A stretch of 64,000 nucleotides of DNA. It comes from Narcine bancroftii (Eukaryota). The notes beneath the pieces were generated by a model, which was given only the letters and a program-made list of their open reading frames with translations, was not told the origin of the DNA and ran no database searches. The number at the start of each line of letters is the position of its first letter. Positions within the stretch are counted from its first letter, which is position 1. The position numbers and the translations under genes are program-made. The DNA is taken from contig NC_091476.1 of NCBI RefSeq assembly GCF_036971445.1, forward strand, positions 133,548,001-133,612,000. Reading direction: 5' to 3'. Below are positions 1 to 64,000 of this stretch, piece after piece.

Positions 1-172
1 GAGAATCTGATCTGGCTCATGATTGAAGTGTTTTAAAAAAAAATGTCTACAAAGTTATTTACTGCATGGAGAATTTTATTCCTTTTGAACCATCGAACCT
101 TGTTACATTATGATTATCATTTTAATGGATGACTGATGTTCCTATTATGTTTCACTTTCTCTTTGTAATCAG

Positions 173-267
173 CAAACAAAAACTTTTTTTGACCTTTGGG
201 AACAAAATATGAAAAAGCAACATTATGAACCAGCTGTGAAGACTCTGAATAAAGCAATAGGAATTTG
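173..267 (+). CDS. TTC3: TTC3-like exon (TPR start: ...NMKKQHYEPAVKTLNKAIGI)
   Basis: Pyrimidine tract + AG at 171-172, GTAAG donor at 268; TPR-like helix; ends phase 2, matching the next exon. Confidence 0.7.
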
Positions 268-483
268 GTAAGAATTTCCAAGAGTAGATTCCACAGATGA
301 TATAAAATGTTTTGGCCTACTTATGAATGAGAATAATGAATTAGTGGCTGTGCATGCATTTTGGTGTCTTTTGAAAAAGGAGCAGTGCTCTAGGTCTTTT
401 AAGCTTGCTCTGTCACTAAATAAGATCGTGGAAAATAATGTACCTTGTAGATGGAGGTTTAATACTGCATTATTAAAAAGAGT

Positions 484-2770
484 CCATACCTGCTGCTTTG
501 CCACTTTTCAGTTGTTCGATTGCCTTATATGTCTCATCCAGGGTGAGGACCTCATCCAGCTCTAGCCTTAGGGGCTGTTGAGGGAGCTGGAGCAGGGCGG
601 AATCTTGGACTGAGCGGTTGGCACTGAAAAGAGATTGGAAGTGTTCTGACCATCGGTTGAGGATGGAGATCTTGTCGCTGAGGAGGACTTTGCTGTCTGA
701 GCTGTGCAGCGGGCTTTGGACTTGGGGTGAGGGGCCATACACAGCCTTTAGAGCCTCGTAGAAACCCCTGAAGTCGCCAATGTCCGCGCTGAGCTGGGTT
801 CGTTTGGCGAGTCTAGTCCACCACTCATTTTGGATCTCCCGGAGTTTGCGCTGAAGATGGCTGCATGCGCGACGGAAGGCTTGTTTCTTCTCTGGACAGG
901 ATGGCTTTGTAAGGTGAGCCTGGTGGGCAGCTCGCTTCTTTGCCAGCAGCTCCTGGATTTCCTGGCTGTTTTCATCAAACCAGTCCTTGTTTTTCCTGGA
1001 GGAGAAGCCCAGTACCTCTTCAGTGGATTGCAGGTATGGATGGAATCCCCCCCAGAGGTCTGGAAGGCTGGCGGCAAAACTCTGCATGCCAAACTGCATG
1101 AGTTTTTCAAGCTTTGTTGGGACCAAGGAAAACTGCCTCAGGACCTTCGTGATGCCATCATCATCACCCTGTACAAAAACAAAGGCGAGAAATTAGATTG
1201 CTCAAACTACAGGGGAATCACGCTGCTCTCCATTGCAGGCAAAATCTTCGCTAGGATTCTACTAAATAGAATAATACCTAGTGTCGCCGAGAATATTCTC
1301 CCAGAATCACAGTGCGGCTTTCGCGCAAACAGAGGAACTACTGACATGGTCTTTGCCCTCAGACTGCTCCAAGAAAAGTGCAGAGAACAAAACAAAGGAC
1401 TCTACATCACCTCTGTTGACCTCACCAAAGCCTTCGACACCGTGAGCAGGAAAGGGCTTTGGCAAATACTAGAGCGCATCGGATGTCCCCCAAAGTTCCT
1501 CAACATGATTATCCAACTGCACGAAAACCAACAAGGTCGGGTCAGATACAGCAATGAGCTCTCTGAACCCTTCTCCATTAACAATGGCGTGAAGCAAGGC
1601 TGTGTTCTCGCACCAACCCTCTTTTCAATTTTCTTCAGCATGATGCTGAACCAAGCCATGAAAGACCCCAACAATGAAGACACTGTTTACATCCGGTACT
1701 GCACGGATGGCAGTCTCTTCAATCTGAGGCGCCTGCAAGCTCACACCAAGACACAAGAGAAACTTGTCCGTGAACTACTCTTTGCAGACGATGCCGCTTT
1801 AGTTGCCCGTTCAGAGCCAGCTCTTCAGCGCTTGACGTCCTGCTTTGCGAAAACTGCCAAAATGTTTGGCCTGGAAGTCAGCCTGAAGAAAACTGAGGTC
1901 CTCCATCAGCCAGCTCCCCACCATGACTACCAGCCCCCCCACATCTCCATCGGGCACACAAAACTCAAAACGGTCAACCAGTTTACCTATCTCGTCTGCA
2001 CCATTTCATCAGATGCAAGGATCGACAATGAGATAGACAACAGACTCGCCAAGGCAAATAGCGCCTTTGGAAGACTACACAAAAGAGTCTGGAAAAACAA
2101 CCAACTGAAAAACCTCACAAAGATTAGCGTATACAGAGCCGTTGTCATACCCACACTCCTGTTCGGCTCTGAATCATGGGTCCTCTACCGGCATCACCTA
2201 CGGCTCCTAGAACGCTTCCACCAGCGTTGTCTCCGCTCCATCCTCAACATTCATTGGAGCGCTTTCATCCCTAACGTCGAAGTACTCGAGATGGCAGAGG
2301 TCGACAGCATCGAGTCCACGCTGCTGAAGATCCAGCTGCGCTGGGTGGGTCACGTCTCCAGAATGGAGGACCATCGCCTTCCCAAGATCGTGTTATATGG
2401 CGAGCTCTCCACTGGCCACCGTGACAGAGGTGCACCAAAGAAAAGGTACAAGGACTGCCTAAAGAAATCTCTTGGTGCCTGCCACATTGACCACTGCCAG
2501 TGGGCTGATATCGCCTCAAACCGTGCATCTTGGCGCCTCACAGTTTGGCGGGCAGCAACCTCCTTTGAAGAAGACCGCAGAGCCCACCTCACTGACAAAA
2601 GGCAAAGGAGGAAAAACCCAACCCCAACCAACCAATTTTCCCCTGCAGCCGCTGCAACCGTGTCTGCCTGTCCCGCATCGGACTTGTCAGCCACAAACGA
2701 GCCTGCAGCTGACGTGGACTTTTACCCCCTCCATAAATCTTTGTCCGCGAAGCCAAGCCAAAGAAAAGAA
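484..2770 (+). mobile_element. Young RTE-clade LINE, 5'-truncated with 5' inversion (484-~1029 inverted; ~1030-2770 forward, RT domain)
   Basis: RT motifs (NYRGITLL, QCGFR, DLTKAFD, GVKQG, LFADD), A/GAA-rich tail, 12-bp TSD ATTAAAAAGAGT at 472-483 and 2771-2782. Confidence 0.95.
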
Positions 2771-4103
2771 ATTAAAAAGAGTAGATTTCTGTGATTTTTT
2801 TGTTATATATAAGAAAGCAAATTCAATTATTTTTTGAAGTGAACTTTAATTCATTAGATAATAAATATTATTTGGGATGCATTAAAAACATATACAAGAG
2901 GTCAAATAGTAAGTTACTCAGCTAAAATTAAAAAGGAATATATAAAAGAGACAACAATTAAAACAGGAAATAGGTAAATTAGAAAAAAGATTTACAAAAT
3001 AAGCAAAAGCAATTAATAAAAAAACTTGAATATAACACCATTCAGACACATAACAAAAGCTAATTAACTAAACAGATACTATGAATTAGGAGAAAGAGCT
3101 CAAAGTTTTAGCATGCCAATTGAAAGCAAAACAGACATCTAGAGTGATTAATGCAATTAAAAAATCTTCGGGGACAATTGCATATAAACCACAAGAAATA
3201 AATTATGTATTTAAAGAATTTTATTCTGAATTATATAATTCGGAATCAGCACATGATGAAAATAAGATTGAAATAAGATTGACAAGTTTTTTATCACAAA
3301 TTACTTTACCTAGTCTGAATGATAGAGAGCAAATAGATTTGAATGTAGTATTTACGGCAAAGGAAATTAGTGAGGTAATAATCTCTGCAAAATAACAAAT
3401 CGCCAGGAGAAGATGGATTTCCTGTAGAATTTTATTAAAAAATTTAAAGATCTTTTAATACCTCCATTTATGAAGGTTTTAAATTATGCTATGAATGTAC
3501 ATTTTCTGCTAGAATTCTTCTTAATTGCAGTTATTACAGTAATTCAAAAAAAGATAGAGATCCAATGAAACCAGTATTATAGACCAATTTTCTTATTAAA
3601 TATTGATTATAAAATATTAACAAATAGATTGGCAAAGTATTTACCAAAATTAATACATATGGATCAAACTGGATTTGTTAAGGGTCAGAAATCTGAAGAT
3701 AATGCAGCGAGGCTTCTTAGTTTGACACATTTGGTTCAAAAAAAAGGGAGAGACCTGAGTGTGGCAGTGACTTTGGATGCTAAAAAGGCATTTGATAGAT
3801 TAGAATGGGATCTCTTTAAAATTTTAGAGAAATGCAGATTGGGTTCAATGTTCATAGATTGGGTTAAAATGTTGTATTTAAAGAAAACTATTGGAAAAAG
3901 TAGTGACAAATGGGCAGATTTCAATATCTTTTGAATTAACAAGATCAAGTAGACAAGGTTGCCCATTGTCACTGGCCTTGTTTGTTTTAGGAATAGAACT
4001 ATTAGCTGAATTAATAAGACAGGATTCTAAGGTGAAGCAAGAAGAATATAAAATATATTTATTTGCAGATGATGTTTTAATTTATTTAATATATGCTTTA
4101 AAT

Positions 4104-4475
4104 TAGTGGTTCTCAACCTGATTCTTTTCCACTCACATACCACTTTAAGTAATCCCTATGTCATCGGTGCTCTGTGATTATTAAGGGATTGCTTAAGGTG
4201 GTATGTGAGTGGGAAGGGAAAGTTAAGAATTACTGCTGTAGACCCAATTGTTACTGAAATATTTTGCTTGAGAAAAATTGTCATTGGGTAATTTCCTTTG
4301 GAGTTATGAAATCGTGCACTTAACAAGTCAATTAGGTATGATTGAAACAGTGGTTTTTAAACTTTTTCTTTCCATATACCACCTGAAGCAATCACTTAGT
4401 AATTTCAGAGCACCTATGGCATAGGGAATAATTAAACTGGTATGTGAGTGGAAAGAAAAAGGTTAAGAATTACTG
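4104..4475. mobile_element. hAT-type non-autonomous element (composite MITE)
   Basis: (C/T)AGTGGTTCTCAACC...GGTTAAGAATTACTG ends; 8-bp TSD CTTTAAAT at 4096-4103 and 4476-4483. Confidence 0.85.
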
Positions 4476-6836
4476 CTTTAAATTCTTTGCAAGAATTTAA
4501 CATTAGAATAAAAGAATATGAAGACAAATCGGGATATATAATTAATTTGGAGAAAAGTGAAATTATGTCTTTAGTTAATGGAGATTATCAGAAATGTAAG
4601 GAAGTAATTAAAACCTGATGGCCAGATCTTGAAATAAATTATATAGGTATTTGTATGCAATCAGATTTGACAAAGTTATTTAAATGATTTATCTTTATTG
4701 AAGAAAATTAGAGGATTTGGAAAAATGGAGTATGTTACCTATACTTTGGATAGAGTAAATTGTGTTAAGGTTAATGTTTTTTCACAAATACAATATTAAA
4801 TCGATTTCAATTCCTCAAAATTTTTTTTAAGCAATTAAATGTTTGTGTTAGAAAATTTTTATGTAAAGGCTAGGGTTTATTTGGAGAAATTAATGTGGAA
4901 ATAAGATTTAGGAGGTTAACATCTTCCCAATTTTATGAATGATTTTGAGAAATTTTTGGTCAAGATTTAGTATTACCAGTGGAGACAGAAGTAGAATTAT
5001 GTACTAGGGATGTAAAGAAATTTATTTCAGAGATGTATAAATTATTATAAAAGAAGGCTCATAAAGGAAGAGTTCATAAACCAAGACATAAATGGGAGGT
5101 AGATTTAAATAAGCAAGAAGAGGAATGTAGATGGATTCAGATATGTAGAGAGAGTATGAAAAGTACAATAAATGTGAGATATCAGTTAGTTCAATATAAC
5201 TTTATTCATCAGTTATATTTAACATCACAAAAGTTACATAAATCTGAATAAATATAAAGCATATTATATTTTAGATGTGGACAAGAAATTGGTATTTTTT
5301 TTGCATTTGACTTGGCAATGTTCCATAATTAAACCTTTTTGGCTTGAAATGGGTAATTTATTAGAACAAATAACTGAAGTAAGATTCCCACAAGATCCAT
5401 AGTTATTTTGACTGGGAGATATTAGAGGGATTAAACCTAAATTAAAGCTGAATATGTATCAATAAAATTTGTTCAAATTTCCTTGAAAATAGCTGGAAAA
5501 TGTATTGCTATAACTTGGAAGCTGAATACTGATTTGGGAATGGATAGATGGCATGCAGAAATTTGGAGTTGTATTCCACTTGGGAACATTACTTAGAATT
5601 TAAGAACTAAATATCATACATTTTGTGAAATATGGAGTCCATATTTACAAACTGTTGGTATTAAAATTTAAAATGAATCTTGAACATTCCCTTTATCGTA
5701 TAGGTCTCTATAAATATTTATATGTTTAAAAGTATTGGAAAGTAAAGTACTCCTGTTGTGGTTTTCTTGTCCCTCTTTTTCTTTTTTTTAGTTTGTAGGA
5801 GGTGGAGGGATTAATAAGAGGTCTTTCTTTTGTATTTTACTTTTTCTTTTTTATAAATACCATGTATATTTAGATTAAGTTTGAAATATTGTGATATGTT
5901 TGCTAAGTGGTCTTATTTTAAATAAAGCATTTAAAAAAAAAATCATGGTTGATCTGAATGTAACCCTCAACTCCACATTACCAGCCAGCAGTGACCTTTG
6001 ACATCCTTGCTTATCAGAAGTATCTGATTCCCTGAAAAATTTCAGAGTTGATTTCAGCTCTTTTGAGGAAGAATTTTGCTCACTAAGATACTCATAATTC
6101 TCTGAGGTAGTAAATTTCATCGTACTTTTGTTTTTTTTAAAATTTTTAAAACATTTTTCACACTATGAACCACACTGATCAAAATACACACAGACATTTC
6201 CCTCTTGAATATACACAGTGTCATTTTCTCCCCTTTTTCCCCTCCATCGTATTTTTGTTTGAAGAGGATGGAGCCTTATTTTCAAACAGTGACCCCAGGC
6301 GTAGATTTTCCCACTAGGCAGAAATGTCTTCCAGACATCTATCTCATAGGTAATGTCTGCAAGATCTCGTACATTTCAATCAATTGCTTAACTTTTCCAA
6401 ATGTCAACAGCTGCAACCTGCAAACATTCAAACTCCCAAGACTTAAATGCAGCAGAAATAAATCAGTCTCTTCAGTTGTTTGTTTGTGTAGCATTTCAGG
6501 CAAGGTGTGAAAAGATTTCAGATAGAGATTGTGATTTAATCAAGTGGTGTGCTTATGGAGGAGGTGTCATGGTGCACTTTAATCTTTGAGGTAGCTTATC
6601 AAAAATTTTACAAGATCTCGAATCCTAGGCTTAGACTTATTGTGATTTTTGTTTTGAGGATCAAAACTTTTAGAGCAAGTTCAAATTATCTATTGGAATG
6701 GTAATAGTTATTTTAAATCTTTTAATCTCTTTTCTTGCATTCATCACAGTGCTTTATTGATAACAATTCACGTTATGATTTTGATGCAATTTGCGATGCG
6801 TTTCAGAACAAAGAACTTTACATTTTTCTATTACAG

Positions 6837-6899
6837 CGCATTCAGTCATTTGTTGTATGAGAAAAGATCTTATTGTTATCTGCAGTTATGTCAATTCAA
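6837..6899 (+). CDS. TTC3: TTC3-like exon (AFSHLLYEKRSYCYLQLCQF)
   Basis: ttacAG acceptor, GTAAGT donor; resembles TTC3 TPR 'NYLLYGNRALCFLRTGQF'; phase 2/2. Confidence 0.85.
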
Positions 6900-7488
6900 G
6901 TAAGTAGCATTTGCTTTTTGTAAACATTCTTTATGAAGTATAATTCCAGATAACATTTTTCAAAAACCTGTTCTTTATGTAATAGCAGGTATTTTTTAAT
7001 TAATGTGAAGGAAGGGGAAGAGGTTTTGGTGGTGGTCTCAACTCGGGAAGTTGATAATATCAGATTAAGCAATGTGATTTAAGATACCTCTGGTATAGAA
7101 ATTCCAGAGAATACATGATTGTTCATTTAGGTTTTGGACAAATCTAAGTTCAGAACCATCCTTCAAATCATGCAAATTGAGAACATTTGTTTTGGCTCTT
7201 CTTAGTACAGCACTTGGCTAATTTTACACACAACTATTAAATTCTTGTTTATTTATCCATGTGAAGAAATAAAATATTCCCATTGAAGAAATTGTTCAAC
7301 TTCAATCAGTTCCCTTGATTTTCTTGTTCATAAAATTAAAAAATGTTCTACCTTTAATTTCTTTGAGTAAAGGTATGCAGAACCATTCAGTCACAATGAG
7401 GTTAATTTGGGTTAACTTTATTAATATTGTTCATGATCATTGCAATGTTGTCCATGTAGTTCATATGCCATTTTTTTTTGTTTTACAG

Positions 7489-7543
7489 AAAAGCATGGAG
7501 TGATGCAAAGCGCTGTATTGTCCTAAAACCTCATTCCATAGAG
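7489..7543 (+). CDS. TTC3: TTC3-like exon (KAWSDAKRCIVLKPHSIE)
   Basis: Poly-T/acAG acceptor, GTGGGT donor; resembles 'NALGDGKRATILKNTWPK'; phase 2/0. Confidence 0.85.
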
Positions 7544-7755
7544 GTGGGTAAAAATTGGTAGTTAAATCTTGTTGGGAATTTCAGATGCTAGCAATGCACA
7601 TCCAAAGTATCAGTAATGACTCTTCTAATGTGTTTCCAAATAATTATGTATTTAACTATTTGAACAGTATAAAAACGTGGAATGAAGTTTTAAAGATCCA
7701 CTTTTGATGCTAGTTTAAAATCACTTGCATCCCTTTTTTGTTTTGTCTCTTTTAG

Positions 7756-7921
7756 GGTCAATACCTCTTTGCTGGAGCACAGTGTGGAAAAGGATGGTAT
7801 GCACGTGCTTTGAAAGCGAATTCGTTGGCAATTCAAATATGTCAGAGGAAAGGGTTGAACATAAAAGGTTTGACAGAACAGCGAGAACTAATTCAAACTG
7901 AGCAATTACTTTCATCAAAAG
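7756..7921 (+). CDS. TTC3: TTC3-like exon (GQYLFAGAQCGKGWYARALKANSLAIQICQRKGLNIKGLTEQRELIQ...)
   Basis: Open exon AG..GTTAGT; resembles 'GHYRYCDALSMLGEYDWALQANIKAQKLCK..IKDLIQQH'; phase 0/1. Confidence 0.88.
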
Positions 7922-9399
7922 GTTAGTCCCAATTCCTTTATGATGCATTTGCTTGCTGCAACTCTTCTGAAGGAACTTTTAGAACAAAATCAACCTCGAT
8001 TGGGGAAGAAAGTTGAAATGTTTTTGTAATTAAGATGTTTAATATCTCAATATGATGCAGTACTTACTGAATGTAATTTTCTTTTAAGTCAAACTTTGTT
8101 CAATATCGTCATTGTTAAAGTATTTAAATGTCCAAATTTTTCATTGTACAACTTATTATACAAGTATACACAATCTAGTGTATGTGAATGATAGTGAGTC
8201 CTCCATTTAAAGATGACTTTGATGAGACTTGTTTATTATCCTGTCCCTGTGCATCATAGGATTGGGAACTGCTCTGCCCAAAACAGCAAGAAACTGCCAG
8301 TCTCCTCCACTAATTTCATATGTTTCTCCTGTCTTGGGAGAGCTGCTAGCATATTAAATAATTAATTCCCACTATGCTTATACTCTTTTCTCTGCCTTCA
8401 TTTGGGTAGAAGATGTGCTTGAAAGCGCAAACCTCTGGATTTAATGATGGGTTGTTTATTGCATCTTCAGACTCTTAACTGCAATGAAGAGAAATTGGCA
8501 AAAGCTAATGGCCTTGCACTGTCTATACACTGCAAGATTTGTATACTTTTAAAAAGTATACAAAAGCATTGGAGAACTGTCTTGTTTTTTTGTTCATTGT
8601 TGCATTATCTGCTGTATAAGTTGACCTGCTTGGACAGCACAGAAAACAGTTTCTTGGTACATATGACGATAAAAATATTAAATTCAGTTATTGAATTGGT
8701 TACTGCCATGTGTACCAAGATACAGTGGAAAAAACTTTTAAACTTAGCACCAACAAGTAATGCAAAATTAAAAAAAACAAGAGTGCAGGGGATAATATTA
8801 AATAAGACAGAAGTGTAGGGTTTGTTTATTGTGAAGGTAAAGTTAAACCAAGCAAGGCATCATTTACTAATGAGAGATCTGTTGCTGAATCAGATAACAG
8901 CAAGAAAGAAATTGTCTGATGTGGCACTATTGACAACCTCCACCCCTCACTTATGAAATTTGGGACTTGGTCTATTTTAAGTGCCTTGAAAATTAAAGCA
9001 TAGACTAATGCTCTGGTACTGGACTGAATTTGTTGAATATAGGAATAGGCATTTTTGGCTGAGATGTTAAAATTAGGATTTCTCTACTCTCTCATAAGAG
9101 CATAAAATATCTTGTGCTATTTCACAGAAAATTAGGAGTATTATCTTTCGTGTGCTGAAAATATTCATCCCTCAAAAGTTCTAAAACCGATTACCTCGAT
9201 TGCAGCTTTACTGCAAATAAATTGCCTGCTTACATTATCTCAGTAGCTATTCTTCAAACAAAATCTACTTGCGAATAAACTATTTCAGAATGTTTGGTAA
9301 GGACATGAGCAATATCATGTAAAGGCAATTCATTCTTTCTTCCTAATTGATTATCAAAAGCATAATATTCTGCATATTTTTGATTTGTTTTTATAATAA

Positions 9400-10080
9400 A
9401 AACAGTTCAATGAAGAAAAGGGAACAAAATCTAAAATACAAAATCTCATAGGTATAAAGATAAAACTTTAAATAGTATAAACTCGATTCCCCCTCCACTG
9501 GTCACCATGTATCTTCATATTTCACTGATGAATCAAATACATGATATCTATTTTTTTTTCTAAACTTAAAAACAGGACATAATATGAGAGAAACATTGGA
9601 GGTCTAGAGTCTTTCCATTTGAATAAGATGGTTCTTCTAGCCAACAATGTAGAAGGCCACAACCCGTTGCCTAGGAATAGAATAACTTCCTATGTCTGGT
9701 TCAATAACCCCAAAAAGAGTAGTTATTAGATTGGGTCGTAGCTCCACCTGAAGTACAGTTGAAAAGATATTAAAAATTTCTTTCCAATAGATTACTAATG
9801 ATGGACAAGACCAAACTGTATGTGTCAATGTAGCAATATCAGTAGGGTTAATGTTAGAAAAAATTCAAGACAACTCATCTTTGGACATGTGAACACGATG
9901 CATCACTTTGAATTGTATTAATGAATGTCAGGCACATATTGAAGATGTTTTCACCAGTTTAAGAACCTTGTCCCATAGATCCTTCAATTAGGGTCTTGCA
10001 AGTTCCAATTTCCAAGCTATTTTAATCTTATGAATTACTGGATGAAATTTCAGTAATCTATTATAATTCTAATTAAGGCA
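9400..10080 (-). mobile_element. L1-clade LINE 3' fragment
   Basis: Minus-strand HxxWSCPSLxxYW and QFKVMHRVHMSK motifs of the fish L1 ORF2 C-terminus; boundaries approximate. Confidence 0.75.
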
Positions 10081-10488
10081 TTTTGCATCATTACAATAGA
10101 CTGTAACAAGATAAATCTAAAGGAAGCAATTGTTGCTGTATCATCTTAAATCCAATCTTCAGTAAAGCTTGAGGAATCTGTATTAATGACATCAAGTGAA
10201 AACTTGTTTCCATAATCTAGTTTTTGATCCTTAGTTTCTGTTGTCTGAATTACCTTAGTCTTTTCATATTATAAGCCCTGAAGTGTTTATAATTATTGAG
10301 GCAGAAATACAAATCATTAAGTCTTCATTTTTGCACATTCTTATTGTGATGGGCAGGGTAATATGATTTCCAATTATACATATAAGGTGGTTAAGGTTGT
10401 ATAATACTAAGGAAATAATCATTCCACCACTTTTGTAATTTTAATGTACAAGACTGTTCTACTTTCAAGTATTTCTGTTTGTGCTTAG

Positions 10489-10525
10489 AGAAGCAAATTG
10501 AGAAAGAGACGAGCGACAGCATCTG
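10489..10525 (+). CDS. TTC3: TTC3-like small exon (EKQIEKETSDSI)
   Basis: cttAG acceptor, GTAAT donor; phase 1/2 bridges the flanking exons. Confidence 0.6.
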
Positions 10526-10677
10526 GTAATTATTTTTTAAATTATGTTCTTCTGATTACAGCTAAGCTGTCCTTTTTTTTAAAAAAAAAGTTGAAAAATT
10601 ATACTTTACTGATTAATTATATATCGGAAGGAAATAAATTCTAAGTCTAAGGTTTGAAAAATTGTATTAATGTACAG

Positions 10678-10855
10678 TTCAAAAGAAAGCTTTGATTCTG
10701 AAAGTTCGACTGTTGAAGAGGATGATGAAGTGGGAGGTGGTGAATCTCGAGAAGACGAAATCCCTTCAGTAGAAGATATGGATGTTTGGTTGGAAAACAC
10801 GAAAGATGATGTTCAGGCTGAGCAGCAGCAAAATGAGCGATCTTTGCATTTCAAC
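10678..10855 (+). CDS. TTC3: TTC3-like acidic exon (SKESFDSESSTVEEDDEV...LHFN)
   Basis: acAG acceptor, GTAAGT donor, open acidic frame; phase 2/0. Confidence 0.75.
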
Positions 10856-11013
10856 GTAAGTTCACAATTTATCCTTGCATTTAGTGTAATTTAAGAAGTA
10901 GGTGAAATTTTATTTTTAATTCTTTGTAGACGTGTAATTTTAGGCACTTGCTAAACAGATACTGAAATGCTGAGCTCAGTAACTAAATGTTCAACAGGGC
11001 TGCACCAGAGAAA

Positions 11014-11737
11014 TCTTCTTCTTCTTTGGCTTGGCTTCGCGGACGAAGCGGGTAAATGTCCACGTCAGCTGCAGGCTCATTTGTGGCTGACAAGTCCGAT
11101 GCGGGACAGGCATACACAGTTGCAGCGGTTTCAGGGGAAAATTGGTGGGTTGGGTGTTGGGTTTTTCCTCCTTTGTCTTTTATCAGTGAGGTGGGCTCTG
11201 CAGTCTTCTTCAAAGGAGGTTGCTGCCCGCCGAACTGTGAGGCGCCAAGATGCACGGTTTGAGGCAATATCAGCCCACTGCCGGTGGTCAATGTGGCAGG
11301 CACCAAGAGATTTCTTTAGGCAGTCCTTGTATCTCTTCTTTGGTGCACCTCTGTCACGGTGGCCAGTGGAGAGCTCGCCATATAACATGATCTTGGGAAG
11401 GCGATGGTCCTCCATTCTGGAGACGTGACCTACCCAGCGCAGTTGGATCTTCAGCAGCGTGGATTCGATGCTGTCGGCCTCTGTCATCTCGAGTACTTCA
11501 ATGTTAGGGATGAAAGCGCTCCAATGAATGTTGAGGATGGAGCGGAGACAACGCTGGTGGAAGTGTTCTAGGAGCCGTAGGTGATGCCAGTAGAGGACCC
11601 ATGTTTCGGAGCCAAACAGGAGTGTGGGTATGACACCGGCTCTGTATACGCTAATCTTTGTGAGGTTTTTCAGTTGGTTGTTTTTCCAGACTCTTGTTTA
11701 GTCTTCCAAAGGCGCTATTTGCCTTGGCGAGTCTGTT
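11014..11737 (-). mobile_element. RTE LINE 3' fragment (same family)
   Basis: Near-identical reverse complement of ~2037-2765; (GAA)n tail. Confidence 0.95.
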
Positions 11738-12843
11738 ATTTTAATTTATTTTAATTGGTCAACCCTATTAATTTGAACTGTAATAATAATTTTTTATGGT
11801 TAAAAGTGAATTAACAGTTTGCATCATTTTATTCTCTATTTTGCATTTTTTAGGCTTTACACTTTATAGATTTGTATCTGTTGGAGGGTTGTTTTTAATG
11901 AATGGAACTCAGCTCAATAAATATCTAAAACCAGTTTCTGTTTATTCCAGAAAATGTTTGTACATAACTAAATTTGAAATAACTTTTGCACCGCCTTGCC
12001 ATCTTGTAACAAGTTTCTAAAAGTTAATGCTAAAGTCAGAACCAATGATGAAGAGTGTTAACCTAATGATTTTGGCATATGGAAGAGAAATTTGAAATGT
12101 GGATTTGTATTTGCTGCTTTTGTTTGTTTTTTGCCACATTATTATCTAGTGCAGTGAGAAGGGTTCCTCTACATGTGATCTCATGTTAACTTTAATATTT
12201 ATATCGCCTTGTAAGTGGAAGAAGAGTATATAGTTGCAATGAAGAAAGATTAGATAGTTCCAAGCAAGAGCAGTATGAAAGCAGAATTGTGGGATCCATT
12301 CAGGAGCCTGATGTTGAAGAAGAGGTCTTTCAATCTTGTGATTTTACACTCTTGAGCCTTCTCAAGGGGAGTAAGGCTTTTTGCAACTCGCAGATAGAAT
12401 AAAATTGTATAAATTGAGTTATATAAATATTAAAATTAACATGAGATCACATGTAGAGGAACCCTTCCCACTGCACTAGATATAATTGAGGTCTATTCAT
12501 GTAAAAAAAGGACCCCTATGGGGCAGCATTTACTTTCTAAAGACCAATTAGAAGTATTCAGTGGTTGCCTGATTTTACATTTGTCAGTACTATCTTTCTG
12601 CCCAAGTTTGTGTCTCTGTTGGTATTCACTTAATGAATGTGCATGCTGCTAAAGTAGGAGTTGATGATTACATAAACCCCTATCTCTGCAACATTTGCAC
12701 CCAAGCAGATTTTAGGCTATTGTGTATTCCAATAAAGTGCTGATCAATTCCTTCATTTTTTGGATGACCATTTGTGAATTTGAATTTTTTGCATAAAATT
12801 CACATTTTCCCACAATATTAAATCTGTATGTGATTGTATAAAC

Positions 12844-13053
12844 CAGCCATTCTCAATCTTTTTTGGCTATGGCCAAGTTAGGTCTCTACTCAAATTTTAT
12901 GGGCCTCCTTCCCTGTGAAGCAGTTACGTTTAGTTGGTTTCCTTTGTATTTCTCTCCTACTGACATATTTTATGATTTCATTGCGTACCTCCCTCCTTAA
13001 ATATGCTGTTCGGCCCCCAGGGAGGCCGAACAGCTCCCTGTTGAGAGGGACTG
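12844..13053. mobile_element. Degenerate hAT-like MITE
   Basis: CAGCCATTCTCAA...TTGAGAGGGACTG termini; TSD poorly preserved. Confidence 0.4.
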
Positions 13054-13849
13054 GTCCAAATGATTTACTTAAATCTGTCATCTTGAGTGAGAAGCTACAG
13101 ATGCTCCCAGCATATGAGAATCTGGCATGTGAGCAATATGTCAGTTGTGCTTCAGTAGTTTAGAAGTGTGAGGGTTTGCATCAAGGTTTCAACATGTAGC
13201 AATTTTAAAGAAAAATGTGAACAGACCAGTTAGGATAGTGAGGGAAATCCCAGCTGAAACAGATTGTGTTTAGTTGAGGCCCCAAATAAGTGACCACTAT
13301 GTGCTTAAAGATGAGTTTCAGTGCATCTTGGCATACTGGGTTGAATAAAAGTAACGTATTCATATGTTTGAGAGTGGCTATATTTTCCAACTTCTGCTCA
13401 AGGAGGTGCTCGTTAAGGCATAATGAAACTCCAGCTTTAATTTCTGCAGATGCTGTCAAGCTAACTCCATGTCACTCACCATTCTGATGTGGACTAAGAC
13501 TTTTTTCTTAGTTGGCGTTGCTCAAAATCCCTGGTGTTGTCACGTTGGTCTAAAAAATGACCTAGTCCCATTTCATAATCTTAAGATGTCATGAGTTTTT
13601 GTCTCATCTTCAATTCCAGATCCTTAGATCTGTTTAAAATAAAAGTTAGATGTTTGCTATTGTTTATGGTCAGGATTCTAGTTTTATCTATGCCTTAAGA
13701 ATTCTATCACTCTAAGAAGAGTAGAGGAAAGAGGCAAATTGCAAAACAATAGAGATTTAGATTAAGTAGATATAATTTTTAACAAGTTCTTTTGCAAAGA
13801 TATGCTGGAAGACTAAATCAAATGGCTCTAATCTTATCTGCAAACTGCG

Positions 13850-14620
13850 ATAGAGTCATACAACACAGAGAGGCCCCTCAGCTCAACTCTGGGCTAATCC
13901 CATTTGCCTCTATTTAGGCTCTATTCTTCAAACTCCTTCTCATCCACATATTTACCAAAATGTCTTTGGGATATTGAAAGTGGACCTGCTTTTTTAGGTT
14001 CTTCTGGCAGCTCATTCCTGGTATGCCTTACCGTTCGCTTAAAAAAAAAGTTTCCCCTCAGGTCCCTTTTAAATTTCTCCCCACTCAGCTCAAACCATTG
14101 CCCTTGAGTTTGAGAATCTTAGGAGAAAGAATGACCGTTTACTTTATCCCCTGCTCCATGATTCTATGTTCCTTTTATCAAGTCATCCCTCAGCTTCCTA
14201 CATTTGATGGAATAAAGTCACAGCTTATACATCCTCTCTCTTTTACTCAAGTCTTGGTAGCTTCCTGGTAAATCTCTTCTGCAGCTTTTCCAATTTAATG
14301 ACATTATTCCTGTAGGTGGATGACCAAAACTGCACTGTGCTCCAAGTGTGTGGTAACAAATATTTTTACAAACTACATCATAATGTTCCAACCTTTGTAC
14401 TGGATACCCTGTCCAATGAAGGCAAGCACGCCAATAACTTGTTCAGTACCCTTTCCACCTGCGTCATCACTTTCAGGGAACTGTTCACCTTTATTCTTCG
14501 GTTTCTCACCTCTATAACACTCTCCAGTCTGGCTGGTTTAACTTGTGTGCAACACCTCATTCTTGTCAGAGTTAAGTTATATTTTGACATTCCTTGGCTC
14601 ACCTTCTTATAGATATTCTT
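13850..14620 (-). mobile_element. CR1-like LINE 3' fragment, decayed
   Basis: Minus strand resembles CR1 ORF2 end (YKxLxRPxLEYxVQFW, LxDLIxxxKI) and 3' tail; boundaries approximate. Confidence 0.6.
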
Positions 14621-14759
14621 GTTCATAATTTGTGCTCTAATTTTTTGAGATAATTTCCTTTGATTTCATGAGTATTGTGTAAAATATAGTTTAAAGTTGT
14701 ACACAAGTTGAATAAATTTTTAAAGCTATTCCTTCAAATATCTTGATTTTATTTTTCAG

Positions 14760-15250
14760 ATTCCTTTCTTATCACTGAATTTCAACGCGAGCAACTCTGA
14801 CTCTGAGAATGATAGGTTTGACAAATTGACCCAAGGTCATGGATCAAACATGTTATCAGGAGGACATACTTCTGATTCAGAATCAGGCTCCAGTTTGAGG
14901 GAAGACCAACAACATTTAGTAGGTCCATGCAACTCTGAAAATGATAGGTTTGACAAATTGACCCAAGGTCATGGATCAAACATGTTATCAGGAGGACATA
15001 CTTCTGATTCAGAATCAGGCTCCAGTTTGAGGGAAGACCAACAACATTTAGTAGGTCCATGCATCTCTATTAATCAAGAAAAAGGTCCACCTGAAATTGG
15101 TACAAGACCTCTCGGTACAGATTCTGGCAAAGATGGTTCTATACCTTCTACAGGTACTGGGTCAATGGGATCATCGTCTACCACTGATCCTGGAAAGGAC
15201 ATGAACTCCGTCTCTCTATTCTCTGAAGCACATCAATTACCTTTTGAAAG
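14760..15250 (+). CDS. TTC3: TTC3-like large Ser/Gly-rich exon with internal 44-aa duplication
   Basis: tttttcAG acceptor, GTAAGG donor, 491 nt open; phase 0/2. Confidence 0.78.
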
Positions 15251-16070
15251 GTAAGGTATCCAAAATGTTTTTAAGAATTCCTTGCCATCTCTGGTGTCCT
15301 GATTTTTAACTGATGTTGCAGAATTATCCTTTTGTAAGGGAGGGTGTTGAAATTTTGGAATCTGATAAGTTGAAGTCAATGGGAACCACTGCAGGAGAGA
15401 TGGAACCAGATGAGGAGGGGAGCTGGTGGGTTGAATGTGCATACAGAAGTGGATGAAACCAGAAGGAAGAAAGCAATGAAAATGAATCGGGACTGGGATT
15501 TGGATATAGGTTGTGGCAAAGGGAGCAAAAAAGATGGGATGTTGAAAAGGTGGGCATGTGTGCTTCCACCAGTCCATGACTGATCCTGTCATATTGAATA
15601 GAGTTGAGGGCAGGAGTGACTTGTTTGTTATCCACATACAGAGATGTGAAATTTCTTTGCAACAATTTAAATGAAACCCAGAAATTTCCTTCAGTAATAA
15701 ATCACAGATGCTGTAGAAGTCAGGAAAATGTGACAATTCTGGAAATAATCAGCAGGTCAGACAGCAGAAATGGAGAGAGAAATAAAGTTATCATGTCTGG
15801 TCAGGGTCCTTAGATTTGTTCCTTCAAATAATTGTAATATGAAGTTTATATTATATATGATGAGAAATCTCTGCTTCTCATTATGCTTTAACATGAATCT
15901 GAGAGTCTTAAAATAAGATTTATCTATTAAATTGTAACTCTCAAGTGCATTTTTATATCACCAGCTTTTGTAATTAAAAAAAATTTACTTTTAGTGAATT
16001 GTGGCTCCCTGAATCATGATGATCCATTGAAATAATTTTGATTTGTAACAAGCATTTACGTTTATTGCAG

Positions 16071-16182
16071 TGGTATAATACTTAAGGCAACGGAACAAGT
16101 AAATAGTGAGAACAAGCAACCTAGATCTTGTAGCATCAACACAGAACAGCAAGAAGAACAAAAATTGGAAATGAGTACCAAG
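16071..16182 (+). CDS. TTC3: TTC3-like exon (GIILKATEQVNSENKQPRSCS...MSTK)
   Basis: tgcAG / GTAAGA; phase 2/0. Confidence 0.75.
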
Positions 16183-19100
16183 GTAAGAACAGCCTGGACT
16201 GATGGTTGAGATTTAGGAGTTTGAATCCCACCATGCTCGCTGATGAATTAATTCAAGCAATTAAATATATGTGGTAGAAAAAAATTGTGTTGATAATGCA
16301 GAAAAATAAACAGATTTTGATCTGGTTCCATTATGTCCTTCAGTGAAGCAAATCTGCAAATATTACTGAAAAATGAGCTGAGGAGGAATCTGATTAGGGG
16401 TAAAAGACAGAAAAAGGCTTGGTTGGGCCCTTGCAAGTTACTCGAACAACACCTCTTAATATGTAAGTATTGGATTTTAAAAGGCTTCCAGATTGACAGG
16501 TGAATATGCTTGAGGGTTATGCATCATGTGTTATGAGCAGAGATGAAGTCCAATTTGGCATCAAGCTTTGCACAGACCGAGGGGGCCAAAGGACTTATTA
16601 TTGTGCTGCACCGAATACAACATAGTCTGCTACAATTTATTACTTTTTAGGACATTAAAAAAAAAATCCCACTGCTGAGGTTATTGTAAATACTCGAGAT
16701 GTAATTTCTAACTGTGGAGTTTGTAATCAACTTCTTAAACTCCATTCACTTTCTTCATATTAAGAGGTGTTGTTCTATGAACTTGCAATGGTCCAAACCA
16801 ATCCTATTCCAGGCACCAACCATTCTCTTTTTTAAAAAATACTTGTGTAGCACATCTCCTTTAAACTTCAACTCCCCTCCCATTCTATCTTAAGTGCATG
16901 TCCGCTAGTATTTGGGATTTTCACTTGAGGGAAAAAGATCGACTGTCTACTTTCTTTGCCTTTACCACTGACATTTTATCTTTCAACTGATTATTTGATT
17001 TACCAGTGTATATTAACCACTTCTGGAACACCTGCAAATTGTTCTCATTTTATAGAATGTCTGTTACCAGGAAATCAAGAATTTATTGTCCATCGTAATT
17101 CCCCTTAAAATGATTGTTGAATCACTGCACACCTGCTGTAGTGACCTAGTTCCCATGAGTGCTGTTAGGTTGGAAGGATCAGAGTTTTGATCAAATGATA
17201 TAAGAATATACCTGAATGTGAGGAAACAAAAATGGGTGTTTCTCCTCTTTGGAAATGTTACCACACAGAAATAAAAAAATAATAAACTGAATAATGATGG
17301 CTGGCTGTTCAGGTTGCTGCCATTGAAGGCCTCGGGTGCAGAGTGTTGCATGATCAAGCAAAAAGAGGGGGACAGCAGCTTCTGTTGCATCCAAAAGGAG
17401 GTGATGAATTCAGTAGTTGTGGAAGAAATTACATTGCCCACATTATCTGTGTCTCTACATCTCAATGAGTGAAAGTTGTAAGTAGGAATGTCTGAAATGA
17501 AAGCTGGTGGCAGAGAGCCTCAACCACATTTAAAGAATATCTGGAGGAGCCATGGATGACCAGTGAAACTGGGATAAGCAAAAGTCAATTTATAGCCAGT
17601 ATGGACTCAATGGACTGAATGGTTGTCGCCTGTGCTATTTCTATGATTTTTACAGACAATTACAAATCTGATTTCAAGTGAACCGGTACGGACTTGAAGG
17701 GCCGACATGGCCTGTTTCCGTGCTGTAAACGGTTATATGGTGCATAATTGTAAATAATTTCCAATTGTTGCTAATAGATGGACTTTAAACCACCAGGAGC
17801 TATCATTCATTTACAGCAACAATAATTTCAATTGCATTATTCTTGAGATTAATCTGAATAAGAAAGCTTAGTTCATTATAAAGATATTATTCACGATGTT
17901 GAAATTTAGCATACTTACAGAAAGTGTAGAGCAAATTCTTCATTCATCTTTGAAACTTGGAGTGGATGATATAATGAACTCCACATACACCCAGACAATA
18001 TAAAGACAAGATGCAAGTTCAAAAAAATGCATATTTGGAAAATGCATTTGAAATGATGCCAATTATTTTTCTCCCTTGTTAGAGGAAAGCTTCATATCAA
18101 ATCAAAGTTTCAAAAAAAAAATTATGGCATAAGCTTACCCTAAAAAGAAGCCTTTCTCAATATTACTTTTTTATCTTGATTTTTAAAAAAAATTTAATTG
18201 CTTGACCATAGATTTTTTTTCCCCATTGACATTGAAGGACAAAATTGTGTGCTGATAAATAAACTCCTTATATTGCTTTATATGCTGGTCCTGGAGTTGG
18301 TTTATTAGTGATTGTTAAGTTTATTACAGTCTCCAGGGAGGGGGAAGCCATTTAACCAAGAAAAGAATGAGACACAGCAATTTGCAGTTTGTCAAACAGA
18401 AAGTGAAGGAAAACATACCATCTGGGTGGTCTGTCAACACACAGTGGAGGTGCTTTATCATTCTTCCATTGATCAGTGTTGAGGTGTTGGAATTTTGTGA
18501 AAATGAATATGGCTTCATGTTTTCTCTCATTTTTATTTTCCTTTTATGGCAAATAGTAACAATAACGCAAATAAAGTCATTTGGTTACATATTTCAGGAA
18601 ACTGGATAGATTTCAGTTAGGACGGGTATTGTAATAAAATGTATTGTTTAGAATTGCAGGATTGTTGGACTTGTTTTCCACTTTTGAACAGGTTGGTCAA
18701 ATTTTTCTTGACCTGTTCAGATTCAATTAGTGATGTCTGTTCTGGGTAGAGAACTAAATTGACTATCAGTTTGTTGGAAATTTGAATCAGAACTTTTTTT
18801 AAAAAATAGATTGTTTGCTAATTTAACAGAACATTATCATTTCTGATATCCCCAACTTATTCTTTGGAGTGGCTTCTGTGTTTCAGATTCTTGGACTGGG
18901 ATAAAGCAATTATTTGAAATAATTATCCATCAGATTAAGCTTTCTTGTTTCAATTTTTCTGAAATGAAACAAAATTATTTTTTAAATAGAATTGTTCTAA
19001 TTTCTTTTCTAGAAAGACAAATTGCTATAGTTATTGAATATTGGACTAAATACACAATATAATTCAATGATATTAGAGATTAGTTTGTAATTTAAATTGT

Positions 19101-19482
19101 GGTGTTTTGCAATCCTCCTGCAAGAATAGTTTATAGTGGGGAGCTATTGATAATTATTACAGTGGGATATCTAAAGGCAATTTTTAAAAGCTTTATCGTC
19201 CTTATCCAGTGGGCTCAACAAACAGGAGAATAATCCTCTGACCTCTGATTATTTACAAGGTTATCTTAAATACCTCAAAATTATCCTCTAAGGTCACTTA
19301 TTTTGAACTTAATTCATCAACTGATCTTGATGTTTGTTTGATTTGAATCATGCCTTCTGTGGCATTAATGATAATGTAGAACAGCAATTTTGAAGACAAA
19401 GGGAAACCGGAATAATCTCATTGTAAGACCAGATCTACTTTTTAATAATTATAAATTACTGATGAATTTCTTTGTATTGCAG

Positions 19483-19602
19483 GTGGAAGAAAGGTTGCTG
19501 AAATGCAAGTTGAAAGAAGCTTCTGAGGCACTGATGGTGTCTAATTTTAGGAATGCTCAGGAAAACTATTTGTATGCCCTTAAATTGATCAAAGAAAAGA
19601 AA
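19483..19602 (+). CDS. TTC3: TTC3-like exon (VEERLLKCKLKEASEALMVSNFRNAQENYLYALKLIKEKK)
   Basis: tgcAG / GTAAGT; TPR-like helix; phase 0/0. Confidence 0.85.
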
Positions 19603-20224
19603 GTAAGTTTCACTGTTAGAAAATTTAAATTATATCATGTCAGATGAACCTTTATCATCCTCATCATTAGTTTAAAAACCTGGGAAAAGAACTTGGTTTC
19701 CAATTTGCATTTAGTTTTTGAAAAAAAGTACAACTCTGATTATCCAAAGTGGTTGGAACCGGGCATATGTCAGATAAATGCTTTTTCGGAGCACTGGTCA
19801 ATTTTTAAAAACAGCCCAGTAGGAACAGAAAATCATTTGTATCAATCTTTAGACAACAACAAACAGCATGGGAAGGCTTTTAAAGCATTAAAATAATGTT
19901 TAATTTTCACCAAAAAAATGCTGGTTGCTGCCAATCACTGAGACCTCCCAACCACAGCTGATTCCTGACACATATGCACCACTGCTGCTGATCCCTGGAG
20001 AGGCTTCCTGGACTAGTGAAACACTCACTGGCGAGTCAGAGGGCTACTGTCTCCTCATTCACTGGAACTCCTGACTCCAAATCCTCCCCTGCTAGGCCTA
20101 CCACACATATATAAACACCAGGGAGTCCAATGTGCGGTAGTAGGCCGAGGTGAGGGTTCAGAGTTGGCATCAGGGAGCTCCGCTGTGCCAGGGGAGGTGA
20201 GGAAACGCCACTGAGCCCGAAGGC

Positions 20225-20503
20225 CCACATATTTTCATCTTCCCATCCTCGCGTGATACTTCACTCTCCACATATTTCCATCTTCCCATCCTCGTGTGAT
20301 ACTTCACTCTCCTCCACATATTTCCATCTTCCCATCCTCGCGTGATACTTCACTCTCCTCCACATATTTCCATCTTCCCATCCTCGCGTGATACTTCACT
20401 CTTCTCCACATATTTCCATCTTCCCATCCTCGCGTGATACTTCACTCTCCTCCACATATTTCTATCTTCCCATCCTCGCGTGATTCTTCACTCTCCTCCA
20501 CAC
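20225..20503. repeat. 46-bp minisatellite, about 6 copies
   Basis: Unit CCACATATTTCCATCTTCCCATCCTCGCGTGATACTTCACTCTCCT seen directly. Confidence 0.95.
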
Positions 20504-20929
20504 TTCCAGCTGCCCATTCTTACTCCCTTATCTGATTCTACATATCACTTACTAGCCTGTGTCTCCACACTTCCCGTCCCCTCTTCCATCTGCCTATTTT
20601 TTTTCCTTATCAGTTTCCACTCATCATCTATGAGGCTTTCTTGACACTCGCCTCTCGTATCAAATGTGGGTTCATCATTCCACCCCTTACCTGGTTCCAC
20701 ATCTCTCCTACCAGACTCTGCCCTGACACTTGTATATGCTGGTTAACTTCTACACTCCCATTCCTACTGTGGATTTTGACCAGACATGTTGACAAATTTT
20801 CACTTGTACCAATGTATCTTGACCTACTGAGTTGTTCTACCTTTTTTTTGCTTCACCTTCCAGCATATGCAATCTCTTGTCGGATAGATGTTAGATTATT
20901 CATTAATTGCATTTGATTTTCCATTATAG

Positions 20930-21016
20930 GTATATAACTTGACCACTATGGAGTACATACTCATTGAATATGCCTGTGGATCGGCCTTTTTAGGAAATAC
21001 CTGTAATTTAATTCAG
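20930..21016 (+). CDS. TTC3: TTC3-like exon (VYNLTTMEYILIEYACGSAFLGNTCNLIQ)
   Basis: AG/GTATGG; resembles 'LNLAMINYVLVVYGLAISLLG'; phase 0/0. Confidence 0.85.
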
Positions 21017-21823
21017 GTATGGACATTTATTCTGTGCTGTAAGTGGCATGGTCTAGACTTTAAATCCTTTGGCTAGAAATTAAACAAGCTAAAATTTGAT
21101 TTTCTTTGATGTCAAACTTTACCTGGAACCCCATTTTAGTAGCCTGCCAGAGGGAGGTGCCAATCACATAGGAGGAGGAATGGATAAAACTGGTGACAAA
21201 AAAAAATGCTGTTTCTTTGCAAACAGATTTGAATTTTGGATTGAACAGTAATTCAGAGAGTGAAGCAAAACTCCTCTACTATTTAAATTTCAACTTGATA
21301 TTGGGGCACTTGGATTCACCCGTCAGGCCCCATATCTCCTTATGTGCTTCATATAATTTTTGTTTACTATTTCTGCAGTGAAAAGTTCTGGTGTTTGTGA
21401 TGCAATTTAAGGTGTCAAATTAATACATACTGTTCTAAATTAGATTGCTGGATAACACTGGGGAATGGAGGTGTTTCCACAATAAATTACTATTTAATTT
21501 GTTAATTATGTTATTGGATTATTTGGCAAGATTTATTTCAATGAGTTGGGTCCTATGTTCATTTTATTTCTCATTTTTACTTATGACCATTTAGAAATAA
21601 AATGCTCAGTTTACTTGGCAAGGCAATAAGATAGTTGGAATTGCTGCTTTGATAAATAGTTTTAGTAAATTATGAGATAAACCTAAATTTTAAATCAGCA
21701 TTCAAGAAGGTATGGTAAATAAAATATTGGAGGTTAAACTATGTTGCTTTCTTTTGATAAAGAATATGATACGAACTTGAAGGCTAGGCATGAGTTATTT
21801 CCAAATTTTATTGATGCTCTTAG

Positions 21824-21945
21824 GACCTTTTAGAGGCTGAGCAACACTTCAAGAAAATTATTGAAGAATTTCAAGATGAAGATTCTAGTCACTTCAACTG
21901 TCTCTCATTTTATGGTTTAAGCCGGGTTCACCTCAGATGGAACAG
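21824..21945 (+). CDS. TTC3: TTC3-like exon (DLLEAEQHFKKIIEEFQDEDSSHFNCLSFYGLSRVHLRWNR)
   Basis: Resembles 'LSEAENQFKRIIEHYP..LDCLAYCGIGKVYLKKNR'; phase 0/2. Confidence 0.9.
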
Positions 21946-22009
21946 GTACATGCTTTTATCATGTAAAATAATCATTTTGTTGAGTTGAAGCTGATTGTTT
22001 CTAAATTTA

Positions 22010-22215
22010 AATTTGAATGTCCAGCACAGTTGCAGGCCCATTCGGCCCATGAACCTGAGGCATTTCCCCCCCCCCATACACCAATTAACCTGCACTCCTC
22101 TACGTTTGTTGAAGGGTGGAGGAAACCCGTACAGGTCATGGGGAGAACATACAAACAGTCAGCTTCAGATTTGAACCCGGATTGCTGGCATTGTAAAAGT
22201 ATTGTGCTAACTAAT
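22010..22215 (-). mobile_element. tRNA-derived SINE fragment
   Basis: Minus strand has a B-box (GGTTCAAATC) and the GTTTGTATGTTCTCCCC..GGGTTTCCTCC core shared with 56798-56925. Confidence 0.65.
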
Positions 22216-23081
22216 TCATTTATCTATTTTATCTTTGGCTACCCTTGTTATGCTATGGATATATTCAAGTTTTGACTGCGAATGCAAGCAAATTTTAAAA
22301 TTTGGGTCTTGTAGTTTTCATTTCCAAATATGTCATAAAAGATATTCATAGCTCTTGGTGATTAACACATAGTAACACTGGTTTTCTGATGGTATTTGAA
22401 TATCATATTATTGAATATTATTATTGATGTTGATTTTTCTTTGAATATATTTATTTTAATTCTGCAAAGTAAATTTCCTGATCAACGACATGCTCAAAAG
22501 TTCCTTTGTAATGGAAACCTCATAATTGGGTATTGGGTAATTAGGTAAGCATAGAATTTATGAAATGTATAACAAAGACATTGTTTATGTATTTCCAAAT
22601 GCATAGTCAAATCTAGGGTGTTTTGAACTGTTAATAGGAATCCCTGTTAATCATACTATCTTTGCACCTGAAGAATGGACAATCTGGTCAGTCCAGACCA
22701 AAAATAAAGGTTTCATTTTCTTTCCATGTAACCTTAATTGGAGAAGTTTCACTCCCAGTGAAAGCAGGCATCAGTGATTAAATTCACTATTATGTCCGGT
22801 GCGCCCTCTTAATCTGCATTTGGCTCTGGAAATGCTTGATTATGATCTGACGGCTGCATACTATATACTTGGGTGTCCCAAACAACCAATGATTGGCACC
22901 TTTCAGTCGTTCCAATGCACTTGCTGCGTACTCCTCCTAATCCATTAGCTTGCATATTCTTCCAGCATCTAAATCCTCTCCAAGACTAATGTGCCCAGCA
23001 CATTCATGCAACTGCTGGCACAAGTCATATTATCTGCATACCTGACACCTTCCTCATCAACAATCATTTAGCTCAACTGCA

Positions 23082-23530
23082 CTGCGCTGGATGGGTCACG
23101 TCTCCAGAATGGAGGACCATCGCCTTCCCAAGATCGTATTATATGGCGAGCTCTCCACTGGCCACCGTGACAGAGGTGCACCAAAGAAAAGGTACAAGGA
23201 CTGCCTAAAGAAATCTCTTGGTGCCTGCCACATTGACCACCGCCAGTGGGCTGATAACGCCTCAAACCGTGCATCTTGGCGCCTCACAGTTTGGCGGGCA
23301 GCAGCCTCCTTTGAAGAAGACCGCAGAGCCCACCTCACTGACAAAAGGCAAAGGAGGAAAAACCCAACACCCAACCCCAACCAACCAATTTTCCCTTGCA
23401 ACCGCTGCAATCGTGTCTGCCTGTCCCGCATCGGACTGGTCAGCCACAAACGAGCCTGCAGCTGACGTGGACTTTTTACCCCCTCCATAAATCTTCGTCC
23501 GCGAAGCCAAGCCAAAGAAAAGAAAAAAAG
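23082..23530 (+). mobile_element. RTE LINE 3' fragment (same family)
   Basis: Near identical to ~2336-2770; A-rich tail. Confidence 0.95.
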
Positions 23531-24561
23531 AGATATATTTGTGAATCCTAGACAGTTCTTATCAGCCAGAAATTTGGATCTGCTAATCAAGTGCACATTG
23601 CTGTGATTCAGTGGACTGGGTACACTCAGCAATAGCCAAAAGGTAAATCTGGAACCCGCTGTAAAATCTGAAGCCTCTGTCATGTTTCTCACTCATTGGA
23701 AAACAGCTGAGATCACAGAACTGTGGAATCAAGTTGACTTCATTGGTAGAAGAACTCATGATTTTTAATTAATCTTTACAACAACATCCTGACCATTCTG
23801 AGCTTCATTATGACAAGAAATTGCAGGGAGGCTAGAAAAAACGACACTTGCTGCTTGAAAATGTGTAATGTCTTTAATTCCTCTTTTTAATCTTTGGGCA
23901 TTGGAGAGTCAAGATGGAGGAAAAATACCCAAGAAAGCATTGAGCACTTGTGTGTGGTGTGCAGAATGTGGAAAGAGATTACGACATCTCAAGAAATCCA
24001 CCATCTTTTTGAGTATCAGTAAATTCTTCTGGGCCTGAACTCTTGAGTCTGAACCCACAAAGACCTCATCAGCCACCTCAAAATTCACACAACAGCAAGA
24101 AGCAAGTGGTCCTCAATTTCTTCAGACTACCCAAGAGGAACATTTATTGAACCTTGTGTAAAATCAACTGCTCGAGCACCCACAATGTGAAGCTTGTTTC
24201 TGCTTCAATCTCAGAAGTCCAATTTATTCCAAATCTCAGCTGTTTTCCAATGAGTGGGAAACGTGACAGAGGCTTCAGATTTTACAGCGGGTTCCAGATT
24301 TACCTTTTGGCTATTGCTGAGTGTACCCAGTCCACTGAATCACAGCAATTTGCACGTGATTAGCAGATCCAAATTTCTGCCTGATTCATCTGTTTGGTTC
24401 TTCATTGTCAGGTATCAACAAAAAGCTTACCAAAATGTAGCTTTCGTTGATTTTAGGATGATATAGAAATATGAGATGTAGTCTGGTGTTATTAGTTTTG
24501 TTATATAAAAATAATAAGGATGTTTCTACTTTGTCAATTTAAAGTTGCATTTTATTTGCAG

Positions 24562-24688
24562 ATACAAAGAAGCAAGGTCGTCTATAGAGAAGTCATTGAA
24601 GCTGGTTGAAAATAATTTAGTTCCAAGCTTTCAGACTTGGCCAGGAACAGATACAATAATTGAAGAAACCAGAGATGGTGTTCTGAAA
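24562..24688 (+). CDS. TTC3: TTC3-like exon (YKEARSSIEKSLKLVENNLVPSFQTWPGTDTIIEETRDGVLK)
   Basis: Contains the TWP..xxIIEE motif of TTC3; phase 2/0. Confidence 0.9.
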
Positions 24689-26099
24689 GTAAGGGATGAC
24701 AATGCGGGCTTGTCAAGCTCCTCGATCATTTGTTCTGAAACTATCCTGAGTCTCTAAGCTGTTGAATGAGTACATTCAATAAGTGAACAATTCAGACGCA
24801 TTCCTTTCTTAAAATGACTTGTAAATGCTGAATGAAATTGAATTTTTAAATGTTCCTAGTAATAGGATGCACAAAGTGTTCCTGTATGTAAACTGAGGTG
24901 AGAAAAAATTTTCTAGATAATGGATAATTTGAGGAGAATTACTGAGAAAAGTACAAAGTTGGAATGATATTTAATATATTTGGGGTGGTTACATTGTTCA
25001 CCAATGTTTACACAGGCGACACAAAGAAATTCCTAAAATATTTAAATGGTTAGAATTTCTGGGAAACTACTTTTGATATACTGGTTTACAAAGCATCTCT
25101 GAAATAAAACAACTTATGCTCTCTTGTTGATCTACGATTCTGAAGCAGAAAATTTCCTTTGGAAAAAAAAGTATCTGGGAGAGTGAGATGTTAATTCAGC
25201 TAGGCATGATATCAATAAAAATGAACATTTATATTTGGCCTTCTGGGGAATTAAAATGGAATTGAATTGTTTTGTCACATGTATTGAAATATAGTACAAA
25301 GCTTTGTTTTGCATGCTATTTAAGCATCCAACTCATGCATCAGTTAGTGCAATAACAAATAAAACAATGGTATAGGAAGTAACAGTATTCGCATAGTGCA
25401 ACTTATGGAGAAATATATAAAAACATAGTGCAGGGATCAGAAAAAATATCATAAAAATATATGCAAGTGCTTTTTTTTTGCCAGTCAGATTCTTTCAAGA
25501 GACTGAGAACAGTAGGAAAGAAACTGAATCTAGAGTTATTGTTCAAAGTCGAGTTCCTGGAAGGTAATATTTGCTATAAGCATGGAGGTGGAAGAAACGG
25601 GTGTTTGCAGATCAGTATAAAGGAGCTAATGGAATATTCACAATAAAAGTAGGTTGTACCTAGTCACTTTAGACTTATGTTTGTATTGATAGGCACCTAA
25701 TCCTTCTCGTGCCAAGGGAGAACCTGGCTAGTGATCAGAACCCCAAGGACCCTGAGACCAATTATAATGACCTGCTTATTTCCAAGAATAGCCACTTCAA
25801 TTTTCTTTTTGGGATTTCAAATACTTTTGGCCAGAATTTTGTGAACAGAGGAGAATTCAGATGATTAGGAAAGTTAATAAACTGAAGCTGTTTAAGCATC
25901 TAGTATTCTAGTTGCATGTAATTCAAGACCCTATGGTTAAGAATTATGACTAGATTTCTCTTCAATAGACTACTACAGAATGGGCGTGCTTGAGCAGGAC
26001 TCGAAAATTATCAGTTGCTCAGGCCTACTTTGTGGCACAAATTCCTTGATCAAGATTAATTGACTCCTGTCCATAGACTGTTTACTCAAGCTACATTTG

Positions 26100-27060
26100 A
26101 AATAAATAAGGCCAAAGAATACTGACTTTGGCATCAAGAAGAATGAAGTGATAGGTGATTCTGGAAGAAGACTAAAAATGAGAGTAACGTTAGCCTCTTA
26201 CAATAGAATAATGAGTGCAATATTCCAAAGTTCAGTACCAGGATTGTTACTGTTAACAATTGAATGATTTGGAATCAAAACTATTATCTTGTGTTTGATA
26301 CAAATTAGATGGGTGAAACAAATAATTCTGAGAATTATTTTTTCTTTTAGGAAGACATTCATAAACTTGAAACTGCAAATAACTGGTGAATAAAGTTCAA
26401 TGCTGAAAAATGCAAATAATTTATATGAAGATTAGATCATTTTAATTGCAATTGAGAGTTTAAAGAGAGTAGATAAAATAATCTGAGCATATAAATGTAC
26501 CAGTCACTTAAAAGTTATAGAGCTATAATACATGGAAACTAGGTACAATACTTTTGTTTATTTGCAGAGGCATGGAATTGAAAGGTTAGGGAAATATGCT
26601 TTATTGTACCTCAGCTGGAATATTTAGTACAGTAAATGTGATTCTTTATAGAAAGGACATAGACACTGGAGTGGATGCAGAGAATATTTACTAGAATTAT
26701 AATAGAAATGCAAAGATATACATATCAGGAAAGGGTCTCTGAGCAATAGGCCATGAATTACATTGGAGAGATCTTTAAAATAATGAAATGTTTTAATAGT
26801 GTGATTGCAAAGATTTTTTTCCACTATTGGGTGAGAGCATGACTACCCATTATCAATATGTGATGATGCTCACTGAGAAATGCTGGAAGGAAATGTAGTG
26901 AATATGGATCTTTACAGAATAAGTCCATTTAAAGGGCAAAATGGACAAGCAGATGAGTGAGAATGCAATGGAGGGCTTTACTCCTCATTTTAATGGAGGA
27001 GGCTTGAATTGGGTATGAGCTAGTATGGATGGGCCAAATTGTCAGCATGTGCTAATTTCC
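26100..27060 (+). mobile_element. Highly decayed CR1-like LINE 3' part
   Basis: Remnants of GSVLGxLLF, NAEKC and VQRxFTR motifs and a GGGCCAAAT tail. Confidence 0.5.
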
Positions 27061-28398
27061 CATGTAAAGCCAAAAATGAGATATAGAATTTTTTTGATTC
27101 TATTGAGCCATAAAAAGGAGTACCCAGATTGAAAAAAAATCACTCACTCACCATTATTGGCTAAAATTGACATAGGTCATAAAGTCATGACTTGTGCTTG
27201 ACTTGGATTAAAGTGAGGGAGAGTTGCGCAGGTTGTCAGCCTCACTCTCTAGCCCTGGCCTATCTGGACCCAGTGGCAAATATAGTCGAAATGGTTGGAG
27301 ACACATCAGGATGCAGTGGATAGCCAGCAGTGTTGTGCATGTGTCTCACTGCCCTCTTAGGGCTCCACGATGCATTGCTGAGAATTCCCTTTCTGCTTGT
27401 TGAATCAGTGATGTTTCTTCCACACAGTTCACCGAATCCATGCTTCACACACTAGCGAGACAAGCTCTGAGTGTTGAGGGTCCATGGCAGTTCTTGCGGC
27501 GTGCTCGCAAGCCTCCCTACCCATTGTTGGGCATCCTCATCTGCAGCTGTTGGGAGATATCTCTTCTTCCGCCTGCTCTGCCGTTGAGATGATCACCTAC
27601 TGGTGTAGTAATGACACCACCCCCTCACTTGTTTTCGCCCGCTAGCTGAAGCGGTTTCCAGGTTGTGGCACAAGGAGCCAACAACTGAAAGATTTAGGAG
27701 ATGAGTGAGGTCCAGTGATGCCTACCACTTTCATAAATCAATTCATTGAATACACAGACAGTTTCCTGAAGCAACCATTGTTAATTATTGGGATTACTGT
27801 CTTTTCAGAATAAATACATTTCCATTAATTGGAATAAGGCAGCAATACAAGCTTGTTTATCTCATCACACCCTCTTGTCCCAGGATTGACCTTTGAGACA
27901 TTATCAGTGAGCCAAATTGAAAAAGGGACAAAATGGGTATCAACAACTCTCACAATTAATGCTGTTAAGGACTGTCAATCACTGGTTGAATCACTGGTTG
28001 GGCCATAACCAGATTTCACCCCAGAGTCTGTTACTTCACTGAACTACTACATGTCATAACCAGCAACAAACCCTCCAATAATAAGGATGGTCTGATGGCA
28101 TCATTGATGTCTGAATTCCTTCATTGACTCTAGAGTATGAGTTGACTAGAACAAATCAAATTGGCATATGTCGGGGGATAAAAGTAGTTTTCTTTCTAAG
28201 AATAAATGTGTTGAATTAAATGTTTCCTACAGGAAGTAATTCTCAGCTAGTGTCTATGTGTCTAATTAAAAAGGAATGTACATTGAAGTGTCCTGAGCAG
28301 AAATTTCTTCTGTGACAAGATAATTGTTCTTTATAACCTCCAGTATGACTTCATTTTGACTTGTGTGCCAAATTATTTTGTTGTATTTTATAACTTAG

Positions 28399-28521
28399 GA
28401 CCTATTGAACTCGCTTCTTAAAGACTGTTTGTGTCCACCAAGGCCTGATGCTGTTTGCCATTATCGATTCTGTTCTACCCATATCAAACGTGACATTTAT
28501 AGGTCTGATCCTGACTTCAAG
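28399..28521 (+). CDS. TTC3: TTC3-like exon (DLLNSLLKDCLCPPRPDAVCHYRFCSTHIKRDIYRSDPDFK)
   Basis: Matches TTC3 'ECKFPPVPDAICCYQKC...IYITDPDFK'; phase 0/0. Confidence 0.93.
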
Positions 28522-28599
28522 GTGGGATAATTTGATTTGTTCACTGGCATGTGTATCAGCTAAATTTATATTCATTTGAATTGTCATAATGTTACATTT

Positions 28600-30860
28600 G
28601 CAGAGTAGGTGGGGACGGAAATATCTGACCGGGTGAGGCCAAGGTTGCCATGGGATTAAGTAGTTGTAGTCATCTAATCAATGGGTGAATGGGGGCAGTT
28701 AGAGAAAAATATGGACCAAGTGAAGATGACATTTCGGGCCTGAGCCTTTCTTCAAGGAATAAGCAGAATGAGCAAAAAACAATGACCTGTCCATCTCTCG
28801 CAACATTCTCTCTTTCTTCGATCTCTCTCTGGCTCCATCTTGGGAGACGAACTCTCGACAGACATTTCTACAAACCTGCCAACTCCCACAGCTACCTCGA
28901 CTACACCTCTTTACACTATGTCCCCTGTATGGACTCCATTCCATTCTCTCAATTCCTCCATCTCCATTGCATCTGCACCCAGGACGAGGACTTCCATGCC
29001 AGATGATCAGAGATATGCTCCTTCAAATAATGTGGCTTTCCCTCTACCACCATCACTTGGCCCTCACCTCATATACTTCAATACCCGCACATTGCCCTGG
29101 CCCCCTCCGCCCCCATGTACAACAAGGACAGGAATCCTCTTGTTCTCACCTACCACCCCACCAGCCTCCACATCCAGCATATCTTTCTTTGTCTTTTCCA
29201 CCACAAACTATGTGATTGCACCACTAGACACATTCCATTCTCCTCTGCCTTCTGCAGGGACCAGTCCCTCCTTAACTCCCTTGTCCACTCTACCCTCCCC
29301 ACCAATCATCCCCTTGGTACCTACCCCATGACCACAGGAGATGCTTCACTTGCACCCACACCTCCCCCTCGTCACCATTTTGGGCCTCAAACAGTCCTTG
29401 CAGGGGTCACTTACTGCATCTTTTGCCCCCATTGTGGTCTCCTCACCATCAGAGATACTGGGCGCGGACTGGGAAATCGCTTTGTTGAGCACCTTGGCAA
29501 AAGCATGGATCTCCCAGTGGCCACCCACTTCAATTCTTCATCCCATTCCCTTGCTGACATATCTGTTCATGGTCTCATGCACTGCCAGACTGAGACCACC
29601 TGCAAATTGGAGAAACACCAGCTCATCTTTCAATTGGGCATCCTCCAACAAGATAGCGTAGATATAATACATCTCCAATTATCCAAAATCTTCATTTATC
29701 TGAAATTGTTTTGGACCTGGAAGAGATGTCTGTTTGCCTCCGAAAAATTTTGGATAAATGAGGATATCTGAAACAATGAAAAATCCTAAGTTATCCTAAT
29801 TTTTAAAATCCAAACTGAACTCGTGTTCAAAACAAAAGTTCACCTAACATGAAATTAGAATGATGATTATCCTTGATTTACGTAACTCCTTCCCCTCTCT
29901 CTTTCCATTTCTTCTTTATGTACTGCTATCGACTTTTCTCTCCAGTTCTCCCTCTCAAACTGCGTGCCACTCTCTCAGAAGAATCCCTTGTTCTGGCGTT
30001 ATCAAGGAGAGCAACCTTCCAGGCAGGAGTGGGAGCTTGAACTCTTGGGAAACTCAGTGGAGAGGTGTTGGTGATTGTCAGCAGCATTTGGGGGTAGGGG
30101 GAGGTGTACGCACAGGAGAAGACGGGGTCTGTGTCGGGTTCCAACATCGAGAATCAGGACGCGAAGCTGGAATAGCCCCTGCTAGAACAAGTCGACAGGG
30201 GGACAGAAGCCTGCCGACTCACCAGTGTGCGTTCCACTGGCCCAGGAACCCTTCCCAATAATTCGTGGAAGCAGTGGGTACATGTTGGGGTTTGGCGGCG
30301 GCGGTTGAGAGGTCTTGGTGATCGTTGGGGACATGGGGATTGGTGGCGGCCAGCATTTTTTTGGTGAGAATTAAACATTAGTTTAATGCTTATAAAGCGT
30401 TACCTTGTTTGTTGTTTAAACATTGATACAAGTAATTTTCTGTTGATACTGGGCTATTTTAAAAAAAATGGCCAATTATCCAAAAAAATTCAGTAATCTG
30501 TAATAGAGGACCAACACCGGTCCCGACCATTTTGGATAATTGGAGTTGTACTGACTTCTCTTTCGTTTAAAACCCCCATTACCTTCCCCTGCTTTGTATC
30601 TCTTTTCTTTTTCCCTGTCTCCTTTTGTACAAACATGATCAATTCTCACCTCTCCCCTTAAATCCAAGTAACATCTTTTGTTGGTCTGGATTCCTCCCCC
30701 AGCCAGATCCTCTGAATTCTGAGACTTCCTGCTTTTGGCTCATTCTGCTTCTTCCTTGAAGAAGGGCTCAGGCCAAAAACTCAGCTGATCTTTCATTGTC
30801 TCCTATGGTTGCTGAAAGACCAACTGAGTTCCACTGGCATTTTGGTATGTTTTTTTACCT
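28600..30860 (+). mobile_element. Penelope-like element (RT C-terminus + GIY-YIG endonuclease), interrupted by a MITE
   Basis: YKPxNSHSYLDYTS/SIPFSQFL, PLVLTYHP, 'VTYCIFCPHCGLL..DTGR.LGNRFVEHL', PVATHFN; inverted terminal copy at ~28720-28770 vs ~30740-30790. Confidence 0.85.
29667..30554. mobile_element. Tc1/mariner-pogo-like MITE (CAGTACAACTCCAATTATCC-type TIR)
   Basis: Inverted ends ..ATCTCCAATTATCCAAAA / TTTTGGATAATTGGAGTTGTACTG; related copies at ~19727, 34925-35299, 42841-43171, 61989-62709. Confidence 0.7.
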
Positions 30861-31201
30861 AGTTGAGAGGAAGAATTTTGAGAGTCATGGTAAATGAATG
30901 GTTGAATGGGACTAGCTGGATTGCTCTTGTATAAATGTTTCCAAGTTGATGGGCCAAATGTGTTGTAATCATCTGCAGAAGGGTAACTGTTATATGGGGC
31001 CACAAAAGTCAATGCCATATATTTTGGGAACTGCTCTTTGGACAATGCTTACTTTATAGACCTCCATTTTCTGTTTTCACCTCAAATTGATCTGCTGAGT
31101 ATTTCCAGCATATTTTGTTTTTATTTTTTCTTATAGTTCATATACTATGAACTATGTAGTTTCATAGGACAAAATTAAAGATGCACTTTCTGTTTCCACA
31201 G

Positions 31202-31303
31202 GGATTTGTCAGAGTTCACTGCAGCTGTGATTGCCATATTGAATATCATTTGTATTGCTGGAAACGCTGCAAAATTAAAGAGTTTCAAGATAAAATAGAA
31301 AAA
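31202..31303 (+). CDS. TTC3: TTC3-like exon (GFVRVHCSCDCHIEYHLYCWKRCKIKEFQDKIEK)
   Basis: Matches TTC3 'GFIRISCCQYCKIEFHMNCWKKLK...FNDKIDK'; phase 0/0. Confidence 0.93.
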
Positions 31304-31583
31304 GTTAGTATTATATTGTCTCTTGTAATGTTTTTCTGTTTGAAAGCAATTTCTGAAGGACTCGAATGCAAAACATAGTTTTGCATATAATCAAATTACT
31401 TTTTTGGAAAAGATACTGGACTGAGACCAATGGTTAGAAAGGGGCTGAGAATCTGTGGGTCCAACCAAACTACAGGTCTGTGGATTTATCATTGATTAAA
31501 GATGTTCTTAATTCCTGCTTGGAGTCATGATAAAAGTAAACCTATTTCACTTTTAAAATTGAACTTATTTGGAAATGTTTCAG

Positions 31584-31670
31584 GATATTCTGGGTTTAGA
31601 TTGCCTTACACCTGACTGCATGGGAATAATCTGGAAGGTTGATATTTTTCAAGACTCACGGCAAAAGACG
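31584..31670 (+). CDS. TTC3: TTC3-like exon (DILGLDCLTPDCMGIIWKVDIFQDSRQKT)
   Basis: CLTPDCxG motif of TTC3; cAG/GTGAGT; phase 0/0. Confidence 0.93.
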
Positions 31671-32109
31671 GTGAGTTTGTTTGGATAAATATTTGCATGT
31701 GTTAGTGTAAAATAGGGTTTGAAATGTTGTATTTCCATCATACCTGCAGTGGGATGATGGGAATTTTGATTGTCAGGGATGAGGTTTAGTAGTTTAGTGA
31801 GTGAAATAAGAATTGAAGACCCACTACAAATCCGGATAAAGTTAATTTCAGTAATTATGTACAAAGGGAAGTAAAATCATAGATCATTACAAAAATTCAA
31901 CTGAGACTCCATGGAAAAATTCTTGCTTATTTGAGTCCATTTGCAAAAGAAATCTGCCTTCCTTATTGATCCATATTCACTGTGTTTTGTACTTGATTCT
32001 GAACTACCTACTGAAATCACCCAGCAGTTCACTTATTTTGAGGGCAACTTGGGATGGTGAACTTGCATGACTACTCTTTAAAAGAAAATTCCTTATCATT
32101 ATTTTGTGA

Positions 32110-32610
32110 AGGTCAAATTTATTGCCAGAATACATACATGACATCACATACAACCCTGAGATTCCTTTTTCCTCTGGGTGTAGCAGAATTACCATGAATT
32201 GGTAGTGCAAAACTAAACTGTACACAGCGTGAACATGTAAGCAAATAAAAGAACTGTAAACAGATGACAAATATAAACAAACTGCAATACAGGGAAAGCA
32301 AAAAAAATCAATAAAGTGCACAAGTATGAGTCCTTAAATGAGTCCCTGATTGAATTTGTTGTGAGGAGTCTGATGATAAAAGGGTAGCAGCTGTTCCTGA
32401 ACCTGCTGACGTGAGTCTTGTGGCACCTAGACCTCTTTAATGATGGCAGCAGTGAGAACAGAGCGTGTGCTGGATGGTGTGGGTCTTTGTTGATTGCTGC
32501 TGCTCTCTGGCAGTAGCATTCCCTGTAGATGCTCTCATTTGTAGGGAGGGTTTTGCCTGCAATGTTCTGGGCTCTACCTTTTGGAGGGCTTTGTGCTCAG
32601 GGGTATTGGT
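32110..32610 (-). mobile_element. Rex/Babar- or L2-like LINE 3' end
   Basis: Minus-strand 3' UTR ending ..GGCAATAAATTTGACCTT, preceded by decayed ORF2 tail. Confidence 0.5.
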
Positions 32611-32790
32611 GTCACTTTGTGCAAAGTGGACACTTTATTAAATTTCCTCTCAATCTTAATTTAGCAATGGGTATTATTATCAAGTCCCATCTCTCTTTGT
32701 TCAGTCTCTGATTTTTCAGTTTCATGGATCAGCAAAAGTGTTTTAGACTTTATGCCTATTATTAATCTTTACATACTCCTACTTCTGCAG

Positions 32791-32858
32791 ATTGAGAGTT
32801 CCAAATCAAAAGAGAGTAAAGGAGGTAGGAGCACAGCAACCAAACAATCTGGTAACAT
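32791..32858 (+). CDS. TTC3: TTC3-like exon (IESSKSKESKGGRSTATKQSGN)
   Basis: ctgcAG / GTAAGT; phase 0/2. Confidence 0.72.
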
Positions 32859-35800
32859 GTAAGTTTAGTTATTGACTTGTTTTATTTGTTTCATAAATGT
32901 TTAAATTCACAACAAAATGTATAAATGAAACAAATGTATGAATAGTAGGAAGAAAAATGGGGGAATATGGTCAAGATATCTGCACGTGTGCCTGATCTTC
33001 TCCCTACGTCATGGTTGTGCAGCTGTAATGTGTTGTTTTAACACTTGTACTCTGTGCCCCATCTGTTGAAAGCAAGTGTGCCATATGACTTCTTCACCAC
33101 CTTGTCCACACTTTCAGTGTACTTGTGCTTCCAGGTGTCTCTGTTCTGTTACATTCCCCGGGGACCTGCGTATGTCCTGCCTTGGTTTAACTTCCCAAAA
33201 TGTATCATTGCCTTTGAATCTAGCTGTGCTGCGAATGTTGTGCAAAGTGTATTGGAGCTGTTATTCTCATTGCAAGGCTGGAGTAATTGTTTCCTTGTGG
33301 TTTACATCCCCTCGCTGAATAATTCTGCTTTTGCAATCCAGCTTCGCCCTCTAATACAGTTAGAAATTCTGTACTTTGCTTGTTGAACTGGACTTGTGCA
33401 TGGCTGAACTTTGTAGAGAAATAGTGGAAAAATGCTGGCTTAATGCAATGATTCAAGATTATTTTCTTGCCATTTAGTAGAACAGAAAATGTAATATAGT
33501 TATGTAATCTTTTATCTGAAATTGTGAAAACCAAAAAAACAAACATTTTTTATTGCATGTGCAGTATATTTTCAGGTGTTAAGCTGAGTTTGAGCCAGTT
33601 TTAGTTTGAAATCTTACTGTATGTTTTAAAAATACAAGGATTGTCCTCCAGCAGAATTTTAGCCATCATGGTTAAAGGGTATTTGACAGAGGGAGTGGCT
33701 CGGGAAGAGAGCGGCAGCATGGCTTGGGCTGGTGAGTGAGGAGAGAAAGGCAGCGCGACTTGAGTGGGGAGAGAGTGGTCTATCTCACTTTGTTTACCAC
33801 CCCCATCCAATGTCGCTGTGGACCACCCCCACAGCAATTACTTAAAAGTACTGCTGTTTTAATATTATTTCGTTGTCCAAAAAATTCTGAAAATGTCTGG
33901 TCCCAAGGATTTCGGATAAAAGATTAAACATCTGTATTACACAAAATTTCCTTTAATCTACCAAAAGGCAGACAAAGATTTGCCAACAGGAAGAAATTGC
34001 CCAGCATCCCTTATAGTCCAAGGGGAAAAAAAAGAAAAAGAGAGTCCCTCCAGAGTTGCTGAGTGTCCATGGATTCACCTCCAGTTCTCCCACAGCCACA
34101 GAGCCTTCAGTCCAATCCATCGCCAACCTGAGCTACAGATCCAAATCATTGATATGAGCAGGAAGCTATCAGTATCCTTGGCACTCTTTCGCATCTCTCT
34201 GAAACCTGGTGCCCTTTCAACGAGTCTTAAACAAGCCTCTTGACTGCATTTGCCCACAGCCTGCATAGGTTCCTTGCCTCGAGTCACCAACAGCCTGTGT
34301 CTTCTTTAGCATTAGAGCCCCTTACTAATTTGCCACTGTGGTTGCTGTCCCGTAGGGTGATTTCCTTTGCTACTCCTCAAAGGAAGGGAGGTTGGGGTGT
34401 TTGCTATCTGGTGCCCAGTGATCAACTGCAACCAATTTTTGCATTTTTAGAAACGGCAAAGGGGGAAATTGCTCACTTGTAGTATTTTCCAAATTGTTCT
34501 CCTAACTCCAGCGAGTGAGCCTGATGTGCCATTGCCACAACTCATGGTGGGAACAGTGCACTGACTTTGTATCAGATTAGATCTGGCACTGAGGCCACTG
34601 TTTCCTTCATTTTGATGGAGGCAAACAGCTGCTCAGCTCCAACATAAATAGACATGCAAGGCAAGTTGATACTGGGAGGCAAGTGGTAAAACTGACAGCT
34701 TGACAATGAATTCTGTGGGAGGAGGACTCCTTTAACAAACCCCTCAGGGTCATTTTATTGGGACCAAAGGCTTGATCTTTGTAGACAGGACAAAAGGGGA
34801 ATTTTAGAGGATGGTTCTGAATATCTATGAACAATTTTGTGTTTCCTCGTGCCCAAGTTGTGTTCATGAGGAAGCAGAAAACGAAAAAACAAAAATTAAC
34901 CAATCTCGTCTGCTGCTAAATGGAATTGTGATTATCTGAAATGGTCAGGACTGGGCCCATTTTGGATACATTTTTTTGGAGAACTGGTTATTTTTTAAAA
35001 CAGCCCAGTAGCAACAGCAAATCACTTGTAACAGTGTTCAAACAACAACAAACAACAAGGGAAGGCTTTTTAAGCATTAAAATGAAGTTTAATTCTCACC
35101 AAAAAAAAAAATGCTGGACATCACCGATCACGAAAATTTCTCCACCGACGCCCCGCTCGTGCCAGGAGCCTGAGGGTCCCGCTCCTGCCTGAGAACTTGA
35201 GGTCCGCTGCTGCCACCACCGTGGGCCCAAGGTCCCCAGTCGGTTTGGCTCTGAAAACATTTTGGATAAATGAGGATTTTGGATAATTGGAGTCTACTGT
35301 ATTTGATCTGAAAAGTTCAATCACATTTTAATTTCAAACAAATGGGTGAAACGATAACTGTAGTAACTACTATCCAGAAAAAAAGCCACTCGGAGTCAAA
35401 GTGGGCTCTTTACTGTGACGTATATGATTAAATTTTTAACAAAGGCCAGATGCATTTTAAATTGTTTATTAGTGAACACAAAAGGACTCATAATGTGGTA
35501 ATGGTAACGATAATGTCCTTGCTAACATTTCTAACTATAACGACCAGTCTCTTCAGTAATGTAAAATGTATCGTCCAACAACCAACGTGTACCGTTGAAC
35601 AGAAAATATCGGAGCCTTACTCACCCACCGTCTATCCCACCATACCAGTCAACACGGGATAACTAACTGCCCCAAATGCACGCAACCCCTGCATGTGCGC
35701 CAACCCAAATCAATAGTGCATGTGCACTGGGAGATACCGAACGCGTGCAACCCTGGGATGCCGTTGATGTCTGCAGGCAAACCAACATTGATAAACAATA

Positions 35801-36028
35801 GGCCTTTGGCTCTTACACCAGTCCCTAAATATTATCTCAAATAATAATTACACAATTTTAAATAACAATCATATATAGTAAATTCTAATATTATGTTGAT
35901 CTTTTTTCTGCATTCTTCAGAGGTCAGAGGTTACTAGCACATAGCCTTGAAAAGAATGATCTTTACCACCACTCTGGACCAGTAAAGTCTGTGTAGTGGA
36001 CAAGGGATAAGGTCCAAAAACAACAAAA

Positions 36029-36910
36029 ATAAAGTCAGGCAGTTTTTAGTTTTCTTTCACTGTCACAGCATTATACAAGGAAATTTAAATTCCTCCGGAC
36101 AGATCTGTGGCTTTTTAACAATAACATGTTATTTTTAGCAGCTTTGTCAAGAAATTCTGTTTCAAGGACACTGTCTCTATTTGCATTCCAATGTGTATTG
36201 GGTTGTTCATCATTGTGCTTCTGCAGGTTGAATCAGCCAGAGACACACAGAATCCACTTGATCATCATTTACATCATAAATCACCTTTGATTTCACAGCA
36301 CTGTTCTGGCCTATTGCTTCAGCACCCCCAGAATATTAGATCCATTGCGAGACCAATCCCATAATGTGATTATTTTCAGTCACCCCGTAACATCCAATAT
36401 TTTTCTAAGCACCAGCAAAAGTCAAACCAAACTTGATTACATCCACTGGCTTTGAAAGAAAACTTAAAAAACAAGTCACAGATAGGCACAGCTCCCTTTA
36501 TGTCAGGGACAAAGGGGAATTCCACACCATGAACATTGGCACATATAGTAACAAAAAAGGCATTTGGATTCAAATTCTAATTGGTTGGATTAGGAATAGT
36601 TCTGTAAGCACCAATCTTGGCATGCACAATATTCACTTTTCCATATTTCTCTGCTTCTTTGGCTGCATTGGTAGACCAAGCTCTAGTAACCACATAATCT
36701 GCACTCCTCTTTTAATCCAGTAAGATTTAAAGTTACAACACTGAACTGACCAGTTCCACCTCCTGGAGAAAGATCACTTTGTAGTTTTTCAGAAATTTTT
36801 AGTTTTTGCAGGTAATTTTCTGCAATGTTGACAACTTTGAAGTTTGCTGATCCATGACTCATTTCCAGAACACTAATTCCAACCTCTCTGTAATCGAACA
36901 GCTCTTTCTG
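36029..36910 (-). pseudogene. PSAT1: Processed (intron-less) phosphoserine aminotransferase copy, frameshifted and internally deleted
   Basis: [96 protein letters not shown] are collinear with PSAT1. Confidence 0.93.
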
Positions 36911-37627
36911 TGCTTTTGAATTCTGGTAAACAACCACAACTTCTTTCAAAGGGTACTTAATAGGAAGGGTCTTTCTGTCTCGGATCACTCTTCCGAGCTC
37001 AATAATTGACTGCATTTGGGCGATTGCTGCCTCAATACGTTTATCAATAACAGATTCCCTTACTTGTGGGAGCATGAGCTAGTAAATGCTTTGATTATCC
37101 TTTGATCAACCAGGTGCCTTATGTTCTGGTACACGAGTTCAGTGATAAATGGTATAAAGGGTGCTATCAGCCAGCATGTCAAATAAAACAGCAAGCAATG
37201 TTTCCAAAACTCTTTCACAATTCTCAATATCATTTTCACCCTTTAACTTTCTATGATTTATTTGCACATACCAATTTGTGAGAATGTCCACAAATTTGAC
37301 TAGTCTGGGCACCATAGTGTAGAGTCTATATGTTTCAATTTCTACTTCGAAAAAATGGATTAGGGTTTGTGCAAATGAAAGCATCCATTTATCCATGATG
37401 TCACTGACCTCAGCTGTACTTCCATTGAAAATAAATTGAAAACCCTCTTCCTTCTGCAATCTCTGAATATTCTAAATAAGGAATCTGGATACATTGAATC
37501 AAGGTAGGAAGTCAACCTTGAGAACATCTCTCTCCTCCTTTAAACTGTAAATTTTCTGCTCTTGCAACAGCCTCAATACATCTGCTCCATAGGTGTTAAC
37601 AATGTGAATTGGATCTGGCTAATTCTT
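36911..37627 (-). pseudogene. IARS1: Processed (intron-less) fragment of cytosolic isoleucyl-tRNA synthetase (post-KMSK region and anticodon-binding domain)
   Basis: KN*PDP..YGAD.LRL, LQKEE, DKWMLSF, YRLYTMVPRLVKFVDILTNWYV, MQSIIELGRVIRDRKTLPIKYPLKE; stops and frameshifts present. Confidence 0.95.
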
Positions 37628-37877
37628 ACATTTTGTGTTAATAGTTGTTATGCAGCAACTGGTAACCAACAATCCCGTAACTGTTCTCGCATGCATCAGC
37701 AAAATAATGCAGTTGAGCAGATGTCACCATTGCAAAGTTTGTGGGTTTGAAACATCTGTCAACCATAAAGCTTTCCAGCTTCTGAAGATCCTGAATCCAA
37801 CACATTCATTCCTGTACTTATTTTTGTTTCTTAAATCGTTTGAACAACTCAGAAAACGATGTTTCAATTGTATTCAT

Positions 37878-39720
37878 TGTAGTGGCGGCTACACTGCTAA
37901 CTGAAGGATCGCACAACCAGACTGGTTGAGTTCAGTGAGCAAAACTGATTTATTGCAGGCTACCTGACTGGTCTTATACTCCCAGCCCGGACCTGGCTGA
38001 GAACCACGCCTGGGGGGCCCCGACGTCACCGGTGCAGAGGTCGAGAGGAAACCCCCCGACGGTGCCATTTTGGCCGGCTGCCCTGCCATGTACGTGACAG
38101 GTGGGGCTGGTTCACCTGCCTAATGGTGTACAGCCACACAGCCCCCCCCAGAACCAGCACCAATGCCCTTTTTTGCTGGGCGGCCTTGCTTCTTGGTTTG
38201 GGCCTCAACTACTGGCTCGGTGGGGTCGAGGTGGGCTGGCTTTAACCTGTCCACCGTAAACAGTTCCCTCTTACTACCGATGCCCAGTGTGAAAGTGGAT
38301 CCTGAGCGCTGGATGACTTTGTACGGCCCTTCGTATGGTCTTAGTAGAGGTGCTGTGGACGGGCACTGCCTGATAAAAACTTATTCTGTGGAGTACAGCT
38401 CACTGGGGACATAAGATGCCCATGTGCCATGTCTGGGTGTCAGTAGGGGTGTGAAGGAGTCCAACTGGGCCTGGAAGCAGGGAAGTAGACCGTGTGGTGA
38501 CTGCTGGGGGTTATGAGGTGCGTTGACGAATTCACCAGGTAGGGCTAGTGGTGCACTGTAGACCAGCTCGGCTGATGACGCCTGTAGGTAGTCTTTGGGT
38601 GTTGAGCAGATGCCCAGGGCACCCAAGGCACCTCATCCACCCAGTTGGAGCCGGTGAGGCAGGCCATAAGTGCCGACTTAAGGTGGCGGTGCAATCGCTC
38701 AACTAGCTCGATTCCCAGCCTGTTGTGAGTTGTGCCCAGAGCACAGAGTGCACTGGGCGCCCCGATCACTGGTGAGATGGCTCGGGACGCTGAACTGGGG
38801 AACCTAACCGTTCAAAAGCGCTCGGGAGCAGGAGTCTGTGGAGGCATCTGGCATCGGGATTGCCTCGTGCCAACGAGTGGTGCGGTCTACCACTGTGAAA
38901 AGATAACGGTTACCTCGGGAAACGGGTAAGGGTCCGACGATGTCCACATGTATGTGGCTGAACCGTTCCCGGACGTGTTCGAAATCTTGTATGGGCTCTC
39001 AGGTGTGCCTGTGTACCTTGGAAAGCTGGCAATGGGTGCAGGTTCTGGCCCAATCTGCTTCCGAATCCAGTGCCAGACGAAACATTCTGCCACCATACGA
39101 ACTGTGGACCTGATGGAAGGGTAGGAAAGGTCATGGATATGGTGGAAGACTTGCCTGTGCCACTGCTGGTGAACCACTGGACGCGGGTTGCCCATGGAGA
39201 CATCACAGGACGGTGCCCTCGCCATGAGGAGTCAGGAGGTCCTGGAACCGCAGGCCCGTGATGGCAGTCTCGAAGGCCCGCGTCTCCTCGTCGGACTTCT
39301 GGTCCCAGATGAGCTGGTCGAAGTCGAGGCCGGGAATCAGCGCGCAAAATGACCATACCCGCGAACTCCTGTAGCCCCTTGAGGTTGTTGTTGCCCCTTG
39401 AGGTTGTCTGGGCGAGGGAACTCCCTGACTGCAGCGACCTTCGTAGCGGCAAGTGTAGCTCCTTCGGCCGTGATGGTATGGCCCAGGAATTACATGGACT
39501 CTTTCTCGAACTGGGATTTGGCCGGATTGATCGTTAGGCCGAAGTCGGCCAGTCGGGAGAAGATGGTGCGCAGGTGAGACTTGTGTTGTGCCCGGTCGCT
39601 GCTGGCAACAAGGATGTCATCCAGGTAAATGAATACAAAATTCAAATCCCTGCCCACTGTGTCCATAAGGCGCTGGAAAGTCTGGGCGGCGTTCTTGAGC
39701 CTGAATGACATGCGTAGGAA
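37878..39720 (-). mobile_element. Gypsy (Ty3) LTR retrotransposon 3' half nested in the BEL element
   Basis: LTR 37878-38140 (TG..CA, minus-strand AATAAA), G-rich PPT at 38141-38150, integrase remnants, RT 'LKNAAQTFQRLMD..FIYLDDILVAS'. Confidence 0.92.
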
Positions 39721-40208
39721 CCCAAGTCCATAGTCATGTGCACTGGAAGATACTGATTGCGTGCAGCCTCCAGACCCTGCAACGCTGCCGATGCCTATAA
39801 TCAAACTGACAGTGGTAAACAACAAGCCTTTGGCTCTTACAATAATAATACGTAAAATTGATTAATGCTATTCTCAATGATTCCAACCATTTGCTCCTCA
39901 TCAAAGGCAAAACTGGATATCAATTATGGAATTGCCAATAGTCTATCATCTCTTATGCAGAAAAATATGCATTTCTCGTCGAAATATCTCATTACTATTT
40001 GAAATTGCTGTTTTTCAATATTTAATATAAAACTTCAATATTCATATACAAGTTTTGTCTTCAGGATATCTTTTCAGCGCAGCTATGTTTAACTATGATA
40101 CACATAGTGCACAAGCCAATGTCTGCAGAGTTGGGAAGAGAGTTTGATTTTAATTTGAAATGTTCTAGAAGGAGTTGTTAATGTTATGGTTTGTGATTCT
40201 TTAATTAG

Positions 40209-40297
40209 TTTTAATTTGAAGAAGATCGCCAGCAAAAAAGAAAAAAAGTACCAAAATTCAGGAAAACGGTCATCAAACTTCCAACAACACCAATTTG
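40209..40297 (+). CDS. TTC3: TTC3-like exon (FNLKKIASKKEKKYQNSGKRSSNFQQHQF)
   Basis: AG at 40207-08, GTAAGT at 40298; Lys-rich; phase 2/1; acceptor position uncertain. Confidence 0.65.
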
Positions 40298-40384
40298 GTA
40301 AGTAGTTTAACAACAGGTCCATGCATATGCAGCGGCCAATGTTAACTATTTACTAACATTTATATGGTTATGTGCTTTACAGCA

Positions 40385-41049
40385 AAGTCTGGTGTTTAAA
40401 AAGACATTAAAAACAGCTGAAGCCATACATAGATCAAATTGGTTGGTTGAAAATTTAACTTGTGTTGAGAGAGGTGGTGTGAGTGCAGGGTAGACTTTGT
40501 TTTGTTGGTATTTGAGAAGTTGGATCCTTGTGACTCATGAGGGAGTTCAGTGTTTACTCAGTGTGGTACATAAAAAGTATAAATTTTATGATAGATCATA
40601 ATGAGTTTATTTTCTTACACATTGTGTAATGTATATATGCTCAAAATTCTTGAGCTGCAGCTGAACAGGAACTTGTAATGCAAAGCTAAAATAGTAAAAT
40701 AATTGAATTCAATTAACAAGTCTGGTGTTTAAAAAGACGTTAAAAACAGCTGAAGCCATACATAGATCAAATTGGTTGGTTGAAAATTTAACTTGTGCTG
40801 AGAGAGGTGGTGTGAGTGCAGGGTAGACTTTGTTTTGTTGGTATTTGAGAAGTTGGATCCTTGTGACTCATGAGGGAGTTCAGTGTTTACTCAGTGTGGT
40901 ACATAAAAAGTATAAATTTTATGATAGATCATAATGAGTTTATTTTCTTACACATTGTATAATGTATATATGCTCAAAATTCTTGAGCTGCAGCTGAACA
41001 GGAACTTGTAATGCAAAGCTAAAATAGTAAAATAATTAAATTCAATTAA
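40385..41049. repeat. 333-bp tandem duplication of intronic sequence
   Basis: 40385-40717 and 40718-41049 identical except for about 4 substitutions. Confidence 0.95.
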
Positions 41050-41854
41050 GTACAACAAATAAATGAATGGTAAGTATTAGGGAGCAATAATAACTCACTT
41101 TCACGGGTTATCAAGGTCTTAGATTTAAGATATTCGCAAAAAGGGAGAGAATATAGGCAATTCTTTGAGATCTGTCTGCCATTGAAATTACATTTCAGTT
41201 TTGACTAATCACCAGCAAACAGTAAGGTACAGCCTGTAACATTAATCATTCTTTTTCTCCCACTGGTACTGCTCAACCCACTGAATTCCTCCAGCAGATA
41301 GTGTTTAGCAGTGGAAAGTGAGAGGCAATATTTGCTGGCTGCATCCTTTGCATCTTGCCAGGAGTGAACTGGCTGTTTCCTACTGAGCAAGCCAATAGGT
41401 CAGGCCAGGAGAGATGGAATTTGGGAAAGTAGTATGAAAGAGCCAATAGTAAGTCAGAATTTTTATGTTGAGAGCAATGTAGCTGACTTTCAGGATAAAA
41501 ATTAAACATTTCCTACTGTTTTTTGCCTGGCCTTTAGTGGTCTTAAGATGCAGCTTAAGGAACTTGGCATTCGATAACAGTGGCCAAGCTTACACTGAGT
41601 TTGGATCATTTGTGCTTTTCTATTATTATCAAACTGTGGTTCTGAGTAAAGGAGCTTTTCAGGAATCTTAATCAGAATGGCTTTGATCAGCAGATGGATT
41701 TATTTTTGAGTCTTGTGTAATAGGTTTAAAACAATAATAAAAGTATGTTTATAATTTCGGGATGAAAGGAAGAGAAATGTTAATTTGATCTTTAATGACT
41801 TGGCTACAAGAAGGCCAATATTAGCCTGATGACTTTTGAATTCTTTTAATGCAG

Positions 41855-41892
41855 ATACCCCAAATAGAAAATCTGGTCAAAGTGAATTGAAG
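41855..41892 (+). CDS. TTC3: TTC3-like small exon (DTPNRKSGQSELK)
   Basis: gcAG/GTAAAG; phase 1/0. Confidence 0.65.
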
Positions 41893-42619
41893 GTAAAGTG
41901 AATTAATTTCTCATTCTAATTTCATTGAAGAACTGTTGCATTAAAGCTATTTTTTTTCCCCCCCGGTTTTCCTTCATCTTTTATAGTGAAAATTTAGTTT
42001 GCTGGTGAAATGTGAACAACCCTTTAACAATGTTTTGGTTACACATCTTGTGTAAAATATATTTGTAAGCATCAAACTTTAAGTGACTCAATTGATATTT
42101 ATTCCCAGAAATTGGGAAGTCGAGAAATTATATGCAAATAAGTTTAAGAAAATTCTGTAGAAACAAAATTTTAGTGAACACGAGGTTAATGCGTGGAAGA
42201 AGTTCCCAATGAATATGTTAAAAGCAGTGTATTAATTGAATGAAGTGCAATTTATACTGAGGGATTATTACCAAGTGTAACTTAACTCCTTTATGGAATG
42301 TTGACATCAGAGGGAGGGTTGCTCATCATATGGAAGGAGCCCCCATGTTTGGTAATTTTTAATTTTTAAGCATCATAAGATTTATAAATTAAAGGAAAAT
42401 ATTAATTTGTTATAAGAATGTTTTTAATATTGATGAATAAATACTAAAGGCCTTGTTTTTAGCTCTCCACATTTTAAAAATTGAAATAACACGATTATTC
42501 ATACTCAAAAACTGTAGTTTTTAAGAGCAATTGCTGATTCATGTTCAGTTGACAGTCGATATCGTAATCTTCATCTGGTTGCTTTCTGAATGTATTTTAT
42601 TTTTGTGAATTTCTAATAG

Positions 42620-42661
42620 GATGAAACATTTGGAGCTAGAAAGAAGGAGGGCAAAAATAAG
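42620..42661 (+). CDS. TTC3: TTC3-like small exon (DETFGARKKEGKNK)
   Basis: atAG/GTATTT; phase 0/0. Confidence 0.6.
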
Positions 42662-42840
42662 GTATTTTAAAAGTTAATTTGAATGTTAAACTAAAAATAT
42701 TTTGGATCCCTTCAATCAAAAAAATTAGTTTGATTAGAAAATATGATAGCAATTTCCTTATGCTCTAATTCTTACTCAGTCGAATTATTGATAACCATAA
42801 GAATAACCAGATTGATGTATAAAATCCACCTTGTACACTA

Positions 42841-43171
42841 GAGTACAACCCTGATTCTCTGAAATCCTCAGTTATCCGAAATTTTTTCGGAGCCAAACTC
42901 TGTGAACCTCAGGCTCCTGGGCAGGAGTGGAGCCTCGGTGGGGAAGTCTTGGTGATTGGCAGTGGACAGCAATTTTTTTTTTGGAGAGAATTAAACATTA
43001 TTTTGGTGTTTAAAAAGCCTTATCTTGTTGGTTATTGTTGTTTAAACACTTACAAGTGATTTGCTGTTGCTACTGGGCTGTTTTTTTAGAAAATGACTGG
43101 TTCTCCAAAAAAAAAACGTTGATCTGAAACGGGCCTGGTCCCGACCATTTTTGATTATCGGGGTTGAACTG
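42841..43171. mobile_element. Tc1/mariner-pogo-like MITE copy
   Basis: TA-flanked (G)AGTACAACCCTGATT...GATTATCGGGGTTGAACTG termini. Confidence 0.7.
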
Positions 43172-46044
43172 TACTTTTAGGAACGATGTCTGCCATCCAT
43201 TGCGTGACTCCAGACCTTTATGATTGTCTCTTAAATGCCCTGTTATATGTTATATGGCCAATGAGATGTTCACTGCACCCAAATTGAAAATGAATTTGGA
43301 ACTTGCACCAGCCTAGGAACCACTCTCTGACAAGGCAAAGTTGCTTGCATCTTGTGCAAACCAGGAGAGTTGTACCTCAAACCCATCAAGCAGCAGGTCT
43401 AACATTGTCATTGTCACAAAATCGTAACTTGCAAACAGCAAACGAGACTAATCTATTGTCGTCTCAGAGATTCACTTGGATGGTAGCACAGTTATATGCT
43501 GCAGGAGGAGAATCCCATGATTGATTTAAAATCCTAGGATCTGACGTGACATCGTCAGAAATGGAAAACAAGCCTCTTCATGATTACCACCGATTTCCCC
43601 TCCTTCAACTCGTGTATTAGTGATCCATCAAGTGGAATATTTAGCAAAAAAAATCTACATGGGTTGATCTTCAGTGTCCATGCGTAAGATTGGATTGGTT
43701 GAACCAGTACAGTACGTTTCCTATTATCTGAAATGCTTGGGACTGGGCGAGTGTCGGTTAACTGCATTTTCCAGATTTCTGAGAAATGGCTTTAAGCCGC
43801 CTAATTTAAGCAGCAGAATGCTTGTATTGGCAGTTGCTGATCCCGACACCTCCCCACTGCCATCGCTGAACCCTGCCCAGGAGCCCGAGGTACCCGTTCT
43901 GATCCCAGCACAGTAGCATCAGCTTAATACCTGTATCAGCAGTTAAAACAACAATGAACAAGGGAAGGTTTTTCAAGGATGAAATAAAGTTTAATCTTTA
44001 CCAAAAAAACCACACAAACTCTTCTAGTAAAAATAAGATACATGAGAATTTCTGCTCGGAAGGTTTATCAAGCATGAAATAAAGTTTAAATCTTACCAAA
44101 AAACATGATCTCTGCTTACAAAAATAAGATAATTCAGTAACATTCAAAATGGTGTTAACAGAGCACTGAGTACATAAGAGCTCCATTGGATTCAAAATGG
44201 TGCTAACAGTATGTCAGAGTCCCACATGGCAGGTAAAAACTTGTGTCGTCATGACGATATTAAATTTTTGTGGATGAGAATTTTAGTAAAGTGGTTTTCA
44301 GATAATCGGAAACCTATATTGACAATTGACAAAGCTTAGAGTCCTGAACGATGAGGCTGTCATTCAAGGTTTGTGCAAATAGAGTTGTAGAGCTCAGAAA
44401 TTCACTCTTGATACCCCACCCCCCCAACACCCCATATCCATGCTACCCATCATATCTATCTTCCCTAAACCCATTTACTGATACATTAGATACCTTCCAG
44501 TCTCTTGGTGATTTTTGTCTCAATGGTGCTTAAATATCCCTGATTCTTTCTTTTTCAGGTAGCCCCTTCCAGATTCTCTCTCAACCTCTTGTTTCACTTT
44601 AAACCTTTGTCCATTTATCTTGCATCCCCACTATGGGGGATGTCTACCTTATCTATACCCTCATAATTTTACGAACCTCTCAGGTCACCCCTCAGCTGCC
44701 TTCCCCCATCTAGTCTCACTTTATAATTGTAATGCTCCAATTCAGGCAACATCCCAGTGGATACAAGTTGGGAAATGGTCTGACAGGTGCCAGATAACAT
44801 TTGTACTACCGAAGAGTCGAGATCACTCTTCCAACAGTGACTAAACGCTACCCTTGGTGTAGAAAAAATACTAGAATCTATTACTAAAGATTTGGGTGCA
44901 AAAGTTGCAGATATCACAGACTGGAAAGTTGCAAAGGAATATCAATGTGTACGAGTTGAACATGGTGAAAAGGCAGGAGAATGGGGTTGAGAGGGAAAAT
45001 AGATCAGCCATGATATGAATGGCAGAGCAGACTTAATGGATCAAATGACCCAATTCCACTCCTACATCTTAAGGTCTTAATGAGTGTGCAGATGGAATAC
45101 AATGTGGAAAAATGTGAAAATGTCCAATTTTATAAAGGGGAAAAAAAACATTTAAATAATGAGAAATTGCAGAGGGATCAAGATGTCCTACTGTATGAAT
45201 CACAAAAGATAAGTTTTTTTTGTTTCACAATAATAATTGTGCTCACTTTGAATAACCCATAGTTTAAAAGGTATATTGCCTTTAAATCTTTATTTTAAAC
45301 TTTTGGCACCTTTTATCTTACTAATTTCATTCCCCTTTTTACCAAGTCATGCATTTCTTATCTCTGTCCATTTCATTTTCTATTCTCCATCTCTCATTTC
45401 TGCGCATGCTCCTCTTTGATTTTCTCTTACATTGTTATTGGCAGCAATTGTTCCACAAAAATCTCTGATCTAGCTATGGATTATCTGATGTCTGCTCACT
45501 TGGAATTTGATGAGGTTTAACAGCAGTTCTCTTGGTGAACTGCTTTGAAATTGAAGTAGTCCCATCTGTGCAAGTGACATGTTTAATAGAGTAATAATAA
45601 GGTGATCAGGTTCAGACTAATATTGAAGAAATTTTATCACAACATATTGAGTGGCCGCTGCACAGTTAAATATAGAAATGAGAGGTTGCTGATGGTAGTT
45701 CCTGAGCTAGATTATCTGATATATTAGTAATACATGCAAGCTATTCTTATGCAAGGGTTGGACATTGGAAGCATTGTTAAATGAGCTTTATTTGAGGATT
45801 TATTGTAGAACTAAGCCATACTTACAGTTCAACAATCTTAGCACTAATAAAACAAATTTTAAATTGTCTTTCCCTGTGACAATTTCAAAATTCTACATCA
45901 AATTTATTTTACTTTTTCAATGATCCTCAAATATCAATTTCTCTCAATTATTACTTTATTATTATTCTCTTTGCATTTTATACTGATCACTCTATAAAAT
46001 TATTAAAAAATTTAATATTTTTGCTGTCCATGGGTATGCTTCAG

Positions 46045-46071
46045 GGTGATGAAAACAGTGGAATGACTGAG
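46045..46071 (+). CDS. TTC3: Candidate 27-nt microexon (GDENSGMTE)
   Basis: tcAG/GTAATT, symmetric phase 0, downstream of a long T-rich tract. Confidence 0.45.
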
Positions 46072-46246
46072 GTAATTGTAGTGTCTGCAGTAAGACACAA
46101 AGGTGAAATATACGTCTCAAAGATCTCTCAATCTTTGTGTGCTGTTAAGTTATTTGTGGATGAAAGATTTGGGCTACTGTCCCAGCTCTCAAAGGAAAAT
46201 GAGAGGAAGAACAGTTTTATGGATATTTGTTCATTTGTTCGTTCCC

Positions 46247-46425
46247 CCCTCCCTCCACCCCTCCCTCCACCCCTCCCTCCACCCCTCCCTCCACCCCTCT
46301 CTCCACCCCTCCCTCCACCCCTCCCTCCACCCCTCCCTCCACCCCTCCCTCCACCCCTCCCTCCTCCCCTCCCTCCACCCCTCCCTCCACCCCTCCCTCC
46401 ACCCCTCCCTCCACCCCTCCCTCCA
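46247..46425. repeat. (CCCTCCCTCCAC)n 12-bp pyrimidine-rich repeat, about 15 copies
   Basis: Seen directly. Confidence 0.95.
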
Positions 46426-46549
46426 CATCCAATAATGCAGAGTACATGTGGATTATATATGTTAAAAGTCAAAAAATGTACATTGCATTTATATCATTTC
46501 ATCCAATGTACTCCACATTTTAATCAAACAGATTATATAGTATTGATAT

Positions 46550-48610
46550 TATAAAAAATGGAAAGTCTAAACCCACTACCAAGAAAGAAGCTGGCCGAAA
46601 AAAGAAAGACAGAATTTTTATCTCATTAGTCAACATTTCTACCTTCATAGCAAATCAAAGATTATAAAAGAGTCCCCACAGTGTCTGAAATTTTAAATTC
46701 AAATCAGAAATTGTGCATCTAATCTTTAAGTTAAACATGACATGACATACATAATTAGGCGGGGTAACACCCCTCCATCTGAGCAACACCACCCACCTAA
46801 CCATAAGAGAAATAAAAGTCCATGTAGCTCAGATGTCATTAACATTATGTCATTCTCTTCAACAATACCAAATAAAGCAGTTTAGGTATTTGGTTTGAAA
46901 TTAACTTCAAAATTGCAGAGAAAGTTTGAAATACTTTGTTCCAATATTTCTCAAGACTGGCATGTTCAGAACATATGAATTAATTATTTCCATTGATGCA
47001 TTTATCACAATGAGGTGATACATCCACTTCAAAATGAGATAGTTTGACTTCAGGCATGTGAGCCCAATGGACTACTTTAAATTGTAGGAAAGAGTGGTGG
47101 ACTCATAAAGAAGAGGTATTAACCAATTTGAAAATTATATTCTAAGTTTCTTCAGCTGTAGGTCCTGTTCCCAGGCTTTTTAAATTTTATCTGAGGGAGC
47201 CTCTCTTGTTCCCAACATAAATGTTAGATATTTAATCATTATAGAAAGGTTATAAATTTAAAAATTACCCCAATTAAAAACTTAAAAAGAATGGAGGTTT
47301 AGCTTTACCAAACTTAATGTTTTATTATTGGGCAGTCAGTATATGAAACCTTTGTTTTGGTTATAATAACTGTGAAGACTGTCCAATATGGATATCTCTG
47401 GAATCTAATTTGCAGACGATGCCACTTTAGTTGCCCATTCAGAGCCAGCTCTTCAGCGCTTGACGTCTTGCTTTGCGGAAACTGCCAAAGTGTTTGGTCT
47501 GGAAGTCAGCCTGAAGAAAACTGAGGTCCTCCATCAGCCAGCTCCCCACCATGACTACCAGCCCCCCCACATCTCCATCGGGCACACAAAACTCAAAACG
47601 GTCAACCAGTTTACCTATCTCGGCTGCACCATTTCTTCGGATGCAAGGATCGACAACGAGATAGACAACAGACTCGCCAAGGCAAATAGCACCTTTGGAA
47701 GACTACACAAAAGAGTCTGGAAAAACAACCAACTGAAAAACCTCACAAAGATAAGCGTATACAGAGCCGTTGTCATACCCACACTCCTGTTTGGCTCCGA
47801 ATCATGGGTCCTCTACCGGCATCATCTACAGCTCCTAGAATGCTTCCACCAGCGTTGTCTCCGCTCCATCCTCAATATCCATTGGAGCGCTTTCATCCCT
47901 AACGTCGAAGTACTGGAGATGGCAGAGGCCGACAGCATCGAGTCCACGCTGCTGAAGATCCAGCTGCGCTGGGTGGGTCACGTCTCCAGAATGGAGGACC
48001 ATCGCCTTCCCAAGATCGTGTTATATGGCGAGCTCTCCACTGGCCACCGTGACAGAGGTGCACCAAAGAAAAGGTACAAGGACTGCCTAAAGAAATCTCT
48101 TGGTGTCTGCCACATTGACCACCGCCAGTGGGCTGATATCGCCTCAAACCGTGCATCTTGGCGCCTCACAGTTTGGCGGGCAGCAACCTCCTTTGAAGAA
48201 GACCGCAGAGCCCACCTCACTGACAAAAGGCAAAGGAGGAAAAACCCAACACCCAACCCCAACCAACCAATTTTCCCCTGCAGCCGCTGCAACCGTGTCT
48301 GCCTGTCCCGCTTCGGACTTGTCAGTCACAAACGAGCCTGCAGCTGACGTGGACTTTTACCCCCTCCATAAATCTTCGTCCGCAAAGCCAAGCCAAAGAA
48401 GAAAGAATTCTGTTACAAAATTTTCTCTAATTTCTCTTCTTGGATCCTCTTCCTAGATCTCTAAATAAATTAACTAATAATCCTGTGGTTAAACATACTT
48501 TGAGTATATGGATACAATTAGAAAACATTTTGGTTTAATGAGATTGTACTCTCTCTAGTCATATTTTTCTAATTATTTCTTTAAGCCATCTACTACTCAT
48601 TTTTTTTCGT
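46550..48610. mobile_element. Old L1-clade LINE in two orientations (3' part on -, ~46550-47250; upstream part on +, ~47260-48610), split by an RTE
   Basis: Minus: QFKVVHWAHM, LEKYWNKVFQ; plus: KKNGGLALPN..YYWA, WISLESN|SVTKFSL, NPVVKHTL. Confidence 0.7.
47409..48407 (+). mobile_element. RTE LINE 5'-truncated copy (same family), open from FADD region to the end
   Basis: Near identical to ~1781-2770; ORF 47460-48347. Confidence 0.95.
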
Positions 48611-49377
48611 TATATATTACAGATTAGAGATGTTTTACAATCTCAATTACATACATTTTCTAAAAGGGATATTAGTTCTAATTGTGGAAGTGCAATATGC
48701 TAAGAACTTATCCACACAGTTGTATTTGAAAAACCAGAGACCTTATACTTGTTGCCAAGAATAAACATCTGTCTTTCTGTAAAATTAATATTCATTATCA
48801 TAATTATTAGTTGATATGCTTGACCTGTTGTTTAGAATACATTCTAATTTTTATTTGCACGTTCTTCCCCACCTTCAGAAAAATAGAGGACCTTCAAATG
48901 AATGGATAAAAAATAATAGTGGGTAAGAATTTTAATTTTGTTAAAAGAACTATTGGTATTTAAACAAGTCATCTTTGAGTAGTGGTTATGTTGTAATAAA
49001 CCATTTAGCTTTTTTTTGGGGGCTGATGGTTCCAACACAATTGGGAATGGTATCGTTGCATGCTATTGTACATTAACAAAAGTAAATGGGATGAATTGCA
49101 TCTCCCCCCTGCCCATCCATATTTATCTGGGTGAAAGTGGACTGCTTGTCCTCAGCTATTGTACTCCTCACATCTGACTGTGAGCACGTTGAATATTTGT
49201 GAAAGTAAATCCAAATCTGCGGAATGCTGGCCATCTGTCAGTGTGATTTCACCCTGCTAAATTCTCAATAGTGACACCATAGAAATAGAATATTTCCTAT
49301 TCCTTCAAATCACATTCTTTAATTACTAGGTTGACGTGTTAAAGTATTTTTGTAGACTATTGTGAAAAACTTCACAG

Positions 49378-49433
49378 ATGATGAAACTGGCAGTTGTTGA
49401 AGTAGACAAGGAGCTTTTGGATTCAAAATTAAG
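49378..49433 (+). CDS. TTC3: Candidate exon (MMKLAVVEVDKELLDSKL)
   Basis: Supplies the phase 0 to 2 change needed before exon 49652; donor AG/GTCTTA is weak. Confidence 0.35.
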
Positions 49434-49651
49434 GTCTTAATGGGAATCCAGCATTACTCTGTGTGTATGTAGTCTAGAAAAAGCAAAGGCAACATTTATC
49501 AGGAGTGATGACTGCTGAGATGACAGCAGTCATGTAAATATATTTTAATTTCATAGTTGAAGGGATAAATTCTTATTTCTCAATTAAGTTATCTGCACTT
49601 TAGGTTATTCTGTAGAGACTGAGTTAAGAAGAAAAAAATTACATTTTTCAG

Positions 49652-49802
49652 GTATTTGGAAGAGGCCACAGCAGAAGTGCGTGAAAACAATGACATGAAT
49701 TCGAAAATGGAAAATTATTGCCAAAAAGAGGAAAAGATGCAAAACTCAATTTCAAAAACGGATATTGATGATGTTCTTCAAGATGAGCTTTCCTCACTTA
49801 AT
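49652..49802 (+). CDS. TTC3: TTC3-like exon (YLEEATAEVRENNDMNSKMENYCQKEEKMQ...LSSLN)
   Basis: tttttcAG acceptor, GTGAGT donor (frame stays open to 49910, so the end is uncertain). Confidence 0.65.
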
Positions 49803-50030
49803 GTGAGTTCAAATTTCAATAAAAAGCTTAAATGCAAAATTAAACCAAATGGGATGTCATACAAAAAAAAAACAATTGAATGTTTTTTGTATGTGGAGGG
49901 AAGTAGATGATTGTCTGCATTAAACTCTCCACGTTTTCTTCTATGGGAGCCAGGAATAAATCAAATGGACAGTCACAAAATAACTAGCCATCCAACTCCT
50001 TACTAACAATAAATATATTGACATTCATAG

Positions 50031-50098
50031 ATGTGAAAGAGAATGAAAAGAAGCAGATTAACTCTGAGGATTCAAAATTGAAAATTAGCAGTGTGGAA
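50031..50098 (+). CDS. TTC3: TTC3-like exon (VKENEKKQINSEDSKLKISSVE)
   Basis: atAG/GTGAGA; open only as phase 1/0. Confidence 0.5.
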
Positions 50099-50909
50099 GT
50101 GAGATAAATGAATTATGTTCTTAATTATCTTTTATTCATTTGAAACCTGTTTCCCTATTTACTATGACCAATTTATGACCAATCTCCTAACCATTTTTCT
50201 CCATGTCCCTTAATAAATTGGCTAATAATTCATCCATGTCAGAGGTTACATTGACAATAACCATGAGTGAAAAGAGTGTGATACTTCTTCCTTGAAAAGC
50301 ATAATTCTACCTACAAGAATTCCTTGAATCTGCTGATTTTTAAAAAAAACTTCATGCCATTTCATCCTCCCTAAGTACAGCTAATATTTGAACTGTGCAT
50401 AAGTTTGATGCCTTATTAAGAAAAGGATATCTTCCTGGCTTGGTAAAAATGATTTTTTTTATCCATCTGTCATGGCTATTTACTGAAAATAGTTCAGAAA
50501 CTATTGTTTCCCTTATTGCTTTGCACAGGATTTAACTGACTGGTGGATGGTAATTTTAATTGATACTGTTGTTTTCTGCAGAGCTTTGCTTTTCCTCTTC
50601 TCCACATTAATGTGGAGGAAAAAAATGGCATGTTCATTTGGAAAAAATAATGCAGTGTTTAGTGATTATAGCCCTTCAGGCCTGATAGCCATTTGATAGA
50701 GTATGGACAATGCTGTGCCTAATGGAATATTTTCTTGTCTGATCCATGTATTCTTTTTTTTTTCAGCACTAAGAAATCACCACATTACAACATTTTGGTG
50801 AAAAGTTGATCAATAATTTGAAATGCACATGTTAAATTAATGTCTGGGAAACCACATGGTTTGGTATTATTTACAAAATATGTATTGATTTTTTTTAACT
50901 TTGTATTAG

Positions 50910-50972
50910 AACATAAAGACTTGTGATGCAGCAGTACTTACTGATCCAATCAAACCTTTTGAAAGCAAAAAG
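50910..50972 (+). CDS. TTC3: TTC3-like exon (NIKTCDAAVLTDPIKPFESKK)
   Basis: Resembles the TTC3 'VNTEPYNPFE' segment preceding the coiled coil; phase 0/0. Confidence 0.8.
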
Positions 50973-52321
50973 GTAAAATTTGAAACTACAGATTTTTTTT
51001 TATTTCAGAATGTTTTGCATGTTAGCAACATGAAATTAAAAAAAAATTGGAATTGAGCCTCTGACATTGTTGGTCTGCAGCATTTAGGCTCTCGGGTTTA
51101 CTTTAATCAAAAAGCGTTAAGTGGAAGACGCTTTAAATCTAAAAAAAACTAGAAAATGGTGGCAGTGTTGTTTTATGTTGGTTCATCAACCTGAAACACT
51201 AACTTTGTTGCAATACACAAATGTGCTGAAAAATCTTAGCAGAATGGTCATTGTTTACTAAATTACAGTGTTGTGACCACTGAAAAGCTTGGTCACAGGA
51301 AATCTTGTGGGCAAATTGTCAATACTGTAGTTGGGTTAATTGTTGGGTTTTATCAGCAATCTACAAAAGTCTAGTGAAACTCAACAGATCCTGTCTGCAG
51401 CATGCATGTGAAGTAATAGGCTATCAACATTTTGGGCCTGAGCCCTTTGCTGAGAATGTGGAAAAACTGGTAGACACTTGAATAAAAATGTGTGGGGAGA
51501 GGAGGGAAGAAGGGGAAGGAGTGCAGGCTAACAGGTCAGAGGTAATTGGTGGGAGGATGGAAGAGAAAAAAGCAAAGACATTATAGGGGGAAAGACCAGA
51601 GGGCTAAGAAGGGTAGCTCTATAATAGGAGAAGGAAGGGAAAGGAGTGAATAACTAGAGGAAAGGAGAGAGGGATAGGGAAAGAGAGACCAGGGAGGGGG
51701 TTTAAGGAAATTGAAGTCACTGTTGGATGTGGAAGCTGGTGGAGAAGTAAGGACAATGTGAACCCTATACTTGTTGTGCATTGGTGTCTTTTCTTTGGGG
51801 GGGGGGGGGCATGTGTGGCAGGGAAGACAGAGAGAGAGAATCAGGGCAGATTCAGAGAATTTTCTGTTTTAGTGTCTTGAGATTTAATGTCTGAACCCTA
51901 TTCTCTATGCCATATTTTCCTCTAGGACGATATAGAGAAAAATAGGACAATGTGTTGTGTCTAAATGTAAAGGACTTTTTAAAAAAGATGACAGATATGT
52001 ATATTTTCTTGTATTCAACTGCTGAATGATTATAATCTTAGTGATCATATTATGAATAATTTAGAGATCCAGCATGGTAACCAGCCCGTCTGGCCCATGA
52101 ACCCATGCTGCCCAAATACACTCGTATAACTTATAAACCTACTAATCCCATATATCTTTGGACTATATAAGTAATATTTCTGGTGGCATGTTGACAGCTT
52201 AAATATGATGTGGTAAGAGAGTCTCTCTCTTCCCCTCTCCCCAGTTTGTCTAATTAACTATTTCACATCAATGGTTGTTCTAAAGGAAATCCAAATTATA
52301 TGTTTATTGTTTATTTTACAG

Positions 52322-52471
52322 AAAACGTTTATGATTCTATATCATGAGAAAACTCACCTTTTGAAGAGCTATGAGAAATCTCAAAATGTGCATGATCAAC
52401 TTTGTTCTGCTACCCAGAATGAAATCAAAACCTGCAAGGAAAAGCATGAGCAACTTTTGTTCAATGAGAAG
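52322..52471 (+). CDS. TTC3: TTC3-like coiled-coil exon (KTFMILYHEKTHLLKSYEK...LLFNEK)
   Basis: ttttacAG/GTAGCA, 150 nt, heptad-like; phase 0/0. Confidence 0.82.
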
Positions 52472-52645
52472 GTAGCACTACTCTTATTCCAAAAATCTAA
52501 AGTTTACTGTTTCAAGGATAAGCATGAGATATCCTGTTATTTAGTTGAAGCACATTAGATTCAAGATTATTTTACTGCCATGTAATAAAACCAAAAATGT
52601 GATATTACACAAAATTCCCTTTAGAATTCCCAGCAGAAATTCACC

Positions 52646-53013
52646 TCCAGCACCCTCACAGCGAAACAGACTTCAGTCCAAACCTTCAGCAACCCCCTGC
52701 TCCCGATGCAAGCCTCTGACATGATCAGGAAGCTTCCAACACCCTCACAGCGAAACAGATTTCAGTCCAAACCTTCAGCAACCCCCTGCTCCCGATGCAA
52801 GCCTCTGACATGATCAGGAAGCTTCCAGCACCCTCACAGCGAAACAGACTTCAGTCCAAACCTTCAGCAACCCCCTGCTCCCGATGCAAGCCTCTGACAT
52901 GATCAGGAAGCTTCCAGCACCCTCACAGCGAAACAGACTTCAGTCCAAACCTTCAGCAACCCCCTGTTCCCGATGCAAGCCTCTGACATGATCAGGAAGC
53001 TTCCAGCACCCTC
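52646..53013. repeat. 89-bp tandem repeat, about 4.1 copies
   Basis: Units start at 52646, 52735, 52824, 52913, 53002. Confidence 0.95.
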
Positions 53014-53176
53014 TTGAGCCCCAGTTCTGATACCCGGTACCCTTTTAGCCAGTCTTCTGCAGCCTCGAGTCACCAATAGCCCACCGCCTGTGTGTTTTGT
53101 CAGTGACAGAGCCCCTTGCTGGTCAGAATTGGATGCTTTGGCGCTATACATTTTGACGAAAAAATACTTTTGTAGC

Positions 53177-53393
53177 TGTAGAGCGTGTCAAAAGAACCAA
53201 AGAGTTGTTGATCCAAACCAAGGCTTTTATTAACTAAAAGACTGGAGCATATCACAAGTAGGTCGACCTGGTCTGTCTAGGAGCAATCCTTTAAGACCTG
53301 CCAGTTGGTGTGGCTACGCTCTCAGCCAATCACAGTCATCCTACACTACAATCTGTACATATACACATTGGTGATGGAATCTGTATTATCACA
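53177..53393 (-). mobile_element. Solo LTR (217 bp)
   Basis: TGT...ACA ends, exact 5-bp TSD GTAGC at 53172-76 and 53394-98, minus-strand AATAAA. Confidence 0.8.
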
Positions 53394-54870
53394 GTAGCCC
53401 TTTGGATATTTTGGAGCCCACAGTTTGATACTGGCCTATCTCCCCCACCCCACTCACTGTCTGCACTGCCTGAACACCTGGTGTTTCAGAAACTCCCTAC
53501 CTGCAGGAAACTGCTCCTCTGGTGGCATTGGCAGCAGCAGATGTAGCAGTAGTTGTTATTAATAATATATTGCAGGATACATATAATTATATGTATGTGC
53601 ATGCAAGTTTTGTTAATAATACCTATCTGTGCCCTATCACTTGTACTGAGGGTTGTGATTATAGACTGCTCTGTTTGGTTAATGGTGGGTTTTACTTTCG
53701 ATTCGTTTTTATTGAAATTTCTTGTCAAAGCGTGAGCGACATGCAGAGAAAACGGATACAGTGGTTATAGTCAGAGTGGTTGTAGTGAGTTGCACCAGAT
53801 GCGTGGAACAAAGAATCTTGAAGATGGTATGTGGAGAGAGAGAACCATAGATTAATTTTTTAATAAACAATATGTAATAATTTTTATGACAACTGGGTTT
53901 CTTTTAATGAGTATTTTAAATTATTAAATAATTTTAGATTCAATTAATTATATATTCCATTATATGTAATTAGACTTACAATAAATATAATAAATGTTAC
54001 AATTTACCAAAAGCCCTTGTTTTTGATTGTTCCCCGACTTTTTAATAATAAGCTACGAAAAGCCATTGTTGGGGGTGGGGGGGTGTCTGCAATGCAGGGG
54101 GTTCAGGCAGAGTGGCAGGATGGAGTTGGCCAGCAGACGGCCAAAATGTCCTGCACCAAACTGTGGCCACCAAATTGTGGGCACCAAGCTGTGATGGTCA
54201 AAATGTATGCCGTCAAAATGTCCTAGACTCCTCGCTGGTCTGCCACCATAGTCACCATCCTCTAGGGTCATCTCTGCTTCTCTTTCTCAAACAAGGAATG
54301 GTCTCCCCTGTTTTCTGGTGTCCTGTGCCAGACCTCTGCTTCTGCGAACTCCTCATGGTTACTGAAAATCATAGGTGTTGCCATCTTGGGCCAGACTCTG
54401 CAGTCACAATATTTTAAAGTAAACTACTGTCGTCTCCATTAACAGGCCGTTTAAAGCCTGTACAGAACCAGCACCCTGCGGGGGAGCGTTGTGCTCCTCT
54501 GCTCTCTGCGAGTCTGCACTATATTGTATCAACATCATTTTGCTCAGATTCTGGAATGTTGGCTTACTTTCAAGTTATACTCTTACCTTGATCCTCATGA
54601 GCTCTGGTGATTTGGGGCTGGAGTTTTCTATTTGTGGTTTTGTTTGTATCCAAAGTAATTGTAGAACTTGAGACAGACTTCAATGATATGCAAGATTCCA
54701 TTAATAAAGAAACAATTTTTAAGTTAATATCAAAGTTATGGAGGATAAATTTTTGACATTGTTGTAAAATGAAAATAATTACTGAACATAGAATTAGGTC
54801 CGCTGCCGCCTCGGTCCTCCTCTTCTGCTGCCTTTAATTTCTCCGTCATTTCTAACCTTCTCTGTCATAG

Positions 54871-55010
54871 AAACTGAAAAATGATGTCATAGCAGTAAAG
54901 GCACAGCTCAGGTCCATAAAAGAGAAACTGCATGATAAAAGAGAATATCAATCGCAAGAATTTGGTGCACTACAGGAAGAACTTAAATCAATGAAGAATA
55001 ACTTAGAAAG
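54871..55010 (+). CDS. TTC3: TTC3-like coiled-coil exon (KLKNDVIAVKAQLRSIKEKL...MKNNLE)
   Basis: catAG/GTATGA; phase 0/2. Confidence 0.82.
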
Positions 55011-55208
55011 GTATGATAACAATGTTTCCTCCAAATTATAAAGTTTGGTAGTAAATGCTACCTTTGTTAACAATTTGTATCTCTGGAGATACAACAATTT
55101 TCAACAATTGTTTAAAAAGTCTGGTATCAATTGTTTTTTGAGATGATGTTCAATGTATAAATTATTTGTTTGGGTATTCTTGGTTTAATTGGGCCTTGAA
55201 ATGCATTA

Positions 55209-56743
55209 CAGGTACACAATCCTTTATTAGGAACCCTTGGGGTACAGTGTGTCCAGAATTTCAGATTTTTCTGGATTTCGGAAGGCCAGATTTAAACCCA
55301 CCTGAATTGTGCTGTCGTATCCAACCCCGTCCCCTTCCAGTTGCGCTGCCATGTCCCCTCCCCCTCCCCCTCACCCGCCCGACTCACGCTGCCAGTCTCC
55401 CGCCCGACTCATGCTGCCCCCGTCTCTCCTCCTTGTCCGCCCGACTCGCGCTGTCAGTCTCTCTCCACACTTGTCGCTCTCTCCCCCCACTTGTCGCTCT
55501 CTCCCCCCACTTGCCGCTCTCTCCCCCCACTTGCCGCTCTCTCCCCCCACTTGCCGCTCTCTCTCCCCACTTGCCGCTCTCTCTCCCCACTTGCCGCTCT
55601 CTCTCCCCACTTGCCGCTCTCTCTCCCCACTTGCCGCTCTCTCTCCCCACTTGCCGCTCTCTCTCCCCACTTGCCGCTCTCTCTCCCCACTTGCCGCTCT
55701 CTCTCCCCACTTGCCGCTCTCTCTCCCCACTTGCCGCTCTCTCTCCCCACTTGCCGCTCTCTCTCCCCACTTGCCGCTCTCTCTCCCCACTTGCCGCTCT
55801 CTCTCCCCACTTGCCGCTCTCTCTCCCCACTTGCCGCTCTCTCTCCCCACTTGCCGCTCTCTCTCCCCACTTGCCGCTCTCTCTCCCCACTTGCCGCTCT
55901 CTCTCCCCACTTGCCGCTCTCTCTCCCCACTTGCCGCTCTCTCTCCCCACTTGCCGCTCTCTCCCCCCACTTGCCGCTCTCTCCCCCCACTTGCCGCTCT
56001 CTCCCCCCACTTGCCGCTCTCTCCCCCCACTTGCCGCTCTCTCCCCCCACTTGCCGCTCTCTCCCCCCACTTGCCGCTCTCTCCCCCCACTTGCCGCTCT
56101 CTCCCCCCACTTGCCGCTCTCTCCCCCCACTTGCCGCTCTCTCTCCCCACTTGCCGCTCTCTCTCCCCACTTGCCGCTCTCTCTCCCCACTTGCCGCTCT
56201 CTCTCCCCACTTGCCGCTCTCTCTCCCCACTTGCCGCTCTCTCTCCCCACTTGCCGCTCTCTCTCCCCACTTGCCGCTCTCTCTCTCCCCACTTTCCGCT
56301 CTCTCTCCCCACTTGCCTCTCTCTCTCTCCCCACTTGCCGCTCTCTCTCTCCCCACTTGCCGCTCTCTCTCTCCCCACTTGCCGCTCTCTCTCTCCCCAC
56401 TTGCCGCTCTCTCTCTCCCCACTTGCCGCTCTCTCTCCCCACTTGCCGCTCTCTCTCCCCACTTGCCGCTCTCTCTCCCCACTTGCCGCTCTCTCTCCCC
56501 ACTTGCCGCTCTCTCTCCCCACTTGCCGCTCTCTCTCCCCACTTGCCGCTCTCTCCCCCCACTTGCCGCTCTCTCCCCCCACTTGCCGCTCTCTCCCCCC
56601 ACTTGCCGCTCTCTCCCCCCACTTGCCGCTCTCTCCCCCCACTTGCCGCTCTCTCCCCCCACTTGCCGCTCTCTCCCCCCACTTGCCGCTCTCTCCCCCC
56701 ACTTGCCGAATTTTAAATGTTCGGATAAAGGATTGTGTACCTG
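55209..56743. mobile_element. Tc1/mariner-type MITE with perfect 19-bp TIRs
   Basis: TA|CAGGTACACAATCCTTTAT ... ATAAAGGATTGTGTACCTG|TA. Confidence 0.88.
55460..56708. repeat. 20-bp minisatellite (CCCCACTTGCCGCTCTCTCY)n, about 62 copies
   Basis: Seen directly; blocks of C/T variants and a few 22-bp units. Confidence 0.97.
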
Positions 56744-56797
56744 TACCTCACATTTTTTGGATTAAACTCAATGTCACCAACTCAACAATAACACATA

Positions 56798-56925
56798 GGG
56801 CGGTATGATTGGTGTAGTGGTTAATACAATATCTTTACAGCACCAACGATTGACCGGACTGGGGTTCAAATCCCATGCAATCTGTAAGGAGTTTGTACGT
56901 TCTACCCATGTTATGTAAGGGTTCA
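56798..56925 (+). mobile_element. tRNA-derived SINE 5' part
   Basis: A-box TGGTGTAGTGG and B-box GGTTCAAATCC followed by SINE core GGAGTTTGTACGTTCT. Confidence 0.75.
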
Positions 56926-57652
56926 GAGAACTGTGTGATACTCAGTTTTAACAAGTACAAATCAGTGCAAACCACAGAATGCCAGAACAGTTTCAATCTG
57001 TGTATATAACATCTAGTGTTCCTGCACCAAATCCTGCTGTACACCTCTGATCAAAGGCTTCCCCGTAAAAATAATCTTCAACTATTGCTCTCAGTCTCCC
57101 TTTTGGAAATCAATTTCATATTGCCAAAACGTCTTGGATTCTGAAATTTTGGACCAATTACCCATGTGGGAAAATGGAAACAAAAGCTAGAGATGCTGAA
57201 ATCTTTTTTTGCAAGTTGTATTCATCACTTGTATCAATACCAAATAATTATTCAATTATATATAGATAATACAATATTATTCAATACAAGATGAAATCTT
57301 GGCCAAACAATGAGAAACTAGAAGAACTAGCGAGTCAGGCACCATCTATGGTAGATAAGGTCAGTTAACATATTGGGTTGAAATCTTTTATCAGGATTCA
57401 TAAAGTCCTTGATTTAGCCGTGATTAAAGGTCCTGGCATGAAATGTCCCCTGACCTGAAGTACAGGAGACACTTTCTGTGGCCGTATTGACAATAAAGAG
57501 CAGTGAGGAATTGTCATACACTGCAAACATTGGAAATGAGCTTCTTATATTTTCAATTTAAAAGAGCCCCTTTATTTAAAATTATAAAAAGCAATGTGAA
57601 AAACTGAGGATGTGAGCAGTATTTCAAAAATGTGTGTATATTTTCTTTTCAG

Positions 57653-57709
57653 GAACAAGAAAACTCTACATGAAATTGATGCAGAAATTCAGACAATAAC
57701 AGAAAGAAG
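57653..57709 (+). CDS. TTC3: TTC3-like exon (NKKTLHEIDAEIQTITER)
   Basis: ttttcAG/GTATTC; phase 2/2. Confidence 0.78.
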
Positions 57710-57869
57710 GTATTCTTGCTGCAGCATAATAGTTTTAAGTTTATAATCTTGAAAAGTGATATAAAATGTTTAAATATTAAGACAACTTGAACAATGTTAT
57801 GAACTGTAATTAACCTGCTCTGGTCAGCCTTTCTATGATTTACCTCATTAAAGTAATTCTTGGTTTCAG

Positions 57870-57966
57870 AGAAAAACAGGCTAATGACGAGGAGAAATTG
57901 CAGAAATTGCGTGACACTACAAAAGAAAATTGCAAAGATTCAGCAATCAGACTCTTATCTGTTCAG
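57870..57966 (+). CDS. TTC3: TTC3-like exon (EKQANDEEKLQKLRDTTKENCKDSAIRLLSVQ); gene continues beyond the window
   Basis: ttcAG/GTATTT; phase 2/0; resembles TTC3 '..EESHQRAVAAEV'. Confidence 0.82.
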
Positions 57967-58540
57967 GTATTTATTTTTGGAAAGATTGCATTCGTCACAT
58001 TAAGCACATGTGCAGAACTTGCAAAAAAAAAATGAATGTTTCAGTTATGCTCTGTTCTGTTTGTTACATTGACAATGCAGATTAGTTCATCTATTGAAGT
58101 TTGAAACAGATAATTTATTGATTGTGAATTGTACTTAAATTTATTTTCAAATATTAAAATTTGAATAGTTGATCTTTGAAATGCTGAGCAATTTCTTGTG
58201 GAATGTCATAATTGCTTGTTCAATAAATTATCTTTGATAATAGCTTTATTAGAAAGAAATGTTCCTTAATCTTTCTGCCTTAAGTCCAAGATAATTTACA
58301 GGTGTTCCTAGGCTGCCTCCAATGCTATTCTAAGTACAGTAAAACCCCTGGTATCCAGCACCCATGGGGATTAATAAATGCCAGATGAGTGGATTTTTCC
58401 CATTGTTTAAGATTATGTGTGGCGTAATCGGCAAACTAACGACAAATTTAAACTTGCGTATTTTTATCTACCGTATATTTCGGCGTATAAATTGAGTCAT
58501 GAAACCCTAAGAAAAAATTCTCAGTGGGGCTCAACTTCTA

Positions 58541-60400
58541 TGTGGCTTCACTTTTGAGACCTTAGGTTCATTGAAGTGATGTTAATTCAGCATACAAGTC
58601 GATGCTGCAAGTACCTCCCCGCTGCCGCTCCCCTACAACTCCCCACCACTGGGAGCCACTATAACCTGCTCCTGAAAACTCATGAACACAAAATAACGAC
58701 ACACGTAGCTGCAGGTAAATCAGAGCATGTTTACTTGAGTCACGTGCGTATCTTTTGAAATACTGAACCATGCACTCCATGTCATGACATTTTGACGTTC
58801 CGTGTCTGTTCACTAGACTTCTGGGAATGTGGTCTATCTATAGCCCTGCTACATGTCCCCCACTCCAAAACTGGCACTATCACCTGGTAGTTTTTTGGGA
58901 GGTCAACCCCGGCATTGGACTGCTGTGGCTGTTGAATAGGGGCTGTTTTGTCAACGTGGGCAGATTTGAGTCTGTCAACTGTGAATGACAGAGACTGCCC
59001 TGCAATGTCCAAGAAGCAGGTTGACTTTGTTCGTTTTATCACCCTATATGGTCCCTTGTAAGGCATCTGCAATGGCTGTTCACGTGTTCCTCTACGTACG
59101 AACACATATTCACAGTCCTTCAGTTCGTGTGGTACAAAAGAAACATGTTTGCCATGTGATGATGGTGTTGGTACAGGGATAATTTGCCTATGGTATCCCT
59201 TAGTCTGCTCAGCAGCTCTTTAGGATCTTCATCTTTACTGGATCCATGTGGTCTTTAGTTTTGCCAGTGTACTAGATAAATGAAGACGTTGACCATGCCA
59301 CACCCTACTGCATCCATAACTCGCTGAGTGGTCTGAGTTGCATTTATTTTAAAACCCAAAAGACATAGGTAAAAATGAGAACAATCTGAAAGATTGCCAG
59401 TTTGCTCTCCATTCTCTGGTGTGCTTTTGGACTAAATGTAATGGAGGTGCCCGTGGGCTGATGGACCTGCGAATTATCCCCTCCTCTTCCATTTTGTGGA
59501 ATTCTTGTTTAGCTAATTGCAGTTTCTCTGGAGGCAAACGATGTGCCATAGCATGAATGGGAGGATCCCTGGTAGAAATGTGGTGAGTTACTCCATGTTT
59601 CGCGATGGGAATCGAAAACTGCAGAGTTGTAATTTTGGGAAACTCTTCTACAAGTCTATAGAACTTATCAACAGTCTTAAGCAGGGCTTGAAGGCACAGC
59701 ACAGGAACATGCAATTCTGCCTGGTGAATAGCTTGCAAGGTGGTACTATCCACCAACCAAACTCCTTTTAAATCTACCATGAGCAAATGAGCTCAAAGGA
59801 AATTGGCCCCGAGTAGCTGTCATAACACTGCAGCTATAATAAAAAGCCATATGTGAATTTTCTCCTTGAACTGAACATTCATTTTTGGTGCCATATGTGG
59901 GTATGTTACAACTATTGACTGCTGAGAGTTGGAGGTTAGGGGTTGGATAACATGTATCGAAACTGGTTGGTGGAGAAACACTAACCTCCAATCCTGTATC
60001 CACCAAATATTTATGTTGGGATAAGCTGTTCCCAAGGTTCGTAGATTTTCGGCCAACCATTACAGCCATTAATGACGGTTGGCCAGGGCGTTTCCCGAGA
60101 ATGCACAGAGTGGCAGGCATCTATTTGCATTGAATCCCCAATGCCTAGGGCAAAAACACCAAATAGAAGTGTGGACAGGCTGCCTGATTTGAGATGTTGC
60201 CTCCTTATAGGAGCTGGTGTATTAAAAGCATTGACTTGGGAAGTAATGTCAACAACAATGGAGGTGCTGGGTGCAGACTGCTGTGACGTAGTGACATTGT
60301 CCACAACATATTTCATCATGTCGCTTCTGTTAAAATCTGGAATTGATCCATCATTAATGAGGAAAGAGCCTGTATAGTTGAGCTTTGACCTCCAAAGAAC
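58541..60400 (-). mobile_element. Second decayed Gypsy element (different subfamily)
   Basis: LTR 58541-58853 (TGTGGC..GCTACA), PPT GGAGTGGGGGACA, integrase tail PYKGPYRVI, RT start 'RLPPEKLQLAKQEF..MEEEGIIRRS', protease YLVDTG; large internal deletion. Confidence 0.88.
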
Positions 60401-61029
60401 CCCCTACAGCAGACCGTTGACCCCCTTCAGGAACTATGTGGTCTCTCATTGACCACCAGGCATAAAATCCTGGCACTCGATGGGGGTAGTGGGGGTGGGG
60501 GGGCAGGGTGAAGGGTTGGACTGTGGGGGGAGCTGCACCGGGGTTGGGGGGGGAAGGGGCTGGATCGGGTGGCCAGATATTTGGTTTTAGGCTGGAAGTC
60601 TGGTTTTTGAGCTCTCAGTCCTCCATCTAGTACCACCTTGAACTGGATGTTAATTTGCCTTCCATTTGGAGGTGTAGGCCCTACACCCCCAAATGGAGGA
60701 CAAATTAAGGGGCAGAAAAGGCACTTACCTGTTTAATGCTGTGTCCCAGGGTCCGTAGGCTGCGTATGGCTGGCTGGCTGGCTGGCTGGCTGGCATCTGC
60801 ACAGTGAGGGGGAAATGTGACGACGAGGCTTGAAGTGCTGGCTGGCACATGCACGATGAGGGGGAAGCGTGATGGCGGTACACAAAGGTTCATGGCAGGT
60901 AAACCTCCCCCCACCCCTGTGATGGATGGGTGTCAGGAGGGGCAGTGTGGAGGTGCTATTTTAAATTGACTCTCCCTGGTGTTATTGACTCCCTGAATGG
61001 TCGCATCAACCCCTGGGGATATCAACCAC

Positions 61030-61635
61030 TTTGGAGACCCCTACCCTAAAGCCTTCTCTTCTTCATTGTTCATCCTCTTCACCTTTATCTGTTTCTTCTT
61101 GGTCTCCTTTTCCTCTTGATCACTACCTGTCAAAAAACAGATGTTTCTGGCAGCAGTTTTGTCCCTGGATGCAGTTCGTTGATTCTGACAGCACTACTAG
61201 TAGTGGCACTGTTGAGTCTCCATTCAGGAGCATATTCTTCCATTTTACACATGCGCTGGAGTAAGCCTTCGTGCATGTGCACTTTACTCTGGTACTCTTC
61301 AGGAGAGATTTGCACAGCTTCAGTGCCATCTTCTCCAGTTCTTTGGAGGGGTGTCACCATTGGCATTAAGTAAGCCGCCATCACTTGCGTCGTCCAGGCC
61401 CCAACATTAAGGGTGGCTGCATTTTCACCATTTACTTTGGGTCTTTACTTATATTTTTCTTGTTTTTTGCTATCTTCTTTCTGTTAAAAGCCATGCTCAG
61501 AACGATGCAAGTTTCAGAGGCCTTTGGTAGTCTTTGATTTTTAAAAAAAAGTTTTTATATTCAGGTTTTAACTTTATCTCCATAGAAGAGTTGTAGTTCC
61601 ACCTCCTTCCCTTACACCATTACGTTCCGCTCCCA
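61030..61635 (-). mobile_element. Possible L1-clade 5' UTR / ORF1 start fragment
   Basis: Minus strand begins GGAGCGGAACGTAATGG.. followed by Lys-rich 'MAFNRKKIAKNKK'; weak support. Confidence 0.35.
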
Positions 61636-61988
61636 TTTTGCCTAAATTCATCCATATTTTCCAAGCTGTACCGGTTATTGTTCCCAAATCCTTTTGTGAT
61701 TAATTAAATTGTCTAATTTTTTCTTTTATTTGGAAAAATGAGTGGTCCATCACAAAAAATTTTTTCCTTCAAAATATTTTTAAAAATGGAGGTTTGGCAT
61801 TGCTTAATTTTAGCATTTGGACTTAACTAAATTGAAACCAAACTCTTAAAGTGTGTCCGACAACCAAATTGTCAGTTAACTTGGAAGTCAAAAAAAAGGC
61901 AAGGGTACTCCCAAGCATTGAAAGATTTAATCTCTTGGTCAATCCCATCTTGAAGCACCTTGGTATGATGAATCCAAATAATAATATA

Positions 61989-62709
61989 CAGTACAAGTTG
62001 GATTACTATTTTTAAGATCTATGTGGATAAACAGTTTTTTCGGAGAACTGATCAATTTAAAAAAAAAACAGCCCAGTAGTGACAGCAGATCAATTGTATC
62101 AATATTTAAACAACAACAAACAACAAAGGAGGCTTTTTGAGCATTAAAATAATGTTTCATTCTTACCAAAAAAGTGCTGGCCGCCACGGATTCCCTGAAT
62201 CGACCCAACCACTGTTGCCGATCACTGAGATTTTCCAGGCTTTCCAGGCTGTGGAACACTCCCTCGTGAGACGGCAGGCTCCTATCTTCCCGGTCACCAA
62301 TTCCGAATCCTCTCCTAAGCCTACCACACGTGCACACTGGGGAGAGGAGGGAGGGAGGGAGGGAAGGGAACATCACTGAGCCTGAGGTCCTGCTCCTGCC
62401 TAGGAAGCTGCTCTCCTTGATGATGCTAGGAGATGGGATTCTTCCAACCACTTGTGGCTGGGAGACAGTGGCATGCAGTTGTTGGAGAGAAAAGTCAATA
62501 GGGGAAGGTAAGGAAGAGAGGGGCGGGAGTTACCTGAAACAAGGACATTTGTGGTTCTAATTTCATGTCAAGTGAATTTTTTTTCCAGCAGGTGAGGTCA
62601 ATTCAATTCCGAATAAATGAAGATATCTGCTTTGTTTCACATATCCTCATTTATCCAAAATTTTTAACCAACTTTGAGAATCTGATTTCGGAGAATCAGA
62701 GTTGTACTG
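61989..62709. mobile_element. Tc1/mariner-pogo-like MITE copy
   Basis: TA|CAGTACAAG...GAGTTGTACTG|TA. Confidence 0.72.
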
Positions 62710-63762
62710 TACCTGTATCTAATATTCACTGCCCAGTCATAAAATCTAAAATTAGGTCATACCAATCTCCCATTTTAAGAAATTTTTTTTTGAGGCAGAG
62801 GTGCTTATTTTTCCAAATAAAGGAAGAAATGAGAGAATCTAATGAATCAACAAAGGATTTAGGAACAAAAACGGGTACTGCTTGGAAATTATATAAGAAT
62901 TTAGGAAAACATAATCATTTTGATAATATTAACACATCCAATTAAAGTCCTCAAAAGAGGAGACCATTGAGATAGGGACTTCTTAACATAATTCAGTAGG
63001 GTAAGAAAATTTTCCTTAAACAAATTATTAAACTTTTTATAATAGTAATGTCTAGATAGTTATTGATTTTTAACAATTTTAAAAGTAATAGAAATATTTA
63101 AGGAGCAGGAAGAATTCAAAAGAACATTTGACTCTTCTGCAGGTTTATAGCCTGAGATTTGACCAAATTGATTGAGAAGTAGCAAAATATGTGGATTTGG
63201 ATGGTCAGGATTGGATTTGTATAGCAGAAGATCATCAGAGAGACACCTTATGAGTATATCCATCTCTAGAGACTCCAGAGATCTCTGCTGATTGCCAAAA
63301 AGTGACCGCTAATGGTTCCAAAGCCAAATTAAATAAGAGGAGACTTAAGGGCCAACCCTGTCTGGTTCCACAGTACACTTTAAAGGGTTTTACATTTTAC
63401 TGAACTAGAAAAAAATTGAAGATGTATGGGATAGCTATATCAGTTTTATCCAATTGATAAATTGAGAACCTAAATTAAATTTTCCAGTACACAAAATAAA
63501 TATTCCCATTCCACTCTATCGAATGCATTTTTGGCATCTAAAGAGATAATACATTCAAGAACAAAACTATAGAGTAGTGAAGGATACCTAAGAGATATTG
63601 AATTGTGAGTAATGTCCTTTAATAAATCCTGTTTGATCCTCAGAAATAATAAGAGGTATAACATACTCTAACCTTGAGGCCAGGATCTTTGACAGAATCT
63701 TGGCATCAAAATTTAAAAGGGAAATTGGTCTGTAAGAAGAACAGTCTAAAAGATCCTTATTC
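62710..63762 (-). mobile_element. L1-clade RT fragment
   Basis: Minus: [44 protein letters not shown]. Confidence 0.85.
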
Positions 63763-64000
63763 TTATACTGTGGAGAGCATTCTGACTGGGTGCATCACTG
63801 TCTGGTTTGGAGGAGCCAATGCATAAGATAGGAAAAGGGTTGTAAACTCAGCCAGCACCTTCATGGGCATTAGTCTTCTCTCCATTGAGGACCTCTTTAA
63901 GAGGCAGTATCTCAAGACAGCAGCCTCTATCATCAAGGACCCTCACCACTCGGGCCATTTTTCTCACTTCTACTATCAGGAAAGGGATCCAGAAGCCTGA
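63763..64000 (+). mobile_element. Rex/Babar-like LINE 3' fragment
   Basis: [15 protein letters not shown] and IIKDPHH motifs. Confidence 0.75.

Follow-up and report, generated by a model that had tools for sequence, protein, structure and literature searches.

The window, that is, the whole stretch of 64,000 nt of Narcine bancroftii DNA that was analysed, contains at 35354..39846 a single decayed and 5′-truncated copy of a non-autonomous, multi-copy BEL/Pao LTR family. The copy is composed of the following features:

35354..35358, no strand: left target site duplication (TSD), ATAAC, matching 39842-39846 at 4/5 positions
35359..35817, minus: complete 3′ LTR of 459 nt, TG..CA, with AATAAA at 35465-35470
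35818..35828, minus: polypurine tract (PPT); a similar tract precedes the 3′ LTR in other copies
35829..36028, minus: native BEL 3′ untranslated region (UTR), beginning directly after the parent's pol stop
36029..36915, minus: PSAT1 cDNA piece (host CDS nt 74-1085, exons 2-9)
36903..37641, minus: IARS1 cDNA piece (about residues 597-862, 8 joined host exons)
37641..37813, minus: BEL/Pao RNase H remnant (PF05380, E 1.6e-5; 81% to the pol-bearing copy L103)
37814..37877, minus: final 64 nt of a TACC cDNA piece (92% to the host exon)
37878..39719, minus: nested Gypsy-type fragment, a later arrival foreign to the BEL family (RVT_1 E 5e-14, rve E 9e-6)
39720..39841, minus: 5′ LTR stub, its first ~120 nt only
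39842..39846, no strand: right TSD, ATAAT

The direct repeats ending at 35817 and 39841, which an earlier note on this DNA had recognised, are real (LTR alignment of 80% over 115 aligned nt), but only the left one is a full LTR, the right one being a stub. The PPT beside the left repeat and the 5-bp TSD with one mismatch, both proposed in the same note, are present. The AGTAAA signal mentioned there occurs in 10 of 15 copies; however, the canonical AATAAA, found in 15 of 17 LTR copies, is the better poly-A signal. The RNase H remnant does adjoin the IARS1 piece in the same orientation, with a PF05380 match above the cut-off, but 37814-37877, which had been counted with it, is TACC cDNA. This third host cDNA indicates that the reverse transcriptase (RT) was replaced as well. 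Thus, the proposal that two captured host mRNAs had replaced the RNase H-integrase region holds for capture and replacement, whereas the captured genes are three and RT is also lost. Overlooked altogether was the Gypsy-type fragment inside the element, which combines a partial RT and an integrase with a 3′ LTR of its own (about 37878-38140). The same Gypsy repeat is also found in copy L073, at a different position.

Copies of intact length show the order LTR-gag-protease-TACC-RNase H scrap-IARS1-PSAT1-3′ UTR-PPT-LTR. The window copy has lost gag, protease, most of TACC and all but the stub of its 5′ LTR, and the PSAT1 piece carries a 108-nt internal deletion at 36367 which is absent from other copies. 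The 200 nt before the PPT were considered as extra cargo and rejected; they are the native 3′ UTR, also found 3′ of the integrase in the pol-bearing copies L099 and L115.

The TSD of BEL/Pao elements is 5 bp, and DUF1759 marks a BEL-type Gag. The gag pieces of the family gave no direct Pfam match, and they show 42% identity (E 8e-27) to the DUF1759-positive gag of the related element L107. BEL/Pao elements have LTRs of 0.2-1.2 kb, a genome of 4-10 kb, the domain order PR-RT-RH-IN, a PPT of some 10 nt ahead of the 3′ LTR, and an 18-nt primer-binding site for tRNA-Arg or tRNA-Gly (PMC8742986). The 459-nt TG..CA LTR and the length of uninterrupted copies (about 6.2-6.8 kb) fit these sizes. The repeats are BEL LTRs, as the earlier note had held, since the family includes pol-bearing copies (L103, L115, L180, L183, L186, L197 and L199) that carry PR-RT-Pao RNase H-IN in this order, with PF05380 at E 2e-16 in the same-LTR copy L103. 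The family therefore resembles Belpaoviridae (PMC8742986) in LTR size, PPT and, in its pol-bearing parent copies, domain order and Pao RNase H. On the contrary, copies with cargo lack RT and integrase, being non-autonomous derivatives in which these domains were replaced, and a TGG-type tRNA primer site was not seen downstream of the 5′ LTR. Read by eye, the sequence at this place is rich in T and lacks an initial TGG, in cargo and pol-bearing copies alike. As no canonical primer site was recognised, the idea that IARS1 (IleRS) recruits the primer tRNA was rejected.

All cargo pieces are intronless, with 6-10 host exons joined in each and no poly-A, as the earlier note had stated for the cDNA; the element contains no stretch of 12 consecutive A or T. 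The IARS1 cargo joins 8 exons spanning 23 kb of the host gene (contig C11 of the assembly G000, ~41.9 Mb); the window piece covers the KMSK motif and the anticodon-binding domain, and the N-terminal catalytic half is absent. In PSAT1, 8 exons spanning 17 kb of the host gene (G000:C1, ~75.9 Mb) are joined, with neither stop nor UTR. The TACC cargo of complete copies (538 nt, 6 exons) has its host gene at G000:C8, ~32.9 Mb. Its source is likely TACC3, judging from a motif that we take to be typical of TACC3, which is present in the C8 gene and missing from the C5 and C22 genes. Searches of PDB and Atlas did not separate the TACC paralogues, and a protein search with the TACC-containing piece gave no match.

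At least six host genes were captured across the family, three of which are in the window copy. Sister subfamilies carry SMC5 (up to 10 exons joined), Elongin A and an order-permuted MIPOL1, in which about residue 457 is joined to about residue 190, and these modules recombine. Cargo length varies by subfamily (IARS1 about 135, 795 or 1540 nt; SMC5 about 220-1300 nt), and several pieces span entire domains. In the window's subfamily the junctions show microhomologies of about 7, 4, 8, 12/13 and 6 nt, identical in all copies, the 12/13-nt one being the IARS1/PSAT1 overlap (36903-36915). Microhomology is weak at the RT|SMC5 junction. The PSAT1|3′ UTR junction is identical in subfamilies with and without IARS1, and TACC-less copies of the RT-RH-IARS1 type exist (L143, L205 and L147/L202). 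Segments of unclear nature in L195/L198 and L185 were rejected as cargo, as they are common repeats.

The mobilised non-autonomous family that had been predicted exists, with dispersed copies and differing TSDs. The left LTR (35359-35817) gave 555 first-look candidates genome-wide, and the IARS1|PSAT1 junction was found at 27 loci on 10 contigs (0 for the reversed-pattern control). In total, 81 distinct cargo loci on 13 contigs were recorded (union of the genome searches plus L118), and a further 40 loci carry MIPOL1-Elongin A, which brings the cargo-bearing loci to about 120. Among 21 loci examined, 11 had both ends placed and nine of these show a TSD of 4/5 or better; all TSDs differ. Three matches of IARS1|PSAT1 on C9 are near-identical and probably represent one segmental duplication. 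Among the pieces listed from the contigs of four of 12 sequencing runs, none showed an empty site, and none spanned a cargo junction with 31 nt on either side in another organism. One organism (C) has many diverged contigs over LTR and cargo, which is a hint only.

In the TACC/IARS1/PSAT1/SMC5 subfamilies, eight coding junctions recur, and every one of them is in frame. The in-frame copies per junction are 26/34, 33/46, 32/37, 25/31, 8/12, 2/4, 2/2 and 4/5, and the junction with 2/4 becomes 4/4 when read at the junction itself. With an in-frame chance of 0.37-0.48 for each (from shared 6-7-mers), 8/8 gives P 0.0007-0.003. Deletions confined to single copies are in frame in 95 of 261 cases (36%; Fisher p 0.0004), and the modal net indel is a multiple of 3 in all 60-nt cargo windows but one. 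Counting against a frame filter, a ninth recurrent junction, the terminal Elongin A|integrase-end, is out of the integrase frame. Since about 45 nt separate it from the native stop, the frame nevertheless closes near the 3′ end. When it is included, 8/9 are in frame (P about 0.004-0.015, by hand arithmetic). The count comprises 8-9 independent junctions, with the Elongin A subfamily represented by its terminal junction alone. Two single-copy junctions (L051 and L119) are apparently out of frame, and over the initial third of gag it is ambiguous whether the frame is continuous. The counts of variants and junctions exclude L055 and L057, which duplicate L056; L053, with a tandem expansion in TACC, was excluded from the variant counts.

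Shared variants in gag-protease indicate weak purifying selection (p 0.012), in a variant set that included pol-bearing copies. In the cargo no such signal was detected (p 0.73 and p 1.0), at low power, as the subfamilies differ at 1/562 compared codons. Apparent shared deletions in gag-protease were rejected as alignment artefacts. Stops and frame breaks are present today in 32/32 subfamily-A copies checked, and no intact helper was found among the copies examined.

The origin that we consider probable is capture by template switching, followed by spread in trans of chimeras with one open frame, in which the cargo acts as stuffer. Pieces of spliced TACC, IARS1 and PSAT1 mRNAs were likely captured within virus-like particles. 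IARS1 seems to have come first, replacing the RNase H end and integrase, as in the RT-RH-IARS1 copies, and TACC would then have replaced RT. In a separate line, SMC5 may have replaced RT from the catalytic motif onward, and PSAT1 subsequently the SMC5 end. The window's subfamily would have arisen by a switch between RNAs of the TACC-IARS1 and SMC5-PSAT1 lines. Such chimeras could spread in trans, likely because the gag frame stayed open to near the 3′ LTR. The cargo would serve as a length- and frame-preserving stuffer and not as a working enzyme, avoiding a premature stop with a multi-kb 3′ UTR and hence, by analogy, nonsense-mediated decay. In the window copy, the Gypsy insertion and the 5′ deletion both appear to postdate integration.

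An origin from LINE-primed processed pseudogenes inside pre-existing BEL copies, or from one locus through segmental duplication, has next to no probability and is refuted for the loci examined. The three near-identical C9 copies, probably duplicated as DNA, agree with it, but the cargo, lacking 3′ ends, poly-A and a TSD of its own, joins the element at microhomologies, pol is replaced rather than interrupted, flanks and TSDs differ from locus to locus, and the copies lie on 13 contigs. The separate LINE arrival that the earlier note had allowed for is thereby contradicted. A less remote but still unlikely alternative keeps the template-switch capture and regards the frame bias as arising incidentally from the codon periodicity of microhomology and from small numbers, so that any LTR-flanked chimera could amplify. 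It draws on the raised in-frame chance, the few junctions scored and the recurrent terminal junction out of frame. Even against that null, however, 8/8 or 8/9 gives P about 0.001-0.015, and single-copy deletions are in frame in 36% of cases.

Rather improbable, although above the LINE origin, is the same capture and spread with a fused cargo protein useful to the element, as in retroviral oncogenes. The SMC5 hinge, for instance, might act as a decoy that counters the silencing of unintegrated DNA by SMC5/6, the TACC coiled coil might direct the element to the spindle, or the IleRS domain might bind tRNA. The fusions are in frame, some pieces contain whole domains, and SMC5/6 is described as silencing unintegrated retroviral DNA (PMC8118623, PMC9712108, as far as consulted). 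On the other hand, purifying selection on the cargo was not detected, IARS1 and SMC5 vary freely in length between subfamilies, six unrelated genes fill the same slot, IARS1 lacks its N-terminal catalytic half, and no canonical tRNA primer site was seen in parent or cargo copies. The analogy with oncogene capture drawn earlier thus applies to the mechanism and not to function.

Acutely transforming retroviruses have a defective, helper-dependent genome with host cDNA fused in frame to gag. The BEL chimeras resemble them in all these respects but show no env or infection step, amplify in the germ line and carry a cargo protein without sign of selection. The capture mechanism itself is already known from Tan et al. 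2016 and maize Bs1. In the parts of Tan et al. (PMC5131818) consulted, partial spliced mRNAs without poly-A replace internal ORFs at microsimilarities of median 6 bp; some elements hold several genes, two of them in a Pao BATUMI case, and there is also a BEL18_AG case. Captured copies re-transpose as non-autonomous elements, mostly as single or few-copy loci, and the longest ORF is in frame with the parental protein in 14/17 fly cases; these parts include no test of junction frame against copy number. The Narcine family shares the intronless partial mRNA in place of an internal ORF, the non-autonomous re-transposition and the switch-point microsimilarity (4-13 nt at the five junctions of the window's subfamily). 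It differs in its about 120 loci, its at least six genes, its module-swapping subfamilies, its host, a cartilaginous fish, and its junctions, which keep to the reading frame of the element's ORF. Bs1, according to the sections consulted (PMC13317346), is a non-autonomous LTR element with a hybrid ORF from three unlinked host genes. It is described as being both transcribed and translated, may be functional, and owes the shape of its ORF to subsequent mutations. Several host-gene pieces in a non-autonomous LTR element are common to both, but the 32 Narcine copies checked are all broken, their frame was set at the junctions, and no selection on cargo was seen. Bs1 also belongs to a different superfamily and a different kingdom. 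A literature search, with subscription journals and Repbase reports outside its scope, returned no description of this family, and none of a vertebrate BEL with such a scale, such recombination of modules and such a frame bias.

Most known cases of gene capture by LTR elements are single loci. Here, whole high-copy subfamilies are preserved with traceable intermediates, from which the succession of captures and recombinations can be followed directly. Counting junction frames against copy number offers a way to test what allows an element with captured genes to amplify. Annotators should note that about 120 IARS1-, PSAT1-, TACC-, SMC5-, ELOA- and MIPOL1-like pseudogenes of this genome belong to the cargo of a transposon. 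The captured genes also record which host RNAs were packaged together in germ-line particles. On a broader reading, which we hold tentatively and at slightly less than even confidence, the family is a recombining swarm carrying at least six germ-line mRNAs, shuffled among element RNAs under one filter, a gag frame open to the 3′ end, with MIPOL1 possibly derived from a back-spliced circular RNA. If true, the family would document, in many natural copies, how selection by RNA surveillance acted on gene capture, and which RNAs ancient particles contained.

The window corresponds to G000:C17:133548001-133612000 in a genome of 3.3 Gb. The BEL copy occupies 39841 to 35359 of the window on the minus strand and is composed of the following parts.

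Parts of the BEL copy, in minus-strand order
39841 to 35359, minus: whole copy, 5′ LTR stub first, complete 3′ LTR last
From 39841 (start of the minus-strand reading), minus: partial 5′ LTR, ~120 nt
39719-37878, minus: nested fragment of Gypsy type, holding partial RT, integrase and an LTR of its own
After the Gypsy-type fragment, minus: TACC cDNA, 64 nt
Between the TACC and IARS1 cDNAs, minus: Pao RNase H scrap
After the RNase H scrap, minus: IARS1 cDNA, then PSAT1 cDNA
After the PSAT1 cDNA, minus: 3′ UTR, 200 nt, then PPT
Far end of the element, to 35359, minus: complete LTR, 459 nt

The flanks ATAAC/ATAAT, read in the earlier note as a TSD with one mismatch, were seen and agree at 4/5 positions. 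RNase H homology, domain order, PPT and TSD mark the element as non-autonomous and derived from a BEL/Pao family (PMC8742986). On either side it is bordered by a short interspersed repeat, in inverted copies at 34991-35287 and 42854-42996, the left of which is skipped in a contig of organism C, another organism compared with the window. A 333-nt direct duplication (99% identical) is located at 40385-41041. A young interspersed repeat (92-98% identical), which also breaks up several BEL copies, is found four times in the window (2115-2771, 11016-11663, 23082-23529, and 47743-48407).

The cargo is spliced mRNA, captured into pol. The IARS1 cargo joins 8 exons spanning 23 kb of contig C11, the PSAT1 cargo joins exons 2-9, which span 17 kb of C1, and ends 28 nt before the CDS end, and the TACC cargo of complete copies joins six exons of the C8 gene, not those of the C5 or C22 paralogues. 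The nearest named IARS1 and PSAT1 proteins are those of the electric ray Narcine bancroftii, with zero mismatches to the exons of this genome; therefore, the host is a cartilaginous fish, and the cargo comes from its own genes. As previously claimed for the surroundings of the cDNA, no poly-A was found in the element. An exon of the host TACC gene (L064, G000:C8 ~32.867 Mb) ends in a ~33-nt tandem repeat with GC and GT donors, and the captured form has one repeat unit. A stray copy of PSAT1 exon 1 (79 nt; L062, G000:C8:79270838) lies far from the PSAT1 gene, and the next 80 kb hold no further exons.

Dispersal took place through integration. The mobilised family that had been predicted, with other LTR-flanked copies and differing TSDs, exists at many loci with distinct TSDs. 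Searches with the IARS1 and PSAT1-plus-tail pieces each gave at least 40 loci (40 scored of 120 and 448 candidates, respectively), and the IARS1-PSAT1 junction (30-nt pattern, ≤3 mismatches) was hit at 27 loci, distributed over 10 contigs, against 0 hits for the control. Pooled with two further lists and L118, these make at least 81 loci on 13 contigs; cargo is present in 65 of the 71 stretches examined in sequence. Complete copies (LTR-gag-zinc knuckles-protease-TACC-RNase H scrap-IARS1-PSAT1-UTR-LTR) measure about 6.2-6.8 kb. Both outer ends were placed at 11/21 loci examined, nine of which show a 5-bp TSD (≥4/5 match), all different, and two of which do not. The burst is old: the two LTRs of a copy share 77-83% identity (9 pairs), and copies deviate ~8% from the commonest letter per alignment column. 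Stops and frame breaks occur in 32/32 subfamily-A copies checked. Copies that retain pol are common in this BEL family and likely acted as helpers; among those examined, none is intact. Three near-identical cargo copies (L055-L057, G000:C9 172.9-173.7 Mb) are probably a segmental duplication. At L053:4085-5256, a 42-nt TACC cargo piece is repeated ~20 times in tandem, yielding an open frame of 387 codons. BEL/Pao elements are abundant in the genome (2310 first-look PF05380 candidates, 150 scored).

Other subfamilies of the BEL family, by cargo
TACC-RH-long IARS1-integrase end
RT-RH-IARS1, without TACC
RT-SMC5
RT-SMC5-PSAT1, PSAT1 from its ATG
TACC-RH-short IARS1-SMC5-PSAT1
MIPOL1-Elongin A

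In the window’s subfamily, every junction lies on microhomology between both parents and is identical in all copies. Because shared modules are practically identical across subfamilies (1 difference in 562 codons) and the PSAT1-UTR junction is common to all subfamilies reaching it, each gene appears to have been captured once, with subsequent shuffling among element RNAs within a short period. The SMC5 hinge is carried by L133-L139, L051, and L161 (PDB 9lwi, E 2e-49), where the switch point directly precedes the catalytic Y-A-D-D motif of RT; four host genes each are present in L136 and L138. The large MIPOL1-Elongin A subfamily, represented by L209-L220 (e.g., G000:C1:435998761-436000194; Elongin A matching PDB 8oev, E 2e-30), adds at least 40 further loci (40 scored of 672 candidates). 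The family’s integrase tail ends 11/12 copies examined. MIPOL1 order is permuted in 12/12, residues ~340-457 preceding ~190-275, as a back-spliced circular RNA template would possibly give.

The junctions show a frame bias. In the TACC/IARS1/PSAT1/SMC5 subfamilies, all eight coding junctions that recur keep the reading frame, one passing through the PSAT1 5′ UTR into its ATG and another returning to the native pol stop, against 37-48% for the shared 6-7-mers of the parent sequences (P 0.0007-0.003), which makes chance improbable as the source of the bias. Single-copy deletions are in frame in 95/261 cases. Counting against the rule are two single-copy junctions, apparently out of frame, and the one resolved junction of the MIPOL1-Elongin A subfamily, where Elongin A joins the integrase end off the integrase frame, ~45 nt ahead of the native stop. 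No non-CpG-type stop or frameshift is common to most copies in TACC, IARS1 1-884, or PSAT1. One TACC codon (CGA in the host) is a stop in 16/35 copies, and two IARS1 codons are stops in three copies, with coverage there of only 6-8 copies. A single phase holds over the final ~2 kb of gag-protease; nearer its start the phase is ambiguous.

That the cargo protein itself is useful to the element is still less probable. The cargo non-synonymous/synonymous ratio is 3.58 in variants shared by ≥3 copies versus 3.75 in singletons (p 0.73; p 1.0 for ≥5 copies). Gag-protease, in a set including pol-bearing copies, shows a modest non-synonymous deficit (2.4 vs. 3.8, p 0.012). These comparisons have low power because the subfamilies are star-like. 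Both alternatives overlap with the preferred explanation in the capture step, which is nearly certain. In that explanation, template switching in particles, guided by microhomology, would join host mRNA to element RNA, helper RT and integrase would mobilise the cargo copies, and selection would favour an unbroken frame. Such selection would most likely arise because a premature stop leaves 2-3 kb of RNA downstream untranslated and so lays the genomic RNA open to nonsense-mediated decay, a process known to act on Rous sarcoma virus RNA when unspliced (PMC2925335).

Tan et al. 2016 (PMC5131818) already describe the mechanism of capture, chimeras of several genes, Pao/BEL involvement, and re-transposition, all of which the present family shares; the ORF-frame tables in that paper’s supplement may be relevant to the frame bias. 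In maize, Bs1 holds three genes in one hybrid ORF (PMC13317346). No description of this BEL family, or of a swarm of vertebrate BEL elements carrying many host genes, appeared in the literature searches. Compared with known gene captures, the family stands out for its scale, visible intermediates, and six source genes, as well as for the frame rule and for what may be a circular-RNA template.

Follow-up and report, generated by a model that had tools for sequence, protein, structure and literature searches.

The window analysed here is a stretch of 64,000 nucleotides from the electric ray Narcine bancroftii (assembly GCF_036971445.1, contig NC_091476.1, positions 133,548,001 to 133,612,000). 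Its minus strand contains, at 39841-35359 and flanked by the target duplication ATTAT/GTTAT, an insert that is very probably a decayed, non-autonomous copy of a BEL/Pao LTR retrotransposon in which pol has been replaced with spliced pieces of TACC3, IARS1 and PSAT1, likely gained by template switching at short microhomologies. The features of this element, and one exon stretch of the gene around it, are as follows.

39842..39846, minus strand: left target-site duplication, which reads ATTAT in the orientation of the element and matches the right copy at 4/5 positions
39705..39841, minus strand: 5' LTR remnant, BEL/Pao, the first ~137 nt, starting TGTAAGAGCC, a direct repeat of the start of the 3' LTR
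37878..39704, minus strand: younger Gypsy-type fragment with reverse transcriptase (RVT_1, E 5e-14), integrase end and purine tract
38140-37878, minus strand: LTR of the Gypsy-type fragment, inside the latter
37814..37877, minus strand: TACC3 mRNA remnant, 92% identical to the host cDNA
37644..37817, minus strand: BEL/Pao pol remnant (RNase H/Pao peptidase region, PF05380), 82% identical to an autonomous-type copy
36903..37650, minus strand: captured IARS1 piece, aa 597-862, with the KMSKS loop and the anticodon-binding domain; 7 introns absent
36903..36915, minus strand: IARS1/PSAT1 junction, a 12-of-13-nt microhomology, in frame
36029..36915, minus strand: captured PSAT1 piece, aa 25-362, introns absent, with a 109-nt deletion in the window copy
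35818..36028, minus strand: element 3' UTR and purine tract, the same sequence that follows the pol stop in autonomous-type copies
35359..35817, minus strand: 3' LTR, 459 nt, TG...CA
35354..35358, minus strand: right target-site duplication, which reads GTTAT in the orientation of the element
31160..31375, plus strand: host-gene exon stretch encoding a TTC3/DZIP3 domain (PF19179, E 7e-11)

The pol remnant lies between the TACC3 and IARS1 cargo. In other copies, the full TACC3 piece covers aa 592-783, with 6 exons joined; in the window, a deletion has taken most of it, along with the BEL gag and protease and the 5' half of the Gypsy-type fragment. In organisms C and D, the cargo region is covered at depth and most of the Gypsy-type fragment has low or zero depth. 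An initial, sequence-only reading of this DNA had assigned the chimera to an intron of a TTC3-like gene, in antisense orientation. The element is indeed downstream of, and antisense to, the exon with the TTC3/DZIP3 domain, and its intronic position is likely, given the putative coiled-coil exons farther downstream; among 17 candidate plus-strand stretches searched against Pfam, the host gene was recognised in one.

The window is rich in other repeats. There is a tandem duplication of 333 bp at 40385-41017 (99% identical), a long low-complexity tandem array with several open frames at 55142-56800, a second Gypsy-like fragment near 58780-60400, and RTE-type LINE copies at 752-2794, 11131-11697, 23046-23465 and 47409-48347. 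A short element with inverted ends occurs as three related copies (34970-35290, 30340-30550 and 42850-43170), which have high depth in all four read sets and probably represent a MITE-like repeat.

The IARS1/PSAT1 chimera and its parent genes

The spliced IARS1 coding sequence of the host is matched at 666 of 740 nt (90%, ~247 codons) by positions 37650-36903 of the minus strand, and spliced PSAT1 at 768 of 880 nt (87%, ~293 codons) by positions 36915-36029, in good agreement with the about 240 and 290 intronless codons that were estimated originally. Both parents are multi-exon genes in the Narcine bancroftii genome, as had been presumed (PSAT1, 9 exons at C1:75.907-75.948 Mb; IARS1, from C11:41.917 Mb), and the window copy crosses seven host exon junctions in each, one of those in PSAT1 lying within the 109-nt deletion. 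Since the largest insertion relative to the spliced parents is only 3 nt, no intron is retained, and alignment to the mRNAs of the species itself confirms that several introns are missing from each half; the proposal that both halves were reverse transcribed from spliced mRNAs is therefore upheld by the intron loss. In protein searches, the best matches of the family copies are the PSAT1 and IARS1 of Narcine bancroftii, to which the spliced genomic exons of the parents translate exactly (for IARS1, aa 502-1141), and the Pfam matches of the family copies are to Aminotran_5, tRNA-synt_1 and Anticodon_1. A horizontal or microbial source of intronless genes is ruled out because the host's own genes are the best matches.

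The order and identity of the two parts, isoleucyl-tRNA synthetase followed by PSAT1 on the minus strand, had been read correctly, but the part does not form a single open frame. The window copy contains stops, frameshifts, 6 deletions in IARS1 and 15 indels in PSAT1, in accord with its proposed status as a pseudogene, and the junction itself falls within an open stretch of 131 codons (36686-37078). The IARS1 piece was thought to start just after the KMSK motif; it starts at G-Q-K-M-S-K itself, and the motif is damaged in this copy by an 11-nt deletion. At the other end, PSAT1 stops 9 codons short and continues into the element 3' UTR and LTR.

The IARS1/PSAT1 junction was found in 30 of the 106 stretches examined, in identical register in 26. 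It is also spanned, with 0 differences, by a contig that comes from a different study and sample of this organism, and, with 18 differences in 122 nt, by a contig of another organism (D). These copies and independent contigs rule out misassembly. A processed pseudogene or chimeric retrocopy mediated by a LINE was rejected because PSAT1 lacks an intact 3' end and runs on into the element 3' UTR and LTR, and a retrocopy that landed inside an existing element was rejected because the pol segments are replaced rather than interrupted.

A BEL/Pao family with host-gene cargo

The original interpretation of the insert as a single retrocopy of two mRNAs has to be abandoned: the chimera is carried by a BEL/Pao LTR element that exists in many copies and has TACC3 as a further cargo. 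A DNA search yielded 145 candidates, and all 40 of those scored, the window itself apart, are dispersed loci with 77-84% identity. In uninterrupted copies, homology extends beyond the chimera to paired LTRs of ~450 nt that are 6-6.8 kb apart, with TG...CA ends and a purine tract. Among 16 copies tried, both ends were located in 10, and the 5-bp target duplication matches at 4/5 or more positions in five of these, at 3/5 in two, and at 2/5 or fewer in three with decayed ends. The autonomous-type copies, with the order gag-PR-RT-RH-IN, contain the Pao-type pol domains PF05380 and PF18701, and the gag-protease-pol remnants are 63-88% identical to them. The gag pieces gave no Pfam match and were assigned by position and CCHC-like motifs. 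Family copies share the sequence directly after the 5' LTR, where a tRNA primer-binding site would be expected. A search with the RT piece of the BEL/Pao family produced 1,061 candidates.

At least 96 dispersed loci on 13 contigs have parts of pol replaced with pieces of IARS1, PSAT1, TACC3, SMC5 or GTF2I, a lower bound obtained by collapsing search matches and excluding parent exons. Three copies at C9:172.91, 173.18 and 173.66 Mb have identical scores and stops, which could reflect either segmental duplication or redundancy of the assembly. The TACC3 cargo, spliced from 6 exons of a parent at C8:32.86 Mb, is located between the protease and IARS1. SMC5, found at 9 loci, is spliced from 8-9 exons of a parent at C1:24.43 Mb, an exon of which matches human SMC5 (9LWI, E 2e-18). 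GTF2I is carried by three copies (C16:15.50 Mb, C9:42.68 Mb and C17:141.08 Mb; L109, L135 and L136, respectively) that have both joins in common; its spliced piece of ~1.2 kb replaces pol from RT to mid-integrase, and the multi-exon parent is on C29. That contig contains two opposed multi-exon GTF2I-like loci (33.14-33.29 Mb, minus strand, and 33.59-33.68 Mb, plus strand), with some exons in more than two copies, which is a local duplication.

Among 104 stretches tallied, the forms are TACC3-IARS-PSAT (28), TACC3-IARS (11), IARS-PSAT (8), PSAT (8), SMC5-PSAT (5), IARS (4), TACC3-IARS-SMC5-PSAT (2), other or partial (5), and stretches with none of these four genes (33), where the short forms include copies clipped at the ends of the fetched stretches or by later deletions. 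No sixth cargo was detected in 12 stretches upstream of element 3' ends, five of which consist of unassigned or other-repeat sequence. In one further copy (L149, C17:157,292,145-157,292,694), the integrase end is immediately preceded by ~500 nt of unassigned sequence, which may be an insertion or another cargo.

Probable order of captures and recombination

The coexistence of single-, double-, triple- and four-gene forms makes the order of template switches readable, so that the family preserves, like a fossil series, the successive steps by which a vertebrate element captured genes. In two copies (L096 and L079), pol is joined to IARS1 and TACC3 is absent; eleven copies contain TACC3 and a long IARS1 piece (to ~aa 1110) and lack PSAT1. 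On the other side, L089 has a long SMC5 and no PSAT1, the one SMC5-only copy among the stretches examined, and in L048, L051, L053 and L055, SMC5 is joined to PSAT1 starting from the PSAT1 5' UTR. The window form combines the two: its three 5' joins are those of the TACC3-IARS1 form, and its PSAT1 3' join is that of the SMC5-PSAT1 form. Substitutions tell the same story. The PSAT1 change R301T is present in 17 of 19 window-type and all 5 SMC5-PSAT1 copies, the host and four outgroups having R; R62Q is common to both forms as well, although at a CpG site; and L31F is confined to the window type (20/23 vs 0/6). Because R301T and the 3' join are common to both forms, PSAT1 appears to have been captured once, and the IARS1::PSAT1 join likely goes back to recombination of one element RNA that already carried IARS1 with another that carried PSAT1. 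The same TACC3-IARS1 and SMC5-PSAT1 lines also gave a second recombinant, represented by L052 and L090.

These forms suggest the following scenario. Host mRNA would have been co-packaged in particles of the autonomous family and captured by a microhomology-guided switch of the reverse transcriptase onto the mRNA and a second switch back to the element, as in the model of Tan et al. 2016 for capture during reverse transcription (PMC5131818). IARS1 would have taken the place of the pol segment that extends from RNase H to the end of integrase, after which TACC3 would have replaced RT; separately, SMC5 may have replaced pol from just before the YVDD motif of RT, with PSAT1 subsequently added behind SMC5; and GTF2I would be a third independent capture. 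The products, with their LTRs and packaging signals, could have been mobilised in trans by autonomous relatives, and RNA heterodimers of the TACC3-IARS1 and SMC5-PSAT1 types would have recombined to give the window form and, at another site, the four-gene form. Part of this order is indirect because neither a TACC3-only founder (20 further loci included; L115 looks like a deletion) nor a PSAT1-only founder was found.

The sequence-only reading invoked instead a template switch between two co-expressed mRNAs. The microhomology of the junction is of the kind expected from a template switch; as templates, two element RNAs are the most likely pair. A one-off switch between IARS1 and PSAT1 mRNAs that yielded a single chimeric retrocopy would account for the 13-nt microhomology, the in-frame join and the loss of introns, and it could appeal to the fact that IARS1 and PSAT1 are both targets of ATF4. 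TACC3, SMC5 and GTF2I, however, are not known to be such targets, and co-expression under ATF4 is not needed as a cause, given the shared PSAT1 3' join and the shared derived substitutions. Moreover, the join is common to 30 copies inside LTR elements, forms devoid of PSAT1 have an IARS1 piece that extends to ~aa 1110, those devoid of IARS1 have a PSAT1 piece that starts in its 5' UTR, and the derived substitutions and 3' join held in common with the SMC5-PSAT1 forms already contradict such an event, which we regard as scarcely credible. It is also very improbable that a TACC3-IARS1 element took up PSAT1 mRNA directly and independently of the SMC5-PSAT1 element, through reuse of one 3' hotspot. 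The 8-nt microhomology at the PSAT1 3' join could be used repeatedly, and reuse of one switch site is described for the fly BLASTOPIA element (PMC5131818), but independent capture fails to explain R301T, which is found in both forms and absent from the host and outgroups, or R62Q, its CpG context notwithstanding. Recombination between cargo-bearing elements thus remains the preferred origin of the window form, and it follows that chimeric retrocopies can arise between such elements and not just between mRNAs.

Reading frame at the junctions

The joins show microhomologies of about 3-13 nt: 10 of 11 nt at pol/TACC3, 4 nt at TACC3/pol, 8 nt at pol/IARS1, ~5-6 nt at IARS1/pol, at most 3 nt at pol/SMC5, 4-5 nt plus 2 extra nt at SMC5/PSAT1, 12 of 13 nt at IARS1/PSAT1, 9 of 10 nt at IARS1/SMC5 and 8 nt at PSAT1/3' UTR. 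All 10 multi-copy coding junctions are in frame. For eight of these, the modal, in-frame register is seen in 19/20, 29/35, 18/19, 7/9, 4/4, 4/4, 21/24 and 2/2 copies, with a joint p = 0.0016 under a microhomology-matched null that ignores hotspots; the two GTF2I joins were found to be in frame by inspection, the 5' one read without the parent exon. All cargo is in the sense orientation and no frameshifting indel is common to most copies, the shared indels being 6 nt in TACC3 (most copies) and a 2-nt insertion in SMC5 (3/7). Four single-copy joins, too few for a contrast, are in frame in two cases, by an approximate reading. In young fly retrocopies, 10 of 18 scored sides are in frame with the LTR ORF, a count conditioned on the longest ORF, and the 5' side is in frame in both of the retrocopies that occupy several insertion sites (PMC5131818 Table S12).

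That every shared join is in frame suggests that only readable chimeras could multiply. BEL/Pao elements have a single gag-pol frame, so an out-of-frame insert would introduce a stop 2-3 kb before the 3' end. We therefore lean, somewhat, towards a filter acting on the RNA, whereby chimeras that kept the single gag-pol frame open would have escaped decay or been packaged and so multiplied; loss of RNAs with an early stop would be the preferred reason. In Ty1, translation may be needed for RNA stability, and there is no cis-preference, so that a packaging filter cannot be taken for granted (PMC3945221). RNA surveillance would not demand an open frame at a join that lies 90 nt before the natural stop, yet that join is in frame too, and this is a point against the frame filter. 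A less likely but serious alternative is chance, helped by an in-frame bias of microhomology and with no filter at all. Microhomologies between these coding sequences themselves are in frame in 37-86% of cases, the events number only ten, and the fly 5' joins are in frame in 6/8 (PMC5131818 Table S12); against this stand the p value for eight joins, which would be lower with the two GTF2I joins, and the difference between 10/10 here and 10/18 in flies (one-sided Fisher ~0.014; fly data from PMC5131818). Counting joins in this family offers a way to test whether the spread of a chimera depends on an open reading frame.

Conceivably, the host domains were translated in their fused form to the benefit of the element or the host, for instance as a dominant-negative SMC5 or TACC3 coiled coil, in the manner of oncogene-transducing retroviruses. 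The in-frame joins, the sense orientation and the lack of a shared frameshift would fit, but changes of the element lineage affect outgroup-invariant residues (R301T, P546T and L31F), the SMC5 forms are rare, and the copies decay at dN/dS 0.71-0.92. With the HIGH half missing from the IARS1 piece and the first 24 residues from PSAT1, these fusions could hardly be enzymes. No protein joining RNase H and isoleucyl-tRNA synthetase is among the best 150 of 867 protein matches, six of which were inspected. Such a function is accordingly improbable. We also consider it very unlikely that BEL/Pao acted as an in-frame domain-shuffling engine, in which capture and recombination would yield many chimeras, only open Gag-protease-host-domain polyproteins would spread and the freed TACC3 coiled coil, SMC5 hinge region or GTF2I repeats would favour the element, much as oncogenes favour the retroviruses that transduce them. 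A functional chimeric retrogene comparable to maize Bs1 was rejected in view of the stops and frameshifts of the window copy and the dN/dS values of the copies inspected.

Comparison with known systems

In oncogene-transducing retroviruses, host mRNA lies between LTRs and is spread by a helper, with gag-fusions in frame. HERV-K with FAM8A1 likewise captured a host mRNA between LTRs and was spread by a helper (PMC5131818). Unlike these, the ray family has no env, carries several genes and shows no selected protein activity. A close parallel is the LTR-mediated retroposition described by Tan et al. (PMC5131818), where spliced partial mRNAs replace part of the element ORF, joins show microsimilarity, both LTRs are kept and secondary retroposition occurs, as the common switch points of copies indicate here. 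The multi-gene cases given there are two genes in the fly Pao element BATUMI and four in the mouse 'Super' retrocopy, and the fly cases are young and occupy few sites (18 for 9 retrocopies), with 10/18 sides in frame. By contrast, the ray family is an old vertebrate BEL/Pao lineage with at least 96 loci, five genes, 10/10 joins in frame, surviving intermediates, and recombination between cargo elements. Maize Bs1, another LTR element, likewise contains spliced parts of host genes, three of them and unlinked, with common switch points, but, as described, it has 1-5 copies, one piece is out of frame and it is expressed (PMC5131818, PMC13317346), whereas the ray family consists of tens of dead copies per form with no sign of constraint, and no run recorded as RNA is among those listed for it. 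The mechanism, then, is already known from these systems; what is new is the recombining network of five genes and the in-frame state of all its shared joins. A search of the open-access literature found no paper on the BEL/Pao cargo family of Narcine bancroftii, and the retrocopy passages of the VGP preprint do not mention it. Tens of apparent IARS1, PSAT1 and TACC3 pseudogenes belong to one transposon burst and would inflate retrocopy counts.

Age and decay

The copies decayed nearly neutrally after one old burst. Paired LTRs differ by K2P 0.20-0.26 (8 copies), and the copies differ by 8-11% from the column yardstick and contain 253 stops. The 33 copies compared in an IARS1 tree form a star (terminal branches 0.086, internal 0.006), and distances within and between types are the same (~0.15), which together indicate that the burst was short. 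The dN/dS of 0.33-0.40 between yardstick and host mostly reflects host-gene evolution and CpG decay, and the founder ratio has no power because the forms differ at 2 diagnostic sites in 746 codons and the tree is a star. Amino-acid states polarised in three genes, with asymmetric criteria, fall into 18 derived states that the elements have in common with Narcine to the exclusion of all outgroups, 25 changes that arose in the host once capture had taken place, 7 that arose in the elements (3 of them at CpG) and 15 ambiguous cases. These states place the capture part of the way along the electric-ray line, when skates and stingrays had already separated; the published range for the origin of the electric-ray order is 106 to 164 Mya (10.1101/2024.11.04.621869). 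The family is likely many tens of millions of years old, on an uncalibrated scale.

Two further features concern TACC3. In L036 (5247-6175), a 42/84-nt unit is tandemly expanded at ~97% identity into a coiled-coil frame open for 387 codons, a young expansion inside a decayed old copy. Comparison with the TACC3 parent exon (L069:5253-5438) shows that the captured TACC3 lacks one 33-nt repeat unit of the annotated protein P0241, which fits either splicing at a GC donor that precedes the GT donor or a gain of the repeat in the host at a later time.

Follow-up and report, generated by a model that had tools for sequence, protein, structure and literature searches.

A spliced IARS1–PSAT1 chimera within a Pao/BEL-like element of the ray Narcine bancroftii, probably formed by template switching at a microsimilar join

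A stretch of 64,000 nucleotides from Narcine bancroftii (contig NC_091476.1, positions 133,548,001 to 133,612,000; hereafter, the window) contains an open reading frame in which sequence resembling IARS1 passes into sequence resembling PSAT1. The locus raises the question of how parts of two unrelated host genes came to be joined in one frame and whether the product could have served as a protein. A sequence-only reading had proposed that a short tract shared by both parents guided a template switch and preserved the frame, and that the ancestral element could have expressed a tRNA-anticodon-binding domain fused to a PLP aminotransferase. To address this question, protein and Pfam searches of the window were combined with alignments of 4 of the 13 listed sequencing runs (X1, X5, X6 and X8, of which X5 was guessed to be RNA) on positions 35780–37760. 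The features described below are listed in Table 1.

Table 1. Features of the chimeric locus in the window, in sense order
Feature	Position	Strand	Evidence or remark
LTR-like copy A, probable truncated 5' LTR of Pao/BEL	39700..39841	minus	begins TG
Nested broken Gypsy-type remnant: RT piece, integrase pieces, G-run, LTR	37878..39715	minus	Pfam
Pao/BEL pol remnant, broken	37640..37877	minus	PF05380 Peptidase_A17 on 37641–37805
Spliced IARS1 fragment, residues 606–858 (possibly from ~599)	36916..37637	minus	tblastn with P0001
ORF of the sequence-only reading	36683..37075	minus	130 codons from ATG (about 131 residues); open via compensating frameshifts
Microsimilarity zone, both parents align	36903..36915	minus	contig loose ends in X5, depth arithmetic, end-point enumeration
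Spliced PSAT1 fragment, residues ~26/28–362 of 371	36029..36909	minus	tblastn with P0384
High-copy 3' internal region, ending in purine-rich tract just before LTR	35818..36028	minus	X1/X8 depth
LTR copy B (3' LTR)	35460..35817	minus	TG at 35817; AATAAA at 35470; far end not fixed

The ORF exists on the minus strand and, as had been claimed, runs through the junction without a stop. In the protein search, its first ~60 residues matched IARS1 (E = 3.9e-21), the best IARS1 match among those listed being that of N. bancroftii itself (85% over the aligned portion), and residues 56–124 matched PSAT1 (E = 1.8e-13). With the PSAT1 half alone as the query, no protein match was obtained among 244 candidates, PSAT1 being reached via P0188. 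The exact ORF sequence was absent from the protein collection. The chimeric junction is real: contigs without a single difference from the window cross it in two studies (X1 record 4 and X5 record 13, X1 being possibly the source sample), and the join is therefore not an assembly error.

Both parts of the cargo correspond to spliced mRNA. Their alignments to P0001 and P0384 are continuous, with the introns missing, and at two intron starts in the genes of another vertebrate, marked by X6 loose ends at 36963 and 36809, the window continues without interruption. The IARS1 fragment includes the anticodon-binding domain (PF08264, E = 3.5e-9), contains four stops and four frameshifts, and differs from the mRNA-like contig at 28 of 316 letters. 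On its 5' side, the alignment departs near 37627–37637; in another X1 copy, the IARS1 stretch D-G-Q-K-M-S-K adjoins BEL sequence, and therefore the cargo probably started near residue 597. The PSAT1 fragment contains five stops, seven frameshifts and a deletion of 37 codons near 36374. At 36029, the PSAT1 mRNA-like contig departs and continues as the PSAT1 C-terminus. Thus, PSAT1 was left nine codons before the protein end, and its stop codon, 3'UTR and poly(A) are missing; no poly(A) tail was found downstream of PSAT1, where the longest A-run was 6.

In sense order on the minus strand, the locus consists of LTR A, the Gypsy remnant, Pao/BEL pol, IARS1, PSAT1, a high-copy stretch, a purine tract and LTR B. 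The cargo accordingly lies between the Pao/BEL pol remnant and the polypurine tract with its LTR, with LTR-element sequence on either side; it takes the place of part of the internal ORF, and BEL pol is not resumed downstream of PSAT1. The pol remnant, presumably the RNase H region, gave a PF05380 score of 23.8 bits against a cut-off of 22.3, and depth was raised there in X1 and X8. In the same two runs, a depth peak was found at 35914–35980 within the 3' internal region (family loose ends at 35835 and 35992), the assignment of this region to the same BEL family following its position only. LTR copy A showed 74% identity to 35702–35817 (match spanning 35817–35688; 103 matches, 26 mismatches and 14 gap columns). 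Copies A and B differ by ~20%, somewhat more than the family copies differ. When 26 CA ends were tested for a target-site duplication, one 5-base match lying far out and two 4-base matches lying before the poly(A) signal were found, none of them convincing. Copies A and B are thus a likely rather than a demonstrated pair. Copy A is joined to the Gypsy RT near 39715–39700, a junction that apparently arose by deletion. The nested remnant (RVT_1, E = 5e-14; rve, E = 3e-6) has its own LTR at 38140–37878 (TG...CA) and, judging from its motifs, is taken to be of the Gypsy type.

Several other features were recorded in the window. A tandem duplication of 333 bases (99% identity) lies at 40385–41049, ~550 bases outside LTR copy A. 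What we take from its motifs to be a second broken Gypsy-like remnant lies at 58782–60400 on the minus strand, three pieces of which gave no Pfam match. A young LINE, which we take to be RTE, is present in four copies that are 94–98% alike (473–2800, 10955–11740, 23046–23520 and 47409–48400). Pairs of inverted arms of 54–153 bases, 80–97% complementary, were found at 23561–24385, 61637–62909, 4126–4454, 12134–12491 and 16410–16809 and may resemble small non-autonomous DNA transposons. At 55300–56760, a 20-base unit is repeated in tandem (61 listed members, which overlap), with long repetitive ORFs on both strands, and a tandem duplication of 132 bases (99% identity) at 14800–15063 lies within an open frame of 176 codons that gave no Pfam match. 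Finally, possible host-gene exons were noted on the plus strand at 19480–19644, 49623–49910 and 52217–52558, with TPR-like (atlas score 0.89, a lead only) and coiled-coil-like stretches, the Pfam leads being weak. If these exons are real, the element is located within an intron in antisense orientation, and low-depth RNA-like contigs could be explained in this way. A low-depth contig identical to the window was present in X5, the run guessed to be RNA, which may contain DNA or intronic RNA; contigs cannot show expression.

The position at which the templates changed can be narrowed with two high-depth X5 contigs whose behaviour is that of the parent mRNAs. The alignment of the IARS1-type contig extends down to 36903, beyond which the contig reads I-R-S-L-E-K-Y-I-L-E, the sequence of Narcine IARS1. 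The PSAT1-type contig aligns up to 36915; upstream of this point it encodes the PSAT1 residues K-L-P-R-P-V-L-L and then Gln. Hence 13 bases (36903–36915) are common to both alignments, and the bin depth of 1204.5 is recovered from this overlap. The sequence-only reading had named the seven-base tract AAAGCAC at 36916–36910 as shared; the tract is present in the window, but the exact core common to both parents comprises at most six bases. Its first base is not shared, because the PSAT1 contig departs at 36916 and PSAT1 has Gln there, not Glu, before Ala (Gln in 10 of the 10 cartilaginous-fish proteins printed). The A of the window at 36916 is not the family letter either, since the letter found there in 22 X1 contigs (depth 188 of 219) is of the IARS1 type. 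In the other direction, the similarity extends to 36903 beyond one forced mismatch at 36909, which must be of the PSAT1 type because IARS1 has Leu there. With 36916 being IARS1-type in the family and 36909 being PSAT1-type, the crossover therefore falls within 36915–36910.

The amino acids fix seven matches and one mismatch among the 13 overlap positions, which gives a floor of 7/13. According to the end-point enumeration, an alignment of the IARS1 contig that ends at 36903 requires agreement with the window at 9–12 of the 13 positions, for mismatch costs from 1.34 to 4, the lower of which was estimated by hand from a single X6 loose end; between the parents, the count may be one lower, because the PSAT1 contig is ~10% different from the window overall. 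The parents would share about 9–12 of the 13 bases, a value to be read as a bound, as the IARS1 letters at 5 of the 13 positions were deduced. In simulated random joins, at least 7 of 13 matches occurred with a frequency of 0.03, at least 9 with 0.0015, at least 10 with 2e-4, and an exact run of at least 6 with 0.002. Thus, the microsimilarity at the IARS1/PSAT1 join exceeds chance, with the shared count being a deduced one. The join is located mid-exon in both genes: the IARS1 coding sequence continues past 36903, and PSAT1 exon 2 begins ~10 bases before 36915, as deduced from isoform P0346. It should be noted that in Heterodontus six entries (P0346, P0397, P0401, P0405, P0406 and P0409) represent a read-through gene model in which CEP78 is joined to PSAT1 from exon 2 onward; these models mark the PSAT1 exon boundary. 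The 13-base parent overlap, the mid-exon position in both genes, the LTR-element context and the presence of the same join in other copies support the switch guided by microhomology that had been suggested for this locus.

The chimera is not confined to the window. Among 921 aligned X1 contigs, many of which are element flanks, 57 were at least 99% identical to the window, 141 were in the range of 95–99%, 318 in the range of 90–95% and 405 below 90%. X1 record 4 is the locus itself, whereas records 5 and 6 cross the same join at 13.7% and 15.0% difference; a further X1 contig links IARS1 at 37113 with PSAT1 at 36419. Divergence from the window amounts to 11.6–15.1% for the six X1 copy records listed, against 8.9–10.1% for the two parent contigs, and since the copies are more different from the window than the parents are, they may have radiated from one parent-like master. 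Common differences at 36885, 36916 and 36931 were carried by 19–25 X1 contigs, which suggests between about ten and a few tens of copies, these being contig numbers and not a copy count. The summed depth of ~200, compared with 9–10 for the locus, was likewise not taken as a copy number. Organism B (X6) was considered as a second species with the join and was rejected: its own genes have a depth of ~63, and the bridging contigs have a depth of 2–3 and occur beside record 17, which is identical to the window, so that they are probably carried-over DNA of organism A. In organism C (X8), the contigs extend no further than 18 letters across the join, below the 31-letter rule, and provide a weak hint of its presence.

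It is considered highly probable that a Pao/BEL element co-packaged two host mRNAs, that three template switches and integration followed, and that the product was copied further and then decayed. Under this scheme, a Pao/BEL LTR retrotransposon would have packaged the host IARS1 and PSAT1 mRNAs together with its own RNA. Three changes of template by its reverse transcriptase would have produced the sense-order arrangement of element pol, IARS1, PSAT1 and the element 3' end. The IARS1/PSAT1 switch would have used the similar stretch of ~13 bases with its exact core of up to 6. The product would have lost the remaining pol, retained the LTR ends and been copied on as a non-autonomous element via the enzymes of intact elements. 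We infer that the switching was performed by the element's own enzyme and that the spread proceeded by retrotransposition. The copy in the window would then have decayed neutrally, received the Gypsy insertion and lost its 5' part.

The remaining question is whether the open frame has a meaning of its own. That the frame is preserved at the join is true: both proteins read x-A-x-K-E in register, and X1 record 6 spans the join with 1 gap in 234 bases. Since this common stretch provides both the similarity and the frame, preservation of the frame is a side effect of similar codons lying in register; microsimilar joins were in frame with a frequency of 0.40–0.46 in the simulation and 0.36–0.41 among the window's own pieces, the baseline being 33%. 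The ORF is open, but it is not intact: frameshifts near 36799 and 36764 compensate each other, leaving ~12 residues off-frame, and a third one near 36700 terminates it. The frame is open because the first two cancel, and its length is an accident. Altogether, the window copy has 9 stops and 11 frameshifts. Of 35 listed differences in the host-derived parts (five element-flank rows were dropped; the rows are the best-supported ones, not a random sample), 34 were placed, with 17, 8 and 9 at codon positions 1, 2 and 3 (p = 0.47 against one third), and this copy, taken by itself, bears no sign of selection. An intact frame under purifying selection, the mark of a functional retrogene such as Bs1, was thus not found in the window copy.

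The anticodon-binding-domain/PLP-aminotransferase fusion proposed for the ancestral element is not supported. The IARS1 piece lacks its own start and the first ~600 residues, a part that presumably carries the HIGH motif and the editing domain, and PSAT1 lacks both ends; the cargo has no upstream start codon of its own, other than through pol. No protein spanning IARS1 and PSAT1 was present among 120 of 639 matches or among 150 of 323 matches in the protein collection, and three long-reaching matches inspected (P0124, P0222 and P0228), of a set that also includes P0164, P0196 and P0246, were plain IARS1 or PSAT1. Considering also the stops, frameshifts and codon positions given above, a fusion enzyme from this cargo appears unlikely.

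It could still be argued that the frame was selected, pol, IARS1 and PSAT1 having formed one long frame in the founder as a functional fusion or as protection from nonsense-mediated decay; such an explanation adds to template switching and does not replace it. Apart from the in-frame join, it may draw on the amplification of the family, on three window residues (37637–37629) that align with IARS1 Q-K-M and lie in the Pao-segment frame, and on the copy in which D-G-Q-K-M-S-K adjoins BEL. However, a stop separates the Pao segment from these three residues, microsimilar joins would be in frame at the above frequencies anyway, and the decay, the codon-position counts and the lack of a spanning protein among the matches listed argue against it, so that we regard selection of the frame as unlikely. 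It is likewise doubtful that there was a BEL lineage with pol, IARS1 and PSAT1 in one open frame, amounting to tens of copies, possibly pre-dating the organism C split and selected for RNA stability or a packaged fusion protein.

Template switching also has to be weighed against a fusion at the DNA level, in which two separate retrocopies were joined by microhomology-mediated deletion and the copies arose via segmental duplication. Microhomology suits end joining equally well, and such deletions occurred at this locus (between LTR A and the Gypsy RT, and of the 37 codons in PSAT1); yet this route requires two independent insertions in the same orientation in one element, with loss of both poly(A) tails and of the PSAT1 3' end, and a single join is common to all the bridging copies seen, which makes it very unlikely. 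LINE-made processed pseudogenes and chimeras are characterized by a poly(A) tail, 5' truncation and target-site duplications. The ray copy is similar to such pseudogenes in being an intronless, decayed copy of housekeeping mRNAs but differs in that its 3' end runs into an LTR element. That a LINE enzyme built the chimera by template switching, and that the product inserted into a BEL element whose middle was subsequently lost, is highly improbable: young LINE copies do exist in the window (RVT_1, E = 7e-34 at 752–2791), but poly(A) is missing, PSAT1 is 3'-truncated, the IARS1 piece is internal and BEL pol is not resumed downstream, and these traits are hallmarks of the LTR route in the available part of PMC5131818. 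A read-through or trans-spliced IARS1–PSAT1 transcript, or an assembly artefact, would account for two spliced pieces in frame but can practically be dismissed, as the join falls inside an exon of either gene, IARS1 and PSAT1 are carried by sequences that differ in length in Mobula hypostoma and in Scyliorhinus torazame, and identical contigs from two studies cross the join.

The joint presence of the two genes invites one further thought. IARS and PSAT1 are both upregulated by ATF4 in mammals, according to the part of PMC9941348 available, and one may speculate that ATF4 was linked to the joint capture of IARS1 and PSAT1. If the frame had been selected after all, the family would testify to retrotransposition in germ cells exposed to amino-acid stress. 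A literature search combining IARS, PSAT1 and retrocopy revealed no paper, and no case of an LTR-mediated retrocopy in cartilaginous fishes was found among the literature matches listed.

The mechanism favoured here, template switching within a Pao/BEL element, is already known, and the ray case agrees with LTR-mediated retroposition involving three template switches and subsequent amplification, as set out in the available part of Tan 2016 (PMC5131818). According to that part, LTR retrocopies consist of partial mRNAs replacing internal ORFs and undergo secondary spread, microsimilarity with a median of 6 bases was found at 25 of 29 junctions, and in 14 of 17 young fly cases the longest ORF was in frame with the parent (PMC5131818). 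The closest counterpart described there is CG4799_CG11924_r in the Pao element BATUMI of Drosophila, which likewise has a Pao/BEL carrier, two host mRNAs, three switch points and microsimilarity, as well as a replaced internal ORF, no poly(A) and 3' truncation (PMC5131818). Unlike the ray copy, which combines two in-frame coding pieces that differ by ~9–10% from their parents, it comprises a 5'UTR and a coding piece and is young and polymorphic (PMC5131818). The spread of one capture to several sites as a non-autonomous LTR element is shared with CG17604_r, CG10212_r and maize Bs1, the last of which is likewise multi-gene; however, Bs1 is described as encoding a functional hybrid protein (PMC5131818), whereas the ray family is older and decayed. 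LTR-flanked retrocopies of vertebrates include the four-gene 'Super' retrocopy of mouse, which is multi-gene as in the ray, and cases in zebrafish and chicken (PMC5131818). The survey, as far as its available part goes, covered zebrafish, chicken, mouse and human, sharks and rays not being among them (PMC5131818).

Thus, LTR-mediated exon shuffling with secondary amplification is extended to cartilaginous fishes. Should one copy turn out to be intact and expressed, it would represent a new chimeric gene, but the present evidence does not show this. The ray locus provides a clean example that in-frame joins need no selection, as the x-A-x-K-E stretch common to two unrelated proteins gives both microsimilarity and frame.
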